Assembly (NCBI GenBank): GCA_005878515.1
Contig: VBLZ01000097.1
Coordinates: 7,634 to 71,633, forward strand
DNA length: 64,000 bases
Direction: 5' to 3'
Source of the DNA: Methanobacteriota archaeon
Lineage (GTDB): Archaea > Thermoplasmatota > Thermoplasmata > RBG-16-68-12
The position numbers were made by a program, and so were the translations under genes. Positions within the stretch are counted from its first letter, which is position 1. Each line of letters starts with the position of its first letter. The notes under the pieces are model-generated. The model saw only the letters and a list, made by a program, of their open reading frames with translations. It had not been told where the DNA came from and did not search any database. Below, piece after piece: positions 1 to 64,000 of the stretch.

Positions 1-225
1 CTTCGAGTCTCCGGATCCGCGTGCCTTCCACAACTTCACCCGTTGTTCGAGTTCCTCCGGCTCGTCGCATTCGTGGTATCCGTAGGTCACATAGCGTTTG
101 TCCTTGCGACGATGCTTGTACATGCAGGGGCCATATTCGTCGTCTTCCTGGCCATACCACTTGTCGCAGTCCTTGCACAGATGGGGCGACGGCAGCTGGC
201 CTTGCAGGGCCTTCGCGGACTCCAA
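1..225 (-). CDS. Partial Cys-rich protein (N-terminal part only; gene continues beyond the window start)
   Basis: Minus-strand frame with no stop up to the window edge. It reads ...LCKDCDKWYGQEDDEYGPCMYKHRRKDKRYVTYGYHECDEPEE..., a Cys/His pattern resembling a zinc finger. Candidate starts are TTG at 225 or ATG at 123. It lies downstream of infB and the small membrane protein on the same strand. Confidence 0.3.
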   Translation of the reverse strand, partial: MESAKALQGQLPSPHLCKDCDKWYGQEDDEYGPCMYKHRRKDKRYVTYGYHECDEPEELEQRVKLWKARGSGDSK

Positions 226-267
226 GCTATCTCACGTCTCCGACGGGTCGATTGGCAGTCCATTCCG

Positions 268-615
268 TCAGAGATGCGCGCCGACGAAACCCAGGAGCCC
301 TGCCCCGAGGACCACGATCGCCGGAACGCCGAGACCCGCGAAGAACATGATCGCGCCGACGACGCCGCATACGATCGAGGCCAGATTCATCCGAGCCCGC
401 GGAAAAAGGATGCCGAGGGAACTTCGGTAGATCCGTCGACCCGCGATCACCGCGCCGAGGCCCGTGATCCCATGCAAGAAGCGGAGGACCGTGGAGGCGT
501 TCGAGCCGAGGGCGGCCCAGATCGCCAACGCCCCTCCCGCGACCGCGAGCAGGAGCGCGCCCACCCCGAAGGATTGACGCACCCTCGCGGACCATCCGAA
601 GATGCGGGCAAACAT
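268..615 (-). CDS. Small integral membrane protein (3-4 predicted TM helices)
   Basis: A 115-aa ORF that is hydrophobic throughout (…GVGALLLAVAGGALAIWAALG…). It sits co-directionally just downstream of infB. The overlapping plus-strand ORF 43..630 decays into low-complexity R/D/E-rich sequence. Confidence 0.45.
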   Translation of the reverse strand: MFARIFGWSARVRQSFGVGALLLAVAGGALAIWAALGSNASTVLRFLHGITGLGAVIAGRRIYRSSLGILFPRARMNLASIVCGVVGAIMFFAGLGVPAIVVLGAGLLGFVGAHL

Positions 616-675
616 GGCGCGTTCCGATAGGCCCTGGGTATTTGGAACTTGCCACCAACGGTGCGTGCGATGGGA

Positions 676-2433
676 CTACATGCCCCAAAAAGGGTCCTCC
701 TTGCGTTTGATTGCGGCGGTCTGCTCGAGCGCTTCGACCTCGTCGTGGGTCAGGTCCGCCCGCCCCCGGACCGCTCGTGCGTCGGCCTCCGGGAGGTCGA
801 TGTAGAGGATGTCGCCGCCGTTGATCTGTCGGCCGATCGTGATCCCGTCCACGGAGATGGCCACCTCCTGGCCCTGCGTCGCGCCGTCGAGGCTTTTCTC
901 TCCGCTCCGGATTGCCTTGATCCGGCCGAGGGGCCGGCCGTCCGCGCGCATGACCGATTCGCCTGGGCGGATCCGTCCCGCGAGCACGCGGACGCCAAAG
1001 ATCGCGGGCTTCGAGGCCCGGAAGACATGTTCTCCCAGAAAGAGAAGCTTCGCAGGATACGCGATCTCCTTCCGACCGGCCTCGGCCAGCTGTCGCTTCC
1101 GCTCGTCCCGCCACGCTTCGTAGTCTTCGATCAACCGGTAGATCACATCGTTCTCGAGCAACTTCAGGTCCGGATGGTCTCGGAGCGCGGTCTTCGCGTC
1201 CGGGAGGATCTCCAGGTTGAACGCCAGGATCGCGCGGTTCAGCGGGTTCTTCGCGGTCGCGGCGTCGGTGACATCCCGTCGTGAGACCGGTCCGATTCGG
1301 GCGAACTTGATCGGGATCGAGGCCTGTTTGGATTCGTACGCGAGGCCCTCGAGGGATCCGATTGCATCGGCCTTGACGAGGATCCCTTCGTCCTGCGTCT
1401 CGATGTGGACCTGGGACTCTTTCGCGACTTCCTCGATGACCGCGGCGAGGTCGCCCTTCACCGCGCGGATCGGGGCCCCCGCGACGGCCTTCTCGAGCCC
1501 GCTGCCGACGATCTTGACTCCCGAGGCCGCGGAGGCGCTCTTCACCGAATCGAACCGCTCTTGCGGGTCGCGGATTTCGTCCAACGGCTTCGGCTTGAGC
1601 AGGGCCTTCACCTTCGTCGTCCCCGGCTTGCCCGCGGTCCCGAAGACGATCGCCTCGCCTTTCGAGAGGGTGCCTTCGTAGATGATCGCGTCCAGCGTGG
1701 TTCCGACGCCTTTTTCCTCCTTGACCTCGAGGATCGTGCCGACCGCAGGCCCCTCGGCGGTCGCGAGTTGCTCCCCGAGGAACCGCTGCGCGAGGCCGAT
1801 CAGGGTGAGCAACAGGTCCGGGATGCCTTCGCCGAACTTCGCGCTGACCGGGATGACCGCCAGGTTCGTCGTGAAGTCCTCGATCCGGTCGTAGCGGTCT
1901 GCGGAGAAGCCGTGCTCGAACAGGCGGCCGACGAGCTCATACATCCGACGGTCGAGTTCCTCGCGGGCGGAGTCCGGCTGATCCTGGTACGAGCGGACGA
2001 AGGGCTGGCCTTCGTGCTTCCGCCACCCGGGCACCATGTCGATCTTGTTCGCGGCGACGACGAACGGCGTCTTGTAGCGGCGCAGGATGTTCAGGCTCTC
2101 GATCGTCTGCGGGCGGAATCCTTCGTTGACGTCGATCACGAGGACCGCGAGGTCCGCGAGGGCGCCGCCGCGAGCCCGCAACGTCGAGAAGGCGACGTGG
2201 CCCGGCGTGTCGATGAAGAGGAGGCCGGGGATCTGGAAGGATCGTCCCTTGACGAGGTCCCCGCACATCTCGAGGATCGCCGCGAGAGGGACCTCCGTCG
2301 CGCCGATGTGCTGGGTGATCCCGCCGGCCTCGCGGCCCGCGACGCCGGTACCCCGGATCCGGTCGAGGAGGGTCGTCTTGCCATGGTCCACGTGTCCCAG
2401 GACGGACACGATGGGCTGGCGAATGGAAGCCAT
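676..2433 (-). CDS. infB: Translation initiation factor aIF5B (IF-2 homolog)
   Basis: Translation begins MASIRQPIVSVLGHVDHGKTTLLD, the GTPase G1 motif, and continues with an eIF5B-type domain order. The ATG at 2433 is preferred over the GTG at 2439. An AT-rich TATA-like element (ccttctaatatcg, minus strand) lies about 25-30 nt upstream. Confidence 0.95.
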   Translation of the reverse strand: MASIRQPIVSVLGHVDHGKTTLLDRIRGTGVAGREAGGITQHIGATEVPLAAILEMCGDLVKGRSFQIPGLLFIDTPGHVAFSTLRARGGALADLAVLVIDVNEGFRPQTIESLNILRRYKTPFVVAANKIDMVPGWRKHEGQPFVRSYQDQPDSAREELDRRMYELVGRLFEHGFSADRYDRIEDFTTNLAVIPVSAKFGEGIPDLLLTLIGLAQRFLGEQLATAEGPAVGTILEVKEEKGVGTTLDAIIYEGTLSKGEAIVFGTAGKPGTTKVKALLKPKPLDEIRDPQERFDSVKSASAASGVKIVGSGLEKAVAGAPIRAVKGDLAAVIEEVAKESQVHIETQDEGILVKADAIGSLEGLAYESKQASIPIKFARIGPVSRRDVTDAATAKNPLNRAILAFNLEILPDAKTALRDHPDLKLLENDVIYRLIEDYEAWRDERKRQLAEAGRKEIAYPAKLLFLGEHVFRASKPAIFGVRVLAGRIRPGESVMRADGRPLGRIKAIRSGEKSLDGATQGQEVAISVDGITIGRQINGGDILYIDLPEADARAVRGRADLTHDEVEALEQTAAIKRKEDPFWGM

Positions 2434-2542
2434 CGCCACCGGACCAAGAATCCGTCGATATTAGAAGGATGCGGTCCGGGATCATCGGCGGAACCTCTTT
2501 GCAGAAGGAATATGCCGAGCTGGAGGGGTACGGGGTATCGGC

Positions 2543-2923
2543 ATGGCTAGGCGAACCGGCCGGATCGTTCTCGGTGTCATGCTCATGTCTGTCTCCATTC
2601 CCTGGTTTTTCTACGCGCTCGGCATCGCGTTTCGGGAAAGCAGCTTCGCCAATGCAATCGGCTACACGATTCCGTTCGTATTCCTCGAGATCTCGATCTA
2701 CCTCCTCGTGAATGGTATGGTGGACGGGCGGTTTGGAGTCGTGCTCGCTTTGGCGGTGTGCGGACTTATTGTCGCGATTGGGGGAGTTGGGACTTACATC
2801 TTCACCAGCACCTGGTTCCGCGCTCCTTTTCTTGCGCCCGTATGGACGGCCCTTGGCACGATTGGCTTTCTCCTGATGGTACCGCTCGCGATATACGTCG
2901 CAAGACGCGCCAAAACCAGGTAA
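2543..2923 (+). CDS. Small membrane protein (4 TM helices)
   Basis: A 126-aa hydrophobic ORF (MLMSVSIPWFFYALGIAF…). It fills the gap between infB and ndk on the opposite strand. Confidence 0.5.
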   Translation: MARRTGRIVLGVMLMSVSIPWFFYALGIAFRESSFANAIGYTIPFVFLEISIYLLVNGMVDGRFGVVLALAVCGLIVAIGGVGTYIFTSTWFRAPFLAPVWTALGTIGFLLMVPLAIYVARRAKTR

Positions 2924-2928
2924 TTCCC

Positions 2929-2939
2929 GGGGGGGGGGG
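2929..2939. repeat. G11 homopolymer tract
   Basis: The sequence cccgggggggggggctc immediately follows the TAA stop of the 2543..2923 ORF. Confidence 0.9.
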
Positions 2940-2999
2940 CTCCGCGTCGCCTCTCCGGTGCGATGTCTGAAGTTTGGCGGATTCAGAGGTTGGGTCCGA

Positions 3000-3457
3000 C
3001 TACTCCCTTAACCAGGACTCGTCGATCCGCGTATACGCGTGAATCTCATCGGGCTTGAAGAACATCGAGATTTCGCGTTTCGCACTCTCGCCCGAGTCGG
3101 AACCGTGGATCACATTGCGACCAATTGTGAGCGCGAAGTCCCCGCGGATGGTGCCCGGTTCGGCCTCCGCGGAGTTGGTCTTGCCCATCATCTTGCGGAC
3201 GGCGGCGACCGCGCCGTCTCCTTCGAGGACCATCGCGACGACGGGCCCTGCGGCAATGTAGCTCATGAGCGGTTCGAAGAAGGCTTTCCCCTTGTGCTCC
3301 GCGTAGTACGTCTCCCCGAGGGAGCGGCTCACGCGGACGAGTTTCAACGCGGTCACCTTCAGCCCGCGGTGTTCGAATCGGGAGACGATTTCTCCAATGA
3401 GGCCGCGCTGCACCGCGTCCGGCTTCAGGAGGACGAAGGTGCGTTCGGCCACATTCA
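3000..3457 (-). CDS. ndk: Nucleoside diphosphate kinase
   Basis: [35 protein letters not shown]… is the classic NDK N-terminus, with the NDK active-site His region (…NVIHGSDS…). The ORF-track entry 3000..4052 is a read-through artefact. The true ATG at 3455-3457 overlaps the L24e stop (ATGA). Confidence 0.95.
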
Positions 3458-4069
3458 TTTCCCCTTCTTCGCCTTCTTCGCGGTCGGCGCGGGCGCCTCC
3501 TCTTCGTCGGCCGGTTCGCGCTTGCGACCCTTGACTTCCTGCCATCGCCCATCGAGCCACGACTTGAACGTGCGTCGGCCCTCCGGAGAATCTTTCCAGG
3601 CGAGGAACTCCGCCTTGTCGATCCGCGTGACGGGCTTGGCGCCGTGCTTCTTCTTCGACCAGCCGACGATCGACGTGTGGAACGCGTTGCTCGCGACGAA
3701 GTCCGAATACTGCCGCTCGAGGTCCCCGCGAGAAAGGTCCGGGCCCAACCGCTTGTCGATCAGGTCGGACAGATCCGAGGGGATGTCCTTCCCCTTCGGA
3801 GTCTCGATTATGATTTCGACCGCGAGGGCCTCGGGCGCCGGAGTTTCCTCGGAGACAGAGACGGCCTCTTCGGCGGCCACCCGTCCGGCGGCTCGCCGGA
3901 ACGCCTGGGTCCACGGGGTCCACCGCGGCACGCGCCCGAGCTTCAACATGTTCGCCTGGCACTTGTGCGAGCAGAAGAGGAAGACGGTCCCGTCTTTTCG
4001 GATGAACATCTTGCCCGTGCCGGGCTCGATCTCGTTGCCGCAGAACGAGCATGATCGGCGCGTCGGCAT
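3455..4069 (-). CDS. rpl24e: Ribosomal protein L24e with a roughly 140-aa C-terminal extension
   Basis: The N-terminus [32 protein letters not shown] is the L24e TRASH-type zinc ribbon. This is followed by a long tail ending …[19 protein letters not shown]. The reading frame is continuous. Confidence 0.85.
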
Positions 4070-4073
4070 CGTC

Positions 4074-4286
4074 TCACCGGACCGAGAGCTTGCGGGCCTC
4101 GCGTGCCGTCTCGCGCAGCATCAGGACGTCGCCGACTTGGATGCTGCCCTTCACGTTGCGCGTGATGATGCGGCCCTTGTCGCGACCGTCGAGGACGCGG
4201 ACCTTGACCTGGACCGCTTCTCCTGTCATCCCGGTCCGGCCGACGACCTCGACGACCTCCGCGGGAATGCTGTCATCGTCCGCCAT
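4074..4286 (-). CDS. rps28e: Ribosomal protein S28e
   Basis: A 70-aa protein with [39 protein letters not shown], the S28e signature. Its position between L7Ae and L24e is conserved in archaea. Confidence 0.9.
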
Positions 4287-4315
4287 GTTCTCTCACTCGC
4301 GTGTCCGGAGAATCG

Positions 4316-4687
4316 TCACTTTTTCATCGCGCGGATTTTCGCGGAGACGTCATCGATGACCGGCTTCGCCTTGCCCGGGTCGAGGATCGCGATCGATGCG
4401 GTCGCCTTGCCCAGGCCGACCGCGACGCCGAGCTCCTGCTTGCTCGGTACGTAGGCGTAGGGCACGCCCTTCTCTTCGCAGAGGAGCGGCATGTGCGCCA
4501 GGATCTCCTCTGGCTGGACGTCCTCCGCCATCACGACGAACTGCGCCTCGCCGCGCTCGACGAGCTTCGTGACCTCGTTCGTCCCCTTGCGGACTTTCCC
4601 GGTCTCCTTCGCGAGCTCGATTGACTGATAGGTCTTGTCGACGAGCTCCTTCGGCATCTCGAATCGAACGTACATCGGCTTGGGCAT
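4316..4687 (-). CDS. rpl7ae: Ribosomal protein L7Ae (kink-turn RNA-binding protein)
   Basis: A 123-aa protein with …KVRKGTNEVTKLVERGEAQFVVMAEDVQPEEI…VPYAYVPSKQELG…, the L7Ae/L30e family. Confidence 0.95.
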   Translation of the reverse strand: MPKPMYVRFEMPKELVDKTYQSIELAKETGKVRKGTNEVTKLVERGEAQFVVMAEDVQPEEILAHMPLLCEEKGVPYAYVPSKQELGVAVGLGKATASIAILDPGKAKPVIDDVSAKIRAMKK

Positions 4688-4775
4688 CGTGGAGACCTCC
4701 TTCCGCCCCGCGGCCGCGGGACGTCATCAGTCATCGGCTCCCCGTCCTCGGAGAAGCGGCCGTCGAAGTGGCGCG

Positions 4776-4790
4776 GGTTATAAAAGGTTT
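4776..4790. promoter_or_regulatory. AT-rich TATA-box-like element in the divergent intergenic region
   Basis: The sequence ggttataaaaggttt stands out in a GC-rich intergenic region between rpl7ae (minus) and the Nudix-like gene (plus). Confidence 0.35.
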
Positions 4791-4874
4791 GCGACCCTCT
4801 CCCGGCAGCTCTGCGAATCAGCGCGGCACCGTTGTGCAGCAAGGTTGAAATCGCGAGGTGCGGTTCAATCACAC

Positions 4875-5399
4875 ATGCCCACAGACCGGAAGTTCTGCCG
4901 GTTCGCCACGTCGGACCGTCCACTGCAGACCCGAGAGATTCCGGAGGGCGGGATTTGTTTGTCCGCGTTCATCGTCCTGAGCGAGAGCGGCCATCGAGAC
5001 CGCGTGCTCATGGGTCATCTCGATCCTTCCGCGGACTGGGATCACATCGGGGCGCTGGATTCGGAACGGGCCGCGCTGAACAGCAAAGGATGGATGCTGC
5101 CTTCGTCGCACCTGTTGCTCGGTGAGTCGCCGCAGGCGGCCGCGGATCGGATCCTCAAGGAGCAACTCGGTCTCCCGAGTCATCCGCTGAACGGCCCCCT
5201 CGTCTTCTCCGAGGTGTACGGTCCCAAGAATCACTGGGATCTCGAATTCGTCTTCCTCGGGGAACGGAACCAGATCGGACAGCATCCGGCATGGACCGAG
5301 CTCGCGTTCGTCGACACGAACGAAACGCCGCGGGAGGAAGTCTCGCGGTACCATGATGACATCCTCGCGCACGTGGGCCGTTGGAATCCAACCGGATGA
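4875..5399 (+). CDS. Nudix-fold protein with a degenerate Nudix box
   Basis: Start taken as the internal ATG at 4875 (MPTDRKF…). It contains …GWMLPSSHLLLGESPQAAADRILKEQLGL…, which follows the Nudix pattern GX5EX7REUXEEXGU except that catalytic Glu positions are replaced (RILKEQ). Confidence 0.5.
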   Translation: MPTDRKFCRFATSDRPLQTREIPEGGICLSAFIVLSESGHRDRVLMGHLDPSADWDHIGALDSERAALNSKGWMLPSSHLLLGESPQAAADRILKEQLGLPSHPLNGPLVFSEVYGPKNHWDLEFVFLGERNQIGQHPAWTELAFVDTNETPREEVSRYHDDILAHVGRWNPTG

Positions 5400-5443
5400 G
5401 AACTCGGGAAATCCTCGTGAGCCGCGGGAGGAGACTCCGCCGA

Positions 5444-6907
5444 CTAGCTTTGGCCGTCGCGATGGGCGGGCGGTGGTGTGGCTCGTCCCAGTTGTTCCCG
5501 AACCATTCGGTTCGCGATTTCCAGGAACTTCTCCTCGCTCCCCGGAGGGATCGTCGCGCCGGCCGCCGCATGGTGACCGCCTCCCTGGCCCCCGACGGCC
5601 ATGCTGGCCACCTGCATGACGGCCGCGAGATCCAGCCCGCGGGCCACCAGCTCCCGCGTCGTCCGCGCCGAGACCTTGATGCCATCGTCCGCTTGCGCGA
5701 ACGCGATGATCGGCAGGTCTTTCGTCGCGCCGTCTCGGTTGAGGGCCATGCTCGCAGCGATCCCGACCACGGTGTCGCGGATCCGGTCCGCCGCATGGAA
5801 GTACTGAAGCGCTTCCATCTGCGTGATGCCGGTCTCCTCGATCGTCTCCATCGAGTCCACCAGATACTCGCGGTGGCCGCGGAGGAGCCGGAGCGCCTGC
5901 GCGAGGTACTCGTCCCGATCGCCGCGGCACACGCGGTATCCGACCTCCGGTTGGTCGTACCGTCCGCACGCGTTCATCAGGGTCCCGAACTCCTTGGCAT
6001 CGCGCGTCGGACTCCCGGCGGGTTCTCGCGGCAGGGTGTATGTCTCCCCCGCGAGGCGCTCGACCTCCTTGATTCCGCAACCGCGTTCGAGCATGTGGGC
6101 GACGAGCGCGGAAACGACGCGCTGCTTCTCGCCTCGGTCGAGGTCCGACCAGCTCCGCCAGTGGTCCTCGATCTTCAGGTCGACTCCCTGCTCGAGGAGG
6201 AACGCGATGCACGCCTCCTCGTTCCCGCTCAGGCGGGGGATCCACGGGTCCGTTGCGTACTGGAGCATCTTGTACGCGGGCCGGGTCTCCCGACCGAAGA
6301 GACGGAGATCGATCTGGGCCTCGAGGACGCCGGCCGCGATCCCATCGGCGAGGATCGTGCGGTTGTAGCCGGAGAGCCGCCGGAACTCCTGATCCTGGAC
6401 ATCGCCCACGGCGCCGACGACCGCGATCGAGGCGAGGTCAACGTTCTTCGGGGAAAGCGCTCTCGCCACCGCGTACGCGCAGCCCGCGCCGCTCGCGACG
6501 TCGGAGCCTTCGCCTTCGAGATGCGGATTCAACATCAAGACCCGATCCTGGGATTCCGTGAAGCGAACGAGATCGCTCCGCAACGCTTTCGGGACCTCTC
6601 GTTCCGTCGGGACATGGTGGTCCGTGATGACCGCGTCGAGCCCGTGCAGCGCGTGCAACATCCCGGCTCCCAGGTCGATGAACCAGACGAGCGGCGTCCC
6701 TTTCCGCTTCAATTCCGTGAGCACGGCTTCGTCCAGCTTCTTGACGAAGGCCACCTCATGGGAGATGCCCGCTCGATCCAGGGCCTCCGAGGCAATCGCT
6801 CCTCCCGTGATGCCGTCGGTGTCGATGTGGGTCACGATCCGGACGAAGGGCGCGGGGCGCAGGCGCTCCGCGATCTCCTGAGCGACGGCCTCCATCGCGC
6901 CACCCAC
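5444..6907 (-). CDS. DHH/DHHA1 phosphoesterase (archaeal RecJ/NrnA-like)
   Basis: A 487-aa protein containing an aspartate pair (HIDTDG), a DHH motif (AVITDHH) and the DHHA1 GGGH motif (GGQGGGHHAAAG). Confidence 0.85.
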   Translation of the reverse strand: MGGAMEAVAQEIAERLRPAPFVRIVTHIDTDGITGGAIASEALDRAGISHEVAFVKKLDEAVLTELKRKGTPLVWFIDLGAGMLHALHGLDAVITDHHVPTEREVPKALRSDLVRFTESQDRVLMLNPHLEGEGSDVASGAGCAYAVARALSPKNVDLASIAVVGAVGDVQDQEFRRLSGYNRTILADGIAAGVLEAQIDLRLFGRETRPAYKMLQYATDPWIPRLSGNEEACIAFLLEQGVDLKIEDHWRSWSDLDRGEKQRVVSALVAHMLERGCGIKEVERLAGETYTLPREPAGSPTRDAKEFGTLMNACGRYDQPEVGYRVCRGDRDEYLAQALRLLRGHREYLVDSMETIEETGITQMEALQYFHAADRIRDTVVGIAASMALNRDGATKDLPIIAFAQADDGIKVSARTTRELVARGLDLAAVMQVASMAVGGQGGGHHAAAGATIPPGSEEKFLEIANRMVREQLGRATPPPAHRDGQS

Positions 6908-6921
6908 CGGGAGGCAAACGC

Positions 6922-7407
6922 ATGAATCTTTGGGAGGGAGCCGCGGACGAGGTCGCCTCGCTTTTCCGAGAAGAACGGATATCCGAGGAGGGCCTTGGTG
7001 GCGATGTGCTTCATGTGACGGCCACGGGCCTGATCGCCCACGACGGGCGCGTCCTCCTGGGGAAGCGGACGAGCACGGTTCGATTCGCGGGCATGTGGGA
7101 CGCCTTCGGCGGACATCTGGTCCCCTGCGAGGAACCCTCGGCCGCTCTGGTCCGCGAGCTTCAGGAAGAGTTGGGCATCACGGCGCTCCGGCCCCGGTTC
7201 CTCGGGATCTATGAGGACATCGATCCGACGTCCAAGGATCTCTTCCGTCACTACCTGTTCTTCGTCACCCGCTGGAGTGGGGATCCGAAAATCACGAACG
7301 AGGAGCACTCCGAGGTCCGTTGGTTCACCCCCGAAGAAGCGGAACAACTGAATCTCGCGCCGAGCCTCAAGGACGCCATTCGGCGCATCCTCCCAAAGAA
7401 ACCTTAA
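6922..7407 (+). CDS. NUDIX hydrolase
   Basis: A perfect Nudix box is present: GGHLVPCEEPSAALVRELQEELGI (GX5EX7REUXEEXGU). Confidence 0.9.
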   Translation: MNLWEGAADEVASLFREERISEEGLGGDVLHVTATGLIAHDGRVLLGKRTSTVRFAGMWDAFGGHLVPCEEPSAALVRELQEELGITALRPRFLGIYEDIDPTSKDLFRHYLFFVTRWSGDPKITNEEHSEVRWFTPEEAEQLNLAPSLKDAIRRILPKKP

Positions 7408-7438
7408 TCGCGGCGCATGTGTTCAATCGGCCGAGCTT

Positions 7439-7858
7439 ATGGTCGACGAGAAGCAGATTAAGAAAATCCTGAGCGACATCCGGACGATTGCCGTCGTCGG
7501 CTGTTCCAAGGATCCCGCGAAGGACGCGCACCGCGTCCCGAAGTACATGCAGATGAATGGCTACCGGATCATCCCGGTGAATCCGACCGCGGCCGAGATC
7601 CTCGGTGAGAAGGCCTATCCGTCCCTGGATGCCGTCCCGATTCCGTTCGACGCCGTCGACATCTTCCGCCCCTCGGCGGACGTGCCGCCGATCGTGGACC
7701 AGGCCGTCAAGACCCCGGCGAAGGTCATCTGGCTCCAGCTCGGGATTCGCAACGAGGACGCCGCACGGAAGGCGCAGGCCGCGGGCAAGATCGTGATTCA
7801 GGACCGCTGCATGATGCGCGACCACGCGCGGCTATTCGGCAAGACGATCCTCGAATGA
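7439..7858 (+). CDS. CoA-binding domain protein (YccU/YneT-like)
   Basis: A 139-aa protein with IRTIAVVGCSKDPAKDAHRVPKYMQMNGYRIIPVNP, the succinyl-CoA-ligase-like CoA-binding fold. Confidence 0.8.
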   Translation: MVDEKQIKKILSDIRTIAVVGCSKDPAKDAHRVPKYMQMNGYRIIPVNPTAAEILGEKAYPSLDAVPIPFDAVDIFRPSADVPPIVDQAVKTPAKVIWLQLGIRNEDAARKAQAAGKIVIQDRCMMRDHARLFGKTILE

Positions 7859-8455
7859 CGAGGCCGCGAACACGAGCGCGACGCTCGAGCCGCCCGCACG
7901 TCTCGCCGCGGCGATGAGGGCCTCGATCTCTCCGAGGACGCTCACCGCGGCCGGCGGCGCCTTGAACTTCGCGGTGGTCACGGCTTCGTACCACGGACGG
8001 AGTCGGACTTCCGGCACGATTCCGACGCGGAACGGATTGGAGACTCCCCGCTCCAGCTTGACGTTCGGGCTGATTCCTGAGAACGCTTGCACCGGGACCT
8101 CGATCCAGTTGGATCCCTCCTGAGGGAACAGTTCCGGCGAGATTCCCGGCGGAAGGGTTTCCTCCGCGGCCCGGATCGAGCGGCTCCCGTCGGAGTTCTC
8201 CCAGACCCGGCCGAGGCGAGCGCCCGCCGAGACGACGGTATGATCGAGCCATGCGAGGTCGTGGATCCGCCGGATCGACGCCCGACGCGTCCACAGGACT
8301 TTCGCCAGGAGATAGTACGACTCGCGGAGCGCTTTCGCCTCCGGTGACTTCGGGCCCCCGGCGTGCTGCGCCTTCTCGAGCGCCGAAGCGACGAGCGGCT
8401 GCGACGAGAGCAACGACTGAAAGTCGACGACCCGGAGGAGCGCCCGCCATCCCAC
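7832..8455 (-). CDS. Hypothetical protein
   Basis: A 207-aa ORF of balanced composition that runs convergent to the CoA-binding gene. No family was recognised. Confidence 0.45.
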   Translation of the reverse strand: MGWRALLRVVDFQSLLSSQPLVASALEKAQHAGGPKSPEAKALRESYYLLAKVLWTRRASIRRIHDLAWLDHTVVSAGARLGRVWENSDGSRSIRAAEETLPPGISPELFPQEGSNWIEVPVQAFSGISPNVKLERGVSNPFRVGIVPEVRLRPWYEAVTTAKFKAPPAAVSVLGEIEALIAAARRAGGSSVALVFAASSFEDRLAE

Positions 8456-8504
8456 GGCACCGCCACGGGTCTCACAAAGAAAAGGGTGTCGGCGGGCGGG
8501 CCGA

Positions 8505-9005
8505 TCAGTGCAGGACGACGGATTTGACGCCGTCCACCTGCTTGATCTGCGGGAGCAGTCGATCGGGTACCGGCGCCTCGGTCACGATGAATCCGTGCGG
8601 GTCATCGACGATTTCCGGATCGTCCATGATGACCTGACGGATCGAGATCCCCGCTTGCGCGATGATCGCCGCGACCCCGGCCAGGATGCCGGGCTTGGAG
8701 GCGTTCGTCGGGACGATCTCGATCGCGCCCCAGTTCATCAGCGGCGCGATTTCGCGCAGGTGGCAGACCGGCCGGAGGGCGTCGAAGAACGACCGCAGCT
8801 CGTCATTCTTGTCGATCGTGTCGACGGTCGCGGTCACGACGCGCCGGTCGACGCCGGCGGCGCGGGCCATCGCGGTGTCCGAGAGCTTGATCTCGGCGGC
8901 GTAGACGCTCCCCTCGTGGACGCGCAGGCCGTACATGACCATGAGCTGCGCGACCTTCTCCTGCGCCGGGAATCCTTTGAAGTAGTGACGAAATCGCGCC
9001 CACAT
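8505..9005 (-). CDS. ACT-domain regulatory protein (archaeal amino-acid metabolism regulator family)
   Basis: A 166-aa protein whose C-terminal half (…GILAGVAAIIAQAGISIRQVIMDDPE…) is typical of an ACT fold. It is divergent from trpB2, a common arrangement in archaea. Confidence 0.65.
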   Translation of the reverse strand: MWARFRHYFKGFPAQEKVAQLMVMYGLRVHEGSVYAAEIKLSDTAMARAAGVDRRVVTATVDTIDKNDELRSFFDALRPVCHLREIAPLMNWGAIEIVPTNASKPGILAGVAAIIAQAGISIRQVIMDDPEIVDDPHGFIVTEAPVPDRLLPQIKQVDGVKSVVLH

Positions 9006-9091
9006 GCTCTCGGCCCAATGTACGGAAGGGTGCTCTAAGGGTTAATGTTTCCGTCTTGGAATGTAATTTCATGTACGATGACGAACAGAAT

Positions 9092-9103
9092 CGTTATATA
9101 TTG
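9092..9103 (+). promoter_or_regulatory. TATA-box-like element upstream of trpB2
   Basis: The sequence cgttatatattg lies about 35-40 nt upstream of the preferred ATG at 9138. Confidence 0.4.
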
Positions 9104-9137
9104 TCCAAATAATCCTGAGCCGGGATCGGTGAGACTG

Positions 9138-10475
9138 ATGCAGGCGATTCGAGCAGAACCGACCGGGGCGAGCGACGTGAAAATCCTCCTCGACGTGGAC
9201 GACCTGCCGCGGGCCTGGTACAACATCCTCCCGGACCTCCCCGCGCCCTTCCCGCCGTACCTCCACCCGGGGACGAAGGAGCCGGTGCCGCCGCAGGCGT
9301 TCGAGCCGCTATTCCCAAAGGAGCTCATCCGCCAGGAGATGAGTCCGAACCGGGCCGAGCCGATTCCGGACGAGCTTCGGGAAGCGTACTTCCGCCTGGG
9401 CCGGCCGACGCCGCTGTACCGAGCGAAACGGCTCGAGGCGTTCCTCAAGACGACGGCACGGATTTACTACAAGCGGGAGGACCTCTCGCCGGTCGGCTCG
9501 CACAAGCCCAACACCGCGTTCGCCCAAGCCTTCTTCGCCGCCCGGGAAGGGGTCGAGGCCCTCGCCACGGAGACCGGTGCGGGTCAATGGGGATCCGCCC
9601 TCGCGCTCGCGACGAACTACTTCGGACTGAAGGCGAAGGTGTTCATGGTGCGCGTTTCGTACGACCAAAAACCGTACCGCAAGTACGTCATGAACCTGTA
9701 CGGAGCCGACGTCATCCCGAGTCCGAGCGATCAGACGAACGTCGGGAAGAAGTTCCTGGCGCAAGACCCGGACCATCCGGGGTCCCTCGGGATCGCAATC
9801 TCCGAAGCGATCGAGGCCGCGGTCACCGGGAAGAACACGAAGTATTCGCTGGGCAGCGTCCTGAACCACGTCCTGATGCACCAGACGATCATCGGCCTCG
9901 AGGTGCAGAAGCAGTTCGAGCTGGCGGACATCACGCCCGACTTCATGGTCGGCAGCGTCGGCGGGGGCTCGAACTTCGCGGGCTTCACATATCCGATGAT
10001 CGGCGAGCGGATCCACGGCAACGTCGAGACGCGGTTCGTCGCGGTCGAACCGGAATCGGTCCCCTCGATGACGCAAGGCCGTTACGAATACGACTTCGGA
10101 GACACGGGGGAGATGACGCCGCTCGTGAAGATGCACACCCTGGGCCATACGTTCGTCCCGCCGCGGATCCACGCGGGCGGCCTGCGGTACCACGGGACCG
10201 CCGCGACCCTTAGCGTCCTGCTGGACTCGGGGCTGGTCGAGCCGCGCGCGGTGGGCCAGCTCGGGACGTTCCAGGCGGGCGAAATCTTCGCGAAGACCGA
10301 AGGGCTGATCCCGGCCCCGGAGACGTGCCATGCGATTCGCGGCGCGATCGACCTCGCGCTCGAGGCGAAGGAGCGGCACGAGGAGACCGTCATTGCCTTC
10401 AACTACAGCGGCCACGGCCTGCTGGACCTCGAAGGCTACCGCCAGTTCATGGAGGGCAACCTGAAGAACAACTGA
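9138..10475 (+). CDS. trpB: Tryptophan synthase beta chain, TrpB2 type
   Basis: [35 protein letters not shown]… together with the PLP-binding region (…SHKPNTA…) and the TrpB2-specific N-terminal extension. The ORF is about 445 aa from the ATG at 9138. Confidence 0.9.
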
Positions 10476-10518
10476 ACACCGGAAGTAAGTCGGCTCCATC
10501 GCCTGGCGCCAACTCTTC

Positions 10519-10528
10519 CTTTTTTTCC
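10519..10528 (+). terminator. Oligo-T tract (archaeal-type terminator) after trpB2
   Basis: The sequence cttcctttttttcctc begins 45 nt after the trpB2 stop. It is embedded between the 9-bp inverted repeats CCTGGCGCC and GGCGCCAGG (10501-10509 / 10551-10559). Confidence 0.4.
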
Positions 10529-10608
10529 TCAATGCGGAAAGTCATCAATGGCGCCAGGTCCCAATCCACTCGAGTCAAAGACATGAGCCGCCAACGCCAT
10601 CCGCCGTC

Positions 10609-12540
10609 GTGGACGTCGGAGTGGATGTCGGCGGCACCTTCACCGACTTCGTTGGGTTTCGTGGCCGCGACGTCGTGACGAGAAAGTTGCCGAGCACGAC
10701 CAATCCCGAGCAAGCGGTCATCGAGGGAATGCAGGACCTGGGCGCGGCGGGCATGGCCCATGGCACCACGGTTGCGACGAACGCGATCCTGGAGCGGGAA
10801 GGAGCCCGCACGGCATTCGTGACGACCGCCGGTTTCGAGCATCTTCTCCTGATCGGCCGTCAGAATCGGCCTTCCCTTTACGACCTCCGAATCACCCGGC
10901 CTCCGCCTGCCATCCCGAGGGAGCGATGCTTTGGGCTCGCGGAACGGGTGGACGCGCACGGACGGGTCCTCCGAGTCCCGACGGACCGCGACTTGGAGGA
11001 GCTGGCTCGAAAAGTTCGATCAAGTGGGGCCGAGTCGGTCGCAGTCTCCCTCCTCTTCTCGTTCCTCCATCCGGCGCACGAGCGACGCGTTGCGAAAGCG
11101 CTCGCCGGCCTGTCAGTTTCCACGAGTCACGAGGTGCTCGCCGAGTTTCGCGAATTCGAGCGATCGTCGACCACGGCCCTCGACGCCTACGTGAAACCAC
11201 TCGTCATTCGATACCTCCAATCCCTCGAGAAGGCCGTCCGCGGCGAGTTCCACGTAATGAAATCATCCGGCGGGGTGGTCTCCCATCGAGCCATTGTGCG
11301 CCGACCTGTCGACATGATCCTGAGCGGACCGGCGGGCGGAGTCGCGGCAGCGGTCGCGGTGGCTCGGGCGACCGGCCAGGGAAATCTTCTGACGTTCGAC
11401 ATGGGTGGCACGAGCGCGGACTTCTCGACAATCGTCCGCGGTGCTGCCAGTTGGACGACCGAGGCCATGATCGACGCGTTCCCGCTCGCGATTCCCGTCA
11501 TTGACATCGAGTCGGTCGGAGCGGGCGGTGGGAGCATCGCCTGGATCGATGCCGGCCGCGCCTTGCGGGTCGGGCCGCAGAGCGCGGGCGCGACACCCGG
11601 CCCGATTGCCTATGGAAACGGGGGCACGTCGGTGACCGTCTCCGATGTCGATTTGGCCGGAGGCTCGCTCGGACCGCATCTGCTCGGGGGCCGCCTTCCG
11701 CTGCGGGAAGATCTCGCCGCGAAAGGGATCGCGCGTCTTGCGGACGAGTTGCATCTCTCCTCCGACGAAACGATCCTCGGAGTACAACACGTCGTCCGCG
11801 CGACCATGGCGAAGGCGATGCGCATCATCTTGGCCCGGCGCGGACTCGACCCTCGGGACTTTGCGCTCCTCGCATTCGGCGGGGCCGGTCCGATGCACGC
11901 GGCAGCTTTGGCACGAGAACTCCGGATTCCTCGCATCCTGGTGCCCTTCCTCCCGGGAGCCTTTTCCGCGTACGGGATCCTGATCTCGCCGATCCAGCTG
12001 GAATATAGCCGGACCGTCGTCCGACCCTTAGACCGTGCAGGGCCTACAATCGGGGAAACGGTCACGGCATTCCGGTCTCGGGCCGTCCGGGCGCTACGCC
12101 AAGAACACCACGATTCCCTCCAGGCGGTGGTCGAGGCGAGCCTCGACCTTCGGTACCAGGGACAGAGCTACGAGATCAACGTCCCGGTTCGCGGCGATCT
12201 CGCGCGCACATTCCGGAGGGAGCACCGCCGGCGGTACGGATATGCCTCGCGGGAAGAACGGATCGAACTCGTCACCGTGCGTCTGAAGGTTCGGGTCCCG
12301 CGCCGCGTCACCTTCCCGCGGTCGCAGGGGGTTGGGCCGCCGAGGATCGCCCGTCGGCGGGTCTTGTTCGATGACGGATGGTCGGAGGTCTCCGTGTTCG
12401 ACCGCGAATCGATCCCCGTTGGGTTCGAACAGACGGGTCCCGCGATTGTCGCGGAGGACCACGCGACGACCGTAGTGCCGCCGGGAGCGACATTCCGCAT
12501 TCGTCCTCGCGGGCTCATCGAGATCGAGGTGGCGCCGTGA
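10609..12540 (+). CDS. hyuA: Hydantoinase/oxoprolinase family subunit A (HyuA)
   Basis: The N-terminus MDVGVDVGGTFTDFVGF is the hydantoinase_A signature. The protein is 643 aa. Confidence 0.9.
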   Translation: MDVGVDVGGTFTDFVGFRGRDVVTRKLPSTTNPEQAVIEGMQDLGAAGMAHGTTVATNAILEREGARTAFVTTAGFEHLLLIGRQNRPSLYDLRITRPPPAIPRERCFGLAERVDAHGRVLRVPTDRDLEELARKVRSSGAESVAVSLLFSFLHPAHERRVAKALAGLSVSTSHEVLAEFREFERSSTTALDAYVKPLVIRYLQSLEKAVRGEFHVMKSSGGVVSHRAIVRRPVDMILSGPAGGVAAAVAVARATGQGNLLTFDMGGTSADFSTIVRGAASWTTEAMIDAFPLAIPVIDIESVGAGGGSIAWIDAGRALRVGPQSAGATPGPIAYGNGGTSVTVSDVDLAGGSLGPHLLGGRLPLREDLAAKGIARLADELHLSSDETILGVQHVVRATMAKAMRIILARRGLDPRDFALLAFGGAGPMHAAALARELRIPRILVPFLPGAFSAYGILISPIQLEYSRTVVRPLDRAGPTIGETVTAFRSRAVRALRQEHHDSLQAVVEASLDLRYQGQSYEINVPVRGDLARTFRREHRRRYGYASREERIELVTVRLKVRVPRRVTFPRSQGVGPPRIARRRVLFDDGWSEVSVFDRESIPVGFEQTGPAIVAEDHATTVVPPGATFRIRPRGLIEIEVAP

Positions 12541-14111
12541 ACCCGGCGGATCTGGAGATCCTGCAGACCGGGTTGTCGTTCATCCCGGAGGAGATGGGAG
12601 TCGCGCTTCGCCGGACCGCGTACTCCCCGAACATCAAGGAACGAATGGATGCGAGCTGTGCGCTCTTCGACGCCGAGGGACGCATCGTGGCCCAGGCGGA
12701 GCACATCCCGGTCCACCTCGGTTCGATGCCCGTCGCGGTCGACGCCGCGATGCGGGATTTCCCGGGAACCCTCCGAGAAGGAGATCAGATCATCCTGAAC
12801 GATCCGTACCGGGGCGGCACGCACCTCCCGGACGTCACGCTCATCCGACCCGTGTTCGTGCGCCAGCTGATCATCGGATTCGCGGTGAACCGCGCGCATC
12901 ACGCCGACATCGGCGGAAGAGTGCCGGGCTCGATGCCAGCGACCGCGATGCGCCTCGAAGACGAAGGACTGGTCTTGGAGCCGCAGAAGGTCATGGACCG
13001 CGGACGGGAGCGGCAGGCGGTCGTCGAGCGATTCCGCCAGGAGACCATGTATCCCGCGGAGAGACTGGGCGACCTCCGGGCACAGATCGCGGCGAATGAG
13101 CTGGGAGCTCGCCGCCTCGTCGAACTCGCGGAACGCATCGGTGTCGCGAATCTCCGGACCTCGATCGAGGAGCTCCTCGACTATGGGGAGCGGCGGGTGC
13201 GCGCGTCGATTGGCGAGCTGCCTCGCGGGACCTGGTCCGCCGAGGACTTCATGGAAGGCGCCTCGCCGGACGAGCCCGATCGAATCCGGATCCGTGCGGA
13301 GATCACGATTGGCGGATCCGGCATCGCGGTGGACTTCGAGGGAACCGATCGGCAAGTCGCCGGGAACCTGAACGCTCCATTCGCCGTGACGCTGAGCGCC
13401 ACCTCGTACGTGATGCGCTGCCTGACGGATCCGGACGCGCCGCGAAACGCGGGAGCGCTCCGTCCTCTGCGGGTCTTGGCGAAGGAAGGGAGCTTGGTGA
13501 GGCCGCGCCCTCCCGCCGCCGTGGCCGCGGGGAACGTCGAGACCTCGCAACGAATCGTGGACGTCCTGTTCCTCGCGCTGTCGGAGCCGCTCGCCGAAAC
13601 GGTCCCCGCCCAAAGCCAAGGCACGATGAACAACGTGACGATCGGAGGACCCGATCCTCGACCGTTCTCGTACTACGAGACGATCGCGGGTGGCGAGGGC
13701 GCGCTCCCGTACCGCCCGGGGATGGCGGGCGTCCATACGCACATGACGAACACACGCAACACACCGATCGAAGCCCTCGAGTTCGCCTACCCGCTTCGCA
13801 TCGAGGAGTATCGGCTCATCCCAGGGACCGGCGGCCGAGGCCAGCATTCCGGCGGCGACGGCATTCGCCGTTCGGTTCGACTCCTCGCGCGCAAAGGCAC
13901 CGCCTCGATCCTCTCGGAACGTCGTGCCCTTCGGCCGAAAGGTCTCGAAGGCGGAGATGATGGCCGCCCCGGGAAGAACCTGCTCGTGCGGAGGGGCCGG
14001 CGTCACGGGTTGCCCGCGAAGGTGACGCTCGAACTTCGGCTTGGCGACCTGCTCGTGATCGAGACCCCCGGAGGCGGAGGATGGGGACCGCCGGAGCGCC
14101 GACGTCGTTGA
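12537..14111 (+). CDS. hyuB: Hydantoinase/oxoprolinase family subunit B (HyuB)
   Basis: Translation reads …VNPADLEILQTGLSFIPEEMGVALRRTAYSPNIKERMDASCALFDAEGR…, the hydantoinase_B family. The GTG start at 12537 overlaps the hyuA stop (GTGA). Confidence 0.9.
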   Translation: MNPADLEILQTGLSFIPEEMGVALRRTAYSPNIKERMDASCALFDAEGRIVAQAEHIPVHLGSMPVAVDAAMRDFPGTLREGDQIILNDPYRGGTHLPDVTLIRPVFVRQLIIGFAVNRAHHADIGGRVPGSMPATAMRLEDEGLVLEPQKVMDRGRERQAVVERFRQETMYPAERLGDLRAQIAANELGARRLVELAERIGVANLRTSIEELLDYGERRVRASIGELPRGTWSAEDFMEGASPDEPDRIRIRAEITIGGSGIAVDFEGTDRQVAGNLNAPFAVTLSATSYVMRCLTDPDAPRNAGALRPLRVLAKEGSLVRPRPPAAVAAGNVETSQRIVDVLFLALSEPLAETVPAQSQGTMNNVTIGGPDPRPFSYYETIAGGEGALPYRPGMAGVHTHMTNTRNTPIEALEFAYPLRIEEYRLIPGTGGRGQHSGGDGIRRSVRLLARKGTASILSERRALRPKGLEGGDDGRPGKNLLVRRGRRHGLPAKVTLELRLGDLLVIETPGGGGWGPPERRRR

Positions 14112-14165
14112 GTGTAGCCTACGTGCACCGGACACGTAGACCTGAATGCGCGCAGATTTCCCGTC

Positions 14166-15497
14166 GTGACCCCGTTCGGTTTCGTCGCGGGCTTTCTCAT
14201 CCTGACAGTCCTCGGCCTCCTGGCGGGTGCGTTGACGGGACTGTCGCCCGGACTTCACGTCAACAACGTGGCGGCCCTCGTCCTGGCAACACAGGCCGCG
14301 TGGACGAGCTTCGTTGCGACCCTCGTCCCGGACGTCGCGTCCGAGCCGGAGACGATGGGCCTTCTGCTGTCCTGTTTCCTCCTCGCGGCCGCGGGGAGCC
14401 ACGCGGTCTTCGACTTCATCCCGGCCGTGTTCCTCGGGGCGCCGACGGAAGATACGGCTCTCGCCACCCTTCCCGGGCACCGTCTCCTCCTGGTGGGCCA
14501 GGGTGCGAAAGCGGTCGCGCTCGCCGCCCGCGGCGCATTGCTGGGGACCGCGTTCGCGGTCGTCGCCCTGGTCCCACTGCGGTTCCTCCTGGCAGATCCG
14601 GTTCATCTCGCGGACCTCTTCCGACCGTGGGCCCCGGCGTTCCTGGTGTTCGTCCTGGCGGCCGTCCTCGCTTCCGAATCGCGCGGACGGAACCGCGTCC
14701 GCCGGTTGGCTCGGGCTGTGTGGGTCCAGGCACTGGCCGCCGGCCTCGGGATCGCGGTCCTCCGAGGGCCGGGCCTCGTCGCTCCTGACGCGGTCCTCTT
14801 CCCGCTCTTTTCCGGACTCTTCGGCATTCCGAGTCTGCTCCTCGGGCTGCGCGCTCGGCCCGGTTCGATTCCATACCAACGGGTGGAACCGCTCCGAGCC
14901 TTGTCCACGGAGGATGCGCGGAGCGCCCTACGGGGCACTCTCGCCGGAGCGAGCGTGTCGTGGCTTCCTGGCCTGAGCGGCGGAGCGGCCGCGACCCTTG
15001 CATCGGTCGGCACACGGAAGACCGTCGGACCGAGTCAGTTCATGGTTGTGATGGGCGCGGTCTCCACGTCCACCGCGCTTCTCAGTGTCGCCGTCCTCTT
15101 CATGATTCACCGGGCCCGCAGCGGGGCCGCCGCCGCGGTCCGCGGACTGAGCGGAGATCTTCCCCCGTGGCCGTCCGTGTGGGCGACCCCGACGTCGCTG
15201 ATCCTCCTCGTCGCCTCGGCCGTCCTGGCGACGGCGATGGCGGCGCCGCTCGCCGCCCACCTCGGCCGCGGCGTTGCGCGTCGCTGGTCGAGTTCGAATC
15301 CGCGGAGGATCGCCGCGTTGTCGCTCCTCGCGGTCCTGATCCTCCTCGTGATCGCGACCGGTCCGGTCGGCATTGGGCTGGCCTGCCTCGCGGCGGTCGT
15401 CGGCCTCGTACCGATCGCGCTCCGGGTTCGTCGGGTGCACTTGATGGCGTCGCTCTTGGTCCCGGTCCTCTTGACCTATCTCGGTTCCGCGGCCTGA
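14166..15497 (+). CDS. TctA-family (DUF112) tripartite tricarboxylate transporter-like permease
   Basis: A 443-aa polytopic membrane protein. It has the duplicated TctA-type motifs GALTGLSPGLHVNNVAALVL and ASVSWLPGLSGGAAATLA. The start is GTG. Confidence 0.65.
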   Translation: MTPFGFVAGFLILTVLGLLAGALTGLSPGLHVNNVAALVLATQAAWTSFVATLVPDVASEPETMGLLLSCFLLAAAGSHAVFDFIPAVFLGAPTEDTALATLPGHRLLLVGQGAKAVALAARGALLGTAFAVVALVPLRFLLADPVHLADLFRPWAPAFLVFVLAAVLASESRGRNRVRRLARAVWVQALAAGLGIAVLRGPGLVAPDAVLFPLFSGLFGIPSLLLGLRARPGSIPYQRVEPLRALSTEDARSALRGTLAGASVSWLPGLSGGAAATLASVGTRKTVGPSQFMVVMGAVSTSTALLSVAVLFMIHRARSGAAAAVRGLSGDLPPWPSVWATPTSLILLVASAVLATAMAAPLAAHLGRGVARRWSSSNPRRIAALSLLAVLILLVIATGPVGIGLACLAAVVGLVPIALRVRRVHLMASLLVPVLLTYLGSAA

Positions 15498-15554
15498 GGA
15501 AAGGATAATGCCTTCGCTGCCGCATTGAGCACCGGCGTGGCTGCGTCGAGGAAA

Positions 15555-16373
15555 ATGTCAAGCGCGGGATCACCGAACGTCCTTGGCAAGCTCTCGTACG
15601 TCCTCGCGAGCCGCCAGCGTGAGAAAGTCCTCGCGGCCGTGGTCCCGCGCCCGCAGACACCCGGGCAAATTGCGAAGCAGACGGGCCTTCATCTGTCCCA
15701 CGTGAGCCGCACGCTGGGGGAGTTGTCGCGGACCGATCTCATCACGTGCCTATCCGGCGAACGCCGCGGGAAGTTGTACGCCGCCTCGAATCTCGGCCAC
15801 GCCGTGTTCGCGGAGCTCGCGGACTCGCGCGGAGATCGACTCATCTCCCCGATGGCCCGGGGCAGTCACTTCCACAACTACCACCACTGGATCGCGGTCC
15901 ATCATGGAAAGGCGGCCGCGGACGAGGTGCTCATCGAGATCGGCCTGGATCCGGCGCACCTCGATGCGGAAGAATGGTATCCCCTGCGTGCGGCGCTCGA
16001 CGTGCTCGACCAGATCGAGGCCCGGTTCGGAGACGGCACGTACGATACCATTCGTCGGATGGCCCGCGAAGAAGTGGGGAACTTCCCTTCCGTCCGGCGG
16101 CTCGTCCGCCGCGGGCTCCCGTTCCCGATTTTCCTGGAGCTCTCTCCGAACGCCTATGCGAGGGAGTACAACCACGGCCGGCTCGAGGTGGATGTCCAAG
16201 AACGCCGGGCGGTGATGCGCAACTACGACTGGATGAGCAGCCCAGCGCGGTGCGCCGCCCGGCTCGGGGGGTACGAGGGGACGCTCACCCTGCTCGCAAT
16301 GAACGGGACCGTCACGAAGGTCGCATGCATGTTGCGCGGAGCCCCGTACTGCGGCTATCGGATCGACTGGTGA
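15555..16373 (+). CDS. Winged-helix transcriptional regulator with a C-terminal sensor (V4R-like) domain
   Basis: The N-terminal HTH is …LASRQREKVLAAVVPRPQTPGQIAKQTGLHLSHVSRTLGELSRTDLI…, and the C-terminus ends …VACMLRGAPYCGYRIDW. The ATG at 15555 has an AGGAAA spacer, and the ORF track starts at TTG 15525. Confidence 0.55.
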   Translation: MSSAGSPNVLGKLSYVLASRQREKVLAAVVPRPQTPGQIAKQTGLHLSHVSRTLGELSRTDLITCLSGERRGKLYAASNLGHAVFAELADSRGDRLISPMARGSHFHNYHHWIAVHHGKAAADEVLIEIGLDPAHLDAEEWYPLRAALDVLDQIEARFGDGTYDTIRRMAREEVGNFPSVRRLVRRGLPFPIFLELSPNAYAREYNHGRLEVDVQERRAVMRNYDWMSSPARCAARLGGYEGTLTLLAMNGTVTKVACMLRGAPYCGYRIDW

Positions 16374-16546
16374 GCGTCGGCCGGCATGACCCGAACGGAA
16401 CATCGTCTGGTATCTAACTGGTAATTGGCATTATCCCCTACGATGCGCTCCGGGCAAGAGGCAGGGATCCAGGGAAGCGACATCCTCGTTCGGAGGGATG
16501 CCTGCCGGTGCCCGTCCTCGCGGGGAGTCGTGGACGGGTCCCTTTC

Positions 16547-17096
16547 TTACGGTTCCTCGTGATTCTCGCGGGTCCCGTACGGGGTCGAGTACTTGTGCGT
16601 CTCCCGGATCCGTTCGACGCCGTCGATCTCCTTGACATACTCGGCGACCACGGCCGGGACGAGGGATTCCCAGTCGCCTCCTTTCAACATTCGCTGGCGG
16701 ACGACGGTCCCGGAGAGCCGCTCGCGGTCCAACAGGGGGGGCGAGAGTACCTTGAGGCCGTGTTCCCGGAACAAGCGCACTACGAGATCCGAATTCGTGT
16801 AGACGCTGTCAAAGCGGGGCACGAGCGAGGTCACGTGGCTCACCCACACACTGTGGACGTGGGTGTCCGGGATCGGCACGATGTGATAGTTGTGGATCCC
16901 CTCCGCGTCGAGGGCCCGTTTGATCATCTCATATCGCTCGCCGGCGGTGAACGGATTCTCCCCGGTGTGGCTGTACTGGGCCGATCCGATCCCCACGATG
17001 ATCTCGTCGTTCGACTCGAGGATCCGCTTCACGGTCGCGAGGTGACCCCGATGGAACGGCTGGAACCGACCGATGAAGAATGCGCGCCCGCTCACT
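16547..17096 (-). CDS. nadM: Nicotinamide-nucleotide adenylyltransferase (archaeal NMNAT)
   Basis: VSGRAFFIGRFQPFHRGHL carries the archaeal NMNAT HXGH-type motif. The GTG start at 17096 was chosen. Confidence 0.9.
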
Positions 17097-17247
17097 CGTC
17101 GTCCTCTCCGAGGAAGTGGTCGATGTACGGGCACTCGATCGTCAAGAACATGCGGCAATGGACGCACATACCGTCGTCGTCCGCAGGTGCGAGGGCGGGG
17201 CTGGATTCATAACAGGGCATCGGTTCGGAGAACTCGGAGGGATCCAT
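17092..17247 (-). CDS. Small Cys-rich protein (possible zinc-binding)
   Basis: MDPSEFSEPMPCYESSPALAPADDDGMCVHCRMFLTIECPYIDHFLGEDDE (about 51 aa) sits exactly in the gap between the lon stop and the nadM start, with a 4-nt overlap onto nadM. Confidence 0.3.
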   Translation of the reverse strand: MDPSEFSEPMPCYESSPALAPADDDGMCVHCRMFLTIECPYIDHFLGEDDE

Positions 17248-17275
17248 CGGACCTTCCAACGGTCTCTCCGGAATC

Positions 17276-19261
17276 TCAGTGGGGCACTGCGGTCGGGCCC
17301 GGCTTGTCCGGCGTAATCTTCGGGACCAACGCCACGAGTTTGCTAATGAGCCCGGATTTCTTGGGACCCACGAGCGCCTGTTCCAGGACCTCACTCAGCG
17401 TGTCCACGGGGACGATCTCGATCTTCCCCTGGTAACGATCTTCCAAGAGGACGTCTTTCAAGTTGGCGCGGGGAATGACGACCTTCCGGATCCCCAGTTC
17501 CGCCGCGGCCTCGATCTTCGCGGTCACACCGCCGACCGGGAGGACCTGGCCGCGGACGCTCAGCGAGCCCGTCATCGCGACGGTCTGGTTGACAGGAACC
17601 TCTTCGAGGGCGCTGATGACGGCCGTCGCGACCGAGATCGACGCGCTGTCGCCTTCGGTCCCCTCGCGGGAGCCGACGAACTGGACATGGATGTCGTGGT
17701 TGGAGATGTCCTCGCCGGTGTACTTCTTGATGAGGGCCGAGACGTTCTCGACCGCCTCTTTCGCGATGTCCCCCAGGCGACCCGTGGCAATGATGCGCCC
17801 ACCCTGTTTCGCCTGAGCCGGCGTCACTTCGGCGGCGATGGGCAGGACGATGCCACTGAATTCCGCCATCGAGTTGTCGCCGATGAGGACCGCCAGGCCG
17901 TTGACCATGCCGACGATCGCGCCTTCCGTGATGAACGTCTGATACTCCTTGCCGCGTTCGATCATGCGGTCGGCGACCTGTTGCTCGAGCGACCGCGCGA
18001 TCCGCTTCGCGTTCAGGACATGCTTCGCGGTGACGAGGGGCGTCGACTCTTCTTGGGCGATGTCGCCGGCGACGCGGATGAGCCCTCCGAGTTCGCGGAG
18101 CCGCAGGGTCAACTGACCCCGGCGGCCTGCTCGGCGCTGTGCCTCCCGCAGGATTTCGAGCACCGCGGTCCGGTCGAAGTGCGGAATCTTCCGGTCCTTC
18201 GCGACCTCTTGAGCAACGAACCGCACGAGCTTGAGTCGATTCTCGTCCGAATCGGGCATCGTGCTCTTCATGTAAATCTCGTACCCGTACCCGCGAATCC
18301 GAGAGCGCAATGCCGGGTGCATGCCCTGGACCGCGTCCAGGTTGCCCGCGGCGACGAGGATGAAGTCGCACGGCACGGCTTCCGTCTTCACCATCGCGCC
18401 GGAGGACCGTTCGCTCTGACCGACGATGGAGAACTTCTTCTCCTGCATCGCGGTCAGCAGGCTCTGCTGGCTCTCCATGCGGAGCACGTTGATCTCGTCG
18501 ACGAACAGGACGCCCTTGTGGGCCTTATGAATCGCGCCGGATTCGACGCGCTCGTGCGCCGGCGTCTCGAGCCCGCCACTCTGGAACGGGTCGTGTTTGA
18601 CGTCCCCGAGGAGCGCGCCCGCGTGGCTCCCGGTCGCATCGACGAACGGCGGCATCTCGTCGGGCGTGTGGCTCACGAGGAGCTTCGGGACCATGAGGTT
18701 CTCTTGGCGATGCCCGGTGTACCGCGTGGCGATGTAGATGATCGCCGCCACGAGGATGCCGAACAGGATGATGTTCGGCGCGTCGGGTCGGAACTGCGGC
18801 GTCTCGGATCCCCATTGATACGAGAGGATGACGCTCAAACCGATGATGAAGAAGACGATCGTCATGACCATGGAGGCCTTCTGTTCCCGTCGTTGCATCG
18901 CCTCCGCCTTCTGCGCGTTGACGATTTCGCGTCCCTTCCCGGCGGGCACGACGCGGATCTTGGGCTCGTTCGGATCTTCCGGATTGTGGTAGACGATGAT
19001 GTCTTGGAGGTCGTCGCGCGGCAGCATTTCCGTCATCGACCGGGCGAGCATCGACTTGCCCGTGCCCGGATCGCCGATGAGCATCACATGCCGCTTCTGC
19101 TCGGAGGCCTTCCGGATGACCTCGACGGCTCGCTCTTGACCGATGACCTGGTCGACGAGCCGCTCGGGGATCTTGACCTCCGCCGTGGACCGGAAATCGA
19201 CCTTGTTAATCCACGTATCCACAGGGGGGAGCTCTTCAGGCTCTCCCACCGTCTCCACCAT
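17276..19261 (-). CDS. lon: Archaeal membrane-bound ATP-dependent Lon protease (LonB)
   Basis: A 661-aa protein with the Walker A motif IGDPGTGKSM, a TM insertion (…IVFFIIGLSVILSYQ…IILFGILVAAIIYIA…) inside the AAA+ domain, and a C-terminal Lon protease domain with the catalytic Ser region (…MTGSLSVRGQVLPVGGVTAKIEAA…). Confidence 0.95.
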   Translation of the reverse strand: MVETVGEPEELPPVDTWINKVDFRSTAEVKIPERLVDQVIGQERAVEVIRKASEQKRHVMLIGDPGTGKSMLARSMTEMLPRDDLQDIIVYHNPEDPNEPKIRVVPAGKGREIVNAQKAEAMQRREQKASMVMTIVFFIIGLSVILSYQWGSETPQFRPDAPNIILFGILVAAIIYIATRYTGHRQENLMVPKLLVSHTPDEMPPFVDATGSHAGALLGDVKHDPFQSGGLETPAHERVESGAIHKAHKGVLFVDEINVLRMESQQSLLTAMQEKKFSIVGQSERSSGAMVKTEAVPCDFILVAAGNLDAVQGMHPALRSRIRGYGYEIYMKSTMPDSDENRLKLVRFVAQEVAKDRKIPHFDRTAVLEILREAQRRAGRRGQLTLRLRELGGLIRVAGDIAQEESTPLVTAKHVLNAKRIARSLEQQVADRMIERGKEYQTFITEGAIVGMVNGLAVLIGDNSMAEFSGIVLPIAAEVTPAQAKQGGRIIATGRLGDIAKEAVENVSALIKKYTGEDISNHDIHVQFVGSREGTEGDSASISVATAVISALEEVPVNQTVAMTGSLSVRGQVLPVGGVTAKIEAAAELGIRKVVIPRANLKDVLLEDRYQGKIEIVPVDTLSEVLEQALVGPKKSGLISKLVALVPKITPDKPGPTAVPH

Positions 19262-19453
19262 CTTCTGACCGGGCCCTCGCGTGGGTCGCTTTCGAATACA
19301 CGACCCTTCTACTTAAACACTTTGACCTTGAAAACCCGAATGAGACTGCGCGGGGCTCGAGTTTCTCCATATGCGAGTCATCGGTCGACACCGCAAATTC
19401 GTCGCAGTTCGATTCTCTCGTGAGGTCGAATGAGTGCGAATCGCAATCGAACG

Positions 19454-19987
19454 TCACGCTGCGCGCTTCGCAATCATCTGCGCGAGCTTCGCGAACGCGA
19501 CCTCGACGTTCTCGCCGGTCTTCGCGGACGTGAACAAGAACGGGGCCTCGTGCGCCTCCGCCGCGCTCTGCACGTCGGCCTTCGTAATCGCCATCTGGTT
19601 CTTCAGATCCGCCTTGTTCGCCAGGAATTCGATCGGGACGTTCCCGGTGACCTTTATCACGGCGGCGACCCAATCCTCGAGGTCATCGAGCGTCTCCTTC
19701 CGCGTCACATCGCACACCGCGAGGACGCCCTGGGCCCCGTGGAAGTACGCTTCTTTGAGCAATTCGCGGAAGCCTTTCTCGCCCATGATATCCCAGATCG
19801 TCATGTCGACGTCCATGCCGCCGTTCGCGCCGTCGACCTTGATCTCTTTCTTCGAGACCTTCGCGCCGAGCGTGGAGATGTATCGGTCGTCGAACTGGTC
19901 CTGGATGAACCTCCGGATCAGGCACGTCTTGCCGACTGCGCCCTCTCCGACGAGGCAGACCTTGACTTTCATCTTTTGGCGGTCCAT
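19454..19987 (-). CDS. Ras/Rab-like small GTPase (paralog 1)
   Basis: G1 motif GEGAVGKT, switch-I Thr (STLGAK), G3 WDIMGEKG, G4 NKAD and G5 SAK are all present. The protein is 177 aa. Confidence 0.9.
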   Translation of the reverse strand: MDRQKMKVKVCLVGEGAVGKTCLIRRFIQDQFDDRYISTLGAKVSKKEIKVDGANGGMDVDMTIWDIMGEKGFRELLKEAYFHGAQGVLAVCDVTRKETLDDLEDWVAAVIKVTGNVPIEFLANKADLKNQMAITKADVQSAAEAHEAPFLFTSAKTGENVEVAFAKLAQMIAKRAA

Positions 19988-20027
19988 CAGAATCCCTAGA
20001 GCCGGTGCGTCGCTCGCACACGTCTCA

Positions 20028-20038
20028 GGTTATAAAGG
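20028..20038 (-). promoter_or_regulatory. TATA-like element upstream of GTPase paralog 1
   Basis: The plus-strand sequence ggttataaagg (minus strand cctttataacc) lies about 45 nt upstream of the ATG at 19987. Confidence 0.35.
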
Positions 20039-20102
20039 CGTTGCCCATCGGTTATCTATCGAGATAATGGCGGGGGCTCGGAGGGCTTGCGCCTCGATGG
20101 CG

Positions 20103-20642
20103 TCACTCGTTTCCGCGGTTCCCGATCGCATCGGCGAGGGCGCGGAACGCCTCGGCCACGCCGGCCCCGGTCTTCGCCGACGCGAGGAACTGAGGTGCGC
20201 TGTGGATCGACCCCATCCGGCCGAGTTCTTCCTGGCTCACGACGAGCCGCTCGGTCAGGTCCATCTTGTTCCCGAGGAACACCATCGGGACGTTGCCGAC
20301 CTGCTTTCGGATCATCTGGACCCAGTTGTTGAGATCGTAAAACGTATCCTTCCGCGTGAGGTCGCAGACCGCGATCACGCCTTGGGAGCCTTCGAAGTAC
20401 GCGTCGCGGAGTAAGGCCCGGAATCCCTTTTCGCCCATGATGTCCCAGACCATCATGTCGAGCGTCGCGGGGGCGCCCTTCCAAACGACATCGACCGACT
20501 TCTTCGTGACCTTCGTGCCGACCGTGGCGATGTACCGGTCGTCGAACTGGTCTTGAACGAACCGCTTGATGAGAGAGGTCTTGCCGACCGCGACATCCCC
20601 GACGAGGCAGACCTTGGCCTTGAGATGCTTCTGGCCAGCCAT
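20103..20642 (-). CDS. Ras/Rab-like small GTPase (paralog 2)
   Basis: Motifs GDVAVGKT / WDIMGEKG / GNKMD / SAK are present. The start was chosen at MAGQKHLKAKVCLVGD by alignment with the two other paralogs. Confidence 0.9.
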   Translation of the reverse strand: MAGQKHLKAKVCLVGDVAVGKTSLIKRFVQDQFDDRYIATVGTKVTKKSVDVVWKGAPATLDMMVWDIMGEKGFRALLRDAYFEGSQGVIAVCDLTRKDTFYDLNNWVQMIRKQVGNVPMVFLGNKMDLTERLVVSQEELGRMGSIHSAPQFLASAKTGAGVAEAFRALADAIGNRGNE

Positions 20643-20722
20643 CGTGGACGTCGCCATCACGGGCCACCCATCGAGCGCGGTCTTATGTACCGTGCAGACG
20701 CGAGTATCGCCCCTGATAATTC

Positions 20723-21286
20723 TTACTCTTCAGGGAGCACTTTTCGCGCGTAACGCTCCTTCGCGACCCGCTCGGCAAGGGACTGGAACGCATTCTCGAC
20801 GTTGACGCCGGCCTTCGCCGACGTGAAGTGGAACGGACTGTCGTAGGCGCGGGCGGCCTGGACCATGTCGTCCTCGCTGATCTGAATCTGGTCCTTCAAG
20901 TCGATCTTGTTGCCGAGGAACTCGATCGGAATCTTGCCCGTGACACTGTAGACGCCCTCGATCCAGTCGTCGAGGTCTTCGAGGGTCTTCTTCCGGGTGA
21001 CGTCGCAGACCGCAAGGATCCCGCGGGCGCCGTAGAAGTACGCCTCCTTGAGCAGCTCGCGGAAGCCTTTCTGGCCCATGATATCCCAGATTGTCATGTC
21101 GATCTTCAATTCGCCCGAGCCGTCCGGCGACGAGGAGGTGAGCTCCTTCTTTGAGACCTTCGTGCCGAGCGTCTGGATGTACTTATCATCGAAGTTCTCC
21201 AGCACGAATCGGCGGATGAGAGAGGTCTTGCCAACTGCAGCCTCACCAACGAGGCAAACTTTCACTTTCATCCGCTTGACTTCCAT
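20723..21286 (-). CDS. Ras/Rab-like small GTPase (paralog 3)
   Basis: Motifs GEAAVGKT / WDIMGQKG / GNKID / SAK are present. The protein is 187 aa. Confidence 0.9.
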   Translation of the reverse strand: MEVKRMKVKVCLVGEAAVGKTSLIRRFVLENFDDKYIQTLGTKVSKKELTSSSPDGSGELKIDMTIWDIMGQKGFRELLKEAYFYGARGILAVCDVTRKKTLEDLDDWIEGVYSVTGKIPIEFLGNKIDLKDQIQISEDDMVQAARAYDSPFHFTSAKAGVNVENAFQSLAERVAKERYARKVLPEE

Positions 21287-21460
21287 GAAGAACCGCCCAG
21301 CGACGTGGCATAGCCTGCGAAGCCCGCTTAAAAGTTATGGGAGTGTTATCACCGACGATACATCGGAACCCGCTCGCCATGAGTGATGCGTGTCCGTGCG
21401 CCTCGCGCGTGGCGAAAGGTTTTGTATTTTCCGCGTCATGTCGTCGACGAAGGCGCGACG

Positions 21461-21625
21461 ATGTGTGACGAATACTACGACGCGCGCATGAAAGCGTTCT
21501 GGCGGGCTCTCGCGGAAGAGGACGAACGAGCGATCGACGAGGAAGAGGAAAAACCGATCGCGCAGCCGATTGTCCTCGAGATCGCCGAGCCACACAAACC
21601 GAAACAGAAACCGCTCGCCCGCTGA
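21461..21625 (+). CDS. Small acidic hypothetical protein (54 aa)
   Basis: Translation reads MCDEYYDARMKAFWRALAEEDERAIDEEEEKPIAQPIVLEIAEPHKPKQKPLAR. A TATA-like element, ggttttgtattttcc, lies about 30 nt upstream. The ORF is followed by nested hairpins. Confidence 0.35.
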   Translation: MCDEYYDARMKAFWRALAEEDERAIDEEEEKPIAQPIVLEIAEPHKPKQKPLAR

Positions 21626-21684
21626 ACCGCTCGAGACGGACGCCCGCGACCGAATTCCCCGGGAGGCGGAGCCTCCGTCTCCAA

Positions 21685-21698
21685 AGAATTATATACGT
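21685..21698 (+). promoter_or_regulatory. Strong TATA box; candidate promoter of the ribosomal-protein superoperon
   Basis: The sequence ccaaagaattatatacgtcc is the best TATA match in the window. It is preceded by a purine-rich BRE-like stretch, and a roughly 175-nt leader follows before rpl3. Confidence 0.5.
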
Positions 21699-21874
21699 CC
21701 CCTCCATAGAGACGGCCCAACGCGTCGACCAGACGCCCCCGGGCAATCCCTTCGTGGATCCCGGAAATGCGGGCCCGATTCTTCTGGCCTCGCAGGCAGC
21801 GTCACGGTGTCGCGACCGAACGCCCGCGGCTCATCGTACGCGAGGAGAGACCACTCTCCGCGGAGGAGTGGCCA

Positions 21875-22879
21875 GTGCCGAAGGAACACCGACCGAGACA
21901 CGGATCGATGGGCTTTTCGCCCCGCAAGCGGAGCGAGAGCCCGATTCCGCACTTCTCGAGCTGGCCGGACGTGGACGGCGGCACGCCTCGGCTCCAAGGA
22001 TTCGCCGGCTACAAGGCGGGCATGACGCACGCGATTGTCGTCGACTACCGACCGACCTCGACGACCTCGGGCCAAGAGGTCCAGGTCCCCGTGACGGTCG
22101 TCGAGGTGCCGCCAATGCGGGTCGCCGCCGTCCGATTGTACCGGCGCGTGCCGGAAGGGCTCAAGACCGCCGCGGAGGTGTGGGCGGCTCAACTCGAGAA
22201 GGAGCTTCGCCGCGTCTTCCCGATCCCGAAAGACTACGACGCGGAGGAAGCCTGGTCGAAGGTCGACGCGGCCGCCATCGACGAGGTTCGGGTTATCACG
22301 TACACGCAGCCGTCGCTCGTCACCGGCGTCCCGAAGAAGAAGCCGGACCTGATGGAAAATCGGGTGGGCGGCGGATCGATCGAGGACCGGATCAAGTACG
22401 CACGCGGACTCCTGGGAAAGGAGATTCCCGTCACCGAATTTTGCCGCGAGGGTTCGATGGTCGACGTCGCGGCGATCACGAAGGGGAAAGGCTGGAAGGG
22501 CCACCACACGCGCTGGGGCACGCGTCTCCTGAGTCACAAGAACTCGAAGCACCGACGGAACATCGGAACGCTCGGGAATTTCCAGCCCGGGTACGTCCGC
22601 CCGACCGTGCCGCAAGGGGGCCAGTTCGGCTACCATCAACGGACGGAGTACAACAAGAGGATCCTGAAAATCGGAGACAAGGCGGACGAGGTCACGCCGG
22701 AGGGAGGCTTCCTCCATTACGGGAATCTGCGGAATCCGTTCGTCCTGCTGCATGGATCGATTCCGGGGCCAACGAAGCGCCTTATTCGATTCCGCGATGC
22801 GGCTCGCGGCGGATACGTGAAGCTCGAGAAATCCCCGGACCTCACGTACATCTCCCGCCAATCGAAGCAGGGGGTGTGA
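21875..22879 (+). CDS. rpl3: Ribosomal protein L3
   Basis: VPKEHRPRHGSMGFSPRKRSE… is the archaeal L3 N-terminus. The GTG start at 21875 has a GGAGGAG sequence 7 nt upstream. Confidence 0.9.
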   Translation: MPKEHRPRHGSMGFSPRKRSESPIPHFSSWPDVDGGTPRLQGFAGYKAGMTHAIVVDYRPTSTTSGQEVQVPVTVVEVPPMRVAAVRLYRRVPEGLKTAAEVWAAQLEKELRRVFPIPKDYDAEEAWSKVDAAAIDEVRVITYTQPSLVTGVPKKKPDLMENRVGGGSIEDRIKYARGLLGKEIPVTEFCREGSMVDVAAITKGKGWKGHHTRWGTRLLSHKNSKHRRNIGTLGNFQPGYVRPTVPQGGQFGYHQRTEYNKRILKIGDKADEVTPEGGFLHYGNLRNPFVLLHGSIPGPTKRLIRFRDAARGGYVKLEKSPDLTYISRQSKQGV

Positions 22880-22883
22880 CGGC

Positions 22884-23828
22884 ATGGCGGATCCCGAGGA
22901 CAAGAAGGGCACCGCGGGATCCGCGGACGCCAAGCCGGCCCCGAAACGCCGCATACGGGCTCCGAAGGCCGCGAAACCGACGAAGGCCGCGAAGGCGGCG
23001 AGGGCCACTCAAGAGAAGGAGACGAAACGAGAGGCGCCCGCGGTCAAGCCCGGTCAAGTTCACGTCTACTCCCTCGACGGCGACATCATCAAGACGGTCG
23101 AACTCCCGACGGTCTTCCGATCCGATGTCCGCCTCGATCTGATTCGGCGGGCGGTGACCGCATTCCAAGCGAACCGTCGACAACCCTACGGGCCCTCGCC
23201 GATGGCGGGGATGCATCACTCCGTCCGCTGGTCGGGGAAGGGGAAAGGCGTGTCGCGGGTCCCGCGTCTCCGCGGCACGATGACCGGGGCGCAAGCGCCC
23301 GGGACGGTCGGTGGCCGCCGAGCGCATCCCCCTCGCCCGGACAAGGTGTGGGTCAAGAAGGTCAACGAACAGGAACGGCGGCTGGCTCGCAACGCCGCGA
23401 TCGCGGCCGTGAAGGATCCTCGGATGGTCGCATCGCGCGGCCACCGATTCCCGGAGGACATCACGCTCCCCGTGGTGATCGAGGACGGAATCGAGACGCT
23501 CACGCCGGATAGCGGCGCGACCCGCGAGGGCCTGAAGATCCTCAATCACCTCGGCCTCCTACCCGACGTGGAACGCGCGAAAGACGGACGACACATCCGC
23601 GCCGGCCGCGGGAAGATGCGCGGGCGGCGGTACCGCCAGCCCCGGAGCGTCCTCGTGGTCGTGAAAGAAGCCGGAAACGTCCGGCGGCTCCTGGGAAATC
23701 TTCCCGGCGTCGAGGTCGTGAACCCCGCGGCCTTGAACGCGGAGGTCCTCGCGCCGGGAGGCGACCCCGGACGACTCACGGTTTTCAGCGAAGGGGCGCT
23801 CGAGATCCTCAGGAGCTGGCCGACATGA
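22884..23828 (+). CDS. rpl4: Ribosomal protein L4 (L1e) with a roughly 55-aa Lys/Ala-rich N-terminal extension
   Basis: The core …VHVYSLDGDIIKTVELPTVF… onward is L4. The N-terminal MADPEDKKGTAGSADAKPAPKRRIRAPKAAKPTKAAKAARATQEKETKREAPAVKPG has no alternative start downstream of it. Confidence 0.9.
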   Translation: MADPEDKKGTAGSADAKPAPKRRIRAPKAAKPTKAAKAARATQEKETKREAPAVKPGQVHVYSLDGDIIKTVELPTVFRSDVRLDLIRRAVTAFQANRRQPYGPSPMAGMHHSVRWSGKGKGVSRVPRLRGTMTGAQAPGTVGGRRAHPPRPDKVWVKKVNEQERRLARNAAIAAVKDPRMVASRGHRFPEDITLPVVIEDGIETLTPDSGATREGLKILNHLGLLPDVERAKDGRHIRAGRGKMRGRRYRQPRSVLVVVKEAGNVRRLLGNLPGVEVVNPAALNAEVLAPGGDPGRLTVFSEGALEILRSWPT

Positions 23829-24106
23829 AGCCCCACGAGATCCTCATCCATCCGTACGTCACAGAGAAGACGCTCAACATGCTGCAGGGCACGCCGGCGC
23901 AGAACCTGAAGGACGGCAATCGCCTCGAATTCCTCGTGCGGCGAGAAGCGACGCGCTCAGAGGTCAAGAAGGCTTTCGAAGAGCTCTTCGAGGTGAAGGT
24001 CGCGAAGGTCAACACGTTCGTCCGGAAGGACGGGAAGCATGCGATCATCAAGTTGAAGGCAGGCTTCTCCGCGGAGGAGATCGGCATGCGGATCGGGGTG
24101 TTTTGA
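23825..24106 (+). CDS. rpl23: Ribosomal protein L23
   Basis: A 93-aa protein with MKPHEILIHPYVTEKTLNMLQ… It overlaps the L4 stop by 4 nt. Confidence 0.95.
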   Translation: MKPHEILIHPYVTEKTLNMLQGTPAQNLKDGNRLEFLVRREATRSEVKKAFEELFEVKVAKVNTFVRKDGKHAIIKLKAGFSAEEIGMRIGVF

Positions 24107-24939
24107 TGGGGAAGAATCTTCGTTCCCAGCGACGCGGTCGCGGCACCTCGCCGACCTACCGCTCCCCGAGCCATCGTCATCCGGGCCTCGTCACCTATCC
24201 GCGCTTCCGCGGTGCGGGTGTGGTCACTGATATCTTCCAGGCGCCCGGTCACACGGCGCCCCTCGCGCGCGTTCGATTCGGCAGTCAAGAGGTCCTCATG
24301 ATTGCCTGCGACGGACTCTCGATTGGTCAACCGGTCACCCACGGCATGCCGAACGTGGACCGCGGGAACACGTTGCCCCTCCGCGAGATTCCGGAAGGCA
24401 CGTTGGTCTACAACATCGAAGCGATGCCCGGGGACGGAGGGAAGTTCGTGCGGGCTGCCGGAACGCAGGCCGTCGTCGTCAGCCAAGCCGAACGCACGGT
24501 GGTCCAGCTTCCCTCGGGACAGTTCCACACGTTCCACCCGGATTGCCGCGCGACGATCGGCGCGGTCGCGGGTGCCGGCCGCGGTGACAAGCCCTTCACG
24601 AAAGCGGGCAAGAAGTGGTTCTCGTACCGCTCCTTCAGCAAGCCCGCATTCAACGTGCGCGGCGTTGCGATGAACCCCGTGGACCATCCGCACGGCGGCG
24701 GATCCCACCAGCACGTCGGGAAGCCGTCGACCGTGGGGTATGACGCTCCTCCCGGCCGGAAGGTCGGCCGGAACGTGCGCGGCGTTGCGATGAACCCCGT
24801 GGACCATCCGCACGGCGGCGGATCCCACCAGCACGTCGGGAAGCCGTCGACCGTGGGGTATGACGCTCCTCCCGGCCGGAAGGTCGGCCGGATGTCCCCG
24901 AAGCCGAAGCGGCTGAAGCTGAAACGACGGAGGTCCTGA
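24103..24939 (+). CDS. rpl2: Ribosomal protein L2 carrying an internal 40-aa tandem duplication
   Basis: The L2 signature …NVRGVAMNPVDHPHGGGSHQHVGKPSTVGYDAPPGRKVGR occurs twice in succession. The protein is 278 aa against an expected length of about 238. Confidence 0.9.
   Translation: MMGKNLRSQRRGRGTSPTYRSPSHRHPGLVTYPRFRGAGVVTDIFQAPGHTAPLARVRFGSQEVLMIACDGLSIGQPVTHGMPNVDRGNTLPLREIPEGTLVYNIEAMPGDGGKFVRAAGTQAVVVSQAERTVVQLPSGQFHTFHPDCRATIGAVAGAGRGDKPFTKAGKKWFSYRSFSKPAFNVRGVAMNPVDHPHGGGSHQHVGKPSTVGYDAPPGRKVGRNVRGVAMNPVDHPHGGGSHQHVGKPSTVGYDAPPGRKVGRMSPKPKRLKLKRRRS
24652..24891 (+). repeat. Perfect 2 x 120-bp tandem direct repeat inside rpl2
   Basis: Positions 24652-24771 and 24772-24891 are identical base for base (aacgtgcgcggcgttgcgatgaaccccgtggaccatccgcacggcggcggatcccaccagcacgtcgggaagccgtcgaccgtggggtatgacgctcctcccggccggaaggtcggccgg). 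The repeat is in frame. Confidence 0.95.
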
Positions 24940-24941
24940 CG

Positions 24942-25409
24942 ATGGCGAGGAAGCAGATGGGCGGCCTGGCCAAGGCCGCGCGACGGAAGCTGCGGAAGCG
25001 CGCGGGCCTGGTCGAGACCCGGCGCAAGAAGGAGTTCACGTACCGTGGGTACACGCTCGATGAGATGAAGGCGATGACGCTCGAAGAGATCATCGAGCTC
25101 CTGCCCGCCCGACCGCGGCGGTCGTTCATGCGCGGGATTGACGAGGAACGCTTCACGTTCGTCGAGAAGGTCCGCGCGAACGGGACCGAGGAGGCCGTGC
25201 GCACACACTGCCGCGACGTCCCGATCCTCCCGGACTTCATCGGGAAGAAGGTCGCGGTCCACAACGGGAAGGAGTTCGTGACGGTCGAGATCAAGGCGGA
25301 GATGATCGGGCATTACATCGGCGAGTTCGCCATGACGCGGAAGCCGGTCACGCACAGCGGACCCGGCGTCGGGGCGACGCGATCGTCGAAGTTCATGCCG
25401 CTGAAATGA
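24942..25409 (+). CDS. rps19: Ribosomal protein S19
   Basis: Translation reads …PILPDFIGKKVAVHNGKEFVTVEIKAEMIGHYIGEFAMTRKPVTHSGPG…. Confidence 0.95.
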   Translation: MARKQMGGLAKAARRKLRKRAGLVETRRKKEFTYRGYTLDEMKAMTLEEIIELLPARPRRSFMRGIDEERFTFVEKVRANGTEEAVRTHCRDVPILPDFIGKKVAVHNGKEFVTVEIKAEMIGHYIGEFAMTRKPVTHSGPGVGATRSSKFMPLK

Positions 25410-25416
25410 GGGTCGC

Positions 25417-25872
25417 ATGTCGAAGTTCGGGTACACGGTCGAATACAAGATCGAGACGATGGCCCGAGCCTACGGCCGAGAGCTCCCGCTCGCCTGGAAG
25501 AAGTCCGTCGAGCTCGCCCGCCAACTGCGCGGGAAGACGGTCGACCAGGCGCGCGAATACCTCGAGAAAGTGATCGCCCTGAAGCAACCGGTGCCGATGA
25601 AAAAATACAAACGCTGGGTCGCGCACAAGGCGGGCACCGGCCCGGCCCGCTATCCGGTGAAAGCGGCGAAGGCCTTCCTCAAGATCCTCGAGAGCGCGGT
25701 CGCGAACGCGGAGTTCACCGGGAAAGAAGATCCCGACGCGATGGTCATCCGCGTGATCAACGCCCACAAAGGGGCGACGACGAAAGGCTTTCGCCCGCGC
25801 GCGTACGGGCGAAGCGGTCCGTGGAACCAGGACACCGTGAACCTCGAGATCGTCCTCGAAGAGGTGGCATGA
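25417..25872 (+). CDS. rpl22: Ribosomal protein L22
   Basis: Translation reads MSKFGYTVEYKIETMARAYGRELPLAWKKSVELARQLRGK…. Confidence 0.95.
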   Translation: MSKFGYTVEYKIETMARAYGRELPLAWKKSVELARQLRGKTVDQAREYLEKVIALKQPVPMKKYKRWVAHKAGTGPARYPVKAAKAFLKILESAVANAEFTGKEDPDAMVIRVINAHKGATTKGFRPRAYGRSGPWNQDTVNLEIVLEEVA

Positions 25873-25873
25873 G

Positions 25874-26758
25874 ATGCCGGCGGAAGCGAAGGTCAACCGG
25901 AAGGACAAGCGGATCATCGTCGAGAACGTCCGCCGCGTGCTGTTGAAGGAATACCTGATGAACGAGACGCGCCGCGCCGGCTTCGGCGGCCTCGATATCC
26001 AACGGACGCCGATGGGGACTCGGGTCACGCTCTTGGCCGAGCGCCCGGGCCTGGTGATCGGCCGAAAAGGCGGCGCGATCAAGGCCCTCACGGAGGCGGT
26101 CGAACAACGGTTCCGGTTCGACAACCCGCAGATCGAAGTCCAGGAGGTTGCGAGCCCCGCGCTGAATGCGCAGATCATGGCCGAGAAGCTGGCCAACGCC
26201 CTCGAACGAGGCTGGCACTTCCGGCGCGCGGGTCACTCGACCGTGCGGCGGATCATGGAGGCCGGCGCGAAGGGGTGCCTCGTCGTGATCGCCGGCAAGC
26301 TCACCGGCCAGCGGCATCGGACGGAGAAGTTCAAGGCGGGCCACATCAAGTACTGCGGAGAACCGCGGAACCTCTGGATGGACCTCGGGTTCGCGTCCGC
26401 GAAGTTGAAACCCGGGATCATCGGCGTCACGGTCGAGATCATGGATCCGCGGGCAAAGCTTCCCGACGAGGTGGAGATCAAGAAGCCGACGGCCGAATAC
26501 CTCGCCGCCGCAGCCGCCGCAGCGCTCGAACCGGTTGCGGCACCGGAGCCGTTGGTCGAGGTCGCGGCCGTGGCCGGACCCGGGAGCGAAGAGTCCGTCG
26601 AAGAGCCCGAACCGCTCATCGTCCCGGAGGAGCCGGATCCGGCGAAGAAGGTCAAGAAGAGCAAAGTCGCGACGAAGCGGTTGAAGAAGGTCGCCAAACA
26701 GGTGAGCGAACTCGGCGTCGACGTCGAGGTGGGGACGGAAGGAGGCGACGAGACGTAA
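25874..26758 (+). CDS. rps3: Ribosomal protein S3 with an Ala/Glu/Lys-rich C-terminal extension
   Basis: The KH-domain core is …[15 protein letters not shown]… The C-terminus carries about 80 extra residues (…[16 protein letters not shown]…[16 protein letters not shown]…). Confidence 0.9.
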
Positions 26759-27024
26759 TGGCATTGCTCCGGACGAAGGAGATCCGCGCAATGGACGCGG
26801 AGACGATCGCGAAGAAGCTCACGGAACTTCGGGACGAGCTGATGCACGAACGAGGCGTCGCCGCCATGGGTGGCGCACCCCCGAACCCCGGCAAGATCCG
26901 CGCACTCCGCAAGAACATCGCCCGAATCCTGACGATCATGCGCGAGGAGGAACTGGCGGGAGGCGCGGGCACCCCGGGGAAAGCCCCGGCTGCGAAACCG
27001 GCGCCTGCGGGAGACGAGACGTGA
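26758..27024 (+). CDS. rpl29: Ribosomal protein L29
   Basis: [32 protein letters not shown]… The start overlaps the S3 stop (TAATG). There is a short Gly/Ala/Pro/Lys C-terminal tail. Confidence 0.9.
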
Positions 27025-27278
27025 TGGCGAACCTCCGGAAACACGAGCTCATCGGCCTTCGGGTGGAGGTCGTCGACGCGTCCGACCCGAGCCAGGAACA
27101 TGTCCGCGGGCGCGTCGTCGATGAGACGCGCAACATGCTCGTGGTCGAGGTGCAAGGGGAGGAAAAGCGGATCCCGAAGCATGGGAGCCGATTCCGTTTC
27201 GATGTCCCCGGCGGATTCGAAGTCGACGGAGACGAGATCCGATTCCGACCAGAAGACCGCGTGAAGAAGGCCCGGTGA
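27021..27278 (+). CDS. rnp1: RNase P protein component 1 (Rpp29/Pop4)
   Basis: [34 protein letters not shown] matches the Rpp29 Sm-like core. The gene sits in the conserved position between L29 and S17. Confidence 0.85.
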
Positions 27279-27284
27279 AACGAG

Positions 27285-27683
27285 ATGGCGGAAAAGAAAG
27301 CGCAGAAGAAACCGGTCGCCCCGGCCGCATCCGCCAAGCCGGTCCGCTCCGTCGCGCGCGACGTTGGGATCGACGTCCCGATCCCGACGGCGCCTTGCGC
27401 GGATCCGAAGTGTCCATTCCACGGCCGACTCCCCGTTCGCGGGCAGATGCTCGAAGGGGTCGTCGTGTCGACCCGGATGCAGAACACGGTCGTCATCGAG
27501 CGGCAGTATCTTCGGTATATCCGGAAGTACCAGCGGTACGAGAAGCGGACGCACCGCATGAACGTGCACGCGCCGCCGTGCCTCGGACTCCAGATCGGCC
27601 ATCGCGTCCTCGCGATGGAATGCCGGCCGCTCGGAAAGACGGTTCATTTCGTCGCGATTCACAACCAGGGGGTCGCCGGTTGA
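27285..27683 (+). CDS. rps17: Ribosomal protein S17 with a short Lys/Ala-rich N-terminal extension
   Basis: Translation reads …[47 protein letters not shown]…. Confidence 0.9.
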
Positions 27684-28078
27684 AGGGACTTCCCGGACGG
27701 CAGACGCGCGGCCTGCCGAAAGGCGCGCGCCTCGAGTGCATCGACAACACGGGGGCGAAGATCGTCGAAATCATCGAGGTCATGAAGTATCGCGGAGTCC
27801 GCAATCGGATCTCCAGCGCCGGGATCGCGGACCTCCTCGTTGTCACGGTCAAGAAAGGGACGCCGGCGACACGGAAGCAAATCATGAACGCGGTCATCGT
27901 CCGCCAACGCCGACCGTTTCGTCGGCCGGAAGGCATGATGGTCCAGTTCGAGGACAACGCATGCGTCATCGTGACCCCGGAAGGCGAGGTCAAAGGATCC
28001 GACATCAAAGGCCCCGTCGCTCGCGAGGCCGCAGAACGGTGGCCGCGGGTCGCCGCGACCGCGAGCATGATCGTGTGA
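27680..28078 (+). CDS. rpl14: Ribosomal protein L14
   Basis: [32 protein letters not shown]… The TTG start overlaps the S17 stop (TTGA), and no ATG is available. Confidence 0.85.
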
Positions 28079-28081
28079 GGA

Positions 28082-28447
28082 TTGCCAATGTCGAGTACAC
28101 AACCTCGGACCCAGCGGAAACGGGCGGCGAACGCGCCGCTCCATACGAAACGGATCATGGCATCGTCTCATCTCGCGCCGGAGATCCACGACAAATCGAA
28201 GGCTCACCTCCCGCGGGCCCTGCCGGTCCGGAAAGGCGACACGGTCCGCATCATGCGGGGCGGCTTCCGCGGGAAAGAGGGAAAGGTCGTCTCGGTGGAC
28301 CGCGTCCACGGCACGGTCGTCATCGAGGGCATCACGATCGAGAAGGTCGACGAGAAGAAGGTCGCCCGGCCGCTGCATGCGTCGAACCTCCTGATCGTCC
28401 GGATGGACGACACGGATCCCTGGCGCCGGCGGAAGTTCGAGGAGTGA
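28082..28447 (+). CDS. rpl24: Ribosomal protein L24 (L26e)
   Basis: …LPVRKGDTVRIMRGGFRGKEGKVVSVDRVHGTVVIEGI… is the KOW motif. Confidence 0.9.
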   Translation: MPMSSTQPRTQRKRAANAPLHTKRIMASSHLAPEIHDKSKAHLPRALPVRKGDTVRIMRGGFRGKEGKVVSVDRVHGTVVIEGITIEKVDEKKVARPLHASNLLIVRMDDTDPWRRRKFEE

Positions 28448-28454
28448 TTCGCTC

Positions 28455-29165
28455 GTGAAGAAGCATCTGAAGCGGTTGCCGGCGCCCCGGAGCTGGACGA
28501 TCCCGAGGAAGACGGATTTCTGGGTCGTGAAGCCTTCGCCCGGTCCTCACCCGATCGATACGAGCGTCCCGCTCGGCCTGATCCTCCGGGACATGCTGAA
28601 GGTCTGCGCGAACGCCCGGGAGGCCCGGCACATCCTGAACGGCCGCGGCGTCCTCGTGGACGGCCGCGCGGTCACGGATCCGAAATTCCCGGTCGGCCTC
28701 ATGGACGTCCTCTCGTTCGCGGCGACGAAGGCCCATTACCGGATGCTCGTCGACACGCGCGGCCGGATGGCCCTCGTGCCGATCGAGGAGGGCGATGCGA
28801 AGTGGAAGCTGTGCCGCGTCGAGGACAAGACGACGGTCCGCCGGGGCAAGACGCAGGTGAACCTCCATGACGGGCGGAACGTCCTCCTCGAAAAGGACGC
28901 GTACAAGACCGGGGCCACGCTGAAGCTCCACGTCCCGGAGCAGAAGGTCGTCGAGCACTACGAGCTCGGGAAAGGCGCGCCGGTCCTGGTGACGGGCGGC
29001 CAACACGTCGGCGAGATTGCGCACGTCCTCGAGATCCAGCGGACGCGCAACCCGCGTGCGAACATCGTGACCTTCACGGAAGGATTCTCGACGGACGCCG
29101 GCAAGGTGTTCGTCGTCGGCAAGGAGGCCCCGTCGATCCGAACGCCGGAGGTCTCGGCAATCTAG
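28455..29165 (+). CDS. rps4e: Ribosomal protein S4e
   Basis: Translation reads [32 protein letters not shown]…. Confidence 0.95.
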
Positions 29166-29173
29166 GTGGGACC

Positions 29174-29683
29174 ATGGCGGGCATGCGCGACATCCGGATC
29201 GAGAAAGTCGTCGTCAACGTGGGCGTCGGCGAGGCCGGCGAGAAGCTCGTGAAGGCGCAGAAGGTGCTCGAGCTCGTTACGAAGCAGAAGTCCGTGCAGA
29301 CCCTGAGCCACCAGGCCGTGCGGGACTGGGGCGTCCGCCGGAACATGCCGATCGGGACGCGCGTCACCTTGCGGGGCGGTCCCGCGGAGGCGTTCCTCGC
29401 GGAAGCGCTCTCGATCCGGAACAATCGCCTCCCGGCGTACAGTTTCGACTCGAACGGGAACTTCTCGTTCGGGATCCAGGACTACACCGATTTCCAGGGG
29501 ATGAAGTACGACCCGGAGATCGGCGTGTTCGGGATGGACGTCAGCGTGAGCCTCCAGCGGCCCGGATGGCGGGTCGCCCGGCGGTCGAACAAGTCCCGCC
29601 GGATTCCGCGGCGGCATCGGGTCTCCCGGGACGAGGGGATGCAATTCATGAAGGATCGCTTCAAGGTCGAGGTGGTCACCTGA
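29174..29683 (+). CDS. rpl5: Ribosomal protein L5
   Basis: Translation reads …[17 protein letters not shown]…[12 protein letters not shown]…. Confidence 0.95.
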
Positions 29684-29826
29684 ACCGCACGAAGGACTTT
29701 GGTCGGAAGCGGGGCTGCCTGCGCTGCGGACGCAAGCGCGGCATCGTCCGCCGGTATGGGCTCCACCTCTGCCGGCAATGCTTCCGCGAGATTGCCTACG
29801 AGCTCGGCTTCCGGAAGTACAGCTGA
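29680..29826 (+). CDS. rps14: Ribosomal protein S14 (zinc type); start codon uncertain
   Basis: …[47 protein letters not shown] carries the C-X2-C…C-X2-C S14 signature. No ATG, GTG or TTG is in frame near the expected start. The only candidates are CTG at 29680 or ATT at 29644, both overlapping the L5 3' end. Confidence 0.7.
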
Positions 29827-29835
29827 GGGGACGCC

Positions 29836-30225
29836 ATGCTGCAAGATGCTCTCAACGACGCCATGGTGACAATGCGGAACGCGGAGGCCGCGGGCAAGAC
29901 GGACTGCGTGATTCGTCCCGCGTCGAAGTTGATCGGCCGCGTGCTCAAGGTGATGCAAGAGAACGAATACATCCGGTCGTTCGAACTCATCGAGGACGGT
30001 CGCGGGAATCTGTACCGTGTGGCCCTCGTCGGCAGCATCAACAGTTGCGGCGTGATCAAGCCGAGGTTTGCGGTCAAGCGAACCGAGCTCGAGAAGTGGG
30101 AAGCCCGGTACCTGCCCGCCCAAGACTTCGGCGTCCTGATCCTGACGACCACGGAAGGCGTGATCTCCCAGACCAAGGCGAAGCAGATCGGCGTGGGCGG
30201 CAAGCTCATCGCCTACGTGTACTGA
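29836..30225 (+). CDS. rps8: Ribosomal protein S8
   Basis: Translation reads MLQDALNDAMVTMRNAEAAGKTDCVIRPASKLIGRVLKVMQENEYI…. Confidence 0.95.
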   Translation: MLQDALNDAMVTMRNAEAAGKTDCVIRPASKLIGRVLKVMQENEYIRSFELIEDGRGNLYRVALVGSINSCGVIKPRFAVKRTELEKWEARYLPAQDFGVLILTTTEGVISQTKAKQIGVGGKLIAYVY

Positions 30226-30233
30226 GGTGAGGG

Positions 30234-30779
30234 ATGCCGGTCGCGGGATTGTTGGAAGAGGTCGTCGAGATCCCGGACGGCGTGCAGCTCCGGGTCGACG
30301 GCGACTTCGTGGTCGTGACCGGGGGAGGCCACACCCTCCGGCGCCGTCTCTCTCACCCTCGCTTGCGGATCGACGTGAACGGGCCGCAGGCCACCGTCCG
30401 GTGTGAGTACCCGCGGCGGAAAGAGGCCGCGCTCCTCGGCACGTTCGCGGCCCATCTGAGGAACATGGTCGTCGGGGTCCGAGAGGGCTTCACGTACGAG
30501 ATGAAGATCGTGTACAGTCACTTTCCGCTAAAGGCCACCGTGAAGGGTGCGGAGTTCGTCATCGAAAACTTCCTCGGAGAGAAGTTCCCGCGAAAGACGC
30601 GGATCGTCGGGGAAACGAAAGTCGAAGTCAACGGGGACCAGGTCCTCCTCACGGGCCCGGACGTCGAGGCGGTCGGCCAGACCGCGGCCAACATCGAGCA
30701 GGCGACGAAGATCCGGGGATTCGACCCTCGGATCTTCCAGGACGGCATCTACATCACGAAGAAGGCCGGGGAGGCGTGA
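30234..30779 (+). CDS. rpl6: Ribosomal protein L6
   Basis: A 181-aa protein with the two-domain L6 pattern (…VEIPDGVQLRVDGDFVVVTGGGHTL…). Confidence 0.9.
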   Translation: MPVAGLLEEVVEIPDGVQLRVDGDFVVVTGGGHTLRRRLSHPRLRIDVNGPQATVRCEYPRRKEAALLGTFAAHLRNMVVGVREGFTYEMKIVYSHFPLKATVKGAEFVIENFLGEKFPRKTRIVGETKVEVNGDQVLLTGPDVEAVGQTAANIEQATKIRGFDPRIFQDGIYITKKAGEA

Positions 30780-31570
30780 GGATGGCGGACGAGAAGGAAC
30801 CGAAGGCAGAGGCCAAGGCCGCGAAGAAGGTGAAGAAGACCGCGGTCCCCGAGGTGCCCGAGCCGGAGCAGGCGTTCCCGACAGCGACCGAGATACGCTC
30901 CGCGAAGAAGGCCGAACTCACCACTTGGTCCGAACGCTACGGCCTCAGTCAAGAAGGGACGGTCGACGACCTCCGAAAGCGTCTTCGCGCGTTCATCGAG
31001 AAGGAGGAGGCCAAGAAAGCCGCACCCGAGGAAGCAAAACCCGCGCCTCCGAAAACGGAAAAGAAGCCCAAAGAGAAACCGAAGGAGAAGGCGAAGCCTC
31101 CGAAGGAGAAGAAGGGGAAGGGCAAGGAGGCAGAGGAGGAGGCCGTAGAAGAGGTCCACGAGCCTCGGGCGAAGCCCAAACTCGAACCGCACCTGAAGCG
31201 GCTTCTCGCGTTGCGATCCGCGAAGAACGTGGCGCGGCCGAAGTTCCGCCGTCAGGAGTGGTTCCGCTATCGGAAGTTCGGAGACGAGTGGCGAAAACCC
31301 CAAGGCGGGCAATCGAAACTCCGCCGCCACTTCGGGTACCGCTGGAACCTTCCGTCGATCGGATATCGCGGGCCCCGCGCCGTTCGTGGGCTCCATCCGA
31401 GCGGCTTCCAAGAAGTCCTCGTGCACAACGAACACCAGCTCGAAGGTCTTGATGCAGCGAAGCAGGCGGTGCGGATCGGGCACGCGGTCGGCACCCGAAA
31501 GCGCGAGATGATCGAGAAAGCCTGCGACGAAAAAGGCCTGCGCGTGCTGAACCGGATGGTGACCGAATGA
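30776..31570 (+). CDS. rpl32e: Ribosomal protein L32e with a roughly 125-aa N-terminal extension (SAP-like motif plus KPKEK repeats)
   Basis: The C-terminal core is …RPKFRRQEWFRYRKFGDEWRKPQGGQSKLRRHFGYRW… The extension contains AELTTWSERYGLSQEGTVDDLRKRLRAFIEK, which resembles a SAP helix-extended loop-helix motif, and repeats KTEKKPKEKPKEKAKPPKEKKGKGK. Confidence 0.85.
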   Translation: MRMADEKEPKAEAKAAKKVKKTAVPEVPEPEQAFPTATEIRSAKKAELTTWSERYGLSQEGTVDDLRKRLRAFIEKEEAKKAAPEEAKPAPPKTEKKPKEKPKEKAKPPKEKKGKGKEAEEEAVEEVHEPRAKPKLEPHLKRLLALRSAKNVARPKFRRQEWFRYRKFGDEWRKPQGGQSKLRRHFGYRWNLPSIGYRGPRAVRGLHPSGFQEVLVHNEHQLEGLDAAKQAVRIGHAVGTRKREMIEKACDEKGLRVLNRMVTE

Positions 31571-32031
31571 GGTTCGATTACCAGCGGCGCCTCGCGGCAT
31601 CGATCCTCGGCATCGGGATCAACCGCGTCTGGATCACCACGGACCCGAAGGTGCAGGACGACATCCTCGACGCGATCACCCGGGACGGCATTCGCAATCT
31701 CATCCGGAAGAACATCATCCAGAAGCGACCGGTGCAGGGCGTCTCCCGCGGGCGAGCCCGGCATCGCGCCGCGCAGCGGGCGAAAGGCCGACGCCGCGGT
31801 CATGGGAGCCGCAAGGGGGCCCTCAACGCGCGGACGCCGCAGAAAACCCGATGGATTCAGATCATCCGGGGCATGCGTCGCTATCTGCGGGAGCTCCGCG
31901 ACCAGGGGCGGATCGATGCGTCCACGTACCGACGGTTCTACGGCCAGTCCAAGGGCGGCATGTTCAAATCGAAGTCCCACCTGGACCAGCAGTTGCGCGC
32001 CGCCGGCGTGATCAAGGAGGCACCGAAGTGA
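31567..32031 (+). CDS. rpl19e: Ribosomal protein L19e
   Basis: Translation reads MRFDYQRRLAASILGIGINRVWITTDP…. Confidence 0.9.
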   Translation: MRFDYQRRLAASILGIGINRVWITTDPKVQDDILDAITRDGIRNLIRKNIIQKRPVQGVSRGRARHRAAQRAKGRRRGHGSRKGALNARTPQKTRWIQIIRGMRRYLRELRDQGRIDASTYRRFYGQSKGGMFKSKSHLDQQLRAAGVIKEAPK

Positions 32032-32528
32032 AACAAGGACCCCATTACCGCGTCCCGTTCCGACGGCGGCGCGAAGGCCGCACGGACTACCGGTCGCGGG
32101 CGAAGCTCCTTCGGAGCGGGAAACCGCGCGTGGTGGTTCGGAAGACGCTCAACCAGACGATCATCCAATTCATCGTCGCGGACGCCGGCGGGGACCGGGT
32201 CGTCGCGACGGCCCAGTCGCTCGAGCTGAAGGAGCGAGGGTGGGCCGCGGGCACCGGCAACCTCCCGGCGGCGTACCTGACCGGATATCTGGCCGGCAAG
32301 CGGGCGGCCGCGAAGGGCGTGTCGGCGGCGATCCTCGACCTGGGGCTCCAACGGCCCTCGAAAGGCGGCCGTCTCTTCGCCGCGCTCCAAGGTTTGCTCG
32401 ACGCCGGCGTGGCGGTCCCTCATAGCCCGGACGTGCTGCCGTCGAAGGAGCGGGTCCGCGGCGCGCACATCGGGGAGTCGATCCCGACGCAATTCGACGC
32501 CGTGAAGGCGAAGCTGGAGGCGCCCTGA
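32028..32528 (+). CDS. rpl18: Ribosomal protein L18 (L5e)
   Basis: VKQGPHYRVPFRRRREGRTDYRSRAKLL… The GTG start overlaps the L19e stop (GTGA). Confidence 0.9.
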   Translation: MKQGPHYRVPFRRRREGRTDYRSRAKLLRSGKPRVVVRKTLNQTIIQFIVADAGGDRVVATAQSLELKERGWAAGTGNLPAAYLTGYLAGKRAAAKGVSAAILDLGLQRPSKGGRLFAALQGLLDAGVAVPHSPDVLPSKERVRGAHIGESIPTQFDAVKAKLEAP

Positions 32529-33379
32529 TGCCGCAGCGGCGCGGGGGGCGCGGCCGCAAGCGGGAGGCCCGGGCCGCGAGGCCGGAGCGGAACCTCAGCG
32601 AGTGGGCGCCGAAGACGAAACTCGGCCGGCTCGTCCTCGCGGGCGAGCTGACGACGCTCGGGGACGCGATCCGGACGGGCCTGCCGATCCGCGAACCGGA
32701 GATCGTGGACATCCTGCTCCCGGAGACCGAGGACGAGGTCCTGGACGTCAACATGGTGCAGCGGATGACGGACTCCGGTCGCCGAGTGAACTTCGTGATC
32801 ACGTGCATCGTCGGAAACAAGGATGGCTTCGCGGGCCTCGGCCGTGCGCGCGGCCGCGAGGTCGGTCCGTCGATCCGGCGCGCGATCGATAACGCGAAAC
32901 TCAACATGATTGAGATCAAGCGGGGCTGCGGCTCGTGGGAATGCGGCTGCGGCCGATCCCACACGCTTCCGTTCAAGGTGACGGGGAGCAGCGGATCCGT
33001 CGAAGTGGTCCTCAAGCCGGCGCCTCAGGGGGTCGGCCTCGCGGTGGGCGACATCGCGAAGAGCGTGCTGCGGCTCGCCGGCATCACGGACGCGTGGGGT
33101 TTCACGAAAGGTCACACGAAGACGACTGTCAATTATGCGCTCGCAACGTTCGCCGCGCTCCGGCAGACCGGCCAGGTCAAAGTCCGATCCGAGCAGACGC
33201 AGCGGCTGAAGATCAAGGCCGGCGCGGAACAGGTCTTCACCCGGAAGGTCGAGGCACCCCCGGTCGTGGCCGAAGGACCGCCACCGGGCGAACTCCCGGA
33301 GGAAATCGAAGTCGAGGGAGCGGCGCTGACGGAAGAGCCGGCGGAAGAAACGAAGGACGAGGAGGCCCCGGAGGAATGA
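32528..33379 (+). CDS. rps5: Ribosomal protein S5 with an acidic roughly 50-aa C-terminal extension
   Basis: The core is …FVITCIVGNKDGFAGLGRARGREVGPSIRRAIDNAK… The tail is …PPVVAEGPPPGELPEEIEVEGAALTEEPAEETKDEEAPEE. Confidence 0.9.
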   Translation: MPQRRGGRGRKREARAARPERNLSEWAPKTKLGRLVLAGELTTLGDAIRTGLPIREPEIVDILLPETEDEVLDVNMVQRMTDSGRRVNFVITCIVGNKDGFAGLGRARGREVGPSIRRAIDNAKLNMIEIKRGCGSWECGCGRSHTLPFKVTGSSGSVEVVLKPAPQGVGLAVGDIAKSVLRLAGITDAWGFTKGHTKTTVNYALATFAALRQTGQVKVRSEQTQRLKIKAGAEQVFTRKVEAPPVVAEGPPPGELPEEIEVEGAALTEEPAEETKDEEAPEE

Positions 33380-33864
33380 GCTTCGCCGTCCTGAGGATCC
33401 GAGGGAAGGGCGATCTCCGTCGCGATGTGAAAGACACGCTCCGGATGCTGCACCTGACCCGCCAGAACCATTGCTCGATCGTCCCCGAGGACCCCACGTA
33501 CCGAGGCATGCTCCAGCTCGTGAAGGACCACGTCACCTGGGGCGAAGTCGATTCGGAGGTCCTCGCGAAACTCCTCCTGAAGCGAGGCCGCCAGGTCGGT
33601 GACAAGCCCATCGACGACGCATTCGTGAAAGGTCATAGCAAGTTCAAGTCGATCTGGGATCTGAGCCAAGCGATCACGAAAGGCGAGGCGACCCTCGCCG
33701 ATGTGCGCGAACTCCGGCCCGTCCTCCGATTGCCGCCGCCTCGGAAAGGGTATCGCGGGATCAAGCGCGGATTCCACGACGGCGGGGACCTCGGATACCG
33801 CGGAGGGGCGATTAACTCGCTCCTCGTGCGGATGCTCCTCGAGGAGGGCCAGGATGGTCTCTAG
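33376..33864 (+). CDS. rpl30: Ribosomal protein L30 (L7e)
   Basis: MSFAVLRIRGKGDLRRDVKDTLRMLHLTRQNHCSIVPE… The start overlaps the S5 stop (ATGA). Confidence 0.9.
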   Translation: MSFAVLRIRGKGDLRRDVKDTLRMLHLTRQNHCSIVPEDPTYRGMLQLVKDHVTWGEVDSEVLAKLLLKRGRQVGDKPIDDAFVKGHSKFKSIWDLSQAITKGEATLADVRELRPVLRLPPPRKGYRGIKRGFHDGGDLGYRGGAINSLLVRMLLEEGQDGL

Positions 33865-34291
33865 GACGCGAAAGCTACGGGGCAGTCGCACGCACGGTCG
33901 CGGCAAGAAACACGGACGGGGTGCCGGAGGCCGCGGCGGCACCGGCAACGCGGGCCTTCACAAACACAAATTCAAGTGGATGATCAAGTACGACCCGGAG
34001 CATTTCGGACCGCGCGGTTTCTTCCGGCACGCGCAGCCGCATCCGACGAGTGCAATCGACCTCGAAGACCTCGCCCGACGGATCGGCGAATTCGAGGCCG
34101 CGGGCCACGCGAAGAAGGACGATTCTCGAATCAATGTCGACCTGACGGCGGCGGGAATCGACAAGCTATTAGGCTCTGGTCGCGTAACGATGGCAATGCG
34201 GATCACCGTCGCGAAGGCCTCTCCGGCGGCCGTCGCGAAGGTCTCCGGCGCTGGCGGCGAGGTCGTCCTCCCAGGGGACGCCGGGAAGTAG
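33854..34291 (+). CDS. rpl15: Ribosomal protein L15
   Basis: MVSRTRKLRGSRTHGRGKKHGRGAGGRGGTGNAG… It overlaps the L30 3' end by 11 nt. Confidence 0.9.
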   Translation: MVSRTRKLRGSRTHGRGKKHGRGAGGRGGTGNAGLHKHKFKWMIKYDPEHFGPRGFFRHAQPHPTSAIDLEDLARRIGEFEAAGHAKKDDSRINVDLTAAGIDKLLGSGRVTMAMRITVAKASPAAVAKVSGAGGEVVLPGDAGK

Positions 34292-34295
34292 TCCG

Positions 34296-35900
34296 ATGCC
34301 CCTCGAAGAGAAGAAGAAGAGCCGACTGTACGCGCTGAAACCGCTCACGGACCGACTGCCCGCGGTCACGCGACCCGAGGGCCACGTCCACTTTCGCACG
34401 AAGATGTTCTGGGTCCTCGCGATCCTGATCCTGTATTTCGCCATGACGAACATCTTCATCTACGGCCTGGACCGGGCCAACGTCATCGACTTCTTCTCGA
34501 GCCTGCGCGCGATCCTCGCGGGCGCCCAAGGCTCGCTGATGCACCTCGGGATCGGGCCGATCGTCACGGCGTCGATCATCATGCAGCTCTTCGCGGGCGC
34601 GAAGATCATCAACCTGGACCTCCAGGACGACGAGGACAAGAGCGTGTACCAAGGGACCCAGAAGTTCCTGGTCATCCTGATGATCTTCGTCGAGGCGATC
34701 CCGCAGGTCTTCGGCTTCCTCACCCCGGCCACCGGATTCGTGAGCGAGCTGAACGGCTCGTTCCTGTTCGGCGTCATCTCGGCCGGTCACGGGACGACCC
34801 TCGCTCAGATCCTGATCGTGGTCCAGCTCTTCGCGGGTTCGTATCTCGTCTTCCTCATGGACGAGGTCGTCTCGAAGTGGGGAATCGGTTCGGGCATCTC
34901 GCTGTTCATCGCGGGCGGGGTGGCCCAGCAGATCTTCACGGGGACGTTCAACTGGGAGCCGTCCTCGGCGACGAGCCAGGTCCCCGCGGGCACGATCCCG
35001 AAGACGGTGTACTACCTCCAGCACTATTCGGGCAGCCAACTCGCGAGCGGCGGGATTGAGCAGATCATGGTTCAACCGCCGAATCCCCTCATCGCGCTCA
35101 TCGGCACGGTCGCCATCTTCCTGATCGTCGCGTACGTCGAATCGACGCGGATCGAGCTCCCGCTCGCCCACGGGATGGCGCGAGGCGCTCGCGGCCGGTA
35201 CCCGATCCGCCTGATGTACGCGTCGAACATCCCGGTGATCCTGGTCGCCGCGGTCCTGGCAAACGTGAGCATGTTCTCCCTCCTGTTCTGGCAGCATCCT
35301 GAGTGGCCCATCGTCGGGCACGCGTCGTGGATCGGGGCCTACCCGGATGCGCTGGACCATCGGGTGACGTCCGGGCAGATCCAACGCACCACGCCGATCG
35401 GTGGCCTCGCCTACTACTTCTCGAACGTGAACGGCGTCCAAGATTGGCTCCTACCGCTCTTCAATCCGAATACGTACGGCGTGTACCTGCGGGGCTTGGC
35501 GTACTGGCAGGTCTTCCTCCACATCCTCGTCTTCCTCGCGGTCTTCATCGGCGGCTCTGTCATGTTCGCGAAGTTCTGGATCATGACGACGAACATGGGC
35601 CCTGAGGACGTCGCGAAACAGATCGAGTCGAGCGGAATGCAGATCCCCGGATTCCGACGGGATCCGCGGATCTTGCGGCGGGTGCTGGATCGGTACATCC
35701 CGGTAGTCGCGGTGATTTCTGGGGCCTCGGTGGGCGCCCTCGCGGCGGGCGCCGACATGATCGGGACGGTGGGGAACGCCTCGGGGACGGGCGTCTTGCT
35801 CTCCGTGGGCATCATGATCCAGATGTACGAGGCGATCGGGCGGGAGCAGATGATGGAGATGCACCCCGTCTTACGTCAGTTCTTCGGGGCCACCGGATAA
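34296..35900 (+). CDS. secY: Preprotein translocase subunit SecY
   Basis: A 534-aa protein with 10 TM segments and conserved SecY motifs (…GIGPIVTASIIMQLFAGAKII…). It is the terminal gene of the r-protein cluster. Confidence 0.95.
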   Translation: MPLEEKKKSRLYALKPLTDRLPAVTRPEGHVHFRTKMFWVLAILILYFAMTNIFIYGLDRANVIDFFSSLRAILAGAQGSLMHLGIGPIVTASIIMQLFAGAKIINLDLQDDEDKSVYQGTQKFLVILMIFVEAIPQVFGFLTPATGFVSELNGSFLFGVISAGHGTTLAQILIVVQLFAGSYLVFLMDEVVSKWGIGSGISLFIAGGVAQQIFTGTFNWEPSSATSQVPAGTIPKTVYYLQHYSGSQLASGGIEQIMVQPPNPLIALIGTVAIFLIVAYVESTRIELPLAHGMARGARGRYPIRLMYASNIPVILVAAVLANVSMFSLLFWQHPEWPIVGHASWIGAYPDALDHRVTSGQIQRTTPIGGLAYYFSNVNGVQDWLLPLFNPNTYGVYLRGLAYWQVFLHILVFLAVFIGGSVMFAKFWIMTTNMGPEDVAKQIESSGMQIPGFRRDPRILRRVLDRYIPVVAVISGASVGALAAGADMIGTVGNASGTGVLLSVGIMIQMYEAIGREQMMEMHPVLRQFFGATG

Positions 35901-36197
35901 CGGTCGAGTGTCCAGGCCGGCAAGGCGCCCGCGCGACGACGGCGGAGACGCACGGTCCGGTCGACCGCCCAGGCATGGATGGCCCGCGTGTCAGTTGTAA
36001 ACATACCGCTTATTCCAAAAAACTGGGCTTATCACCCGTCGGACAGGGAGGACGCCCAGTCGTCCGGGTCAGGAAACTTGCGCGTTCATCGGATGGCCGG
36101 GCGGGCCGACTTGGCGGACGAGGGTACCAGGCGAGGTGAGGACATGGAGGAAGATGGGCACGAGGATGACGTCGACCCGGCTGTCAGTGAACTGTGG

Positions 36198-36743
36198 ATG
36201 AAGCTGGAGAACATGCGGAGTCGGGGACACGACCGCCGACCAAACGGCTGGAAGCCGCTCCGCGGAGGGCTCAAGATCGGGGCCGGGATCGTCGCCATCA
36301 CAATCGCGATGGGACTCGCCGCGGCCGTCGTGTTGTTCTCACATTCCTTCAACTACGCGGCCCCGAGCGCCAAGCTCACGAGCTCGTGTTCCTCGGTCAC
36401 CGCGACGACGAGTGGGTCGACGATCGTGTTCGCCTGTTCGACCAATCCGGCGCTAGCCGTCGCGTCGGCCGCGACGGGTTCCGTTTCGTATTCGTCGTTC
36501 AATCCGACTCCTCCGGTCAACATCTTGGATATCTACCTGATTGACACGGCCGTCACGTTGGGCCCGACCTGCTCCACGACGAGCACCACCGGGAACGAGC
36601 CCGTCGCGCTCAACGCCGGAGGAGGTTCCATTACCATCTCGCAGACGGCCGGCAATCTGCGGCCGAACCACAACTACGATTATTGCATGGATTTCGCCGC
36701 GCTTCCCCCGAGCTTCACGACGGGCGTGTCGTGGTCCCAGTAG
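36198..36743 (+). CDS. Membrane-anchored Ser/Thr-rich protein (probable surface protein)
   Basis: A basic N-terminus leads into a single TM helix (LKIGAGIVAITIAMGLAAAVVLF), followed by a roughly 140-aa Ser/Thr/Ala-rich domain. The internal ATG was chosen because the 5' part of the ORF-track entry (from 35979) is acidic low-complexity. Confidence 0.4.
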   Translation: MKLENMRSRGHDRRPNGWKPLRGGLKIGAGIVAITIAMGLAAAVVLFSHSFNYAAPSAKLTSSCSSVTATTSGSTIVFACSTNPALAVASAATGSVSYSSFNPTPPVNILDIYLIDTAVTLGPTCSTTSTTGNEPVALNAGGGSITISQTAGNLRPNHNYDYCMDFAALPPSFTTGVSWSQ

Positions 36744-36773
36744 GAGGCCCGGTAGGGCTCGAGGGTCCGCCCG

Positions 36774-37242
36774 TCACGTTTGCGCGACGCGCACCGTGAG
36801 CTGCTCGGACTCGCTGTCGTACCGCACCAGTTCCGCGTACCGGCCCCAGTAGACGAGCGCGTTGAAGACGTCTTCCGCCTGGTGGCTCCCGACCCGGTCC
36901 GACAGGGCCTGGACCACCTCCTGGCGTCCGAGCGGGGTGCTCGAACTTCGTGCCATCTCCATGACGAGGCGGAACGCAGGCAGATCATCGATGATTTCCC
37001 GGACAATCCGCTTCCGCTCGCGGACACCCGCGGTGAGAAGCTTCCGGCTCAGTTCGGTGATCCGGATATCCCCGTCCTCGACCGTCACGAGCCCGAGGAA
37101 CTCCGCCGCGACGAGGATCGGCCCGAGGCGGTCAACATCCATCTCGACTTCCCGAGAAATCGTCGCGGCGTCCGCGACGCCACCGACCTCGTCGACCGCC
37201 TCGACGAGGCCGAGGATCTGACCCACGGAGACCTTCGCCATC
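36774..37242 (-). CDS. Hypothetical protein co-transcribed with a NitT/TauT ABC ATPase (possible ABC-associated accessory domain)
   Basis: A 155-aa protein beginning MAKVSVGQILGLVEAVDEVGG…, located immediately downstream of the ATPase. The 5' part of the ORF-track entry (to 37523) overlaps the ATPase gene and is discarded. Confidence 0.5.
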
Positions 37243-37312
37243 GAATGGAAGTCCGTCACGGGGGTCGTCCGTCCATCATCGTCCCCAATATTTGACACTT
37301 GACCTGCCGCTC

Positions 37313-38074
37313 TCACACAATGAGCGAGTAGATTTCGTCGACCCACCCGTAGAATTCGGGGTCCTTGCGGTTTCGGGGTCGGGGCAGGTCGATCTCGAGC
37401 TCCGCGACCATGCGCCCGGGTCGGCTCGACAGCACGATCACGCGGTCCGCAAGGTACACCGCCTCCTCGATCGAGTGGGTGACCATCAGCACGGCTTCGG
37501 GCGGGAGGTCGGGATTCGACCACAACTGGAGGATCTCATCGCGCAAGTTCTGCGCGGTCAGCGCGTCGAGGGACGAGAACGGCTCATCCATGCACAGGAG
37601 GAGCGGCTCGATCGTGAGGGCGCGTGCGATGCCGACCCGTTGCTTCATGCCGCCGCTGAGCTCGCGAGGGTATGCGTTCTCGAATCCTGTCAACCCGACC
37701 GCATCGATGAACTTCTTCGCGACGGTCCTGCGTTTCGCGGGATCCTCGTGCAGCGCCTCCAAGCCGAGCTCGACGTTCTGAGCGACCGTCAGCCACGGGA
37801 ACAGGGCAAAGGACTGGAAGACCATCGCGACCTGCGGATTGTCCGCGCGGATCGGATGCCCCTCGAACAGGACCTGCCCGGAGGTGGGCGTGTCGAGGCC
37901 GACAATGATTCGCAGGAGCGTCGACTTCCCGCAGCCCGACGGACCGACCAGGCAGACGAAGTCGCGCTCCGCAAGTTCGAATCGGATCAGGTCGAGAATC
38001 TTGAACTCCTTCCCCTGGTCGAAGTAGGACTTCGAGACGTCCTTCACCTGAAGAAGCGGCTGGGCGTCGCCCAT
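37313..38074 (-). CDS. ABC transporter ATP-binding protein, NitT/TauT (SsuB/TauB) family
   Basis: From MGDAQPLLQVKDVSKSY the protein carries Walker A (GPSGCGKST), the ABC signature (LSGGMKQRV) and Walker B (LLLCMDEP). The ATG at 38074 overlaps the permease stop. Confidence 0.9.
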   Translation of the reverse strand: MGDAQPLLQVKDVSKSYFDQGKEFKILDLIRFELAERDFVCLVGPSGCGKSTLLRIIVGLDTPTSGQVLFEGHPIRADNPQVAMVFQSFALFPWLTVAQNVELGLEALHEDPAKRRTVAKKFIDAVGLTGFENAYPRELSGGMKQRVGIARALTIEPLLLCMDEPFSSLDALTAQNLRDEILQLWSNPDLPPEAVLMVTHSIEEAVYLADRVIVLSSRPGRMVAELEIDLPRPRNRKDPEFYGWVDEIYSLIV

Positions 38075-39771
38075 CAGACATCCATCCGATACTTCACGGC
38101 GGCCCGCTTGTAGATCGGGCGCCAGAGGAGTTTGTTTAGGGTCAGGACGACAACGGTCATCGCGAGGACCGTGAGGTAGCCCATGACATAATTCCCCGTC
38201 ACGACGGTCGCTTGAAACAACGAAGCTCCGAGGCCGGTCACCGAGTACACGGACCGACCGAACTGAAGATACTCGGCCACGATGAGAGCATTCCATCCGG
38301 CGCCCCACGCCGTGATGCTCCCGGTGGCGAGGGAGGGAACGAGCGCGGGCAGAAGAAGTCGACGCCAATAGGTTCGACCCCGCAGCCCGAAGGCCCGGGC
38401 CGCTTCGTCCAGGTCTCCCGGGATAGACCGCACCCCCGCAATCAGGTTGAACAAGAGATACCACTGCATCGCGAAGAGGGACACCAGGTACGCTCCGATC
38501 TCTCCCGCGAAGTAGCCGCCCATCGTGACCGCGACGGCGAAACCGATGATCAGGGGCTGAAGAGCCGTGGCGGGGATCGAGGCCGATATCTCGAACACGG
38601 GAGTGACGAAGCGCGCGGCCCATTTACTCCGCCCTAACCACGCGGCGACGGGGATGGTCCAGGCCAGGGCCGAGAGATAGGCCAAGAGCAGCCTCAAGAA
38701 CGAGAAGGCGGCCGCGATTGGCAGGCCCCTCGCTTCTGAGGGTAACGGTCGCTGGAAGAAACCGACCAGCCCGATTAGTCCCGTGGCGACGACGATGACG
38801 AAGATGATCAGGAACAGACCGATGTCGGCCCGTCGGACGGCCCGGATGACGCGTTGATGGCTGCTGTACACCCGGTCGAGTTTCGCGGAGGATCGCGCGT
38901 ATCGGTCCACGAGGGGTTGGGTCCGGCGCGCGACCTCCCGGCGGAGCCGGGGGAAGCGAGGCAGCCAACGTAGGCGTTCGTACGGGCTGGGAACATGTAG
39001 CGACGCACGTTCCCCGGTGGCTGTCGTCTCCATCCGGAAACGCTCGGACCAGACGCTCATCGGGCGCCAAAGGAAGACGTCCAACAGGAGCACGACGGTT
39101 GCGAGCGCGGCGATTCCGATCGCGATTCCACCGATGTCCCCTCGTTGCCCGGCGAGATAGATGAACGATCCAAGCCCCGGTCGCACGTAGCTCGTCCCCG
39201 GCGACGTGATGATCTCACTCGCGACGAGGAAGAACCATCCGTTCGTCCACGACAAGATCGAGTTGTAAATGAGCTTCGGGACCATCGCGGGGAACGCGAG
39301 TAGACGGAATCGCAGCCAACCATGAAGGCCGAAGCTGCGTGCCGCCTGGTCGAGATCCTGAGGAAGTGTCGTAATCGATTCGTACACGCCGAACGCCATG
39401 TTCCAAGCCATGCTCGTGAAGATGAGGAATACGGCCGCGACTTCAATGCCAAAGGGGTCGCCGAGCGGCCCGTTGACAAAGAAGAGTAGGACGAATGGGA
39501 AGAAGCCCAGGATCGGGATGGACTGGAGGATGTCCATGACCGGGAGCATGACCGTTGCCGCCCGCCGGTTCGTCGCCGCCGTGTGACCGTACGAGATTGC
39601 GAAGAGGAGTGACAGCACGTACGCGGCAACCATGCGCAACACGGAGAAGAACGCGAGAAGGGGGAGCGTCGCCACGGTCCGTGCGGCGTCGGGGAACAGG
39701 ACCGCGGCCCCGATTCCGAGTAGGATGAGGACGACCGCGACGATCCGGAGCCGCCCGCGGAGGCCGCGCAT
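38074..39771 (-). CDS. Fused tandem ABC permease (two BPD-type transmembrane domains), NitT/TauT family
   Basis: Two repeats of the permease module are present, each with an EAA-like loop (LPQDLDQAARSFGLHG and IPGDLDEAARAFGLRG). The start was chosen at MRGLRGRL… (39771), while the ORF track extends to 39861. Confidence 0.85.
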   Translation of the reverse strand: MRGLRGRLRIVAVVLILLGIGAAVLFPDAARTVATLPLLAFFSVLRMVAAYVLSLLFAISYGHTAATNRRAATVMLPVMDILQSIPILGFFPFVLLFFVNGPLGDPFGIEVAAVFLIFTSMAWNMAFGVYESITTLPQDLDQAARSFGLHGWLRFRLLAFPAMVPKLIYNSILSWTNGWFFLVASEIITSPGTSYVRPGLGSFIYLAGQRGDIGGIAIGIAALATVVLLLDVFLWRPMSVWSERFRMETTATGERASLHVPSPYERLRWLPRFPRLRREVARRTQPLVDRYARSSAKLDRVYSSHQRVIRAVRRADIGLFLIIFVIVVATGLIGLVGFFQRPLPSEARGLPIAAAFSFLRLLLAYLSALAWTIPVAAWLGRSKWAARFVTPVFEISASIPATALQPLIIGFAVAVTMGGYFAGEIGAYLVSLFAMQWYLLFNLIAGVRSIPGDLDEAARAFGLRGRTYWRRLLLPALVPSLATGSITAWGAGWNALIVAEYLQFGRSVYSVTGLGASLFQATVVTGNYVMGYLTVLAMTVVVLTLNKLLWRPIYKRAAVKYRMDV

Positions 39772-39817
39772 CTTCGCCCGCAAAGGACGGGGCCTATATA
39801 CGCGTTGGCGAGCGCCC

Positions 39818-40750
39818 TCATACCCCGGCGAGGAACCGGGACAGGATCGCCTTCTGCGCATGCAGACGGTTCTCCGCCTGATCGAAGACGATGGACTGGG
39901 GCCCGTCGATCACCTCGTCCGTGATCTCGAGTCCTCGATGGGCCGGCAGGCAATGCATCACGACCGCATCCTTCTTCGCGTGATCGATGAGTGCGGCGTT
40001 GACCTGGTACAGGCGGAACACCTTCTCGCGTTTCTCTTTCTCTTTCTCTTGGCCCATCGAAACCCAGACATCCGTGTAGACGACATCGGCACGTTGCACG
40101 GCTCCGACCGGATCGTCCACGACCCGAATCGTGGATCCGCTCTCCTTCGCGATGCCGCGTGCGGCGCCGAGGAGCTCGGCGTCGGGCTCGTAGCCGCTCG
40201 GACAAGCCGCCGTCATATCCATCCCGACGATCGCGGCACCGAGGAGCAGTGAATTGCAGACGTTGTTCCCGTCTCCAACGTAGGCCAGCTTGAGCTGCTT
40301 GAAAGCGCCCCCTTTGTGCTCGAGGATTGTGAAGAGGTCCGCGATGACTTGGCACGGATGTTCCTTGTCGTCGAGGCCGTTGATCACCGGGACGGTTGCA
40401 TTCCGAGCCACTTCTTGCACGTTCTCTCGCTTGAACGCACGGTACAGGATGCCGTCGACGTAGCGGCTCAGGACCCTGGCGGTGTCGGAGATCGTCTCGC
40501 CTCGGCCGATCTGCAGGTCGTTCGGGCTGAGGAAGAGCGCATGGCCGCCGAGCTGCGTCATCCCGACCTCGAAGGAGACCCGCGTCCGCGTCGAGGCCTT
40601 CTCGAAGAGCATCGCGAGACTCTTCCCGCGCAGAGGTTCGTACGGCTCCCCGGCCTTCGTGCGGTTCTTGATGCTCGCCGCGAGCTCGAGGAGGCCGACC
40701 AGGTCGTGCTTCACATCGAGCATCGAGACGAGATCGCGCTTCGTGCCCAT
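39818..40750 (-). CDS. argF: Ornithine carbamoyltransferase
   Basis: Carbamoyl-phosphate binding motif STRTR and the ornithine-site motif HCLPAHRG are present. The start was chosen at MGTKRDLVSMLD. Confidence 0.9.
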   Translation of the reverse strand: MGTKRDLVSMLDVKHDLVGLLELAASIKNRTKAGEPYEPLRGKSLAMLFEKASTRTRVSFEVGMTQLGGHALFLSPNDLQIGRGETISDTARVLSRYVDGILYRAFKRENVQEVARNATVPVINGLDDKEHPCQVIADLFTILEHKGGAFKQLKLAYVGDGNNVCNSLLLGAAIVGMDMTAACPSGYEPDAELLGAARGIAKESGSTIRVVDDPVGAVQRADVVYTDVWVSMGQEKEKEKREKVFRLYQVNAALIDHAKKDAVVMHCLPAHRGLEITDEVIDGPQSIVFDQAENRLHAQKAILSRFLAGV

Positions 40751-40845
40751 GGACCGCCGGCCCATCCGAGGGTCCGTACAAAACACTTGTGCATCGACCG
40801 CGCCGGAGGCGGAGCCATCAAATAAGCTCGGTCGAATGAGGGAGC

Positions 40846-41106
40846 GTGGAGCCGGGACCTTCGAGGGCCGCCGAGCGGCGGCGGCTTCAGGAAGCGATCG
40901 CGGCGCGCACGAGGAGAACGAGCATCCTCGCCGGCGTCCTCGGGTTGGCGTTGCTGTTCGCCGGCGGCATCGGCGTCATCGTTTCACCGTCGAACTCGCT
41001 CGCGTTGATCGTTGTGATGAGCACCGGAATCGTGTTCCTGCTCGTCGCCTTTTTCCTGGCGCGAAACACGATTGTCGGACTGCCTGGAAAGCTCCGAAAC
41101 AACTGA
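40846..41106 (+). CDS. Small membrane protein (2 TM helices)
   Basis: An 86-aa ORF (…ILAGVLGLALLFAGGIGVIV…IVVMSTGIVFLLVAFFLA…). Confidence 0.35.
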   Translation: MEPGPSRAAERRRLQEAIAARTRRTSILAGVLGLALLFAGGIGVIVSPSNSLALIVVMSTGIVFLLVAFFLARNTIVGLPGKLRNN

Positions 41107-41118
41107 GCCTTCGTCGCA

Positions 41119-41487
41119 TCAGTGTTGTCGTGCCGCGACGCGTTGGAGGACGCTCGCTCGCCGACTCGAGGACCGGCTCGATGGGTTGGCGAACAGCTCC
41201 GAAAAAAGTTCCTGGCCCGTTGCTCCTAGTCGATATGCGGTCACTTGCCGACCGTCTCGCTCGTAGGCAACATCGACGAGTCCCGCGGCCCTCAATACGC
41301 CCATGTGGTAGGCGAGGAGCCCGCTTTCGATCCGGACGGCCTTCGCGATTTCATGGAACGGTAGGCCGGGGGAATCGTGAATGAGGCGGAACGCCCGCAG
41401 CCGGATCGGATTGTCGAGCGCGGTGTAAGCCCGCAGACGGTCGAGAATCCTGGGGTCGATGTCCTCCGTCTCAGACAGCTTCTTCAT
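41119..41487 (-). CDS. ArsR-family winged-helix transcriptional regulator
   Basis: …ALDNPIRLRAFRLIHDSPGLPFHEIAKAVRIESGLLAYHMGVLRAAGLV… is the HTH_20/ArsR pattern. The ATG at 41487 sits about 25 nt downstream of a strong TATA box. Confidence 0.75.
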   Translation of the reverse strand: MKKLSETEDIDPRILDRLRAYTALDNPIRLRAFRLIHDSPGLPFHEIAKAVRIESGLLAYHMGVLRAAGLVDVAYERDGRQVTAYRLGATGQELFSELFANPSSRSSSRRASVLQRVAARQH

Positions 41488-41508
41488 GAGGTTCACGATA
41501 TTCTACGA

Positions 41509-41522
41509 GGTATAAATATATT
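41509..41522 (-). promoter_or_regulatory. Strong TATA box (promoter of the ArsR-family gene)
   Basis: The plus-strand sequence ggtataaatatatt is the most AT-rich 14-mer in this region. The TAA stop of the upstream gene is embedded in it. Confidence 0.5.
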
Positions 41523-42067
41523 TACTTCGTAATGTTCGACGGTCGGAGGGCCTTGATTTCGCGATGGCGCTCCGCGAGCATCGGAATGAGGGCCTTCGCC
41601 GAGGGAACCGGCGCTTGCCGTCCGCCATCGACGGGGTACACATGTCCGTACCGGACGAGATGGGTCAGGTACAGATCCGAGAGGTAGCTCCGGGAGGGGC
41701 TGTGCACCGGGTGGTACTCCGGTCGGACCAGGACCCGGAGTTTCGGCGCGATTCGAGGATTGGACGAGAACTGGCCGAACTCCGTCGCGGCGCCCCACGA
41801 CTCGATGCTCAGGAACACAAGATCCACGTCGCTCCGTTCGAGGATTTCCTCCTCGATCACGGACGGTCCGACTTCAGGGGGGAAGTCATCCTCCGGCACG
41901 AGTGCGATAATCCCCCGACTCCCCAAGACGTGCGCGACCGCTCGTCGCTCGTCGAGTCCGCGTCCGGAAGAGCCCAAGAGCATGACCACCAACCCGGATC
42001 GGTTGAGACGGTCCTCCGTCTCTTTGCGAATCGCATGAACGCGTCGGACTGCGGTGCCCCCGGTCAC
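41522..42067 (-). CDS. Nucleoside 2-deoxyribosyltransferase-like (flavodoxin-like fold) protein
   Basis: The Rossmann-like strand-loop LVVMLLGSSGRG and the motif SDVDLVFLSIESWGAATEFGQF… resemble the NDT-family D-x-G-T-x-x-E-x-G core. The protein is 181 aa. Confidence 0.5.
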   Translation of the reverse strand: MTGGTAVRRVHAIRKETEDRLNRSGLVVMLLGSSGRGLDERRAVAHVLGSRGIIALVPEDDFPPEVGPSVIEEEILERSDVDLVFLSIESWGAATEFGQFSSNPRIAPKLRVLVRPEYHPVHSPSRSYLSDLYLTHLVRYGHVYPVDGGRQAPVPSAKALIPMLAERHREIKALRPSNITK

Positions 42068-42172
42068 GTCTCCCCTTGGCGGAGATGCGTCGCGCCGCTA
42101 GTTGAGTACCCGCATGAGAGGTCAGTGAAACAACTCCGATCGGTGGACGGTTCGCTGGGATGGCGTTGAGCA

Positions 42173-42187
42173 AAATGCTATATTCCC
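42173..42187 (+). promoter_or_regulatory. TATA-like element upstream of tRNA-His
   Basis: The sequence aaaatgctatattcc is centred about 29 nt upstream of the tRNA 5' end. Confidence 0.4.
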
Positions 42188-42208
42188 CTCCCCGGTTGGG
42201 CGGCTTGC

Positions 42209-42283
42209 GGCCGGGATGGGCTAGCCTGGTTATGCTAGGGGACTGTGGATCCCTTGACGCGAGTTCAAATCTCGCTCCCGGCC
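42209..42283 (+). tRNA. tRNA-His (anticodon GUG) with a genome-encoded G-1
   Basis: Folded manually. The acceptor stem is GCCGGGA/TCCCGGC, with an extra 5' G pairing with discriminator C73, which is the His identity element. U8, A14, G18-G19 and A21 are conserved. The anticodon stem is GGGGA/UCCCU with loop CUGUGGA (U33, anticodon GUG, purine 37). The T-arm is GCGAG-UUCAAAU-CUCGC. No CCA is encoded. Confidence 0.85.
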
Positions 42284-42377
42284 CTCGCGCACGGCTCGCC
42301 CTCTCCGGTCTGGACCTCTCATCGCGGGAATCGCGGCATCTTCATGAGATGGGGTTCGGTTATTCGGCCGGGTCTTC

Positions 42378-43007
42378 GTGAAGGTCGTTGTCTTCGGCGC
42401 GACGGGGGAGACCGGCCGTCTCCTCACGGAACGAACCCTGCGGGCGGGCCACACGGTCACCGCCTTCGTGCGCGATCCGGCCCGGATGCTCATCGTGCAC
42501 GAACGGTTGCGCGTGATCCGAGGCGACGTCCTCGACCCTCCTTCGGTTGAGCGAGTGATTCCAGGCCACGATGCGGTCCTCTCGGCTCTGGGGAGCACGG
42601 CCCGCAATCCGGCACCGGTCCTTTCCGAGGGCGTTCAGCACATCCTCGATGCGATGGAACGGTCCCGCGTCCGGCGGATCGTGGCCCTCTCGGCGGCCGG
42701 CGCGCTGGGGGAGTCGGCCGGATTCGCAATCGGGAATGCGGGCCTGCGAATCTTCCGAATGTGGCTGCCGCAGGTCTACCGAGAGCATCGCAAGATGCTC
42801 GACGAACTTCGGCGGCGCGAACTCGAATGGATCGCGGTGCGCGCCGTCCTGTTGACGAACGGCGCAGCGAAGGGTCGCTACCGCATTGCGATCGAGGGAA
42901 TTCCGCGGTGGGGCTTTCGGATCTCTCGCGCCGATGTCGCCGACTTCATGATCCGCCAACTCACGACCGATGAGTTCGTCCGCAAGATGCCCGCGACGGC
43001 GTATTGA
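42378..43007 (+). CDS. NAD(P)-binding NmrA/SDR-like oxidoreductase (atypical SDR)
   Basis: VKVVVFGATGETGRLL is a Rossmann GXXGXXG motif. The protein is 209 aa and starts at GTG. Confidence 0.75.
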   Translation: MKVVVFGATGETGRLLTERTLRAGHTVTAFVRDPARMLIVHERLRVIRGDVLDPPSVERVIPGHDAVLSALGSTARNPAPVLSEGVQHILDAMERSRVRRIVALSAAGALGESAGFAIGNAGLRIFRMWLPQVYREHRKMLDELRRRELEWIAVRAVLLTNGAAKGRYRIAIEGIPRWGFRISRADVADFMIRQLTTDEFVRKMPATAY

Positions 43008-43143
43008 ATCCGTTAGGATTCGCCAGGTAGGTGCACGGGCACCAACGACCGCATGCTTTTATACGGCCACCCAGATGAGTCGACCGCTTCCCGAGGCGAT
43101 GAAGAAGCCTTGGGTGGCCCGAATCCCCGGGAGCGGGGCTGCG

Positions 43144-46100
43144 ATGATCAAGCAGGCGGAGAAGACGTATGCTCCACTTGAGGTGGAGCGACAGGTCCAG
43201 GAATTCTGGGACCGCGCGAAGGTCTACCGGAAGACCGTCGCCGCGCGGGAGAAAGGCGAGGATTTCTTTTTCGGCGACGGCCCGCCGTACACAACCGGAT
43301 CGATTCACCTCGGAAACGTCCTGAACAAGACGATCAAGGATCTCGTCGTCCGCTATCATCGGATGCGCGGCTACCACGTCCGGGACCAGCCGGGCTACGA
43401 CATGCACGGCCTCCCGATCGAGGTCCAGGTCGAGAAGACCCTCGGGATCACGAACAAGAAGGAGATCGAAGAGCTCGGCATCGAGAAGTTCGTGAACACC
43501 TGCCGGACGTTCGCGACGGACCTCCTGCAGACGATGACGAAACAGTTCCAGTCGCTCGGCATCTGGCTCGATTGGGACCGCCCGTACATGACGATCCGCA
43601 ACGAATTCATCGAGGCGGCGTGGTGGACGCTGAAACGCGCCCACGAACACGACTGGATCTACGAGGCGCTCCGGTCCATCCAGTGGTGTTCCCGATGCGA
43701 GACGGCCCTCGCGGACGCCGAAGTCGAGTACTCCGACGAAACGGATCCGTCGATTTACGTCAAGTTCCGCCTCGCCGGCAAGCCGGACGAATCCCTGCTG
43801 ATCTGGACCACGACCCCGTGGACCCTTCCCGCCAATCTCGCGATCGCGGCGCATCCCGATTTCCGGTACGCGAAGGTGAAAATTCCACATGGCAAGAAGC
43901 CCGAGTACGTCTGGCTCATGGAGAGCGCGGTGCCCGACGTCATGGCCCGCGGCGGGGTGACGAAATACTCCGTCGTCGAGACGAGGAAAGGGAGCGACCT
44001 CGTCGGGCTCGCATACCTCCACCCACTCCGGACGAAGCTCCCCTACCAGAAGTCAGCGAAGGGCGAGTGGGTCCACAAGCTCGTCTCCTCGGACACGGTC
44101 GCCGCCGAGTACACGGGGCTCGTCCATTCGGCCCCGGGGCACGGACCGGAGGACTTCGAGCTCGGTCAGAGGCTCGGCCTTCCCGCCTTTTCGCCGGTCG
44201 ACGCGGGAGGCCGTTTCACCGCGGACGCCGGCGCCTACGCGGGCCAGAAGGTGAGGGAGGCGAATCCGGGGATCATCGCGGACCTGCGGGCGGCCCGCGC
44301 TCTCTTCGCGGACGAGACGATCCTCCATGCATACGGCCATTGTTGGCGATGCAAGACCCCGATCTTGTTCCGCGCGACGGTCCAATGGTTCCTCAAGGTG
44401 ACGGACTTCAAACCGAAGATGGTCGAGGAGGTCGGGCGGGTCAGATGGTTCCCGGACTGGGCCGGATCGGCGCGCCAACTCGATTGGACGAGCAACCTGC
44501 GGGACTGGTGCATCTCCCGGCAGCGGTACTGGGGCATCCCCCTCCCGATCTGGAGGTGCGCGAAGTGCAATCACTGGACGGTCGTCGGATCGGCCGAATC
44601 CCTTCGAGGTGCGAGCGGCTACAAGGAAGGAATGGACCTTCACCGGCCCGGCATCGACCGGATCGCGCTCCCATGCGAGAAGTGCGACGGCGAGATGCGG
44701 CGGGTCCCCGACACGGTCGACGTGTGGTTCGACAGCGGCGTCTCGAGCTGGGCGAGCCTCGGCTACCCGGCTCGCGACGACGAGTTCCGCCGCTGGTGGC
44801 CTCAGGACTGGATCGTCGAAGGGCCGGACCAGACGCGGGGCTGGTTCAACTCCCAACTCGCGGCAGGGGTCGTGGCGTTCGACCGGGCTCCGTACGATCA
44901 GGTGCTGATGCACGGTTGGGTGAACGGTCCGGACGGACGGCAAATGCACAAGTCCCTCGGGAACGTCATCGAGCCCGAGACGGTCGTCGACAAGTTCGGG
45001 GTCGATCCGCTCCGATTCTATGTGATCGCCGTGAACGCGCCTTGGGACGACATCACGTTCCAGGAGGAGGGCGTCCGGAACGCGCAGCGGACCTTGAACA
45101 TCCTGTGGAACGTCCTGCGGTTCGCGACGACCTACATGGTCTTGGACCGGTTCGATCCGTTCGCGGCGGACCTCTCCTCGACCGAAGGCCACCTCCGGCC
45201 CGAGGACCGTTGGCTCCTCTCGCGGCTCGAGGGTCTGAAGAAGACCGTGGACCTCGAGATGCGTTCATACAACCTGCACCGCGCGGCCCGCGCGGTCGAG
45301 GCGTTCATCCTCGATGACCTCTCGCGGTGGTACGTGAAGCTGGTCCGCGGGCGGACCTGGACGGAGACCGACAACGGGGACAAGCTCGCCGCGTACCGCG
45401 TGCTCTTCGAAGCGCTGAGTACCCTTGCGATCCTCCTCGCCCCCGTCGCGCCCCACATCGCAGAGGCCATGTATCAGCGCCTCGATGGACGGAAGCTCAG
45501 CGTGCACATGCTCGATTGGCCCGACGTCCGAGCGCAATGGCTTCGGCCCGAGCTTGAGCGGTCTATGTCGATCGTGCAAGAAGAGGTTGAAGTCGTCTCG
45601 AATCAACGACAGAAGGGAGGGCGGAAGCTCCGTTGGCCGCTGAAGCTGATCGCGGTCCGCAGCGCCACACCGGAAGCCGCGGAGGCGTTTGCCGCACTGC
45701 GGAGTATCTTCCTGGACCAGGTGAATGCGAAGGAACTCGTGATCTTGGAACCCGCCGACGAGTTTCCGGGCACCGTCGTCGTCGCGAAGCCCGACGCCGC
45801 GGCGATCGGCAAGGCGTACAAAGCTCTGGCACCCAAGATTGTGAAACTGCTCGGGACCCGGGCCCCGGGCGAGCTGCAAAAGGCGTTCGAGCGCGGTTCG
45901 TACACGCTCCATGCGGACGGGCAGACGTTCGAGATCGAACCGACGATGGTGCGCTTCGAGAAAGCGCTCCCCCCCGAGGTCGTCCGGGTGGAGACGCCTC
46001 ATGGTGAGATCTACCTCGACCTTCGCGTGACGCCGGAGCTCCAAGCCGAAGCGTACGCTCGCGAGATCGTCCGCCGAATCCAGCAGATGCGGAAAGACCT

Positions 46101-47307
46101 CGACCTGGACATCGACGACTTCATCGCCACGGTCATCAAGACGAACAAAGAATTCGCAGCGACCCTCGAAGCACAGCAGGCCTTCATCGCCCGCGAGACT
46201 CGATCTCGCAGCTTGACGTTCACCGACAAGGCCGTCGCCTCCGAACATGTCGTCGAATGGAAGGACGTCGACGGTCATGGCGTCACGATCGGGGTCACAC
46301 CGCTCCATCTCTCCGAATCGATTCGCGAATTCACCCGGATCCCCGGCCTCACGATGGCGAAGGCGATGGCCCTTTTCGACGCGGGCTACAAGAGCCTCGC
46401 GGCGCTTCGCTCCGCGACGAAACAGGAGTTGCTGGCCGTCGACGGCCTTGACGCAGGAGACGTCGACCGGATCACCGAATTCCTCGCCGTCCCAGAAAAG
46501 AAGGACGCCGTCTGCCCGACCTGCCAGGCGTCCGTCGCGGCCGACGCGCGGCGCTGTCCTCGATGTGGAGAGCCGATGGCGTTGGAGGCCACGCCCTGCC
46601 CCCGATGCAAGTCGGCTATTCCTCCCGGCGCGGACGCATGTCCTGTTTGCGGCTTCGCATTAATCGGCCAGGCCGCTCCAGGGACGCCCTCGCGGACGCC
46701 GTGCGTCGCGTGCGGAGAGCTGATTCTCGCGGGTTCTTCCGAGTGCCCCTCGTGCGGTGCGCCGCAGAAGCGACCGGTCCCGCTGGTTTCGAGTCCAACC
46801 GGTGAGGACGAGGCGCCGGCGCTGCTGAAAGACTCCTCCTCGTACCTCGTACGAGAGACCACGCCCGAGGAGGCGTATCGCCTATTCCTCATCGCACATA
46901 ACACGGGGAAGAAGGGCATGATCATCACGCGACTTTTCCCGCAGAAGGTCCGAGAGCGCTTCGGGCTGAAAGATCTGCCGATCGTCTGGTTGAGCAACGT
47001 GGGCAAGGAGGACTCGGTCCGACCGAAAGACCTCGAAAAGTTATCCTTGGCCGCGGAGCAATTCCTCTCCCGCGAGAAAGGCGTGGTCCTTCTCGACGCG
47101 ATCGAATATCTAGTGACGAACAATAATTTCCTGACGGTGCTGCGTCTTGTGCAATCGATTCGCGATCAGGTGGCCGTCAACAACGGGGTGCTGTTGCTTT
47201 CCGTCAACCCGTCGACCCTCGACGCCCACCAGATGACGCTCCTCGAACGCGAAGTGGATCAAGTGGTCAACGTGTCCGGCGGGCCGACGGGTTCCACTTC
47301 GGGATGA
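43144..47307 (+). CDS. ileS: Isoleucyl-tRNA synthetase fused to a roughly 330-aa C-terminal extension (HhH + multiple zinc ribbons + DUF835-like domain)
   Basis: The HIGH motif (GSIHLGNVLNK) and KMSKS motif (MHKSLGNV) define the archaeal-type IleRS body. The frame then continues without a stop through GLTMAKAMALFDAGYKSLAALRSATKQELLAVDGLD (helix-hairpin-helix-like), six CxxC pairs (CPTCQ…CPRCGE…CPRCKS…CPVCGF…CVACGE…CPSCGA) and a terminal domain …GMIITRLFP…VVLLDAIEYLVTNNNFLTVLRLVQSIRDQVA… that resembles DUF835. The start was chosen at MIKQAEKTYAPLEVERQVQEFWD. Confidence 0.85.
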   Translation: MIKQAEKTYAPLEVERQVQEFWDRAKVYRKTVAAREKGEDFFFGDGPPYTTGSIHLGNVLNKTIKDLVVRYHRMRGYHVRDQPGYDMHGLPIEVQVEKTLGITNKKEIEELGIEKFVNTCRTFATDLLQTMTKQFQSLGIWLDWDRPYMTIRNEFIEAAWWTLKRAHEHDWIYEALRSIQWCSRCETALADAEVEYSDETDPSIYVKFRLAGKPDESLLIWTTTPWTLPANLAIAAHPDFRYAKVKIPHGKKPEYVWLMESAVPDVMARGGVTKYSVVETRKGSDLVGLAYLHPLRTKLPYQKSAKGEWVHKLVSSDTVAAEYTGLVHSAPGHGPEDFELGQRLGLPAFSPVDAGGRFTADAGAYAGQKVREANPGIIADLRAARALFADETILHAYGHCWRCKTPILFRATVQWFLKVTDFKPKMVEEVGRVRWFPDWAGSARQLDWTSNLRDWCISRQRYWGIPLPIWRCAKCNHWTVVGSAESLRGASGYKEGMDLHRPGIDRIALPCEKCDGEMRRVPDTVDVWFDSGVSSWASLGYPARDDEFRRWWPQDWIVEGPDQTRGWFNSQLAAGVVAFDRAPYDQVLMHGWVNGPDGRQMHKSLGNVIEPETVVDKFGVDPLRFYVIAVNAPWDDITFQEEGVRNAQRTLNILWNVLRFATTYMVLDRFDPFAADLSSTEGHLRPEDRWLLSRLEGLKKTVDLEMRSYNLHRAARAVEAFILDDLSRWYVKLVRGRTWTETDNGDKLAAYRVLFEALSTLAILLAPVAPHIAEAMYQRLDGRKLSVHMLDWPDVRAQWLRPELERSMSIVQEEVEVVSNQRQKGGRKLRWPLKLIAVRSATPEAAEAFAALRSIFLDQVNAKELVILEPADEFPGTVVVAKPDAAAIGKAYKALAPKIVKLLGTRAPGELQKAFERGSYTLHADGQTFEIEPTMVRFEKALPPEVVRVETPHGEIYLDLRVTPELQAEAYAREIVRRIQQMRKDLDLDIDDFIATVIKTNKEFAATLEAQQAFIARETRSRSLTFTDKAVASEHVVEWKDVDGHGVTIGVTPLHLSESIREFTRIPGLTMAKAMALFDAGYKSLAALRSATKQELLAVDGLDAGDVDRITEFLAVPEKKDAVCPTCQASVAADARRCPRCGEPMALEATPCPRCKSAIPPGADACPVCGFALIGQAAPGTPSRTPCVACGELILAGSSECPSCGAPQKRPVPLVSSPTGEDEAPALLKDSSSYLVRETTPEEAYRLFLIAHNTGKKGMIITRLFPQKVRERFGLKDLPIVWLSNVGKEDSVRPKDLEKLSLAAEQFLSREKGVVLLDAIEYLVTNNNFLTVLRLVQSIRDQVAVNNGVLLLSVNPSTLDAHQMTLLEREVDQVVNVSGGPTGSTSG

Positions 47308-47316
47308 ACACGGATC

Positions 47317-48108
47317 TCAGGCTGAGGGCTTGAGGACCGCGGCCACGACGTTGACGAGGCGCGGGACGGTCTCGAAGCGGTCCAACTCCTCGGGACGAAC
47401 CCATCGTTGCTCGACGTTTTCCCAATCGAGGCGGACCCGGCGATTCGGAGTGTCGAAGAGGAATGGATGGACGACGTAGATTGTCGTGCCGTCTCGAGCG
47501 AGGACCGGATCTCCCGCTCCACGGAATGTGATTGCGCGGATCCCGGTCTCTTCCCGAACCTCCACGATGGCCCGGTGTTTCGGATCTTCGCGGCCCTCGA
47601 TGTGGCCCGAGATTGCGGACCACTTTCCTCGGAAGGTGCCCACCTTCTCACTCCGACGGACGATGAGGATGCGGCCCCGGTTCCGGAGGATCGCCGTCAC
47701 CACGCGCTTTCCCCGGATGTCGGGCAGCTCGACCGTTCCCCGACCCCCGTCGACGACCATCCGATCTCCCGTGCGCAGGCCTCCGACGTCGACGCGATCC
47801 ACCATCGGGATGCCCGCGAGCGTCGCCCCGACCGCGACGACGGCATCCGCGCGTCGGTTCACGATCGCCGCGGGACCGTGGCCCCGCTTCCCCAGGCCAT
47901 ACAGCACATACGAGCCCACCGTACTCCCTTTGCCAGTCGGGAATGCGAAGATTCGGTCGTCCAAGCGTTCGCCCAAGATGCCGGTCGAGCCATTGAGAAT
48001 CGATCCGGTAGCCGGATCTACCCCGCCCACGAAGGAGAAGGGAGTCGAGGAGACGAGTGCCTTGCCCGACGCCCGGCCGGCAACGATCCCCCGGGCGCGA
48101 ATCCTCAT
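47317..48108 (-). CDS. AcnX-type phosphomevalonate dehydratase small subunit (DUF126) fused to a C-terminal Nudix hydrolase domain
   Basis: The N-terminal 130 aa are MRIRARGIVAGRASGKALVSSTPFSFVGGVDPATGSI…GKGSTVGSYVLYGL…, the DUF126 pattern. The C-terminal roughly 135 aa contain the Nudix box GHIEGREDPKHRAIVEVREETGI. The ATG overlaps the stop of the upstream large subunit (ATGA). Confidence 0.75.
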   Translation of the reverse strand: MRIRARGIVAGRASGKALVSSTPFSFVGGVDPATGSILNGSTGILGERLDDRIFAFPTGKGSTVGSYVLYGLGKRGHGPAAIVNRRADAVVAVGATLAGIPMVDRVDVGGLRTGDRMVVDGGRGTVELPDIRGKRVVTAILRNRGRILIVRRSEKVGTFRGKWSAISGHIEGREDPKHRAIVEVREETGIRAITFRGAGDPVLARDGTTIYVVHPFLFDTPNRRVRLDWENVEQRWVRPEELDRFETVPRLVNVVAAVLKPSA

Positions 48109-49268
48109 GTGTAGCGCTCCAGGAGCGTCTTCAGTTCCTCGAAGACGACCTTCTGCCGGGATAGGCTTGGCAAGTAGTACGCCCCTTTCCCCGAGGGCGT
48201 CGCGACCGTGCCGAATCGGTGCTCGAGCAACGTGACCTCGAGGCATGTGTCCGCGAGGACGCGACCGCCGTGGCGCTCGATGGTCCCGACGGCATCCGGA
48301 TTCGCATCGCGCACGACCCGACTCGTGAAGACCCAGACCGGGATCCGAGGCGGCGTGCGGTCGACGAGCCGCGCGACTTCTCGCAGTTCGTCCGCAGAGA
48401 GTTGCGGGGACCCGAGGCCGATCATGTCGGCCTCCGTCCCGTCGGTGTGCGCCCGTTTCGCTGCAGCCAAATCTCGATCGGTAATCGCAATTGACTTCAG
48501 GCCCTTCACATGCGCGCGCCGGGACTCGGGCGTTACGCCTTCTAGGTGGAACATCGAACAGGCGCCGGAGGAGGCGAGGGCCGCGCCGAGCCATTTGAGG
48601 TCTCCCTCGGTCCCGCGGAAGCCGCGGAAGAATGGGAGGCCGTCGTCCACTCGCTCTCCGGCGACGAGTCCGATCAACGAGTAGTCGATGCCCCGCGGCT
48701 TCACGCCGACCTTCACGATCGCCGTGGGTTCTCGACCCTCGTCCGTGTGAAGTCCGTGTTCCGGCGTCGCTCCGACGATGGCGGCGGCGAGCGCCGCGGG
48801 ACCGCCCTCCCGGTTCGTACGAGCACCTAGGACCGAGTTCGCGAAACACACGGCACTCGATTCCGCCCAAGCGACGTGTTCACCGAAGGTCGGTCGGACG
48901 CCGATCAGATACGGAGTGCACGAGAACGAGCGACGGACTCCCATCGCCTCGTAGGCGCTCGCAATGCGTCCTTGCTTCTCCGCGAACGATGGCGGGACGC
49001 CGAGCGCCTGCCACTGCGCGAGATCCGTCCCGAGCGGATTGACGGTCGTCGGCACCGAGACCCGCGCGTCCCGCGCGAAATCCTCCAGGAACTCGAGACC
49101 CGGATCCCCGATCAACTTGTACGAGACGCCGGACACGTGCGCGGAGGTGATCGGGATGAGACGCGGTGCGTCGGCGAGACGGCCCACCGCAAGCAAGATT
49201 TGCATCGCCTTGCGCTGGGACTCCGTGCCATCGTCCAGCAGATGCATCTGCGTCCGTGTGAGGCGCAT
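48105..49268 (-). CDS. AcnX-type (DUF521) dehydratase large subunit, putative mevalonate 5-phosphate dehydratase
   Basis: A 387-aa protein with the aconitase-X family pattern, including …SFSCTPYLIG… It is coupled to the DUF126 gene downstream. Confidence 0.8.
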   Translation of the reverse strand: MRLTRTQMHLLDDGTESQRKAMQILLAVGRLADAPRLIPITSAHVSGVSYKLIGDPGLEFLEDFARDARVSVPTTVNPLGTDLAQWQALGVPPSFAEKQGRIASAYEAMGVRRSFSCTPYLIGVRPTFGEHVAWAESSAVCFANSVLGARTNREGGPAALAAAIVGATPEHGLHTDEGREPTAIVKVGVKPRGIDYSLIGLVAGERVDDGLPFFRGFRGTEGDLKWLGAALASSGACSMFHLEGVTPESRRAHVKGLKSIAITDRDLAAAKRAHTDGTEADMIGLGSPQLSADELREVARLVDRTPPRIPVWVFTSRVVRDANPDAVGTIERHGGRVLADTCLEVTLLEHRFGTVATPSGKGAYYLPSLSRQKVVFEELKTLLERYT

Positions 49269-49703
49269 TCACGGCGCCTCCGCGAGGATCGCGTGGGCGA
49301 CCCGCCGGGCCTCCGCCGGCTTCGCGGGGTAGGCGATCAGCTTCAACCGGATGTCGATCGGATCCGAATCGCCCGCGAGCTCAAGACGCTCCCGGAATGC
49401 GGCCTGCTTGTCGAAGCGAAAGTGGAGGACGCCATCCTCGTCGAGGCGCGCTTCGATGTCGCGTGCGATCGCCGAGGGGACGCCGGCCGCGGCCCAGTGC
49501 GACCAGACCGCCCGGATGGCGGGTCGCTTCTCGACGCGGCGAGTGAGTCGGACCAGGGGATTCCCGAAGTGGCCCTCCAGCTGCTCCCGAGAGGCTACGC
49601 CTTCGGGGACCGCGAGCGCGAGGGCGGTGGCCACCCTTTCCTCCTCTTCCGTCGCGTGACAATAGGTGCGAGCTTCGATCCGACGGATCGGGAGGTCAGC
49701 CAT
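49269..49703 (-). CDS. UPF0201-family (COG1931-like) predicted RNA-binding protein
   Basis: MADLPIRRIEARTYCHATEEEERVATAL… matches the N-terminal pattern of this archaea-specific family. The protein is 144 aa. Confidence 0.5.
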   Translation of the reverse strand: MADLPIRRIEARTYCHATEEEERVATALALAVPEGVASREQLEGHFGNPLVRLTRRVEKRPAIRAVWSHWAAAGVPSAIARDIEARLDEDGVLHFRFDKQAAFRERLELAGDSDPIDIRLKLIAYPAKPAEARRVAHAILAEAP

Positions 49704-50232
49704 GGAGCCGCTCCAGGGCCACGCGCGCCTGCCTGCGGAATTCGTCCAACGTCGATTCGTTGACGAGCATGATGTCGGCCGTTGCGATGACCTCGCCGAG
49801 CCCCCAGCTCAGTTCGCGGAGGTCTCGCGCTCGAACTGCCTCGATGGTGATGGCGTCGTCAAGGCGCTTTCGTAGCAACATCCGCTCGTGCCGGGTCTTC
49901 GGGGATGCGTGGACCGCGAGGACCACGAGCGCCTCTCCGAAGGCCTTGCGAAACACATCGAGCTCCGCCCCTCCGCGCAGTCCGTCCACGACGACTCGGT
50001 CTCCGTGGATTCGCGGCAGCGTCCGTTCGGCCCAGATTCCGAATCCGTGGGCTTCTCGCTCGGCAGTGGCCATCCCGCCCACCGCGCCATCGGTAATCGG
50101 AAGGCCCCGACGTTGGGCTTCTTCCCGAACTACATCGCCCATTCGGACGATTGAGAAGCCGAGATTCTTCGCCACGGCGAGGACCTCCTCCTTGCCGCAT
50201 CCGGGCATTCCCGTGACGCAGACGACTCGCAC
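49696..50232 (-). CDS. Adenylate/cytidylate-kinase-like P-loop nucleotide kinase (UPF0200-type)
   Basis: VRVVCVTGMPGCGKEEVLAVAKNLGF… carries the P-loop. The GTG start at 50232 was chosen. The remainder of the 582-aa ORF-track entry is antisense to pdxS and is discarded. Confidence 0.65.
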   Translation of the reverse strand: MRVVCVTGMPGCGKEEVLAVAKNLGFSIVRMGDVVREEAQRRGLPITDGAVGGMATAEREAHGFGIWAERTLPRIHGDRVVVDGLRGGAELDVFRKAFGEALVVLAVHASPKTRHERMLLRKRLDDAITIEAVRARDLRELSWGLGEVIATADIMLVNESTLDEFRRQARVALERLHG

Positions 50233-50342
50233 GGGATGCGAGGAAAGAGAGGGTTCACTTAAGCGTTTCCCGCCGCCACCGCCGTTTCCCTCGGGGCACG
50301 CAAATCCGGAGTGAGGCGAGTCGTTCACGAACCTCGCCACGC

Positions 50343-50355
50343 AAAATAGAAATAC
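50343..50355 (+). promoter_or_regulatory. TATA-like element upstream of pdxS
   Basis: The sequence aaaatagaaatac sits in an otherwise GC-rich divergent intergenic region. Confidence 0.3.
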
Positions 50356-50415
50356 CCACGGACCGTAAGCTCGCACCGGAGGAATACCATCCCCCTCGAC
50401 CTCGACCTGACCCGG

Positions 50416-51408
50416 ATGCGATTCGGCACCGAGCTGCTCAAGCGCGGCTTCGCGAAGATGCAGAAGGGCGGCGTCGTGATGGACGTCACGAACGCCGAGC
50501 AGGCCGCGATTGCCGAGGAAGCAGGCTCCGTCGCGGTGATGGCCCTCGAGCGGGTGCCCGCGGACATCCGAGCGGCCGGTGGCGTCGCGCGGATGGCGGA
50601 CCCGGTCAAGATCCAGGAGATCATGGACTCCGTCACGGTCCCGGTCATGGCGAAGTGCCGCATCGGGCACGAGGCCGAGGCGCGGGCCCTCGAGTCGATG
50701 GGCGTCGACATGATCGACGAGTCCGAGGTCCTCACCCCGGCCGACCCGTTCTTCCACGTCAACAAGAGGGGATTCAGCGTCCCGTTCGTGTGCGGGTGCC
50801 GGAACCTCGGCGAGGCCGTCCGGCGGGTCTGGGAAGGCGCCGCGATGATCCGCACGAAAGGGGAGGCCGGCACCGGGGACATCATCGAGGCCGTCCGCCA
50901 TGTCCGGCTCGTGAACGGAGCGATCAGGGAGCTGACGAGCAAGAACAAGGAACAGGTCTACCTGATCGCCACGAAGTTCGCGGACAATTACACGGTCCTC
51001 CTCAAGGAGATTCGCACCGCGCACGGCGAGCCCGCCTCGGTCTCGGAAGCCGACGTCGTCTTCGCGAACGAGAACCTGGACACGATCACGGAAGGCCTGT
51101 TTCAGATCCTCACCGAGGTCAAGAAGATCCAGCGGCTCCCGGTCGTCAACTTTGCGGCAGGAGGGGTCGCGACGCCGGCCGATGCCGCGCTGATGATGCT
51201 CATGGGCTGCGACGGGGTCTTCGTCGGGTCCGGGATCTTCAAGTCCGAGAATCCGGAGGGCCGGGGCCGTGCAATCGTCGACGCCGTCGCCCACTTCGAC
51301 GATCCATCGACCGTCGCGGAGGTCTCGAAGGGAATCGGCCTCGCGATGAAAGGCATGGACGCTAAGGCGCTGCCGATCGAGGCGCGATTGCAAGACCGCG
51401 GCTGGTGA
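50416..51408 (+). CDS. pdxS: Pyridoxal 5'-phosphate synthase subunit PdxS (Pdx1)
   Basis: …[46 protein letters not shown]… is the PdxS (beta/alpha)8 barrel, with an archaeal-type insertion. Confidence 0.95.
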
Positions 51409-52360
51409 CCTGCCCCAGAAGCAGATCCAGTACCTCGGCCACACCCGCGCCGGTCATCGCCGACACCCGAATCTCATCGGAAGGAGCGCCGTCGAGGTCA
51501 CTCTTCGTCGCGGCGATGATGAGAGGCACACCCGGGAACAGCGTTCGGACTTCCTCGAGGAGCCGACGTTGGTCCTCGAGTGGATACCCGCAGGTCTCGG
51601 TGGGGTCCAGGAGGAAGAGCACTCCGTTCGCGAGATGCGCGAGGGCCGCGATCGCTTGGCGTTCCATCTTGTTCCTCTGGTCCATCGGCCGGTCGAGCAG
51701 CCCGGGCGTGTCGAGAATCTGGTACCGATGCACGCCGCGGTCGAAGTGGCCGAGCGACACGCCTTTCGTCGTGAACGGGTAATCCGCGACCTTCGGACGA
51801 CCGGTTGAGGCCGCGCGGACGAACGAGCTCTTGCCGACGTTCGGATAGCCTGCGACTACGATCGTCGGGATCGATGGGTCGACCTCGGGGACGCGCCGTA
51901 GGGCCTTGCGAGCGTCGACCAACCCCTCGAGGTCGGGGGCGATCTGCTTGACGACGGAGGAGAAGCGGCCGTACGCCTCCCGCCGCAACTCGGAGATCGA
52001 GCCGCCCGTAGCTCGACCGATCCGGCCTCGATACAGACGGGTGATCTCACGGACCTTGTCGGCGCCCCAGTCCAGGGCCCCGAGGTGCTTCTTCAGCCGA
52101 CCCAAGTCCACGAGGACGTCGACGAGTTCGCGGTAGAACGGAGGCAGGCGGTCCAAGCTCGGGAAGCCTTTCACGTATCCGCGCAGCGTGGACTCGATCG
52201 TCTGCCCCGCGCCGCGCACCCGAGCGACCGCGAGGTTCCTCGCCCGCGCGATCCGGTCCGGCCCCGTGGCGGTCGCCTTCGCGGCCCGTCCGAACGCCTT
52301 GTCCAGGAGCGACTCGGCCGTCAGGATCGAGGGCAGCTCGAACACGGCCGCTCGAATCAC
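51362..52360 (-). CDS. NOG1/Obg-family GTP-binding protein
   Basis: An N-terminal NOG1-type helical domain precedes G1 ([10 protein letters not shown]), G3 (DTPGLL) and G4 (TKSD). Confidence 0.85.
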
Positions 52361-52384
52361 GCACGCGGGATAAGCCTGTGGGTC

Positions 52385-52903
52385 TCACAGATGGATGAGG
52401 TTCGCGCCGATGACGAACGCCACCGACAGGATGGCGACGCGATTGACGGCCGCAAGGAAGTTCGCGATCAGGAACATGTTCTGCTCCAGCGCTTTCCCTT
52501 CTTCGTTGAAGAGCGAGTACACGTAGATCGGGATCGTGTCGCTCATCATCGGGACGCTCAGGAGCAAGTACAAGCCGGTATACCCGGTCTTGCCGACGAG
52601 CCGTTCGGCCCTCGCGACGAACCATCGCGCGAGGCTCCAGCGATCCGACCACTTGCGGACGGAGCCCTCGAGGTTGAGCCCGAGCCAGAAGATCAGCCAC
52701 GCGCCGACCGTCTTGCCGGCCGCGATGGCGATCGCGATGCTTGTCAGGTAGCCCCAATTGCGCTCGATCAGGGGTGCGAGGAGGGCGATCTCGATCGGGA
52801 TTGGCAGGACGAGCGCGACGAGGACCGCGTAGGTGAACGCGATGAGCAGGTACAACCAGGGCGTGTGGTACGCGTCGGTGAGGATCTGAAGGAGGTCCAC
52901 CAC
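52385..52903 (-). CDS. DedA/VTT-domain family membrane protein
   Basis: A 172-aa protein with 4 TM helices and a DedA-like pattern (…LLIAFTYAVLVALVLPIPIEIALLA…). The minus-strand sequence CTTTTATTAC (plus 52930-52945) lies about 30 nt upstream of its ATG and about 15 nt downstream of the TYW1 stop. Confidence 0.5.
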   Translation of the reverse strand: MVDLLQILTDAYHTPWLYLLIAFTYAVLVALVLPIPIEIALLAPLIERNWGYLTSIAIAIAAGKTVGAWLIFWLGLNLEGSVRKWSDRWSLARWFVARAERLVGKTGYTGLYLLLSVPMMSDTIPIYVYSLFNEEGKALEQNMFLIANFLAAVNRVAILSVAFVIGANLIHL

Positions 52904-52957
52904 GGCCGTCAGCGTCGTATCTGATGCGGGTAATAAAAGGCGCCGCCGTGGATTCCG

Positions 52958-53896
52958 TCAGGGCGAAATCGGATGGAGCGCGCCGTCCTGTGTGAGCAGG
53001 ACCACGCGACTGTCCTCGCGCTCGGCCGCGATTTGATAGCCGACGCGATCCGCGAGGCGCTCCGCGAAAGTCCGGATCGACGCGTGGCTCGGCACGTTCT
53101 CCGCTTGGAGTCGGAGCCGGCTCTCACCGACGAAGCTGTAGCCCTTGCACTCGATGAACATCGGCTTCCCCAGCCGGTCGAGTTCCGCGTACTCGTCCTC
53201 CCAGCCGAGGTTCCAGCCTTCCACGAGCGTATGCCGGACGACGGTCCGGGTCGGCAATGTCGGCAAGAGTGCGAGGGTCTCCTTCAGCTTGCGCCACTCG
53301 TTGTCGGACTTTGCCGCGACGAGCCTTCGGTAGATCTCCGCGGTCGGGGCCGCGACGGTCACGTACAGCTGCGTCGGGAGTCGGCCCTCCGCGTGCATCC
53401 GCCGGAGGACGGCGGGCGTGGTCCCGTTCGTCACGAGGAACGTCGACATCTTGCGTCGCTTGAATTCGTCGATCATCTCGCCGAGTCGTTTGTACAACGT
53501 CGGTTCCCCGGTCAGGCTGATCGCGACGTTCGTCGGGTGCCACGCCTCCATGAACCGCTCGCGGGTCACGTTCGGGTTCCCCTTGTATCCGGTGAGGAGC
53601 TCCCGTTGCGCGCGGATGGACTCGTCCACGATGAACGCCGGGTCGTCCGCGGCCAGGAGGGAGTTCGAGCCCCATTCTTGGGTGCGCCAGCAGAATTGGC
53701 AGGCCAAGTTGCACGCATCGACCGCGGGCGTCATCTGGAGACATCGGTGGCTCTCGATGCCGTAGAAGGTCTGCTTGTAGCAGCCGATGCCTTTCGTCAA
53801 ACTCGCCTTCGTCCAGTGGCACAACTTCACGCCGCTGTGCTCGCCGACGATGCGGTACCCTTGGCGCTCGAGGACCTCTTGTTTCTGGGGGTCCAT
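52958..53896 (-). CDS. taw1: tRNA 4-demethylwyosine synthase (TYW1/Taw1, radical SAM)
   Basis: The radical-SAM cluster motif CNLACQFCW and the TYW1-family C-terminal region are present. Confidence 0.85.
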   Translation of the reverse strand: MDPQKQEVLERQGYRIVGEHSGVKLCHWTKASLTKGIGCYKQTFYGIESHRCLQMTPAVDACNLACQFCWRTQEWGSNSLLAADDPAFIVDESIRAQRELLTGYKGNPNVTRERFMEAWHPTNVAISLTGEPTLYKRLGEMIDEFKRRKMSTFLVTNGTTPAVLRRMHAEGRLPTQLYVTVAAPTAEIYRRLVAAKSDNEWRKLKETLALLPTLPTRTVVRHTLVEGWNLGWEDEYAELDRLGKPMFIECKGYSFVGESRLRLQAENVPSHASIRTFAERLADRVGYQIAAEREDSRVVLLTQDGALHPISP

Positions 53897-53921
53897 TTCG
53901 TCGGGGCATGACGCAGGCGGG

Positions 53922-54479
53922 TTAAAGGGCTTTCGCGACGCGGGTTCTCACGAAATCCGCGCGTGCCGGAGGAGACGATCGCAGTGCGAGCAGCTCGATG
54001 TCGCCCGGATGGAACGTCACGGCGTGGAACGCACCGCGCTTCGCCTCAACCGCCTCGAGCCGATCGAGATTGGCGGAGAACACGAGGTCTCGGACTCTGT
54101 GCGTGATGCCTCCATGTCGGAATGGCGTTGCGATGTTCGTTGCGAAGACCGCCTCGATCCACGCCTGGTCCACGCCCGAGACGCGCCGGAACATCCACCA
54201 TGGGTCGTAGTGCACAAGCTTGGCGAGCTCATCGAGGGGAACCGATTCGATCCGGCGAAGGTCGCTTGTGCCGAGCGGGGTGCGAAATCGATATTGATCG
54301 ACTCGAATCGGAACCTCGAGGACGCACGGTGGGCCCATGGACAGGTCCACAACGATGAAAGGCACCCGCCATCTCCGGTCGATGAACGGGAACACATAGT
54401 TGGCCGCCCGCTCGGTGTCGGCGAAGGCGATCCGGCGGTCGAGTAGCCCGCGTTGTCGGACTCCCGCGTCAGCCTGCAT
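53922..54479 (-). CDS. Hypothetical protein
   Basis: A 185-200 aa ORF with a hydrophobic core (…WRVPFIVVDLSMGPPCVLEVPIRVDQY…). The opposite-strand ORF 53787..54446 looks like an antisense artefact. Confidence 0.4.
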   Translation of the reverse strand: MQADAGVRQRGLLDRRIAFADTERAANYVFPFIDRRWRVPFIVVDLSMGPPCVLEVPIRVDQYRFRTPLGTSDLRRIESVPLDELAKLVHYDPWWMFRRVSGVDQAWIEAVFATNIATPFRHGGITHRVRDLVFSANLDRLEAVEAKRGAFHAVTFHPGDIELLALRSSPPARADFVRTRVAKAL

Positions 54480-55839
54480 CGTCCTCTTCACCGAAGGAGG
54501 AGAGCCGGCCGCTTCCCGACTCACGTCCCGGGAGGCCCTTGATCTTCGCCGCTTTCTCCAGCAGATGCTTCACGGCGTGGCTCGTCTCGGACTCCCCGAG
54601 GAGGAATGCGACCTCCCGCTCGTCCAACGCGAGCTCTGCCGTGAGCTGGATTCGCAACTCCTCGTCGCCGGCATAGAGCATCCGGATGGTCGGGAGGAGG
54701 TCGGTGCGCACGGTGGACTGCGAGACGTGTAGGGCCTGGGCCAGTTTCTTTGCGACGGAGTTCCGGGCGCCTCGTTGCGCGCGCGAGCGCGACATCTGGA
54801 TTAGGTAGTACGGGAACTCGAGTTGGCTCCCGCGGGCACGGCCTTTGCGGGCCACCGCGACGCCGCTCGACATCATCTCGCTCGCGTACGACCAGAGGCC
54901 GTACCGCTGCCGCCGTCGCGTCCGCCCGAGGTAGATGTCGGCTCGGCTCAGGGCCTCGTACCCGCGGACGAGGTCGTCCGGTCGGCCGTATTCGTGACCG
55001 AGGTTCTGGTCCACCCAGAGGATGAGATCCTCCGGGGACTCGTCCAGCTCCCGGACCGCGTCGCGCGCTCGACGGGCATCGCCCGATCGCAAGATTTCCT
55101 CGAGGACCGGGAAGATCGTCCGTGCTCGGTCGCGATATCCGAGGGACCGGGTGGCTTCGGCCACAAGGGAGTGCTTGCCGACCGCGAGGGACTCGAGATC
55201 GTTGATGGCCGATCGCAAATCTCCCCCCGCCCGCTCGACGATCACCTCGAGGACGTCGTCGGCGACCTCGACCCCCTCCTTCGAAGCGATGGTTCGAAGT
55301 ATGTTTTTCATCGCGTCCTCGTGAACGCCTTGAAATTTAATGGTCTTGCATAATCGCTTGAGGGAGGACGACCGGCGCGTGAGCGCGTAGTAGTCGTTCG
55401 CGATCAGGACGACGGGCTGCCGGGTCTCCTGGATCATTTCGACGATCGCGCCGATCCCGCCCTTGTCTTCGCGGCCGAAGACATTGTCCGCCTCGTCCAG
55501 GATGATCAGCTTGCGGCCTCCTTCGCGGGACCGAACGAACTCGCCCGTCTCCGTGAACGTCTGGAGGACGGCCCCGCGGGTGGCCACTTTGCGGATCGCC
55601 TCCGAGTTGCGGCTGTCCGAGGCGTTCATCTCGATCGCGCTCCACTCCATCTCGTTGGCGAGCGCGAGGGCCGCGCTGGTCTTGCCGATCCCGGGGTCTC
55701 CCTGGAGGATGACCGCCCGCTTGTCCGGCCGACCCTTGTCCCAGGCCGCGGCCCACTTTCGCAATTCGGCGACCGCGGTGGGATTCCCGACGATGTCCTC
55801 GAGGGTCTTGGGCCGGTACTTCTCCGCCCAACCCGTCAT
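54469..55839 (-). CDS. rfcL: Replication factor C large subunit
   Basis: MTGWAEKYRPKTLEDIVGNPTAVAELRKW… with Walker A GDPGIGKTS, Walker B ILDEAD, and the archaeal RfcL C-terminal acidic tail. Confidence 0.9.
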   Translation of the reverse strand: MTGWAEKYRPKTLEDIVGNPTAVAELRKWAAAWDKGRPDKRAVILQGDPGIGKTSAALALANEMEWSAIEMNASDSRNSEAIRKVATRGAVLQTFTETGEFVRSREGGRKLIILDEADNVFGREDKGGIGAIVEMIQETRQPVVLIANDYYALTRRSSSLKRLCKTIKFQGVHEDAMKNILRTIASKEGVEVADDVLEVIVERAGGDLRSAINDLESLAVGKHSLVAEATRSLGYRDRARTIFPVLEEILRSGDARRARDAVRELDESPEDLILWVDQNLGHEYGRPDDLVRGYEALSRADIYLGRTRRRQRYGLWSYASEMMSSGVAVARKGRARGSQLEFPYYLIQMSRSRAQRGARNSVAKKLAQALHVSQSTVRTDLLPTIRMLYAGDEELRIQLTAELALDEREVAFLLGESETSHAVKHLLEKAAKIKGLPGRESGSGRLSSFGEEDDAG

Positions 55840-55952
55840 GTCGCGTCCCGCGAAAGGGGGCGAACGGTCATAATCCTATCAGCGGGAGCGGCGAAACGGC
55901 CGAAATCGGACGCAGCTAGGTTTTGTTTAGCTGTTACGTGACCATATTAGAA

Positions 55953-55962
55953 AATATACGTG
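55953..55962. repeat. Left terminal inverted repeat (AATATACGTG)
   Basis: Exact reverse complement of 58129-58138. Confidence 0.5.
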
Positions 55963-55972
55963 GCAGCTTGAC

Positions 55973-56125
55973 TCAGCCCGGACCGCCCTTTTCGGATCGT
56001 TCGTACGCGTCGCACAGCTCTTGGAGAAACTCATCGTACGTCCTTCGGAACTTCAGGCGGTACAACCGATCTCGAGTCTGCGTCGTGAGTTGGATCGTGG
56101 TAAGGTCCTTGACACGTTTTGCCAC
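55973..56125 (-). CDS. Small ribbon-helix-helix (CopG/Arc-like) protein
   Basis: VAKRVKDLTTIQLTTQTRDRLYRLKFRRTYDEFLQELCDAYERSEKGGPG (50 aa) has an alternating-polarity N-terminal strand followed by two helices. The GTG start has GAGGAG 6 nt upstream. The ORF is not in the supplied track, which reported a different frame here. Confidence 0.4.
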   Translation of the reverse strand: MAKRVKDLTTIQLTTQTRDRLYRLKFRRTYDEFLQELCDAYERSEKGGPG

Positions 56126-56328
56126 GGTGATCTCCTCGCACCATAGTCCTATGTGTGCAATTAGTACTATGGGTTGTCAAACCGAAATGCCCACGGTCCC
56201 CATAGCTCCTCGGATTACCGAACGTATACGGATAGAGGTGGCCGGAGGCAGCCAACTCACCCGTTTCCCCCGGATTCTCGACCGCGTACTGTTAGCACGG
56301 AGAACAGACGCAACCTCGGCATCGGGAA

Positions 56329-57057
56329 CTACTCGCGGTAGTCCTCAAGTCGGAGCTGCGGCGGATCGGCCTTCCGTTGGTCGGGCCTTCGAATCCGGCG
56401 TTGCATCTCGTTCTGCACGCGATTGAACGTGTCGATCTCGATGAGTGGCTCATGCTTTCCGCGCTTGATGCCCCCGTTCAGACGGGCGAGGCCGCAGTAG
56501 ACCGGGTTGCTCAAGATGTTCGCGATCGTCTGGCTCGCCCAAGCCCGGCCGGTCTTCGTCCGATACCCGTCCCGGTTGAGCTCCTGGCAGATCTTGGCGA
56601 TCCCCTTGCCCTCGAGGTAGCGTCGGAAGATCAGGGAGACCACACGGGCCTCCTCCTTCTTCAGCTGGAGGATGCCGTCCACGTAGTCGTACCCGTATGG
56701 GCTCGCGTAGGTGAGGAATGCGTTCGCCTTCTTGACGGCGTTGTTCAGGGCTTCGACGCTTTGCAATCCTCGGGCCCGCCGCAGCACCTCGCGCTCGTTC
56801 AGATCCCGCTCCACGCAGAGCCTCCGGAGCGCCTCGTCCTCGGAATCCGAGGCGTAGTGCTGGAGCATCTCGCGGGTCGATCCGAATCGCATGTAGACTT
56901 CCCAGAAGAGGAGGGCGTCGCCTGGAGATCCGTCCACGCAATGCTTGCAAAGGAGGACCTTCTCCCTCCGGACGGTCGGATCCGCGCGGGGGTTCGCGTC
57001 GACCTCGTGGCTCACGAGGTTCTTCGTGCTCCAACACCGCTGACATCGGCCGTCCAT
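56329..57057 (-). CDS. Recombinase-domain protein lacking the serine-recombinase catalytic domain; N-terminal zinc ribbon
   Basis: N-terminal CQRCWS…CKHC, then …ASPYGYDYVDGILQLKKEEARVVSLIFRRYLEGKGIAKICQELNRDGYRTKTGRAWASQTIANILSNPVYCGL…, the large-serine-recombinase 'Recombinase' domain. There is no resolvase N-terminal domain. Confidence 0.8.
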   Translation of the reverse strand: MDGRCQRCWSTKNLVSHEVDANPRADPTVRREKVLLCKHCVDGSPGDALLFWEVYMRFGSTREMLQHYASDSEDEALRRLCVERDLNEREVLRRARGLQSVEALNNAVKKANAFLTYASPYGYDYVDGILQLKKEEARVVSLIFRRYLEGKGIAKICQELNRDGYRTKTGRAWASQTIANILSNPVYCGLARLNGGIKRGKHEPLIEIDTFNRVQNEMQRRIRRPDQRKADPPQLRLEDYRE

Positions 57058-57060
57058 CCG

Positions 57061-57888
57061 TCACGCCTCCAGGAGGATCGGCGGGGCGTGCGCGGTGGTC
57101 AGGAGCGCGCGCGACCGCAGCCGCTCCTGCGCCTCGTTGAACGTTTCGACCGACACGAGGGGATCGTGATCGGCCTTCCGGACGATCCCATCCCACCGGA
57201 GGAAGCCGGCGTAGACCGGATTGTGGAGGATGCGGAAGACCTTGATCGGTGTCCACGACGTGCCGAGTTTCGTCCGCTGGCCGTGCGCGTTCAGTTCAAC
57301 GGCGGTCTCTTCGAGCGTCCGGCCACTCAGGCACAGGTCGAACATCTGTCGCACGACCTCGGCCTCAGCCTCGATCGGGACGAGCCGGCCTTCCGTGACG
57401 TCGTAACCGAGCGGCGGATGGAATCCCAGAATCCCGGGTCCGACCCGCGCCTTCTGGGTCATCCCCATCTTCACCCGCTCGCCGATCTGCTCCGACTCGA
57501 GCTGCGCAATCCGTTGAATGATGTCCATGACGAATCGGCCCATCGCGGTCGAGGTGTCCAGGGACTCCGATGCTGAAACGAAGTCCTTCCCCCATTCCTG
57601 AAGGTTCTCCATCATCTCCATGAAGTTCCGGGAGTTCCGGTGGATCCGGTCCATCTTGATGACCAGGAGGGCGTCCCATTCGTCCCGCTCCGACATCATC
57701 TTCTGGTACGCCGGACGGCGAATGTTTCGGCCGGAGTGACCTTCGTCGACGTACCGGGCCGCGACAGACCAGTCACGGGCGAGGCAATATGCCTCGAGGC
57801 GTTCGCGCTGCGCCTCCAGGGAGAAGCCTTCCTTGGCTTGGTCCTCCGTCGACACTCTAGTGTAGACCGCGACGCGGACCGTGCGCAC
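57061..57888 (-). CDS. Serine recombinase (resolvase/invertase catalytic domain + recombinase domain), short form
   Basis: The catalytic N-terminus VAVYTRVSTEDQ, with the Ser nucleophile, is followed by …HPPLGYDVTEGRLVPIEAEAEVVRQMFDL…ILHNPVYAGF… The protein is 275 aa with a GTG start. It is 3 nt upstream of the second recombinase-domain gene. Confidence 0.85.
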   Translation of the reverse strand: MRTVRVAVYTRVSTEDQAKEGFSLEAQRERLEAYCLARDWSVAARYVDEGHSGRNIRRPAYQKMMSERDEWDALLVIKMDRIHRNSRNFMEMMENLQEWGKDFVSASESLDTSTAMGRFVMDIIQRIAQLESEQIGERVKMGMTQKARVGPGILGFHPPLGYDVTEGRLVPIEAEAEVVRQMFDLCLSGRTLEETAVELNAHGQRTKLGTSWTPIKVFRILHNPVYAGFLRWDGIVRKADHDPLVSVETFNEAQERLRSRALLTTAHAPPILLEA

Positions 57889-58128
57889 CCATCCCGACCC
57901 GCCGAAGGACGGTCAAACTAAAAAAGACTGCCGGTCGGACGAAAGTCTGACGCACTGATGTACGATAAACACCTCTCAAAGAAGGCAAGAGCCCGTCCGG
58001 CGAGGCCTAACTTTTATCTGTTTTGATGGATATTTATGGAATTCGATTTGGACTTCCATGCTATTCCGTCACACGGAAAACTGGAGAAACATTGGTTCGT
58101 AGAAAGGTATTGCTAGTAGCGTATTCGG

Positions 58129-58138
58129 CACGTATATT
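58129..58138. repeat. Right terminal inverted repeat (CACGTATATT), inside the 15-bp palindrome ACGTATATTATACGT (58130-58144)
   Basis: Exact reverse complement of 55953-55962. Confidence 0.5.
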
Positions 58139-58194
58139 ATACGTAATAGCTTCTTCAATCCGATGCGAATATTTCGGCCCGAGGATATTCCTGA

Positions 58195-59520
58195 TTAGGA
58201 TTTTCGCGACCGGAGATCCGACAAGACCTCTTTCGCTCGGTCCATCCTTACTTTCCGCTCCTTCACCAGGATTTCGGCCACGCGGTCGACTTCCTCGCCG
58301 ACGGCTCCTACCGTCGCGGCTACGTTCCGCGCATGGAGCGACATGTGCCCGCGTTGAATGCCCTCTGTCGCCAGAGCACGTAGGGCGGCAAAGTTTTGCG
58401 CCAAGCCCACGGCGGCAATCACTTCCGCGAGTTCCTGCGCGGTCTTGACGCCGAGGAGGTGGACATTCGCCTTCGCGGTGGGATGGACTGCCGTCGCTCC
58501 GCCGACCAGTCCGACGGCCATGGGCAGCTCGATCGTCCCGACGAGGTCTCCATTCGCATCCTTCTCCCACGCCGTCAGGGACCGATAGCCCCCGGACTTC
58601 CATGCGGCATATGCGTGGGCGCCGGCCTCGATCGCCCGCCAGTCGTTCCCAGTCGCAACGACGACCGCGTCGATCCCGTTCATGATGCCCTTGTTATGCG
58701 TCGCACAGCGGAACGGATCCGCATCCGCGAACGCGTAGGCCTCGAGGATTCCTTCGACGACGTCCTCGCCAGGGATGTCCTCGGTCCGGATGGCGTCCTT
58801 CGCGAACACCGCCCGGGCGCGCGCGAGTCGCCGAACCGCGAGATTCGAAATGATCCGCAGGTAGACGCGACCGCCCGTCCACTTCTCGATGTGCGGGGCG
58901 ATCGCCTCCGCCATCGTGTTCACCGCGTTGGCGCCCATCGCGTCGCGGCAGTCGACGACGAGGTGGGTGACGACCATGTGGCCCCGTTTCGTGTCCACGA
59001 CTCGGACCTCGACGTCCTTGGCTCCGCCGCCGACCTTCACGAGCATCGGGTCCTTCTCGTTCGCGATCGAGAGGATTTCGTCCTTGTGGTGGAGGATCGT
59101 CATCCGCGCGCCGTGCGGATCCGAGACCCCGACGAGCTGAATCTGACCGATCATGATCGGACCGGACGTGCTCGCCGAGAAGCCACCTCGTTCCCGGGCC
59201 ATCCGGGCCGCGTTGGAGGCCGCGGCGACGACGCTCGGCTCCTCGATGGCCATCGGGACCAGATAGTCCCGCCCGTTCACCTGAAAATTCACCGCGATCC
59301 CGAGGGGCACCGGCATCGCTCCGACCACGTTTTCGATCATCCGGTCGACTTGGTCGAATTTGAGCGCACCCGTGTTCTGGATCGTCTCGACCTCTGCGTC
59401 GGACAGCTCGCCGAACGACCGGATGACTTGCCAGCGGTCCTGCGGGCTCTTCTTGTAGAAGCCCGACACCTCGGAACTCTTCACGTCGGCACCGAGCGTC
59501 GGAGAAGACTGTCCCGCCAT
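58195..59520 (-). CDS. hmgA: Hydroxymethylglutaryl-CoA reductase, class II
   Basis: The class II pattern …VPMAIEEPSVVAAASNAARMA…DAMGANAVNTMAE…GNDWRAIEAGAHAYAA… is present. The start was chosen at MAGQSSPTL (59520). Confidence 0.9.
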   Translation of the reverse strand: MAGQSSPTLGADVKSSEVSGFYKKSPQDRWQVIRSFGELSDAEVETIQNTGALKFDQVDRMIENVVGAMPVPLGIAVNFQVNGRDYLVPMAIEEPSVVAAASNAARMARERGGFSASTSGPIMIGQIQLVGVSDPHGARMTILHHKDEILSIANEKDPMLVKVGGGAKDVEVRVVDTKRGHMVVTHLVVDCRDAMGANAVNTMAEAIAPHIEKWTGGRVYLRIISNLAVRRLARARAVFAKDAIRTEDIPGEDVVEGILEAYAFADADPFRCATHNKGIMNGIDAVVVATGNDWRAIEAGAHAYAAWKSGGYRSLTAWEKDANGDLVGTIELPMAVGLVGGATAVHPTAKANVHLLGVKTAQELAEVIAAVGLAQNFAALRALATEGIQRGHMSLHARNVAATVGAVGEEVDRVAEILVKERKVRMDRAKEVLSDLRSRKS

Positions 59521-59539
59521 AAAGGCATCGCGCGACGAG

Positions 59540-59929
59540 TCAGGGTGCGACGCGGGCGCCGCAGTTCGGGCAGAACGAGATCCCGGTCGCGATCGGCGAA
59601 CCGCAGCTCGTGCAGAACCGACCCGTCCCCGCGGCGGAAGGCGGACCTGCTGCACCGGCAGCCGGTGGAGCGGGTTGGGCCGGAGGAGACGGAATGTACG
59701 GAGGGTACGCGTATCCGGGCGGATAGCCAGGATACATTGCGGGCGGCGCCTTCGTCACCTGGCCGCCTTCCGCGATGATCAGGATGACCCCCACGACGAG
59801 CAAAGGGATACCCACACAGAGAAACGGGGAGAAAAGAATCCCGATGATGGACAAGGCCGTTCCCAGGACGAGCAGCAATGCGCCCGTGGTCAGCTCGGCC
59901 AGCCGCCTCCCCTCCCGTCGGCTTCGCAA
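59540..59929 (-). CDS. Small membrane protein with a Pro/Tyr-rich linker and a C-terminal zinc ribbon
   Basis: …RSRREGRRLAELTTGALLLVLGTALSIIGILFSPFLCVGIPLLVVGVILII…PGYPPGYAYPPYIPSPP…CTSCGSPIATGISFCPNCG. The longer ORF-track version reads through the TATA box, so a TTG at 59929 is the first plausible start. Confidence 0.35.
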   Translation of the reverse strand: MRSRREGRRLAELTTGALLLVLGTALSIIGILFSPFLCVGIPLLVVGVILIIAEGGQVTKAPPAMYPGYPPGYAYPPYIPSPPAQPAPPAAGAAGPPSAAGTGRFCTSCGSPIATGISFCPNCGARVAP

Positions 59930-59939
59930 ATTCGTGCAT

Positions 59940-59956
59940 AATGATATAAATATTGC
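59940..59956. promoter_or_regulatory. AT-rich, possibly bidirectional promoter element
   Basis: The sequence atgatataaatattgct is centred between divergent small membrane-protein genes. Confidence 0.35.
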
Positions 59957-59993
59957 TTGAGGGAATGCCGCGCGAGCGAGACCGCGCCGTGGA

Positions 59994-60242
59994 GTGATCG
60001 AGATGCCCGTCGTCCTGGCAGACATCGCGATCCCGTTTCAGGCGACCGCGTCGGGCTCGGCGGTCGCGTTCTGGCTGTTCCTCCTCGCGCTCTACGTCGC
60101 ATTCCTCCTCATCGCGCTATGGGTGTACCAAGACGCCCGGATCCGTGGGATGAATGGTGTCTTTTGGTTCGCCCTCGTCTTTTTGGTGCCGGTGTTCGGG
60201 CTCGTCGCGTACGTGATCTACCGGCGAGACCGCCCTCTTTGA
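59994..60242 (+). CDS. Small 2-TM membrane protein, PLD-nuclease-N-like (cardiolipin-synthase N-terminal-like) family
   Basis: …WLFLLALYVAFLLIALWVYQDARIRGMNGVFWFALVFLVPVFGLVAYVIYRRDRP matches the W…D…W…P…G…Y pattern of this small-protein family. Confidence 0.5.
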   Translation: MIEMPVVLADIAIPFQATASGSAVAFWLFLLALYVAFLLIALWVYQDARIRGMNGVFWFALVFLVPVFGLVAYVIYRRDRPL

Positions 60243-60363
60243 ACGCCGGCCGTCCGTTTCTGCCGTCGATGAGGCAAGGGTCGGGTCGCGATTTCCACCC
60301 ATCGCGGTTCGAATCTTGGCCTAACTTTTGTCAAGATTGCGCCGCGGGCAGAACGTTTAAACC

Positions 60364-61821
60364 ATGTCACAACATGACGCCCCCGGGGTCATTATGGAGG
60401 AGCAGCAGGCACCTTCCGGGGCGGCCCCGAAGGCAGCCCCGAAGAGCAGAGCGGTGTGGATTGCGGTTGCAGTTATCGTCGTGATCATCGTGGTCGTGTT
60501 GGCCGCGGTGCTGGGCGGAGTATTCAATCCCGCAACGCAGGCGAAACCCGCGCTTCGGATCGGGACGCTTCTTTCGATCACGGGTGCGCTGAGCCAGTAC
60601 GGACCGGGCGATACGCAAGGCGCCTATCTCGCCGTCCACCAAATCAATGCCGCTGGCGGAGTGCTCGGCCAACCCATCCAGTTGTTCACCGAGGACGATC
60701 AGACCGATCAGACGGCGGCTGCCGCCGCCACAACGAAATTGATTACGCAAAACCATGTGAACGCGATTGTTGGCGCGCAGTTCTCCGGCGGCACGATCGC
60801 CTCGATTGGAATCGCCCAGGCGGCGGGCGTCCCGATGGTCTCTCCGTCGGCGACGTCGCCTGCATTGTCGAACCTAACGTTGACCGGTGGCTACTTCTTC
60901 CGAACCGCTCCTTCGGACGCCCTCCAAGGCGTCGTCGCGGCCAACTACCTCTATACCAACCTGTCGTACCGGTATGTCAACCTCGTCGGACGCGACGATT
61001 CCTACGGTCGAGGTCTTGTGGGCGTGATCAACACCAAGTTCACCGCGCTCGGCGGTCACGTGAACACCACCGTGATCATCAACCCGAAGGCCACGACGTT
61101 CCAGACCGACCTTCAGAACTTGTTCTCGACCAACCCGCAGGCCGTATACTTCGCCGGCTTCCCCGGCGAAGGTCTCATCTTGATGAGCCAATGGCAGGCG
61201 GGCCTGTCGACCAACTCCGGGTGGAACCGCCCGTGGGTATTCTCCGAGGGACTTGACAGCCAAGCGTTCATGGACCAGTTGCGTGCGTCTTCGGTCGGGG
61301 TCGACGTCACGAAGATCAAAGGCACTGCGCCTGTATCGCCCTTCGGCGCGATTCACGACATCTTCGTGGCTCAGTACAAAGCAGCGACCACGACCACCGC
61401 GACCCCGGTTCTGTATACGGACTACACCTACGATGCGGTCTACCTGATCGCCCTTGCCGCGCAGAAGGCAGGTTCCGTTGACGGAACTGCGATCAAGGCA
61501 AATCTGCCGGTCGTTTCGAAGGGGTCCGGGACCGTGATTACGCCCGGAAACTGGACCCGGGCTTTGACCACGATCGCGAGTGGCGGTTCGGTCAACTGGG
61601 AGGGTGCGGCCGGCTCGGAGGACTTCGACGCGAACGGCGACGTTCGGGGACCGTACGAGGTCTGGGGCGTAAACAGCACGTTCCAGATCGTCCGGCTCGC
61701 CTTCATCCCGGAGTCCAGCATCACCGCGCCATCGCTGACCATGTCGAGCCAGATGGTGACGCGGATCTCGAGCGGGTTCGTTGAGAAGGTTCAGGCTGCC
61801 GTCGTTTCGCGGCAGTACTGA
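60364..61821 (+). CDS. livK: Branched-chain amino-acid ABC transporter substrate-binding protein (LivK/LivJ family), membrane-anchored
   Basis: An N-terminal TM anchor precedes a periplasmic-binding-protein type-I fold (…RIGTLLSITGALSQYGPGDTQGAYLAVHQINAAGGVLGQPIQL…). Confidence 0.85.
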   Translation: MSQHDAPGVIMEEQQAPSGAAPKAAPKSRAVWIAVAVIVVIIVVVLAAVLGGVFNPATQAKPALRIGTLLSITGALSQYGPGDTQGAYLAVHQINAAGGVLGQPIQLFTEDDQTDQTAAAAATTKLITQNHVNAIVGAQFSGGTIASIGIAQAAGVPMVSPSATSPALSNLTLTGGYFFRTAPSDALQGVVAANYLYTNLSYRYVNLVGRDDSYGRGLVGVINTKFTALGGHVNTTVIINPKATTFQTDLQNLFSTNPQAVYFAGFPGEGLILMSQWQAGLSTNSGWNRPWVFSEGLDSQAFMDQLRASSVGVDVTKIKGTAPVSPFGAIHDIFVAQYKAATTTTATPVLYTDYTYDAVYLIALAAQKAGSVDGTAIKANLPVVSKGSGTVITPGNWTRALTTIASGGSVNWEGAAGSEDFDANGDVRGPYEVWGVNSTFQIVRLAFIPESSITAPSLTMSSQMVTRISSGFVEKVQAAVVSRQY

Positions 61822-61825
61822 ACCC

Positions 61826-61843
61826 CTTTTCCCATTTTCTGAT
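61826..61843. terminator. T-rich tract between convergent livK and livF
   Basis: The sequence cccttttcccattttctg. Confidence 0.35.
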
Positions 61844-61846
61844 TGG

Positions 61847-62626
61847 TCAGGCTTGGCCTCCGAGGTAGAGCCTGCCTACATCGGCGTTGTGGAGCAGCCA
61901 CTCCCCCGTGCCCGCGAAGCGATTCCGGCCCGTCTCGAGGACGTAGCCGCGGTCCGCGATGGCGAGCGCCTTCTTCGCGTTCTGCTCGACCATCACGATT
62001 CCCGTGCCGCTCTCGTTGATTTCGACAATCTTCGAGAAGACCGTGTCAACGAGCTTCGGGGCGAGGCCGGCGGACGGCTCATCAATCAGCAGCACCTCGG
62101 GGTCGAGCATCATCGATTTTGCCAACGCAACCATCTGCTGTTCGCCGCCGCTGAGGCTTCCGGCATGTTCACGGAGTTTCGGCTGGAGATTCGGGAACAT
62201 CTCGACCGTTTCCATCGCCCGCTCGCGGATTTCCGCATCTTTCATCATGCGCGATTGTGTTCGCCGCTGGTCGGAACCCCGGTTCCAATGGAGCGGAAGC
62301 GGGGAAATCCTTCGGGTGATCGCGCCCATCTCCAGATTCTCGAGCACGGAGAGCGTCGGGAACGTGTTGTTCGTCTGCGGGACGTAGCCTAACCCCATGA
62401 TGACGAGATCGCGGGGGTGGTACCCTGTGATGTCCGTGTCCCGGAAACGAACCCGGCCCTCGGTGGGACGAAGGAGGCCGAAGATCGTCTTGATGAGCGT
62501 CGACTTGCCCGCCCCGTTGGGCCCGATCAGGACGACCATTTCACCTTGATCCAAGGTCATCGAGACTCCGTGGAGGATCTCCATCTCCCCATAGCCCGAC
62601 CGGAGGTTCTCCGCTTGGAGCAGCAA
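61847..62626 (-). CDS. livF: Branched-chain amino-acid ABC transporter ATP-binding protein LivF
   Basis: Walker A motif GPNGAGKST and signature LSGGEQQM are present. The TTG start lies 5 nt after the livG stop, with GGAGGA upstream. Confidence 0.9.
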   Translation of the reverse strand: MLLQAENLRSGYGEMEILHGVSMTLDQGEMVVLIGPNGAGKSTLIKTIFGLLRPTEGRVRFRDTDITGYHPRDLVIMGLGYVPQTNNTFPTLSVLENLEMGAITRRISPLPLHWNRGSDQRRTQSRMMKDAEIRERAMETVEMFPNLQPKLREHAGSLSGGEQQMVALAKSMMLDPEVLLIDEPSAGLAPKLVDTVFSKIVEINESGTGIVMVEQNAKKALAIADRGYVLETGRNRFAGTGEWLLHNADVGRLYLGGQA

Positions 62627-62628
62627 GG

Positions 62629-63393
62629 TTATCCTCCGAGGTACGACTCGATGACGACCGGGTCCGTCTTCACCATCTCCGGGCGCCCCTCCGCGATGCG
62701 GCGGCCCTGATGCATGACGATGACCCAATCGCATCGGTTCATGACCACGTTCATGTCGTGCTCAATCAGGAAGAACGTCCTCCCGCCCTGCCGAAGTTTC
62801 TCGATCAGGTCCATGAGGCTCCCGGTCAAGGCCGGATTCACTCCCGCGACCGGTTCGTCGAGGAGGACGAGCGCCGGGTCCGACATCAAGGCTCGCGAGA
62901 GTTCGAGAAGTTTCTTTTGGCCGCCGGATAGCGTTCTCGCGTGCTCGTTCGCGAGCCCGTCGAGCTGGGTCAACTTGAGTACCTCGCGAGCGCGGGCCCG
63001 CCACTGCTTCTCGTCGCGTTTCACTTGGCGCGGACGGAAGAAGAGGTTGAGCAACCGCTCGCCCGAGTTGCCTTTCGCAGCGAGGACGAGGTTCTCGAGG
63101 ACCGTGAGGTTGCGGAGCTCGTGAGGAATCTGCCACGTCTTTGTGAGGCCCAGGTGAACGATCTCGTACGGCGGCAGGCCGTCGATCCTCGTGCCGTCAA
63201 ACCAGATCTCCCCGCCGTCGGGGCGGTAGAGACCTGCAATGATGTTGAACAGCGTGGATTTTCCGGCCCCATTCGGCCCGATGAGGCCGGTGATGGATTG
63301 GGGGAGGACCGTCAAACTGCAGCGGTCCACGGCATGTATTCCACCGAACGCCTTGTCTACGGCGTTCACCCGGAGAATCGATTCGGAGGCCAT
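62629..63393 (-). CDS. livG: Branched-chain amino-acid ABC transporter ATP-binding protein LivG
   Basis: Walker A motif GPNGAGKST, signature LSGGQKKL and the LivG-type C-terminus are present. Confidence 0.9.
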   Translation of the reverse strand: MASESILRVNAVDKAFGGIHAVDRCSLTVLPQSITGLIGPNGAGKSTLFNIIAGLYRPDGGEIWFDGTRIDGLPPYEIVHLGLTKTWQIPHELRNLTVLENLVLAAKGNSGERLLNLFFRPRQVKRDEKQWRARAREVLKLTQLDGLANEHARTLSGGQKKLLELSRALMSDPALVLLDEPVAGVNPALTGSLMDLIEKLRQGGRTFFLIEHDMNVVMNRCDWVIVMHQGRRIAEGRPEMVKTDPVVIESYLGG

Positions 63394-63402
63394 CCTTGAG
63401 AC

Positions 63403-64000
63403 TCACCTCAACACTCGTTTGTGCTCCCGCAGGATGCCCTCGGGACGATAGATGATGAGTATGATCAGCAGGACGCCGATGAACATCAGCCGAGTGTAGA
63501 AGATGGTGTCGCCGATTGCCCCCGGTTTGTACTGCTCAAGGAACACAAAAACCCAGCCGAGCCCATACAGCGCGAACGCACCGATTGTGCCGTTTCGTAC
63601 CCACCCACGTTCCTGGATTTTCCGAAGGACCCGTCCCCAACCCCTCGTCGGCATGTATCGGCTGAAAAGAACGAACACTCCGGCGGCGATCACAGCGATG
63701 AGGCCGACGACGATCAACAACAATCGGATGGTCGGAAGGCCTGCCGCGAGCGCGATTGGCACATAGTCCTTCAGTTGAACGGACAGCCATTCCAACCCGT
63801 AGATCAGAAATGCTCCAACGATCACCCCTCGGTTGTTGCCGGAGCCTCCGACGATGACCATCACCCAAACGGAGAACGTAACCGCCGGGGCGAAGCTGGA
63901 TGAAGGTGAGACGTACCCAAGCGTGACGGCGAAGAGGGCTCCGGCGAGGCCCATCAGCGCTCCGCCCAGCGCGAATGCTTGGAGTTTGTAGTTGAACGTA
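63403..64000 (-). CDS. livM: Branched-chain amino-acid ABC transporter permease (LivM/LivH), 3' part only; gene continues past the window end
   Basis: A polytopic membrane protein (…VMVIVGGSGNNRGVIVGAFLIYGLEWL…). The frame is open to position 64000. Confidence 0.85.
   Translation of the reverse strand, partial: TFNYKLQAFALGGALMGLAGALFAVTLGYVSPSSSFAPAVTFSVWVMVIVGGSGNNRGVIVGAFLIYGLEWLSVQLKDYVPIALAAGLPTIRLLLIVVGLIAVIAAGVFVLFSRYMPTRGWGRVLRKIQERGWVRNGTIGAFALYGLGWVFVFLEQYKPGAIGDTIFYTRLMFIGVLLIILIIYRPEGILREHKRVLR

Follow-up and report, generated by a model that had tools for sequence, protein, structure and literature searches.

INTRODUCTION

To our knowledge, the small Ras-like GTPases of archaea have been discussed almost only for Asgard archaea and with regard to the origin of eukaryotes. 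The published classification distinguishes MglA, Rup1-3, RasL I-IV, Rag, ArfL, and ArfR and contains no named Thermoplasmatota group. Rup2 of Crenarchaeota is a multi-copy group, with up to six copies per genome (Wuichet & Sogaard-Andersen 2014), and Rab-like genes had previously been noted only singly, in one Thermoplasmatales archaeon and in Aciduliprofundum (PMC4915359). Among archaeal signalling and control elements, DUF835 represents an inactivated KaiC (iKaiC) signalling domain and is a recognised output domain (PMC5847659), and the palindromic TrmBL1 operator, the Thermococcales glycolytic motif (TGM), activates when positioned upstream of BRE/TATA and represses when positioned downstream (PMC4706686).

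Here, we analyse a tandem array of three small GTPase genes next to lonB in a 64,000-nucleotide stretch of archaeal DNA, referred to as the window. A preliminary description, made from the sequence of the window, had presented the array as a locally expanded triplet of Ras/Rab-like paralogues, each with its own promoter, that might form a signalling or regulatory module. We show that the trio is conserved in composition and order in many Thermoplasmata lineages, and that each of its genes is preceded by a conserved TATA-like box and a palindrome.

RESULTS

Three tandem genes encode single-domain small GTPases

The three co-directional ORFs of 177 to 187 amino acids first described were recovered exactly, on the minus strand (Table 1). 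We refer to them by their order in the array as the first (G3-type), middle (G2-type), and last (G1-type) gene. The gaps between them are 115 and 62 bp, and 192 bp separate the last gene from lonB, whose identity, as given beforehand, is backed by a score far above the model cut-off. The middle gene starts with GTG, with an ATG 3 nt further downstream, and some gene callers place the start of the first gene 5 codons later. Pairwise identity among the three proteins is 47-64%, and no fourth copy was found in the 64-kb window. Elsewhere in the window, rpl2 contains a perfect 120-bp tandem duplication, which is a probable assembly artefact.

Table 1. Genes and predicted control elements of the GTPase array and its neighbours in the window
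Feature	Position	Strand	Description
First GTPase gene of the array (G3-type)	20723..21286	minus	ORF of 187 aa; Pfam Ras E 3.5e-35
Middle GTPase gene of the array (G2-type)	20103..20660	minus	ORF of 185 aa; Pfam Ras E 3.7e-34
Last GTPase gene of the array (G1-type), adjoining lonB	19454..19987	minus	ORF of 177 aa; Pfam Ras E 3.4e-39
LonB protease gene, archaeal type	17276..19261	minus	TIGR00764, 915 bits vs cut-off 517
Nicotinamide-nucleotide adenylyltransferase (NMNAT) gene, conserved, downstream of lonB	16547..17167	minus	TIGR01527, 221 bits vs cut-off 181; synteny
TATA-like box of first gene	21327..21333	minus	TTTTAAG (AACGTTTA[AT]A in relatives); centre ~44 nt before ATG
TATA-like box of middle gene	20682..20689	minus	TACATAAG; centre ~26 nt before start codon
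TATA-like box of last gene	20030..20036	minus	TTTATAA; centre ~46 nt before ATG
TATA-like box of lonB	19310..19317	minus	TTTAAGTA; centre ~52 nt before ATG; no operator
Palindrome upstream of first gene	21347..21360		TATC-N6-GATA; exact match
Palindrome upstream of middle gene	20705..20718		TATC-N6-GATA; starts 4 nt past stop codon of first gene
Palindrome upstream of last gene	20053..20066		TTATC-N6-GATAA; sequence match

The Ras/Rab-like identity proposed for the three proteins was borne out by profile and structure searches. For all of them, Pfam Ras PF00071 ranked best (118-134 bits versus a cut-off of 21.6), Roc second, and Arf PF00025 third (E 1e-9 to 1e-13, versus 1e-34 to 1e-39 for Ras). 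Matches to Gtr1_RagA were weak (E about 1e-6) and confined to the G domain, and the GTP_EFTU match stayed below its own cut-off. PDB sequence matches included Rab8A, Rab1, Rab6, and a Thorarchaeota Rab at E 1e-26 to 1e-29; the best was Rab8A for the first protein (E 3e-26) and Thorarchaeota Rab 7EZB for the last (E 9e-29). An AF2 model of the last protein (pLDDT 82) has six strands and five helices and aligned with Rab1, Rab8, and Rab11 at TM 0.82-0.85 in Foldseek; the top 50 fold matches (TM 0.8-0.85), like the top 50 PDB sequence matches, were all Rabs. In switch I and switch II the pLDDT of this model is below 50, so that nothing about the altered switch II can be read from it. By their motifs G1 to G5, profile scores, size, and small-GTPase fold, each of the three proteins belongs to the Ras superfamily, and the ORFs encode small GTPases of ~170-190 amino acids with a single G domain. 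The nearest solved structures are Rabs, ahead of Ras, Rho, Ran, and Arf, which is a statement of similarity only. A role as a defence system was considered and rejected: none of the three GTPases had a PADLOC match at E<=0.001, and LonB gave only weak, partial matches to AAA/Lon domains.

Catalytic motifs differ between the paralogues

The five G motifs and the switch-I Thr reported earlier are present in all three proteins. Their P-loops (G1 motif) read GEGAVGKT, GDVAVGKT, and GEAAVGKT, with the pattern GxxAVGKT, and GxxxxGK[ST] is invariant in the family alignment; the residue equivalent to Gly12 is Ala in the first protein and Val in the middle one (GDVAVGKT). The switch-I Thr sits inside YI(S/A/Q)T(L/V)G, and the G4 and G5 motifs are NKxDL and SAK. 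In the numbering of the last protein these positions are T39, D66-I-M-G69, N124-K-x-D127, and S154-A-K156; the switch-I Thr, DxxG, NKxD, and SAK are at least 90% conserved in all three orthogroups. The G3 motif, originally called non-canonical, is WDIMGQKG in the first protein and WDIMGEKG in the other two. The altered form WDIMG(E/Q)KG does occur in all three, but it retains the canonical DxxG core and is a family-wide signature. Its E/Q position aligns with H-Ras Gln61, giving Glu, Glu, and Gln in coordinate order, as first read. A Q61E exchange in Ras raises intrinsic GTPase activity (PMC2987813), and hence Glu at this position is not necessarily inactivating.

The C-termini (...AKRAA, ...GNRGNE, and ...RKVLPEE) follow directly on the G domain; KH, RNA-binding, or other extra domains are absent from the three sequences. 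None of them has a Cys after helix 5, a lipidation motif, a hypervariable tail, or an amphipathic N-terminus, only 6-13 residues preceding strand 1. Because they lack a C-terminal Cys or lipidation motif and an amphipathic N-terminus, these single-domain proteins are suggested to be soluble. In the alignment with Rab8A, the equivalents of RabF1-F5 are LGTKV, DMTIW, GFRELL, YFYGA, and AVCDVT; with IGVDF, KLQIW, RFRSIT, YYRGA, and LVYDIT taken as consensus, ~11/27 positions are identical.

Each GTPase gene is preceded by a TATA-like box and a palindrome

The AT-rich, TATA-like element claimed for the gaps was found in each of them. Footprinting across ~40 divergent MAGs identified the TATA-like boxes and the half-sites of a palindrome as the sole conserved blocks in the gaps. 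The box of the first gene is a conserved block in 36-42 divergent loci, of the 38 loci compared at the last gene at least 80% keep ccTTTATAA, and the block GGtcAAAg.gTTTAAgtag upstream of lonB is conserved in 34 loci. At the middle gene, relatives carry an AT-rich element at the equivalent position, with weaker conservation than the other boxes; the ~26-nt spacing between box and start codon predicts a leaderless or near-leaderless mRNA. In related loci the gaps between GTPase genes measure 58-82 and 82-148 bp, and the genes never overlap. Collectively, these observations support a predicted promoter for each GTPase gene and a separate transcription unit for lonB. Oligo-T terminators are not visible between the genes, so read-through transcripts, including into lonB, are possible. 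The notion of individual promoters put forward in the preliminary description thus holds for the conserved box in each gap, with read-through as its qualification.

The palindrome TATC-N6-GATA is centred ~67 nt before the ATG of the first gene, ~20 nt upstream of its TATA-like box. Among three-gene loci, 44/48 retain it there at fixed distance and with no or one mismatch, as do all 11 four-gene loci. Sites with at most one mismatch were likewise found at the middle gene (48/50 three-gene loci) and at the last gene (50/50). In these related loci the half-sites are conserved and the spacer is variable. The window contains four exact sites (0.10 expected), three of which lie one per GTPase promoter; the fourth (59712-59725), inside an ORF coding for a membrane protein that is rich in Pro and Tyr and carries a zinc ribbon, was rejected as an operator and taken as a chance occurrence. 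Of 153 exact sites across the 915 kb of related loci, 137 are found no more than 130 nt ahead of the start of a GTPase gene. A looser search of the window returned 9 sites versus 6.1 expected, with none further above background, and only the three GTPase-promoter sites match a longer palindrome consensus with at most one mismatch. At lonB promoters the best match has 2-4 mismatches in 60/62 loci, which is the background level, and GTPase-DUF835 fusion genes are not preceded by the palindrome in either of the two loci checked. A terpene-synthase-like gene in two of the related loci (L069 and L073) has the palindrome downstream of TATA. By virtue of this common palindromic control site, TTATC-N6-GATAA in its longer form, the GTPase trio looks co-regulated. 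A wHTH gene (15525-16373), kept near the array in closer lineages only (21 non-identical loci), is an unproven candidate for the regulator acting at the palindrome.

The paralogues and their order are conserved

We collected 75 related loci from GTDB species representatives and took 216 family sequences from them, all of which carry WDIMGxKG. The order L3, first gene, middle gene, last gene, lonB, NMNAT is seen across these loci, and orthologues of each GTPase occur in the same order in about 60 Thermoplasmata MAGs. In a neighbour-joining tree, built without bootstrap and with short deep branches, clades agree with gene position in the array. The first-gene orthogroup comprises 68 sequences, always in first position and all with Gln in the G3 motif, and the middle-gene orthogroup 41 sequences, always in the middle and all with Glu; in the last-gene orthogroup Glu is found in 61 of 62 sequences. 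The middle gene is the fastest evolving of the three. Some lineages possess four-gene arrays, in which a Gln-type gene is followed by three non-Gln genes (mostly Glu) and then by lonB and NMNAT. In the lineage of the window the array sits at the margin of the ribosomal-protein supercluster, divergent from the L3 operon; four-gene lineages have it immediately past SecY, at the opposite end of this supercluster.

On these grounds the three GTPases are very probably anciently diverged paralogues and no recent or local expansion: the earlier view of a local expansion gives way to three orthogroups whose order is conserved across many Thermoplasmata lineages. Of the two possibilities weighed at the outset, diverged paralogues and an assembly duplication, the 47-64% identity and the match between orthogroup and position clearly favour the former.

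A large Thermoplasmatota family with signalling fusions

The wider WDIMG family comprises 688 representatives at 50% identity scoring E<1e-30, and WD[IV][ML]G[QE] is carried by most of the best 150 of them. This abundance in Thermoplasmatota contradicts the initial assumption that small GTPases are patchy outside the Asgard group. WDIMG(Q/E)KG is probably best explained as the signature of a large Rab-like subfamily specific to Thermoplasmatota, within which Gln appears as the common and Glu as the derived state; a literature search for the WDIMG motif found nothing relevant.

Fusions of the GTPase to DUF835 form at least 36 clusters, mostly with WDIMGQK, and fusions to TPR about 24. Named sources are all Thermoplasmata/Thermoplasmatota, except one labelled [Eubacterium] cellulosolvens. 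Genes for KaiC-like ATPases adjoin two of the fusion genes as well as four-gene arrays. No KaiC gene lies beside the window's own array, and the sole DUF835 domain of the window (46822-47265) is 26 kb away. The suggested role as a signalling module gains from the fusions to iKaiC and TPR domains at the family level, but for the array it is still inferred. As had been stated, roadblock and longin partners are not adjacent: Robl_LC7 and longin are missing among the Pfam-annotated genes at about 7-63 kb of the window.

DISCUSSION

Our data are probably best accounted for by an ancient, co-regulated trio of Rab-like paralogues that act in signalling as soluble GTP/GDP switches with differing hydrolysis. 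The three genes would be separate transcription units switched jointly by one putative dimeric transcription factor, which may bind just upstream of BRE/TATA, the activator-type position in archaea. Their products might form a switch set of deliberately unlike hydrolysis chemistry, with Gln in the first protein and Glu in the others, and the Val at the Gly12-equivalent of the middle GTPase may add to this difference. The three GTPases may act in sequence or as a hetero-complex and would feed protein-protein signalling networks of KaiC or inactivated KaiC rather than membrane traffic; for this link we draw on other members of the WDIMG family. A functional tie to LonB, such as control of membrane-bound proteolysis, is possible and unproven, and is not required by the data. 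One may speculate further that Thermoplasmatota evolved a large Rab-like system in which a Gln GTPase and two to three Glu/Val GTPases are co-ordinated in a hetero-oligomeric or sequential cascade that couples KaiC/iKaiC hubs to membrane LonB proteolysis. In this full form the idea is unlikely to hold; if true, it would amount to a prokaryotic multi-GTPase cascade of independent origin, analogous to eukaryotic Rab or Rag logic.

The neighbourhood of the array invites a different reading, in which membrane-bound LonB has the GTPases as its dedicated regulators or substrate adaptors, with array and lonB as one functional unit that is possibly partly co-transcribed. Compared with LonA, LonB is missing the N-terminal domain for substrate recognition. 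In 61 of 64 loci, lonB follows the last GTPase gene in the same orientation and starts within 1.2 kb of it, and these loci span lineages in which LonB is only about 71% identical; in addition, T-run terminators between the last gene and lonB are not visible. However, lonB possesses its own conserved TATA-like box without the GTPase palindrome, the gap in front of it varies from 85 to 260 bp or more, and neither the DUF835 and TPR fusions nor the second clusters in two loci (L077 and L079) are located beside Lon. NMNAT is equally conserved, and thus the synteny may be historical. A literature search for a link between LonB and small GTPases found nothing relevant, and we consider a dedicated LonB function rather unlikely.

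Co-directional genes with short gaps and no clear terminators might also constitute an ordinary single operon of the GTPases and lonB, whose intergenic blocks would be RNA signals for processing, translation, or attenuation. This is quite improbable. A BRE/TATA-like box combined with a palindrome of variable spacer is what a protein-DNA site looks like, a stem of only 4 bp is too weak for an RNA structure, and positions 19000-22000 gave no Rfam match at E<=1. Moreover, the 26-52 nt between TATA and start agree with archaeal promoters, and the GTPase genes never overlap or abut, whereas operon genes of the adjacent ribosomal cluster do.

We regard it as very improbable that the proteins are true Rab-type membrane-identity switches organising an endomembrane or vesicle system in Thermoplasmata, even though Rab1, Rab8, Rab11, and the Thorarchaeota Rab are the closest structures and the multiple paralogues resemble a Rab repertoire. 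The C-terminal Cys or prenylation motif, the hypervariable tail, and an amphipathic helix are all missing, the RabF positions are kept in less than half of the cases, genes for longin, roadblock, TRAPP, or GDI-like proteins were not found nearby, and the fusions of the family involve signalling domains (iKaiC and TPR) rather than trafficking domains. No more credible is a function as ribosome- or translation-associated GTPases, for which the location at the ribosomal supercluster edge (beside the L3 operon, or beyond SecY in four-gene lineages) could be adduced: models for Era, Der, YsxC, and YqeH reach 15-25 bits versus cut-offs of 124-307, Ras/Rab matches are better by more than 20 orders of magnitude, and KH or RNA-binding domains are lacking. 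Best matches to translation-type GTPases, named in the preliminary description as a refuting outcome, were thus not obtained. An assembly or binning artefact, in which a single gene was collapsed or duplicated, has a negligible probability despite the probable artefact in rpl2, as the copies differ in sequence and the trio turns up on 22 independent contigs from one and the same strain, and again in about 60 further MAGs produced by many studies.

As this locus illustrates, a non-Asgard phylum keeps a large, diversified Rab-like family with a switch-II signature of its own. Within it, the multi-paralogue core is strictly conserved, with a Gln type in front, two or three non-Gln types (mostly Glu) behind it, and a common predicted operator. 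New in this analysis are the conserved TATA-like box and TATC-N6-GATA palindrome at each GTPase gene. The locus offers a testable system, with three small, predicted-soluble proteins, one 14-bp DNA site to capture the regulator, and clear predictions of hydrolysis differences, and thereby a route to the workings of prokaryotic multi-GTPase switches and to any link between them and KaiC-type signalling or LonB. Archaeal "Rab-like" matches as such should not be read as evidence of membrane trafficking.

Comparison with known systems

Eukaryotic Rabs (Rab1, Rab8, Rab6, and Rab11) match the array GTPases at E 1e-26 to 1e-28 with 30-34% identity and TM 0.82-0.85. They are equal in size, and intact G1-G5 motifs, a WD..G that starts switch II, FR in switch II, and the Y(Y/F)xGA and DxT blocks are shared. 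Unlike these Rabs, the array GTPases lack C-terminal prenylation cysteines and a hypervariable tail, keep RabF1-F5 only in part, and have DIMG(Q/E)KG in place of DTAGQE, with Glu for Gln in two of the three copies; GDI, REP, TBC, or longin partners were not seen. As in Asgard Ras- and Rab-like GTPases (Thorarchaeota 7EZB and the RasL groups), they are archaeal, single-domain proteins without a lipid anchor, but the Asgard proteins keep WDxAGQ, whereas the Thermoplasmata family has WDIMG(Q/E)K. They differ from Arf/Sar in having neither an N-terminal amphipathic helix nor WDxGGQ, and the Arf profile is not their best match.

Similar to the Rup proteins, the array GTPases are small (150-240 aa), prokaryotic, Ras-like, and uncharacterised, without coupling to MglB/roadblock (Wuichet & Sogaard-Andersen 2014). 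Compared by description, Rup1 is a bacterial group, whereas Rup2 and Rup3 are confined to Thermoproteaceae and Heimdallarchaeia, respectively; for Rup, neither a fixed order in tandem nor a Gln/Glu split nor a common operator is described. MglA/MglB and Rag/Gtr are switch systems of paired or partnered small GTPases whose catalytic sites are unequal, and they exemplify a way in which a set of Gln and non-Gln types could work. Unlike MglA, the array GTPases have no MglB/roadblock gene nearby and no G1-G2 insertion like that of the bacterial MglA groups, and they retain the G3 Asp that MglA group 1 lacks; unlike Rag/Gtr they lack a C-terminal roadblock dimerisation domain.

The TGM, TATCAC-N5-GTGATA, resembles the palindrome of the array as a palindromic archaeal operator with TATC/GATA half-sites upstream of TATA. 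TATC and GATA are 6 nt apart at the array versus 9 nt in the TGM, and a gene of the TrmB family was not identified in the window; the likeness serves as a lead only. Finally, the three GTPases of the window are stand-alone G domains and in this differ from KaiC-like and iKaiC (DUF835) hubs, to which they are connected by family association, as their WDIMG relatives are fused to DUF835 or encoded beside KaiC-like ATPase genes.

Identity of the three GTPases

G1, G2, and G3 (numbered in coordinate order) are members of the Ras superfamily and display every defining feature of it that was tested. Each matched Pfam Ras (PF00071; E 3e-39 to 4e-34), with Roc second and Arf a distant third. Among PDB sequences, G3 matched Rab8A and Rab6 best (E 3e-26), and G1 matched Thorarchaeota Rab 7EZB and Rab1 best (E 9e-29). 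An AlphaFold2 model of G1 (pLDDT 82, pTM 0.82) adopted the small-GTPase fold, and its top 50 Foldseek matches in the PDB were all Rabs (TM 0.8-0.85, 27-34% identity); pLDDT fell below 50 in switch I and switch II, and the altered switch II is not readable from this model. A translation-type GTPase can be dismissed, considering that the Era, Der, YsxC, and YqeH models scored only 15-25 bits against cut-offs of 124-307, and the Ras/Rab-like identity proposed in the preliminary description is thus upheld.

The proteins carry the full set of nucleotide-binding motifs (GxxAVGKT, switch-I Thr, DIMG, NKxDL, and SAK). Their switch-II motif, WDIMG(E/Q)KG, had been called noncanonical, which is correct for the flanking residues and, in G1 and G2, for the catalytic residue, but the DxxG core is retained. 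The E/Q position aligns with Gln61 of H-Ras. At the position equivalent to Gly12, G1 has Gly, G2 has Val (GDVAVGKT), and G3 has Ala. Since inspection of the C termini revealed neither Cys nor a hydrophobic or polybasic tail, and merely 6-13 residues precede strand 1, we read G1 to G3 as soluble proteins without lipid anchors. Judged from their sequences, they are three intact guanine-nucleotide-binding switch proteins devoid of a lipid-anchor motif. RabF motifs are partial, with ~11 of 27 positions identical in an alignment with Rab8A; G1 to G3 appear Rab-like by similarity, yet lack the defining features of Rabs. Defining features of Rab sensu stricto, Arf, MglA, and Rag proteins are lacking in each case, so that G1 to G3 belong to none of these groups.

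Locus and neighborhood

An ORF check recovered the three co-directional GTPase genes with exactly the boundaries first assigned to them; the order in the direction of transcription is G3, G2, G1, LonB. The window (G+C ~64%) derives from a soil Thermoplasmata MAG lineage; JGI soil contigs and GCA_001919915 encode the same proteins, and the related locus L007 (VBMA01000086, 'EA_11') is 99% identical. In line with the initial remark that no such partner gene is adjacent, no roadblock or longin family was present among the genes called across ~7-63 kb of the window. The GTPases matched no PADLOC model.

Features of the GTPase locus and of other regions of the window
Feature	Position	Strand	Remarks
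Archaeal NMN adenylyltransferase (NMNAT)	16547-17167		downstream of GTPases; TIGR01527
LonB	17276-19261		downstream of GTPases; TIGR00764, 915 bits vs cut-off 517
G1 GTPase ORF	19454-19987	minus	177 aa
Palindrome, G1 promoter	20053-20066		exact TATC-N6-GATA
G2 GTPase ORF	20103-20660	minus	185 aa
Palindrome, G2 promoter	20705-20718		exact TATC-N6-GATA
G3 GTPase ORF	20723-21286	minus	187 aa
Palindrome, G3 promoter	21347-21360		exact TATC-N6-GATA
L3-L4-L23-L2 ribosomal operon start		opposite to G3	upstream of G3
Small acidic ORF	21464-21625	plus	between G3 and rpl3
rpl2 ORF	24103-24939
Tandem duplication in rpl2	24652-24892		120 bp, perfect (100%)
tRNA synthetase ORF	42970-47307	plus	1445 aa
DUF835 domain	46822-47265		in frame behind IleRS ORF
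Recombinase ORF pair	~56329-57888		from L083 6009-7568

The small acidic ORF encodes 53 aa, or 80 aa if GTG at 21383 is used, and gene callers give 54 or 79 aa (sequence MCDEYYDARMKAFWRALAEEDER...). Counterparts were found by tblastn in 26 loci (39-99% identity), whereas Pfam and NCBIfam gave no match. The duplication in rpl2 presents 40 residues twice, lengthening L2 by 40 residues to 278 aa; elsewhere, on contigs of the same strain or of related ones, L2 is called as 237 aa, and the duplication is probably an assembly artefact. The adjoining recombinase ORFs (one Resolvase plus Recombinase, the other Recombinase), located beside HMG-CoA reductase, look like a split large serine recombinase and may be the remnant of an integrated element.

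Ancient paralogy and fixed gene order

When one genome of each GTDB species was scanned by pattern, 75 related loci were identified, all from MAGs labelled Thermoplasmata, Thermoplasmatota, Methanomassiliicoccales, or 'Methanobacteriota/Euryarchaeota'. The order G3-type, G2-type, G1-type, LonB, NMNAT is repeated across these loci and extends to lineages with LonB ~71% and L3 ~57% identical to those of the window; in more distant lineages, four GTPase genes precede LonB. This shared order and a pairwise identity of 47-64% among G1 to G3 dispose of an assembly duplication. The preliminary description of a locally expanded triplet was therefore right in assuming diverged paralogs, but the expansion is not local, given the conservation across lineages.

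WDIMGxKG, or a one-residue variant, was present in all family members of a 217-sequence alignment. In a neighbor-joining tree (H-Ras root, no bootstrap, short deep branches), the clades tracked gene position in the array, and so did the Gln61-equivalent residue, which is Gln in the first-gene clade (68/68) and Glu in the middle-gene (41/41) and LonB-proximal (61/62) clades. Four-gene arrays likewise begin with a Gln-type gene, and their remaining genes have E, D, N, A, or G at this position. The match of clades with position and with the Gln/non-Gln pattern argues for GTPase duplications older than the divergence of the array-bearing lineages, with conservation of a 'one Gln, then non-Gln' layout. 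Clade-position agreement is a stronger argument for ancient paralogy than the tree itself.

Some MAGs contain extra clusters elsewhere (loci L079 and L016 in one MAG, L077 and L050 in another). The GTPase-LonB-NMNAT block always borders the ribosomal-protein supercluster, but the window differs from loci L057 and L073 in which of the two ends it occupies. In the window lineage the block is divergent from rpl3, and in four-gene lineages it lies just beyond secY, which implies rearrangement around a conserved neighborhood. Genes for OTCase and a TctA-like protein are near the block in both the window and L057.

Promoters and a shared, putative palindromic operator

Here, we show that G1, G2, and G3 possess separate conserved promoter-like elements with a common palindrome. 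Gap lengths are conserved among related loci (G3-G2, 58-82 bp; G2-G1, 82-148 bp; G1-LonB, at least 85 bp) and never operon-tight. Footprinting by gap-by-gap alignment of 34-38 divergent loci revealed the following as the only conserved blocks ahead of the genes: TaTCg....TGATAAC....cC..AACGTTTA for G3; AttATCA..g..GATAc, followed by a less conserved AT-rich box, for G2; GtTATC......GATAAC.....ccTTTATAA for G1; and GGtcAAAg.gTTTAAgtag for LonB. In the window, the centers of the TATA-like boxes are 44 (G3), 26 (G2), 46 (G1), and 52 nt (LonB) upstream of the start codons, and the short distance in G2 predicts a leaderless mRNA. No oligo-T terminators were evident in the gap sequences, and Rfam gave no match in the array region. 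Thus, of the proposal that each gene has its own promoter and is independently transcribed, the conserved TATA-like blocks support the first part well, but independent transcription is not proven.

The 64-kb window contains four copies of the palindrome TATC-N6-GATA versus 0.10 expected, and none of 100 shuffles reached four. Three of the copies are distributed one to each GTPase promoter. The fourth site, at 59712, lies within a coding ORF and is probably due to chance. The longer form TTATC-N6-GATAA, with at most one mismatch, had no window sites besides those in GTPase promoters. In 915 kb of related loci, 137 of the 153 exact sites were within 130 nt upstream of a GTPase start, and several of the other 16 are GTPase promoters truncated by contig ends. 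Across loci, the half-sites are kept at a fixed distance from the start codon and the 6-nt spacer is free to vary. Binding sites of dimeric DNA-binding proteins are expected to show this pattern, and we predict the palindrome to act as such a site. LonB promoters contain matches at background level only, which by the operator criterion places LonB outside the GTPase regulon.

The palindromes are located ~20-26 nt upstream of the TATA centers, just past the BRE. In archaea, operators that are palindromic (for example TATCAC-N5-GTGATA, the TrmBL1 site) mediate activation upstream of BRE/TATA and repression downstream (PMC4706686). The half-sites of the two palindromes look similar, but the spacing differs by 3 nt, so that the resemblance is a lead only. 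Two four-gene-array loci (L073, 4989-5008; L069, 4999-5018) have two overlapping copies of TATC-N6-GATA downstream of a strong TATA box and ahead of the start codon of a terpene-synthase-like gene (PF19086). The copies thus occupy a position typical of repressor sites, and the gene may therefore be an extra regulon member in that lineage.

Linkage to LonB

LonB starts at most 1.2 kb from the last GTPase gene in 61 of the 64 loci with enough sequence. This linkage may equally be inherited synteny, because NMNAT and the ribosomal supercluster edge are neighbors just as constant. The same linkage would fit GTPases acting as regulators or adaptors of LonB, a protease without a substrate-recognition domain; considering those other constant neighbors, we regard such a role as rather unlikely, and a literature search for a LonB-GTPase link found nothing.

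The wider family and its KaiC, DUF835, and TPR associations

At E<1e-30, a profile of the three paralogs retrieved 688 cluster representatives (50% identity). WD[IV][ML]G was present in nearly all of the top 150, most often followed by Q, which makes WDIMGQ the family signature and Glu a derived state. C-terminal extensions of ~100 aa are common among the members. Two large subfamilies of WDIMG-type GTPases with such extensions stand out (P0143, P0148, P0150, P0204, and others; P0140, P0164, P0174, and P0192). The extension of one shows conserved DFC..GG.E.AMP(I/V)(I/V)R.QF...G(V/L)D...PTKE, that of the other resembles a winged helix (…LGxSKxD…LExEGL(I/V)…WxGPxDF…), and neither extension type matched Pfam.

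The representative P0152 is a GTPase-DUF835 fusion, and in another, P0132, DUF835 is N-terminal to the GTPase. A search with P0152 yielded at least 36 clusters (90% identity) of Ras+DUF835 architecture, mostly WDIMGQK, and ~24 GTPase-TPR fusions. Their named sources are Thermoplasmata, Thermoplasmatota, Thermoplasmatales, and Methanomassiliicoccales, the sole exception being a record labelled [Eubacterium] cellulosolvens. DUF835 is viewed as an inactivated KaiC-like domain serving as archaeal signalling output (PMC5847659). KaiC-like ATPase genes adjoin both GTPase-DUF835 fusion genes examined, and the four-gene arrays of L069-L075 and L080 are directly preceded by a KaiC gene and a 7TM-DUF835x2 gene. 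In L073 (5307-7720; also L069, L071, L074, L075, and L080), the membrane protein encoded beside the KaiC-like ATPase has a HisKA_7TM-like N terminus, DUF7504, and two DUF835 stretches; the gene pair resembles a sensor/KaiC-hub cassette next to the GTPases.

The window has no KaiC-like gene and one DUF835 domain, the same domain that is fused to WDIMG-type GTPases elsewhere. It resides in a single ORF, in which a class-I tRNA synthetase (tRNA-synt_1, Anticodon_1, DUF5915) is in frame with a HhH motif, a double zinc ribbon, and DUF835. An internal Met is situated near residue 1120; the ORF represents an unusual fusion or, alternatively, two genes without an intervening stop codon.

Proposed working

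One dimeric regulator would switch G1, G2, and G3 together. The proteins would differ in hydrolysis, G3 having the canonical Gln and G1 and G2 having Glu. In Ras, substitutions of Gln61 are expected to alter GAP dependence, and Val at the Gly12 position, as it is present in G2, blocks GAP action. The alignment shows invariant residues that are specific to each orthogroup in helix 3 and after switch II, a region that sets partner specificity in Rabs, from which we infer that the paralogs probably have different partners. Exchange of Gln61 for Glu in Ras raises intrinsic GTPase activity (PMC2987813). Taken together, this suggests that G1 to G3 are switches with different timing or partners, or form a hetero-complex, and that this set feeds KaiC/iKaiC-type and TPR-type protein-interaction networks.

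Comparison with known systems

By itself, the locus settles no long-standing question. In databases, these proteins are already annotated as 'small GTP-binding protein' or 'Rab family GTPase', and a literature search for the WDIMG motif found nothing. A 2016 publication noted one Rab-like gene each in a Thermoplasmatales archaeon and Aciduliprofundum (PMC4915359), and the published prokaryotic Ras-like classes (MglA, Rup1-3, RasL, Rag, ArfL, and ArfR) name no Thermoplasmatota group. New here are the conserved Gln-then-Glu array, the shared operator, and the family-level tie to iKaiC, and the locus, as a clean system amenable to testing, usefully balances Asgard-centered views.

Follow-up and report, generated by a model that had tools for sequence, protein, structure and literature searches.

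The rpl2 gene, which encodes the 50S ribosomal protein L2 (uL2), lies at positions 24106..24939 on the forward strand of the 64-kb stretch of DNA analysed here (the window). As assembled, it consists of 277 codons followed by a stop codon, as delimited from the open reading frame list, Pfam and homologues. The gene is flanked upstream by rpl23 (uL23; 23825..24106, +) and downstream by rps19 (uS19; 24942..25409, +), the exact proteins of which serve as markers of the population, and the gene order L3-L4-L23-L2-S19-L22-S3-L29 is that of the archaeal ribosomal protein operon. Translation of rpl2 starts at the ATG at 24106 (MGKNL...), which shares one base with the TGA of rpl23; in particular, M1, G2 and K3 are invariant or nearly so in 109 homologues. 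A reading of the sequence alone had assigned the gene to ribosomal protein L2, and this assignment is borne out by its match to the Pfam family Ribosomal_L2_C (PF03947; 178.5 bits against a cut-off of 33.7) and by its position between L23 and S19. Owing to a duplication within the gene, the PF03947 match falls in two stretches. Archaeal uL2 chains in the PDB match the protein with E values of 1e-58 to 1e-67, and its amino acid sequence is 99% identical to that of homologue P0001. With one copy of the duplicated unit removed, the product shortens from 277 to 237 amino acids and equals P0121 (TLZ77150.1), which is named '50S ribosomal protein L2'. Residues H234, P235, H236, G237, G238, G239, H241 and H243 are invariant in the 109 sequences, and the HPHGGG motif occurs twice in the protein encoded by the window. 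The protein exceeds the typical length of archaeal uL2 (about 230-240 amino acids): full-length entries among its 120 best homologues, drawn from 5.8 billion clusters, measure 230-237 amino acids, and none of the 120 is longer than 237 except P0006, which has an N-terminal extension. Judged from its sequence, the gene departs from an ordinary archaeal uL2 in length and in no other tested respect.

The additional length is due to two abutting 120-nt units. Copy 1 spans 24652..24771 (+; codons 183-222) and encodes NVRGVAMNPVDHPHGGGSHQHVGKPSTVGYDAPPGRKVGR, whereas copy 2, which is the same as copy 1, spans 24772..24891 (+; codons 223-262); the peptide of each copy includes HPHGGG. The earlier observation that two identical 120-bp copies are present was reproduced by direct reading, by string comparison, in which window 24652-24771 equals window 24772-24891 base for base, and by Tandem Repeats Finder, which reports 24652-24892 with a period of 120, 2.0 copies, 100% matches, no indels and a score of 482. 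A repeat finder also recovers the pair, as family D3. A perfect repeat of 120 nt cannot have arisen by chance. The duplication creates a novel junction, GGTCGGCCGG followed directly by AACGTGCGCG, at 24771/24772. The unit can be phased in two ways, 1 nt apart, as the base 3' of copy 2 (A, 24892) is also the first base of the unit; the microhomology between the end points is likewise limited to 1 nt (A). Such a short microhomology is atypical for slippage. Both copies are in frame within the open reading frame at 24103-24939 (+), each 120-nt unit corresponding to 40 codons, and the remainder of the gene is intact. The earlier count of 40 added codons is correct; the accompanying lengths (from 238 to 278 amino acids) were taken from an upstream TTG and become 237 and 277 when the true ATG start is used. 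Moreover, the duplicated peptide was said to include the invariant HPHGGG, and the motif is indeed unvarying in the 109 homologues.

Across the 64-kb window, the 120-nt pair is the sole perfect tandem repeat with a period of at least 24. A search of the window for further anomalies or perfect tandem duplications that might signal faulty assembly revealed none, and Ns are absent both from the junction of the copies and from the rest of the window. In the single-copy gene region, shared k-mers able to make a graph loop were sought, and none of 12 nt or longer was found.

Two other features of the window deserve mention in their own right. Just upstream of the operon, at 19454-21286 (-), the repeat families D1 and D2 correspond to three tandem paralogues of about 180 amino acids that are 65-80% identical at the nucleotide level. 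In L021, a near-identical contig, these paralogues are annotated with the small-GTPase Pfam families Arf, Ras and Roc, and the gene trio is kept in several related contigs. Downstream, at 42970-47307 (+), lies a 1445-aa open reading frame for a class I aminoacyl-tRNA synthetase that is IleRS-like (tRNA-synt_1, Anticodon_1, DUF5915) and carries HhH_5, a double zinc ribbon and a DUF835 domain in its C-terminal part. It represents an unusual fusion or else two genes joined by read-through, and this exact 1445-aa product is not on record.

The location of the duplicated unit within uL2 bears on what a second copy would mean for the protein. The uL2 protein is composed of a globular domain, a bridge and an internal extension domain; the tip of the extension bears the conserved histidine residues and sits within helix 93 of the 23S rRNA, in its major groove, adjoining the P site. 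In the sequence-only reading, the duplicated loop was described as contacting the catalytic centre, which is too strong a statement for a tip that lies in the helix 93 groove next to the P site. In an AlphaFold2 model based on the 109-sequence alignment, residues 31-150 form two globular domains, with average pLDDT values of 86-97 per 10-residue block. Residues 160-250, which span nearly all of both copies, have pLDDT values of 30-45 and are without regular structure; both copies are modelled as disordered, and the model does not indicate which of them would take the native place. The low confidence at 160-250, taken together with the description of the uL2 extension, suggests that the duplicated unit corresponds roughly to the rRNA-embedded extension and not to a folded domain. 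According to the model, the folded domains of uL2 would therefore be left untouched by the duplication. This arrangement is compatible with a genuine and very recent in-frame duplication, produced by unequal exchange or a replication template switch that involved next to no homology, and occurring in a single sample or a minority of the cells; we consider this explanation the main rival to an artefact, possible but rather unlikely. In such a case, the assembler would have written the variant into the consensus, and the extra 40 residues would form a second non-globular extension, with the rRNA groove able to take up one copy only; the variant would probably be neutral to deleterious and transient. 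The preserved frame, the intact remainder of rpl2 and the predicted placement of the unit wholly in the non-globular part of uL2 (pLDDT 30-45 at 160-250) speak for this explanation. However, an insertion of 40 residues into a universally conserved segment that is embedded in rRNA would be expected to be costly (PMC2330241), and the copies, which have not diverged at all, bear no trace of having persisted.

In public collections, MAGs and metagenome contigs of soil Thermoplasmata come closest to the window. Among them are the 'Methanobacteriota archaeon' genomes EA_2, EA_3, EA_4 and EA_11 (14_0903 scaffolds), JGI 33000263xx contigs and ENA CRIT18-1_SAMN089028xx scaffolds; the EA MAGs originate from a grassland study at the Angelo Coast Range Reserve and its Thermoplasmata follow-up (PMC6784897, PMC9038741). 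Each of 13 contigs that stem from different assemblies of the window's own soil Thermoplasmata population contains one copy of the unit. Eleven of these were compared at the DNA level, namely contigs of JGI metagenomes 3300026301, 3300026313, 3300026326, 3300026332 and 3300026334, two ENA MEGAHIT k141 assemblies, three ENA CRIT18-1_SAMN089028xx scaffolds and the NCBI MAG GCA_005878965.1; the other two, JGI contigs 3300026333 and 3300026532, were compared by protein and encode the exact single-copy product. In all 11 DNA comparisons, the flanks are 98.1-100% identical to those of the window and the unit is 100% identical and present once. Each contig aligns to the window in two blocks whose overlap is exactly the unit, and across 4-19 kb the duplication is the sole structural difference, except that two strain variants have a 3-nt indel at another place. 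The single-copy protein P0121 (TLZ77150.1) is represented by 21 contigs in the cluster table and by 38 blocks of a public contig index, 23 of whose contigs were inspected. In that index, the exact S19 protein is found in 81 blocks and the exact L23 protein in 78, and wherever the gene between them is shown, it is a 237-aa L2 or that gene with a start called further downstream. That 13 other assemblies of the population and all relatives compared lack the second copy weighs against a genuine recent duplication.

Sequence variation around the unit is very low. Between the window and contigs L021, L023, L028 and L030, no substitutions are found from the last upstream difference, or from the start of the respective contig (23140-23998), to position 26533. 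The junction shows no change from one strain to another, a comparison that has no power given that the surrounding 2.5-3.4 kb are identical among strains. Further downstream, the window carries alleles at 26534, 26537, 26722, 26728, 26737, 26802, 27290 and 28604 that differ from those of most near-identical contigs: at 26534-26802 (the 3' part of rps3) the difference is seen in nine of the 11 contigs, at 27290 in eight and at 28604 in 10. All eight window alleles together occur in no single other contig, and the pattern resembles the ordinary mosaicism of strains that a consensus of a population contains.

The 11 near-identical contigs also reveal where assemblies of this population tend to break. 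Five of them (L026, L028, L030, L029 and L024) start upstream of the unit, at distances that are, in increasing order, 78, 315, 654, 956 and 1186 nt; these starts correspond to window positions of about 23466-24574, mostly inside rpl2. The region just upstream of the unit is a recurrent assembly break point for the population.

Wider searches extend this picture beyond the population. The more distant relatives compared, with 79-96% nucleotide identity over the gene, are all single copy and lack the junction. No second copy of the unit was found in any of 40 related loci, among which the junction was searched for in the first 20, copies were counted in 37 and perfect tandem repeats were scanned in all 40. 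A degenerate pattern that fits the junction as well as the normal right boundary retrieved 19 loci from genome and metagenome contigs, all of them single copy, in a scan that was not exhaustive, as it missed contigs that contain the pattern, such as Ga0209801_1000986 (L021). At the protein level, a search of 1.84 billion representative proteins yielded no duplication of this region among its 150 best hits. Hits of that search that align in two stretches are insertions, fragments or a permuted fragment. Among about 15 billion proteins, neither the exact 277-aa product nor the exact 278-aa product is on record, which is weak evidence given that the source of the window may lie outside these collections. 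In relatives of 94% identity, L2 and L4 seemed to be interrupted (L2 is called at 173 amino acids); in L032, both genes translate without an internal stop, so that the short calls are a matter of start-codon choice. Comparison of rpl2 among related genomes had been put forward as a check when the duplication was first noticed, and the comparison gives a single copy in every other population assembly and in every relative. Thus, at the level of sequence, the duplication is private to the window. The same result disfavours the view of a 'remarkable tolerated insertion'. The three causes originally offered, namely a recent event, an artefact or heterogeneity, were the correct ones to consider, and the single-copy relatives narrow them towards an artefact or a non-representative variant.

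Among database entries outside the window, PDB 11he chain L8, a eukaryotic '60S ribosomal protein L8' of 345 amino acids, contains about 80 C-terminal residues twice, with the HPFGGG region among them. The second copy, at residues 258-336, corresponds to the region around 163-241, which makes this chain a candidate duplication in a database uL2 sequence.

A second tandem duplication was encountered in the same operon of a relative. Contig L017 (WNGP01005747.1), from a relative that is about 93% identical, carries a perfect 28-nt tandem duplication (CGCTCGATGAGATGAAGGCCATGACGCT twice) in rps19 at L017:10315-10372; the 28-nt unit is present in single copy in the window and in L021. The duplication breaks the frame, splitting S19 into open reading frames of 49 and 114 amino acids, and is flanked by a microhomology of 7-8 nt. 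It cannot be the working state of the essential rps19 gene. The L017 case can be read in two ways with respect to the window. On the one hand, its microhomology is the signature of true slippage, which speaks for a genuine event. On the other hand, it demonstrates that non-working tandem duplications reach contigs of this operon, which argues for an artefact in rpl2. Under antibiotic selection, rplV, rpmH and rplP have acquired real in-frame tandem duplications, 4-12 residues long (PMC10871548), which lends some plausibility to a genuine event in the window. Nevertheless, the 1-nt microhomology at the end points of the rpl2 duplication falls short of the direct repeat of several nucleotides that accompanies slippage.

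On the evidence described above, the second copy is likely to be a local artefact of assembly, joining or curation that lies outside the genome as carried by the population. A stretch common to two sequence ends, or to a patch and its flank, may have been written twice on joining; alternatively, a spurious loop may have been traversed. The true rpl2 would then be the ordinary single-copy 237-aa gene found in all other assemblies of the population. This explanation is favoured because the duplication is private to one assembly and absent from 13 others and from all relatives, because rpl2 is essential and strongly constrained (around the unit, there are no substitutions relative to L021, L023, L028 and L030), and because the microhomology of only 1 nt lacks the usual signature of slippage. 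Furthermore, since five contigs break just upstream of the unit, joins inside rpl2 are plausible. Metagenome assemblies are known to contain duplicate sequence at scaffold joins, wrong repeat numbers and artificial concatenations of identical sequence (PMC7111523). The pipeline used at the site from which the EA MAGs come employed iterative k values including 120 (IDBA-UD), or 121 for one MEGAHIT sample, as well as automated correction of scaffold errors (PMC6784897). The coincidence of these k values with the length of the unit supports an artefact only circumstantially, as the pipeline belongs to the study of the near-identical MAGs and may not be that of the window.

Several observations weigh against an artefact. 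The length of the unit is a multiple of three, which would be expected of an artefact in one case out of three and is required of a viable variant. The junction is free of Ns, whereas the best documented join artefact leaves Ns, and this too speaks for a real event. In addition, a contig produced by de Bruijn assembly would need reads bearing the junction, which speaks for a real variant; a purely contig-level artefact would require chimeric reads. An artefact would have to stem from scaffolding, patching, merging or curation. Finally, the rest of the 64-kb window is without anomaly. On balance, the duplication is real as sequence and most probably not real as biology; an assembly error or a rare variant is the likeliest account, rather than a feature of the ribosome of this organism. 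The privacy of the duplication and the existence of an otherwise identical single-copy allele are direct observations, whereas we infer that the cause is technical and not biological. If the second copy is indeed an artefact, a universal marker gene on which phylogenies and genome-quality scores rely contains a false insertion of 40 residues in a deposited or derived sequence. Perfect tandem duplications that are private to one assembly provide a cheap flag for local errors.

A functional role of the duplication has also to be considered. Yeast uL2 with the substitution H215Y, which maps to the tip of this same extension, confers resistance to sparsomycin and slight resistance to anisomycin (PMC2330241), and azithromycin selects for in-frame duplications in rplV and rpmH (PMC10871548). 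By analogy with these resistance duplications in uL22 and bL34, soil antibiotics directed against the peptidyl-transferase centre might drive an adaptive duplication of the P-site-proximal extension of uL2 that became fixed in a strain, and the habitat of the organism is soil. This proposal is highly improbable: the duplication is not recurrent, with no other strain, sample or relative possessing it; its 40 residues are three to ten times the length of the 4-12-residue resistance duplications (PMC10871548); and it shows no divergence or other mark of persistence. It is also very unlikely, by our estimate, that a viable strain of soil Thermoplasmata builds ribosomes with a doubled P-site-proximal uL2 extension, including the HPHGGG tip in helix 93. 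If such ribosomes did exist, one copy would be expected to occupy the native groove and the other to be looped out or to form a basic tail of 40 residues, and selection by antibiotics acting on the peptidyl-transferase centre would be possible. A real duplication would be larger than any other natural insertion known in the part of uL2 that is embedded in rRNA, its extension, and would then offer a natural test of the tolerance of this ancient segment. None of the evidence presented here makes a real duplication the likelier explanation.

Compared with known systems, the protein encoded by the window resembles archaeal uL2 (L2P; chains in 9sra, 4v6u, 6skf and 1s72) in sequence, operon position and invariant motifs. 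It differs in having 40 more residues, which constitute a second copy of the extension segment that is absent from the top-ranked homologues listed. The duplications described in Neisseria rplV (uL22), rpmH (bL34) and rplP are likewise in-frame tandem duplications in ribosomal protein genes; however, they are bacterial, comprise 4-12 residues and recur in independent lineages under a known selection, whereas the duplication in the window comprises 40 residues, affects uL2 and was found once (PMC10871548). The rps19 duplication in L017 shares with that of the window the operon, the lineage, the perfect tandem arrangement and the restriction to one assembled contig, but it is out of frame with 7-8 nt of microhomology, while the rpl2 duplication is in frame with 1 nt. 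With respect to the local assembly errors described by Chen et al. 2020, the window deviates in that no Ns separate the copies; in common with them, it displays identical and adjacent copies, occurrence in one assembly only and a location in a region prone to assembly breaks (PMC7111523).

Follow-up and report, generated by a model that had tools for sequence, protein, structure and literature searches.

The archaeal pathway to the precursors of membrane lipids has phosphomevalonate dehydratase (PMDh) as its signature enzyme, which to our knowledge has been studied only as a plain complex of two subunits. Among Nudix proteins, the small MutT-like enzymes usually act on (d)NTPs, the plant NUDX1 is an isoprenoid-diphosphate phosphatase, and we know of no sequence signature that defines isoprenoid-diphosphate hydrolysis in the family. 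Our literature search found no paper joining Nudix with phosphomevalonate dehydratase, anhydromevalonate or AcnX, and the sole co-occurrence of DUF126 and Nudix came from an unrelated Arabidopsis paper. The closest described systems are the AcnX type-IIb enzymes of A. pernix (APE_2087.1/2089) and T. kodakarensis (TK1249/TK1248, PDB 7CNR/7CNS), which are made of tandem coupled subunits like the pair described below. In the T. kodakarensis enzyme (TkAcnX), Ser62 is the catalytic base and Thr63 the carboxylate binder, and the AcnX swivel domain moves about 26 degrees upon substrate binding (PMC8184944). As to the Nudix side, NudB, NudF, NudI and NudJ (YmfB) convert DMAPP into DMAP, and DMAP is required by UbiX (PMC12359138).

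In the window (the whole 64-kb stretch of DNA that was analysed), an AcnX type-IIb large subunit of 387 aa comprising domains 1-3 (48105..49268, minus strand; PF04412, E 1.4e-130) is followed on the same strand by a gene of 263 codons plus a TGA stop (48108..47317) with an uninterrupted frame. As the preliminary description had proposed, the DUF521 large and DUF126 small subunits are translationally coupled through an ATGA overlap at 48108-48105, where the TGA of the large subunit (48107-48105) shares bases with the ATG of the downstream gene (48108-48106), and the DUF126 frame runs without any internal stop into a complete Nudix domain. The product starts with the AcnX small subunit (swivel, domain 4) at aa 1-130 (47719..48108; PF01989 at aa 24-103, E 1.7e-26; 7cnr_B, E 1.6e-32) and, in contrast to the known type-IIb enzymes, bears an extra 133-aa Nudix hydrolase domain at aa 131-263 (47317..47718, including the stop at 47317-47319; PF00293 at aa 136-252, E 8e-13). 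A longer ORF of 517 aa (47317..48870) was dismissed as a spurious upstream extension of the fusion gene lying inside the large-subunit gene. In the window, the swivel of the fusion gene is the sole small subunit adjoining the large subunit. Upstream, the stop of a gene for a PF01877 'RNA-binding' protein (49269..49703, minus; E 2e-26) abuts the large-subunit start, and this gene is in turn overlapped by 8 nt by a small P-loop nucleotide-kinase-like gene (49696..50232, minus), recognised as AAA_17/AAA_18 through synteny and the Pfam matches of its orthologues in L083 and L085, its NCBIfam matches being weak. The four genes form an apparent operon opened by the kinase-like gene. The PF01877/AcnX cluster is kept in the clade of the window and in L010, L011, L013, L015, L018 and L040, and the order of large then small subunit in all related loci with upstream DNA included.

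The fusion is far from being restricted to this contig. A search in related genomes with an alignment of 9 sequences found the swivel-Nudix fusion in 43 species-level genomes, all of them Thermoplasmata (Methanomassiliicoccales and relatives), and in every locus the large-subunit gene immediately precedes the fusion gene. The protein has 1093 database homologues, and the best 120 of the 1093 are all two-domain; full-length fusions fall into about 30 clusters at 50% identity and reach identities to the query as low as 28%. No re-split of the gene was seen within the fused clade in the 43 genomes. An artefact, either a frameshift or misassembly merging two genes or a Nudix part made only from an internal start, is scarcely credible: a GTG-GTG pair (Val136-Val137) after a GGGGA stretch at the domain junction might serve as an extra internal start, but 43 species, assembled independently in many studies, show the same unbroken frame, and most of the stand-alone database fragments come from contig ends. 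The fused architecture is an ancient trait, maintained by selection in Methanomassiliicoccales and their relatives among the Thermoplasmata, rather than an accident of this locus.

Both halves of the protein look well preserved. The AlphaFold model (pLDDT 95.8, pTM 0.89) predicts a rigid two-domain protein, in which the Nudix part (aa 131-259) reaches a pLDDT of about 95-98 and the junction has no flexible linker. The swivel domain superimposes on the TkAcnX small subunit with a Foldseek TM of 0.93 and an rmsd of 1.1 A, and keeps the catalytic Ser-Thr loop, with the Ser62-Thr63 codons of the GKGSTVGSY motif at 47920..47925 (minus; alignment to 7cnr_B); V64 and the non-aromatic V27 are also of PMDh type. 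Residues invariant in 47 out of 47 fusion genes include S62 and T63 of the swivel together with R152, W163, G168, E183, E187, R205, E230 and W236. Comparison of the coding sequences indicates that purifying selection acts on swivel and Nudix domains, with dN/dS values of 0.02-0.3 for both alike.

The assignment of the pair to the dehydratase type of the archaeal mevalonate pathway, also advanced in the preliminary description, holds at the level of both subunits, whose best PDB matches are TK1249 for the large one (7cnr_A, E 5e-87) and TK1248 for the small one. Matches to bacterial type-I AcnX, a single polypeptide, are far lower (E 1.7e-58 large, 5e-13 small), and the hydroxyproline binders of the latter (Asp203, Trp35, Thr72) are absent from the window pair in the alignment. 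Of the residues that bind mevalonate 5-phosphate, including its carboxylate and hydroxyl groups, G48-V49-S50, N79, E129, S130, S131, K361 and Y365 (Tk numbering) are kept, and Asn53(L) is replaced by Leu in the window, a position occupied by T, L, M or I within the fused clade and by N, S or T outside. The locus therefore encodes both subunits of an AcnX type-IIb enzyme, which would dehydrate mevalonate 5-phosphate to trans-anhydromevalonate 5-phosphate; this activity we only infer, because one canonical Fe-S cysteine is missing from the large subunit. Two of the three cluster cysteines are present, C117 (site A, Tk C110) and C342 (site B, Tk C342), but site 1 (Tk Cys283 / Ap Cys297) is Ser287 (48408..48410, minus; HMMER alignment to 7cnr_A and MAFFT columns). 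In a MAFFT alignment of 66 large subunits, Ser at site 1 occurs only in the lineage of the window and Cys in all others. All 11 Ser287-type proteins carry Glu at site C, which in the window is Glu344 (48237..48239, minus; MAFFT column analysis), two residues past the site-B cysteine and at the position of ligand Cys510 of bacterial type-I AcnX. Type-I enzymes likewise have Ser at site 1 and, two positions beyond the site-B Cys, a residue able to act as a ligand, but this residue is Cys where the window has Glu. On sequence grounds, Glu344, a new Cys141 and a new Cys237 are candidate substitutes for the lost cysteine. Glu344 occupies a proven ligand position of type-I AcnX, and the large subunit of L011 is an intermediate that combines the site-1 Cys with the site-C Glu, so a swap of ligands is the more economical interpretation.

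A class II HMG-CoA reductase of 441 aa (58195..59520, minus) lies 8.9 kb from the AcnX genes on the same strand, close to the 10 kb given before, and scores 500 bits with the class II (NAD/'degradative'-type) model TIGR00532 (cut-off 260) and 56 bits with the class I model TIGR00533. Its co-occurrence with AcnX genes had been regarded as notable, but this combination is normal for the clade: four related genomes have a homologous reductase (70-73% identity) upstream of AcnX, at the limit of the 10-kb flank, and class II HMGR has long been known from Thermoplasmata and Archaeoglobi. No further mevalonate-pathway gene was detected in the 64-kb window by Pfam on unclear ORFs, by a GHMP-motif regular expression or by tblastn searches that used UbiD and UbiX of E. 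coli and IPK and IDI2 of Thermoplasmata. These last four are likewise missing from the 10 kb around every fusion locus, and mevalonate kinase is found neither in the window nor in the fusion-locus flanks of that length. The window genes lie outside any UbiD/IPK/IDI2 operon, whereas unfused lineages often have UbiD-AcnXL-AcnXS-IPK-IDI2 operons. Genomes of cultured Methanomassiliicoccales contain MVK, IPK, IDI2 and GHMP-type decarboxylase homologues, UbiD and UbiX being unreported (PMC4153887 supplement).

These absences from the window and the fusion-locus flanks could be taken as a sign that the pair of the window lineage is not a PMDh and works on another hydroxy acid, the Nudix domain being part of the same pathway. 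Such a reading could also invoke the Asn53(L) change at a phosphate-contacting residue, GHMP-type decarboxylase homologues that might bypass PMDh in Methanomassiliicoccales (PMC4153887 supplement), and Ser287, which replaces a Cys whose change to Ala leaves less than 4% of the activity in A. pernix PMDh (C297A, PMC10040528). We nevertheless deem it very unlikely, as the remaining substrate-binding residues are all of PMDh type without those specific to hydroxyproline dehydratase, its syntenic orthologues in sister lineages encode large subunits with the Cys, and the ligand swap accounts for the serine more simply.

With the dehydratase half so placed, the question turns to the Nudix domain. 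Its box (aa 168-190; 47539..47607, minus; read from the sequence) is GHIEGREDPKHRAIVEVREETGI, and fits the consensus GX5EX7REUXEEXGU at G168, E174, E183, E186, E187, G189 and I190, with the Arg alone replaced, by Val182. The compact, MutT-like domain keeps all of its metal-binding glutamates and is complete and in frame, as previously described, but the earlier 'REVREETGI' reading was mistaken at that Arg. Position 182 is variable among 47 homologues (K in 18, R in 16); position 174 is E or D in 44 of the 47 fusion genes, and E186 is kept in 46. In the AlphaFold model the domain adopts the alpha/beta/alpha Nudix fold, and its closest PDB entries by sequence and Foldseek are 3grn, NudI and YmfB, with Foldseek matches to these and RppH at E 1e-8 to 2e-10. 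With these small MutT-like enzymes (M. mazei 3GRN, E. coli/Salmonella NudI (YfaO), NudJ (YmfB), NudG) it shares a fold of about 130 aa and a G-x-W...SG-x-x-E box, but they are only 20-30% identical and none has an aconitase-family domain as its fusion partner; similarity to NudI is weak (E 5e-6, about 22% identity), and no NCBIfam equivalog cut-off is reached. Several specific assignments were rejected. A type 1 IDI isomerase is contradicted by Ser167, not Cys, before the box Gly (invariant among the nine sequences of one alignment) in a fusion protein without any Cys, and IDI models or structures gave no match at E <= 0.001 (NCBIfam) or 0.01 (PDB). A CoA pyrophosphatase was discarded as the stretch upstream is loosely NuCoA-like but lacks the second Arg of the motif, and the CoAse structure 1nqy matches weakly (E 4e-4). 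The ADP-ribose and ApnA subfamilies were set aside as well, Pro or Tyr being absent at the diagnostic distance past the box.

A mainly regulatory or structural domain, which would tune the dehydratase through a bound effector (nucleotide or diphosphate) or would serve oligomerisation, with hydrolysis secondary, has some appeal because the absence of a linker and the high pTM suggest a fixed interface with the swivel, the very domain that moves about 26 degrees (PMC8184944). Some divergent members without the Nudix-box glutamates still keep the domain, and other Thermoplasmata retain a degenerate swivel along with it. However, the degenerate boxes are few among the 50%-cluster representatives (P0237, P0242, P0266, P0282), and across the species-level genes E183 and E187 never vary and E186 only once, as for a working active site, which makes this proposal quite unlikely in our estimation.

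Relatives of the domain also occur outside the fusion. Members of the same subfamily (45-50% identity) are joined to IF-2B/e2b2-like isomerases, either by fusion or by translational coupling, in other archaea and in bacteria, as in P0305, P0320 and P0340, in L091 and L098, and in gene pairs with a 4-nt overlap; the neighbourhoods of P0160 and P0183 show the same pairing, and the best match of the partner is TIGR00511, below cut-off. As in our locus, a Nudix of this subfamily is joined to an enzyme of phosphate monoesters, but there the partner is of the isomerase family and the Nudix domain is N-terminal. A Nudix-mediated conversion of PRPP into ribose-1,5-bisphosphate has been proposed upstream of the R15P isomerase (bioRxiv 10.1101/2019.12.22.886556). 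The closest homologues (45-52% identity) belong to MEP-pathway bacteria, together with stand-alone bacterial and archaeal genes next to unrelated genes. No mevalonate-pathway operon was seen around the stand-alone homologues examined: P0169 is separated by five unrelated genes (about 4.6 kb) from a gene for a polyprenyl synthase, and the neighbourhoods of P0164 and P0149 were uninformative. Finally, in Thermoplasmata proteins of about 240 aa, this Nudix domain follows the remains of a swivel that lacks GKGST (hhalign 98.7%, E 1.7e-16), and in neither of the two loci examined is there a large-subunit gene within 10 kb. A GHMP kinase near one of these proteins, in L090, was rejected as a mevalonate kinase, its SIS and CBS neighbours making it look like a sugar kinase. 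A neighbour-joining tree of Nudix domains by architecture was star-like and was given no weight.

Such relatives are what a general house-cleaning pyrophosphatase ((d)NTP to (d)NMP and PPi, or ADP-ribose) might be expected to have. It would play no isoprenoid role; a fusion with its neighbour, either neutral or driven by expression, would have become fixed early in the clade. The MutT-like character of the closest matches in sequence and structure (3grn, NudI, CTP pyrophosphohydrolase, RppH) agrees with this, as do the stand-alone homologues beside unrelated genes, the persistence of the domain beside a decayed swivel without an adjacent large subunit, and an e2b2 partnership suited to nucleotide or pentose-bisphosphate catabolism. 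Against it, the fusion has outlasted divergence between lineages down to 28-50% protein identity, with an inter-domain arrangement confidently predicted as rigid and with no re-split in 43 genomes, and the window already has a canonical stand-alone Nudix gene (6922..7407). Besides, characterised Nudix fusions usually act in the same pathway as their partner, as does NadM-Nudix (NMN adenylyltransferase / ADP-ribose pyrophosphatase), which resembles our protein in joining Nudix to an enzyme of the pathway served but has an unrelated partner and an ADP-ribose-type Nudix. We regard house-cleaning as possible, though doubtful. The window itself has an NMN adenylyltransferase-like ORF (16547-17206, recognised by eye), which lacks a Nudix domain.

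The explanation that we favour overall, with about an even chance of being right, is a PMDh pair whose fused Nudix domain is active on a small organic diphosphate, the leading candidates being IPP and DMAPP. The domain would be an active pyrophosphohydrolase kept for its own activity, because it survives behind a decayed swivel in other Thermoplasmata, where the surrounding 10 kb contain no gene for the large subunit; these degenerate forms point to a Nudix function independent of the dehydratase and argue against a role tied to a UbiD-type decarboxylase. Our best guess is cleavage of a small organic diphosphate to the monophosphate and phosphate, as the partners of the subfamily, PMDh and the e2b2/ribose-1,5-bisphosphate-isomerase-like proteins, act on phosphate monoesters. 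In the present setting, the leading reactions would be IPP to IP and DMAPP to DMAP, which could oppose isopentenyl phosphate kinase and so set the IP/IPP balance; alternatively, cleavage of DMAPP might supply DMAP for UbiX and the prenyl-FMN cofactor. The action of NudI and NudJ/YmfB on DMAPP in vitro keeps the isoprenoid-diphosphatase idea alive; the MEP-pathway bacterial homologues, the (d)NTP habit of MutT-like enzymes, the scores below every NCBIfam equivalog cut-off, the lack of UbiD, UbiX, IPK and IDI2 nearby, the members with a degenerate box and the missing Fe-S cysteine of the large subunit speak against the explanation favoured here. A bolder combined version, in which a bifunctional small subunit carries a dedicated DMAPP/IPP monophosphatase built into the dehydratase, as DMAP source for UbiX or counterpart of IPK, and in which the dehydratase of the window's soil lineage uses a Cys2-Glu-ligated Fe-S cluster, we judge unlikely when taken as a whole.

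A whole order-level branch of archaea makes its small subunit with a Nudix domain, and the Methanomassiliicoccales in this branch include methanogens cultured from the human gut and the rumen. If neither a prenyl activity nor the ligand switch holds and the domain is a generic nucleotide cleaner, this would be an ordinary domain fusion whose interest is purely taxonomic. If the Nudix domain acts on IPP or DMAPP, it would represent a built-in control or cofactor-supply step, which would be useful for engineering the low-ATP archaeal pathway. The change of Cys to Ser and Glu in the window lineage offers a natural experiment on Fe-S ligand switching in aconitase X.

The large-subunit gene of the AcnX pair (AcnX-L, 48105-49268, minus strand; 387 aa; Pfam AcnX, E 1.4e-130) is followed on the same strand by a gene of 263 codons running without internal stop from an ATG at 48108 to a TGA at 47317-47319, and the TGA of the former overlaps the ATG of the latter in the sequence ACATGAGG. 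The encoded fusion protein comprises an AcnX swivel domain (PF01989, aa 24-103, E 1.7e-26), which is the small subunit AcnX-S, and a Nudix domain (PF00293, aa 136-252, E 8e-13), whose Nudix box GHIEGREDPKHRAIVEVREETGI is canonical save for Val182 in place of the Arg of REUXEE. On this strand, 8.9 kb from the pair, is a class II HMG-CoA reductase (HMGR, 58195-59520), which scores 500 bits with TIGR00532, whose cut-off is 260. The preliminary description, which had reported stop/start coupling of the two AcnX genes, a DUF126 frame running on into a complete Nudix domain and an HMGR about 10 kb away, is therefore correct apart from this one residue of the box. A mechanical ORF call had placed a 517-aa ORF at the fusion gene; its start was rejected, the upstream extension lying within the large-subunit gene.

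The surroundings hold some features of their own. The convergent isoleucyl-tRNA synthetase gene (42970-47307, plus strand), whose stop is only 9 nt from that of the fusion gene, encodes a C-terminal extension of ~400 aa in which several Cys pairs resemble zinc ribbons, and its orthologues in two related loci (L083 and L085) are annotated HHH_5, DZR and DUF835. A second, stand-alone Nudix gene (6922-7407, plus strand; 161 aa), whose box is fully canonical (GGHLVPCEEPSAALVRELQEELGI) and whose product shows 29% identity to the fused domain, is closely followed by a CoA-binding-domain gene (7439-7858). The interval from the RFC large subunit to HMGR contains a serine-recombinase (resolvase) gene and then a recombinase-domain gene (56329-57912, minus strand); L083 and L085 have these two genes in syntenic position, so they are not a recent insertion. 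Three tandem paralogous genes for small Ras/Rab-like GTPases of ~190-205 aa each, as judged by eye from the translations, lie at 19454-21334 (minus strand).

The same fusion, which had been suggested as something to look for in related genomes, is widespread there. When one genome per GTDB species was scanned, 43 loci matched over both domains, nearly all labelled as Thermoplasmata-lineage archaea (Methanomassiliicoccus, Methanomassiliicoccaceae, Methanomethylophilaceae, Ca. Saliniplasma, and Thermoplasmata or Methanobacteriota MAGs), together with one contig that carries the label of a bacterial bin (Acutalibacteraceae) and is probably a contaminant. In that scan, other archaea and some Anaerolineae had a plain small subunit of 130 aa, within 10 kb of which no Nudix homologue was found. 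A search of 5.8 billion proteins returned 1093 matches, and both domains were present in all of the best 120 of them (238-423 aa, mostly 260-280; identity down to 62%), from sources such as 'Thermoplasmata archaeon' and 'Euryarchaeota archaeon RBG_16_68_13'; among 50%-identity representatives, searched exhaustively, ~30 clusters contained full-length fusions, the most distant at 28% identity to the query. Every fusion locus that includes upstream DNA has the large subunit directly upstream, and the fusion protein is therefore a working small subunit rather than a paralogue.

Residues S62, T63, R152, W163, G168, E183, E187, R205, E230 and W236 are invariant in 47/47 fusion genes and E186 is retained in 46/47, with pairwise dN/dS values of 0.02-0.3 for the swivel and Nudix halves alike. 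An AlphaFold2 model built on a 28-sequence alignment (mean pLDDT 95.8, pTM 0.89) continues the last swivel strand almost straight into the first Nudix strand, with a pLDDT of ~98 at the junction. Foldseek matched the swivel half to 7cnr_B (TM 0.93) and the Nudix half to 3grn, NudI, YmfB and RppH; it gave no PDB entry with both halves together. That the fusion is an artefact, against which its recurrence counts, is among the less likely explanations, and we regard the swivel-Nudix fusion as an old, selected and rigid architecture.

The identity of the pair was assessed with the residue roles published for the Thermococcus kodakarensis enzyme (TkAcnX) with bound mevalonate 5-phosphate (PMC8184944). 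The best solved-structure matches of the large and small subunits are 7cnr_A (E 5e-87) and 7cnr_B (E 1.6e-32), the two chains of this type-IIb AcnX, whereas bacterial hydroxyproline dehydratase scored far lower. In the alignments, the large subunit retains G48-V49-S50, N79, E129, S130, S131, K361 and Y365 (Tk numbering) and the small subunit S62, T63 and V64, the phosphate contact Asn53 of the large subunit being Leu in the window; the hydroxyproline-specific residues of bacterial AcnX are missing. By sequence, the pair is of the phosphomevalonate dehydratase (PMDh) type.

A departure from this type is found at the iron-sulfur site. In PMDh the [4Fe-4S] cluster is held by three Cys, and Ala mutants of each in the Aeropyrum pernix enzyme kept <4% activity (PMC10040528). 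The 'site 1' Cys (Tk C283, A. pernix C297) is Ser287 in the window (codon 48408-48410), so that the defining three-Cys feature of AcnX type IIb is formally absent. Among 66 aligned large subunits from related loci, Ser occurs at site 1 only in the window's lineage (the window, L003-L007, L015 and L083-L086), and every other homologue, fused or unfused, has Cys. All Ser-type sequences also carry Glu344, two residues past the site-B Cys (codons 342-344, 48237-48245), at 'site C', where bacterial type-I AcnX, which has Ser at site 1 too, places its third ligand Cys510. Most of them have newly gained Cys141 and Cys237 (L007 lacks Cys237 and L015 both), and L011, which combines the site-1 Cys with the site-C Glu, is an apparent intermediate between the two kinds. 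We read this as a putative ligand swap to Cys2-Glu, or to Cys2 plus a new Cys. A function other than PMDh for the AcnX of this lineage, for which the lost Cys and Asn53 would speak, appears less likely beside the other substrate contacts retained.

Gene context differs from that of many unfused lineages, where the AcnX pair sits within UbiD-AcnXL-AcnXS-IPK-IDI2 operons, sometimes with UbiX; UbiD is often upstream and IPK-IDI2 downstream of the pair (L047, L050, L052, L054, L056, L062, L068, L070, L073 and others), and in the unfused Thermoplasmata L056, L062 and L070 IPK-IDI2 directly follows the small subunit. The pair in the window's clade closes a compact unit of four genes that is divergent from pdxS and runs in the order small P-loop kinase, PF01877 'RNA-binding' protein, AcnX-L, AcnX-S-Nudix, the first two genes (the kinase AAA_17/18-like; 49269-50232, minus strand) showing an 8-nt overlap and 0-nt spacing before the AcnX genes. 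The unit is kept down to ~45% identity (L010, L011, L013, L015, L018, L040). The remaining genes of the archaeal pathway, whose presence had been proposed as a check, were looked for in the window (most ORFs by eye, Pfam on unclear ORFs, a GHMP-kinase motif, and tblastn queries of UbiD and UbiX from E. coli and of IPK and IDI2 from Thermoplasmata) and in the flanks (10 kb) of each of the 43 fusion loci; nothing beyond HMGR and the AcnX pair was found in the window, nor any further mevalonate-pathway gene, UbiD, UbiX, IPK and IDI2 included, in the flanks. The coexistence of class II HMGR and AcnX, earlier singled out as notable, is normal for the clade; in four genomes with the four-gene unit, HMGR is upstream, at the limit of the 10-kb flank. 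Cultured Methanomassiliicoccales encode ACAT, HMGS, HMGR, two MVK-like kinases, a homologue of GHMP-type decarboxylases and IPK-IDI2 side by side, and PMK is not among the genes listed (Borrel et al., PMC4153887, Additional file 3), for which reason their lower pathway may be redundant or in transition.

Close relatives of the fused Nudix domain (45-52% identity) occur in four architectures: AcnX-small-subunit fusions, Thermoplasmata proteins of ~240 aa with a swivel remnant, Nudix-IF-2B fusions of ~450 aa in other archaea, and stand-alone proteins of ~140 aa. The ~240-aa proteins are very numerous, with about 150 in the databases (e.g., P0257, P0386, P0468) and Ca. Lutacidiplasmatales among their hosts. 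Their N-terminal 110 aa are a swivel remnant (hhalign probability 98.7%, E 1.7e-16) that lacks the GGVDP loop as well as the catalytic motif GKGSTVGSY, and in the two loci examined (L089 10001-10744, L090 10001-10714) they are not adjacent to a large subunit; luciferase-like oxidoreductase and metallo-beta-lactamase-fold genes adjoin them there. Such proteins may be relics from loss of the dehydratase. In P0267 (250 aa), the Nudix domain directly follows the C-terminal portion of a PF01877-like domain (a weak match, E 0.002), an arrangement that deletion of both AcnX genes from PF01877-AcnXL-AcnXS-Nudix would produce. The IF-2B part of the archaeal fusions (L087 2905-4254) best matches ribose-1,5-bisphosphate isomerase, below cut-off, and in two unrelated bacteria, a Desulfobacterales bacterium and a COQ7-carrying bacterium, a stand-alone Nudix gene overlaps the start of an IF-2B/e2b2-like gene by 4 nt (L091 6001-7367, L098 3700-4997). 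Other stand-alone relatives showed no conserved neighbour link to the mevalonate pathway, and a neighbour-joining tree of the domain resolved too poorly to order fusion and decay events. It follows that the Nudix activity would be valued independently of the dehydratase, since the domain is retained where the swivel decayed, and that, given the spread of the four architectures, the subfamily is not confined to isoprenoid metabolism.

What the window encodes is a PMDh-type pair in which a Nudix domain, its metal-binding site intact, forms a rigid extension of the small subunit. This domain would hydrolyse a pyrophosphate bond, and a mainly regulatory or structural role, compatible with the rigid junction, is less likely beside the conserved box. 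We favour, with modest confidence, conversion of an organic diphosphate to a monophosphate, because PMDh and the e2b2-like isomerases, the two recurrent partners of the domain, have phosphate monoesters as substrates, because a Nudix-catalysed step from PRPP to ribose-1,5-bisphosphate has been proposed to feed R15P isomerase (bioRxiv 10.1101/2019.12.22.886556), and because NudI and NudJ/YmfB, among the nearest characterised structural relatives, belong with NudB and NudF to the E. coli enzymes that convert DMAPP to DMAP, the UbiX substrate for the prenyl-FMN used by UbiD enzymes (PMC12359138). The leading candidate here would be IPP/DMAPP to IP/DMAP, which would either oppose isopentenyl phosphate kinase or supply DMAP. 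Against it counts the family context, which is not isoprenoid-specific, and retention of the domain without an adjacent large subunit weakens the link to a UbiD-type decarboxylase. Nucleotides are the usual substrates of small MutT-like enzymes, which also counts against this candidate, and the main rival, a general nucleotide-cleaning enzyme whose fusion followed no pathway logic, is almost as probable as the diphosphate reaction that we favour; the fused domain falls below every NCBIfam equivalog cut-off, the best being NudI (28 bits against 95).

The architecture itself is not new to databases: it occurs in hundreds of public sequences, with automatic annotations such as 'predicted aconitase with swiveling domain/8-oxo-dGTP pyrophosphatase'. 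A full-text search found no literature linking PMDh or AcnX with Nudix, and the fusion goes unmentioned in two papers on the enzymology and the structure of PMDh. The finding consists of a predicted bifunctional small subunit across the clade and a putative lineage-specific substitution of an Fe-S ligand. The fusion bears on cultured gut methanogens, although the role of the extra domain may be mundane.
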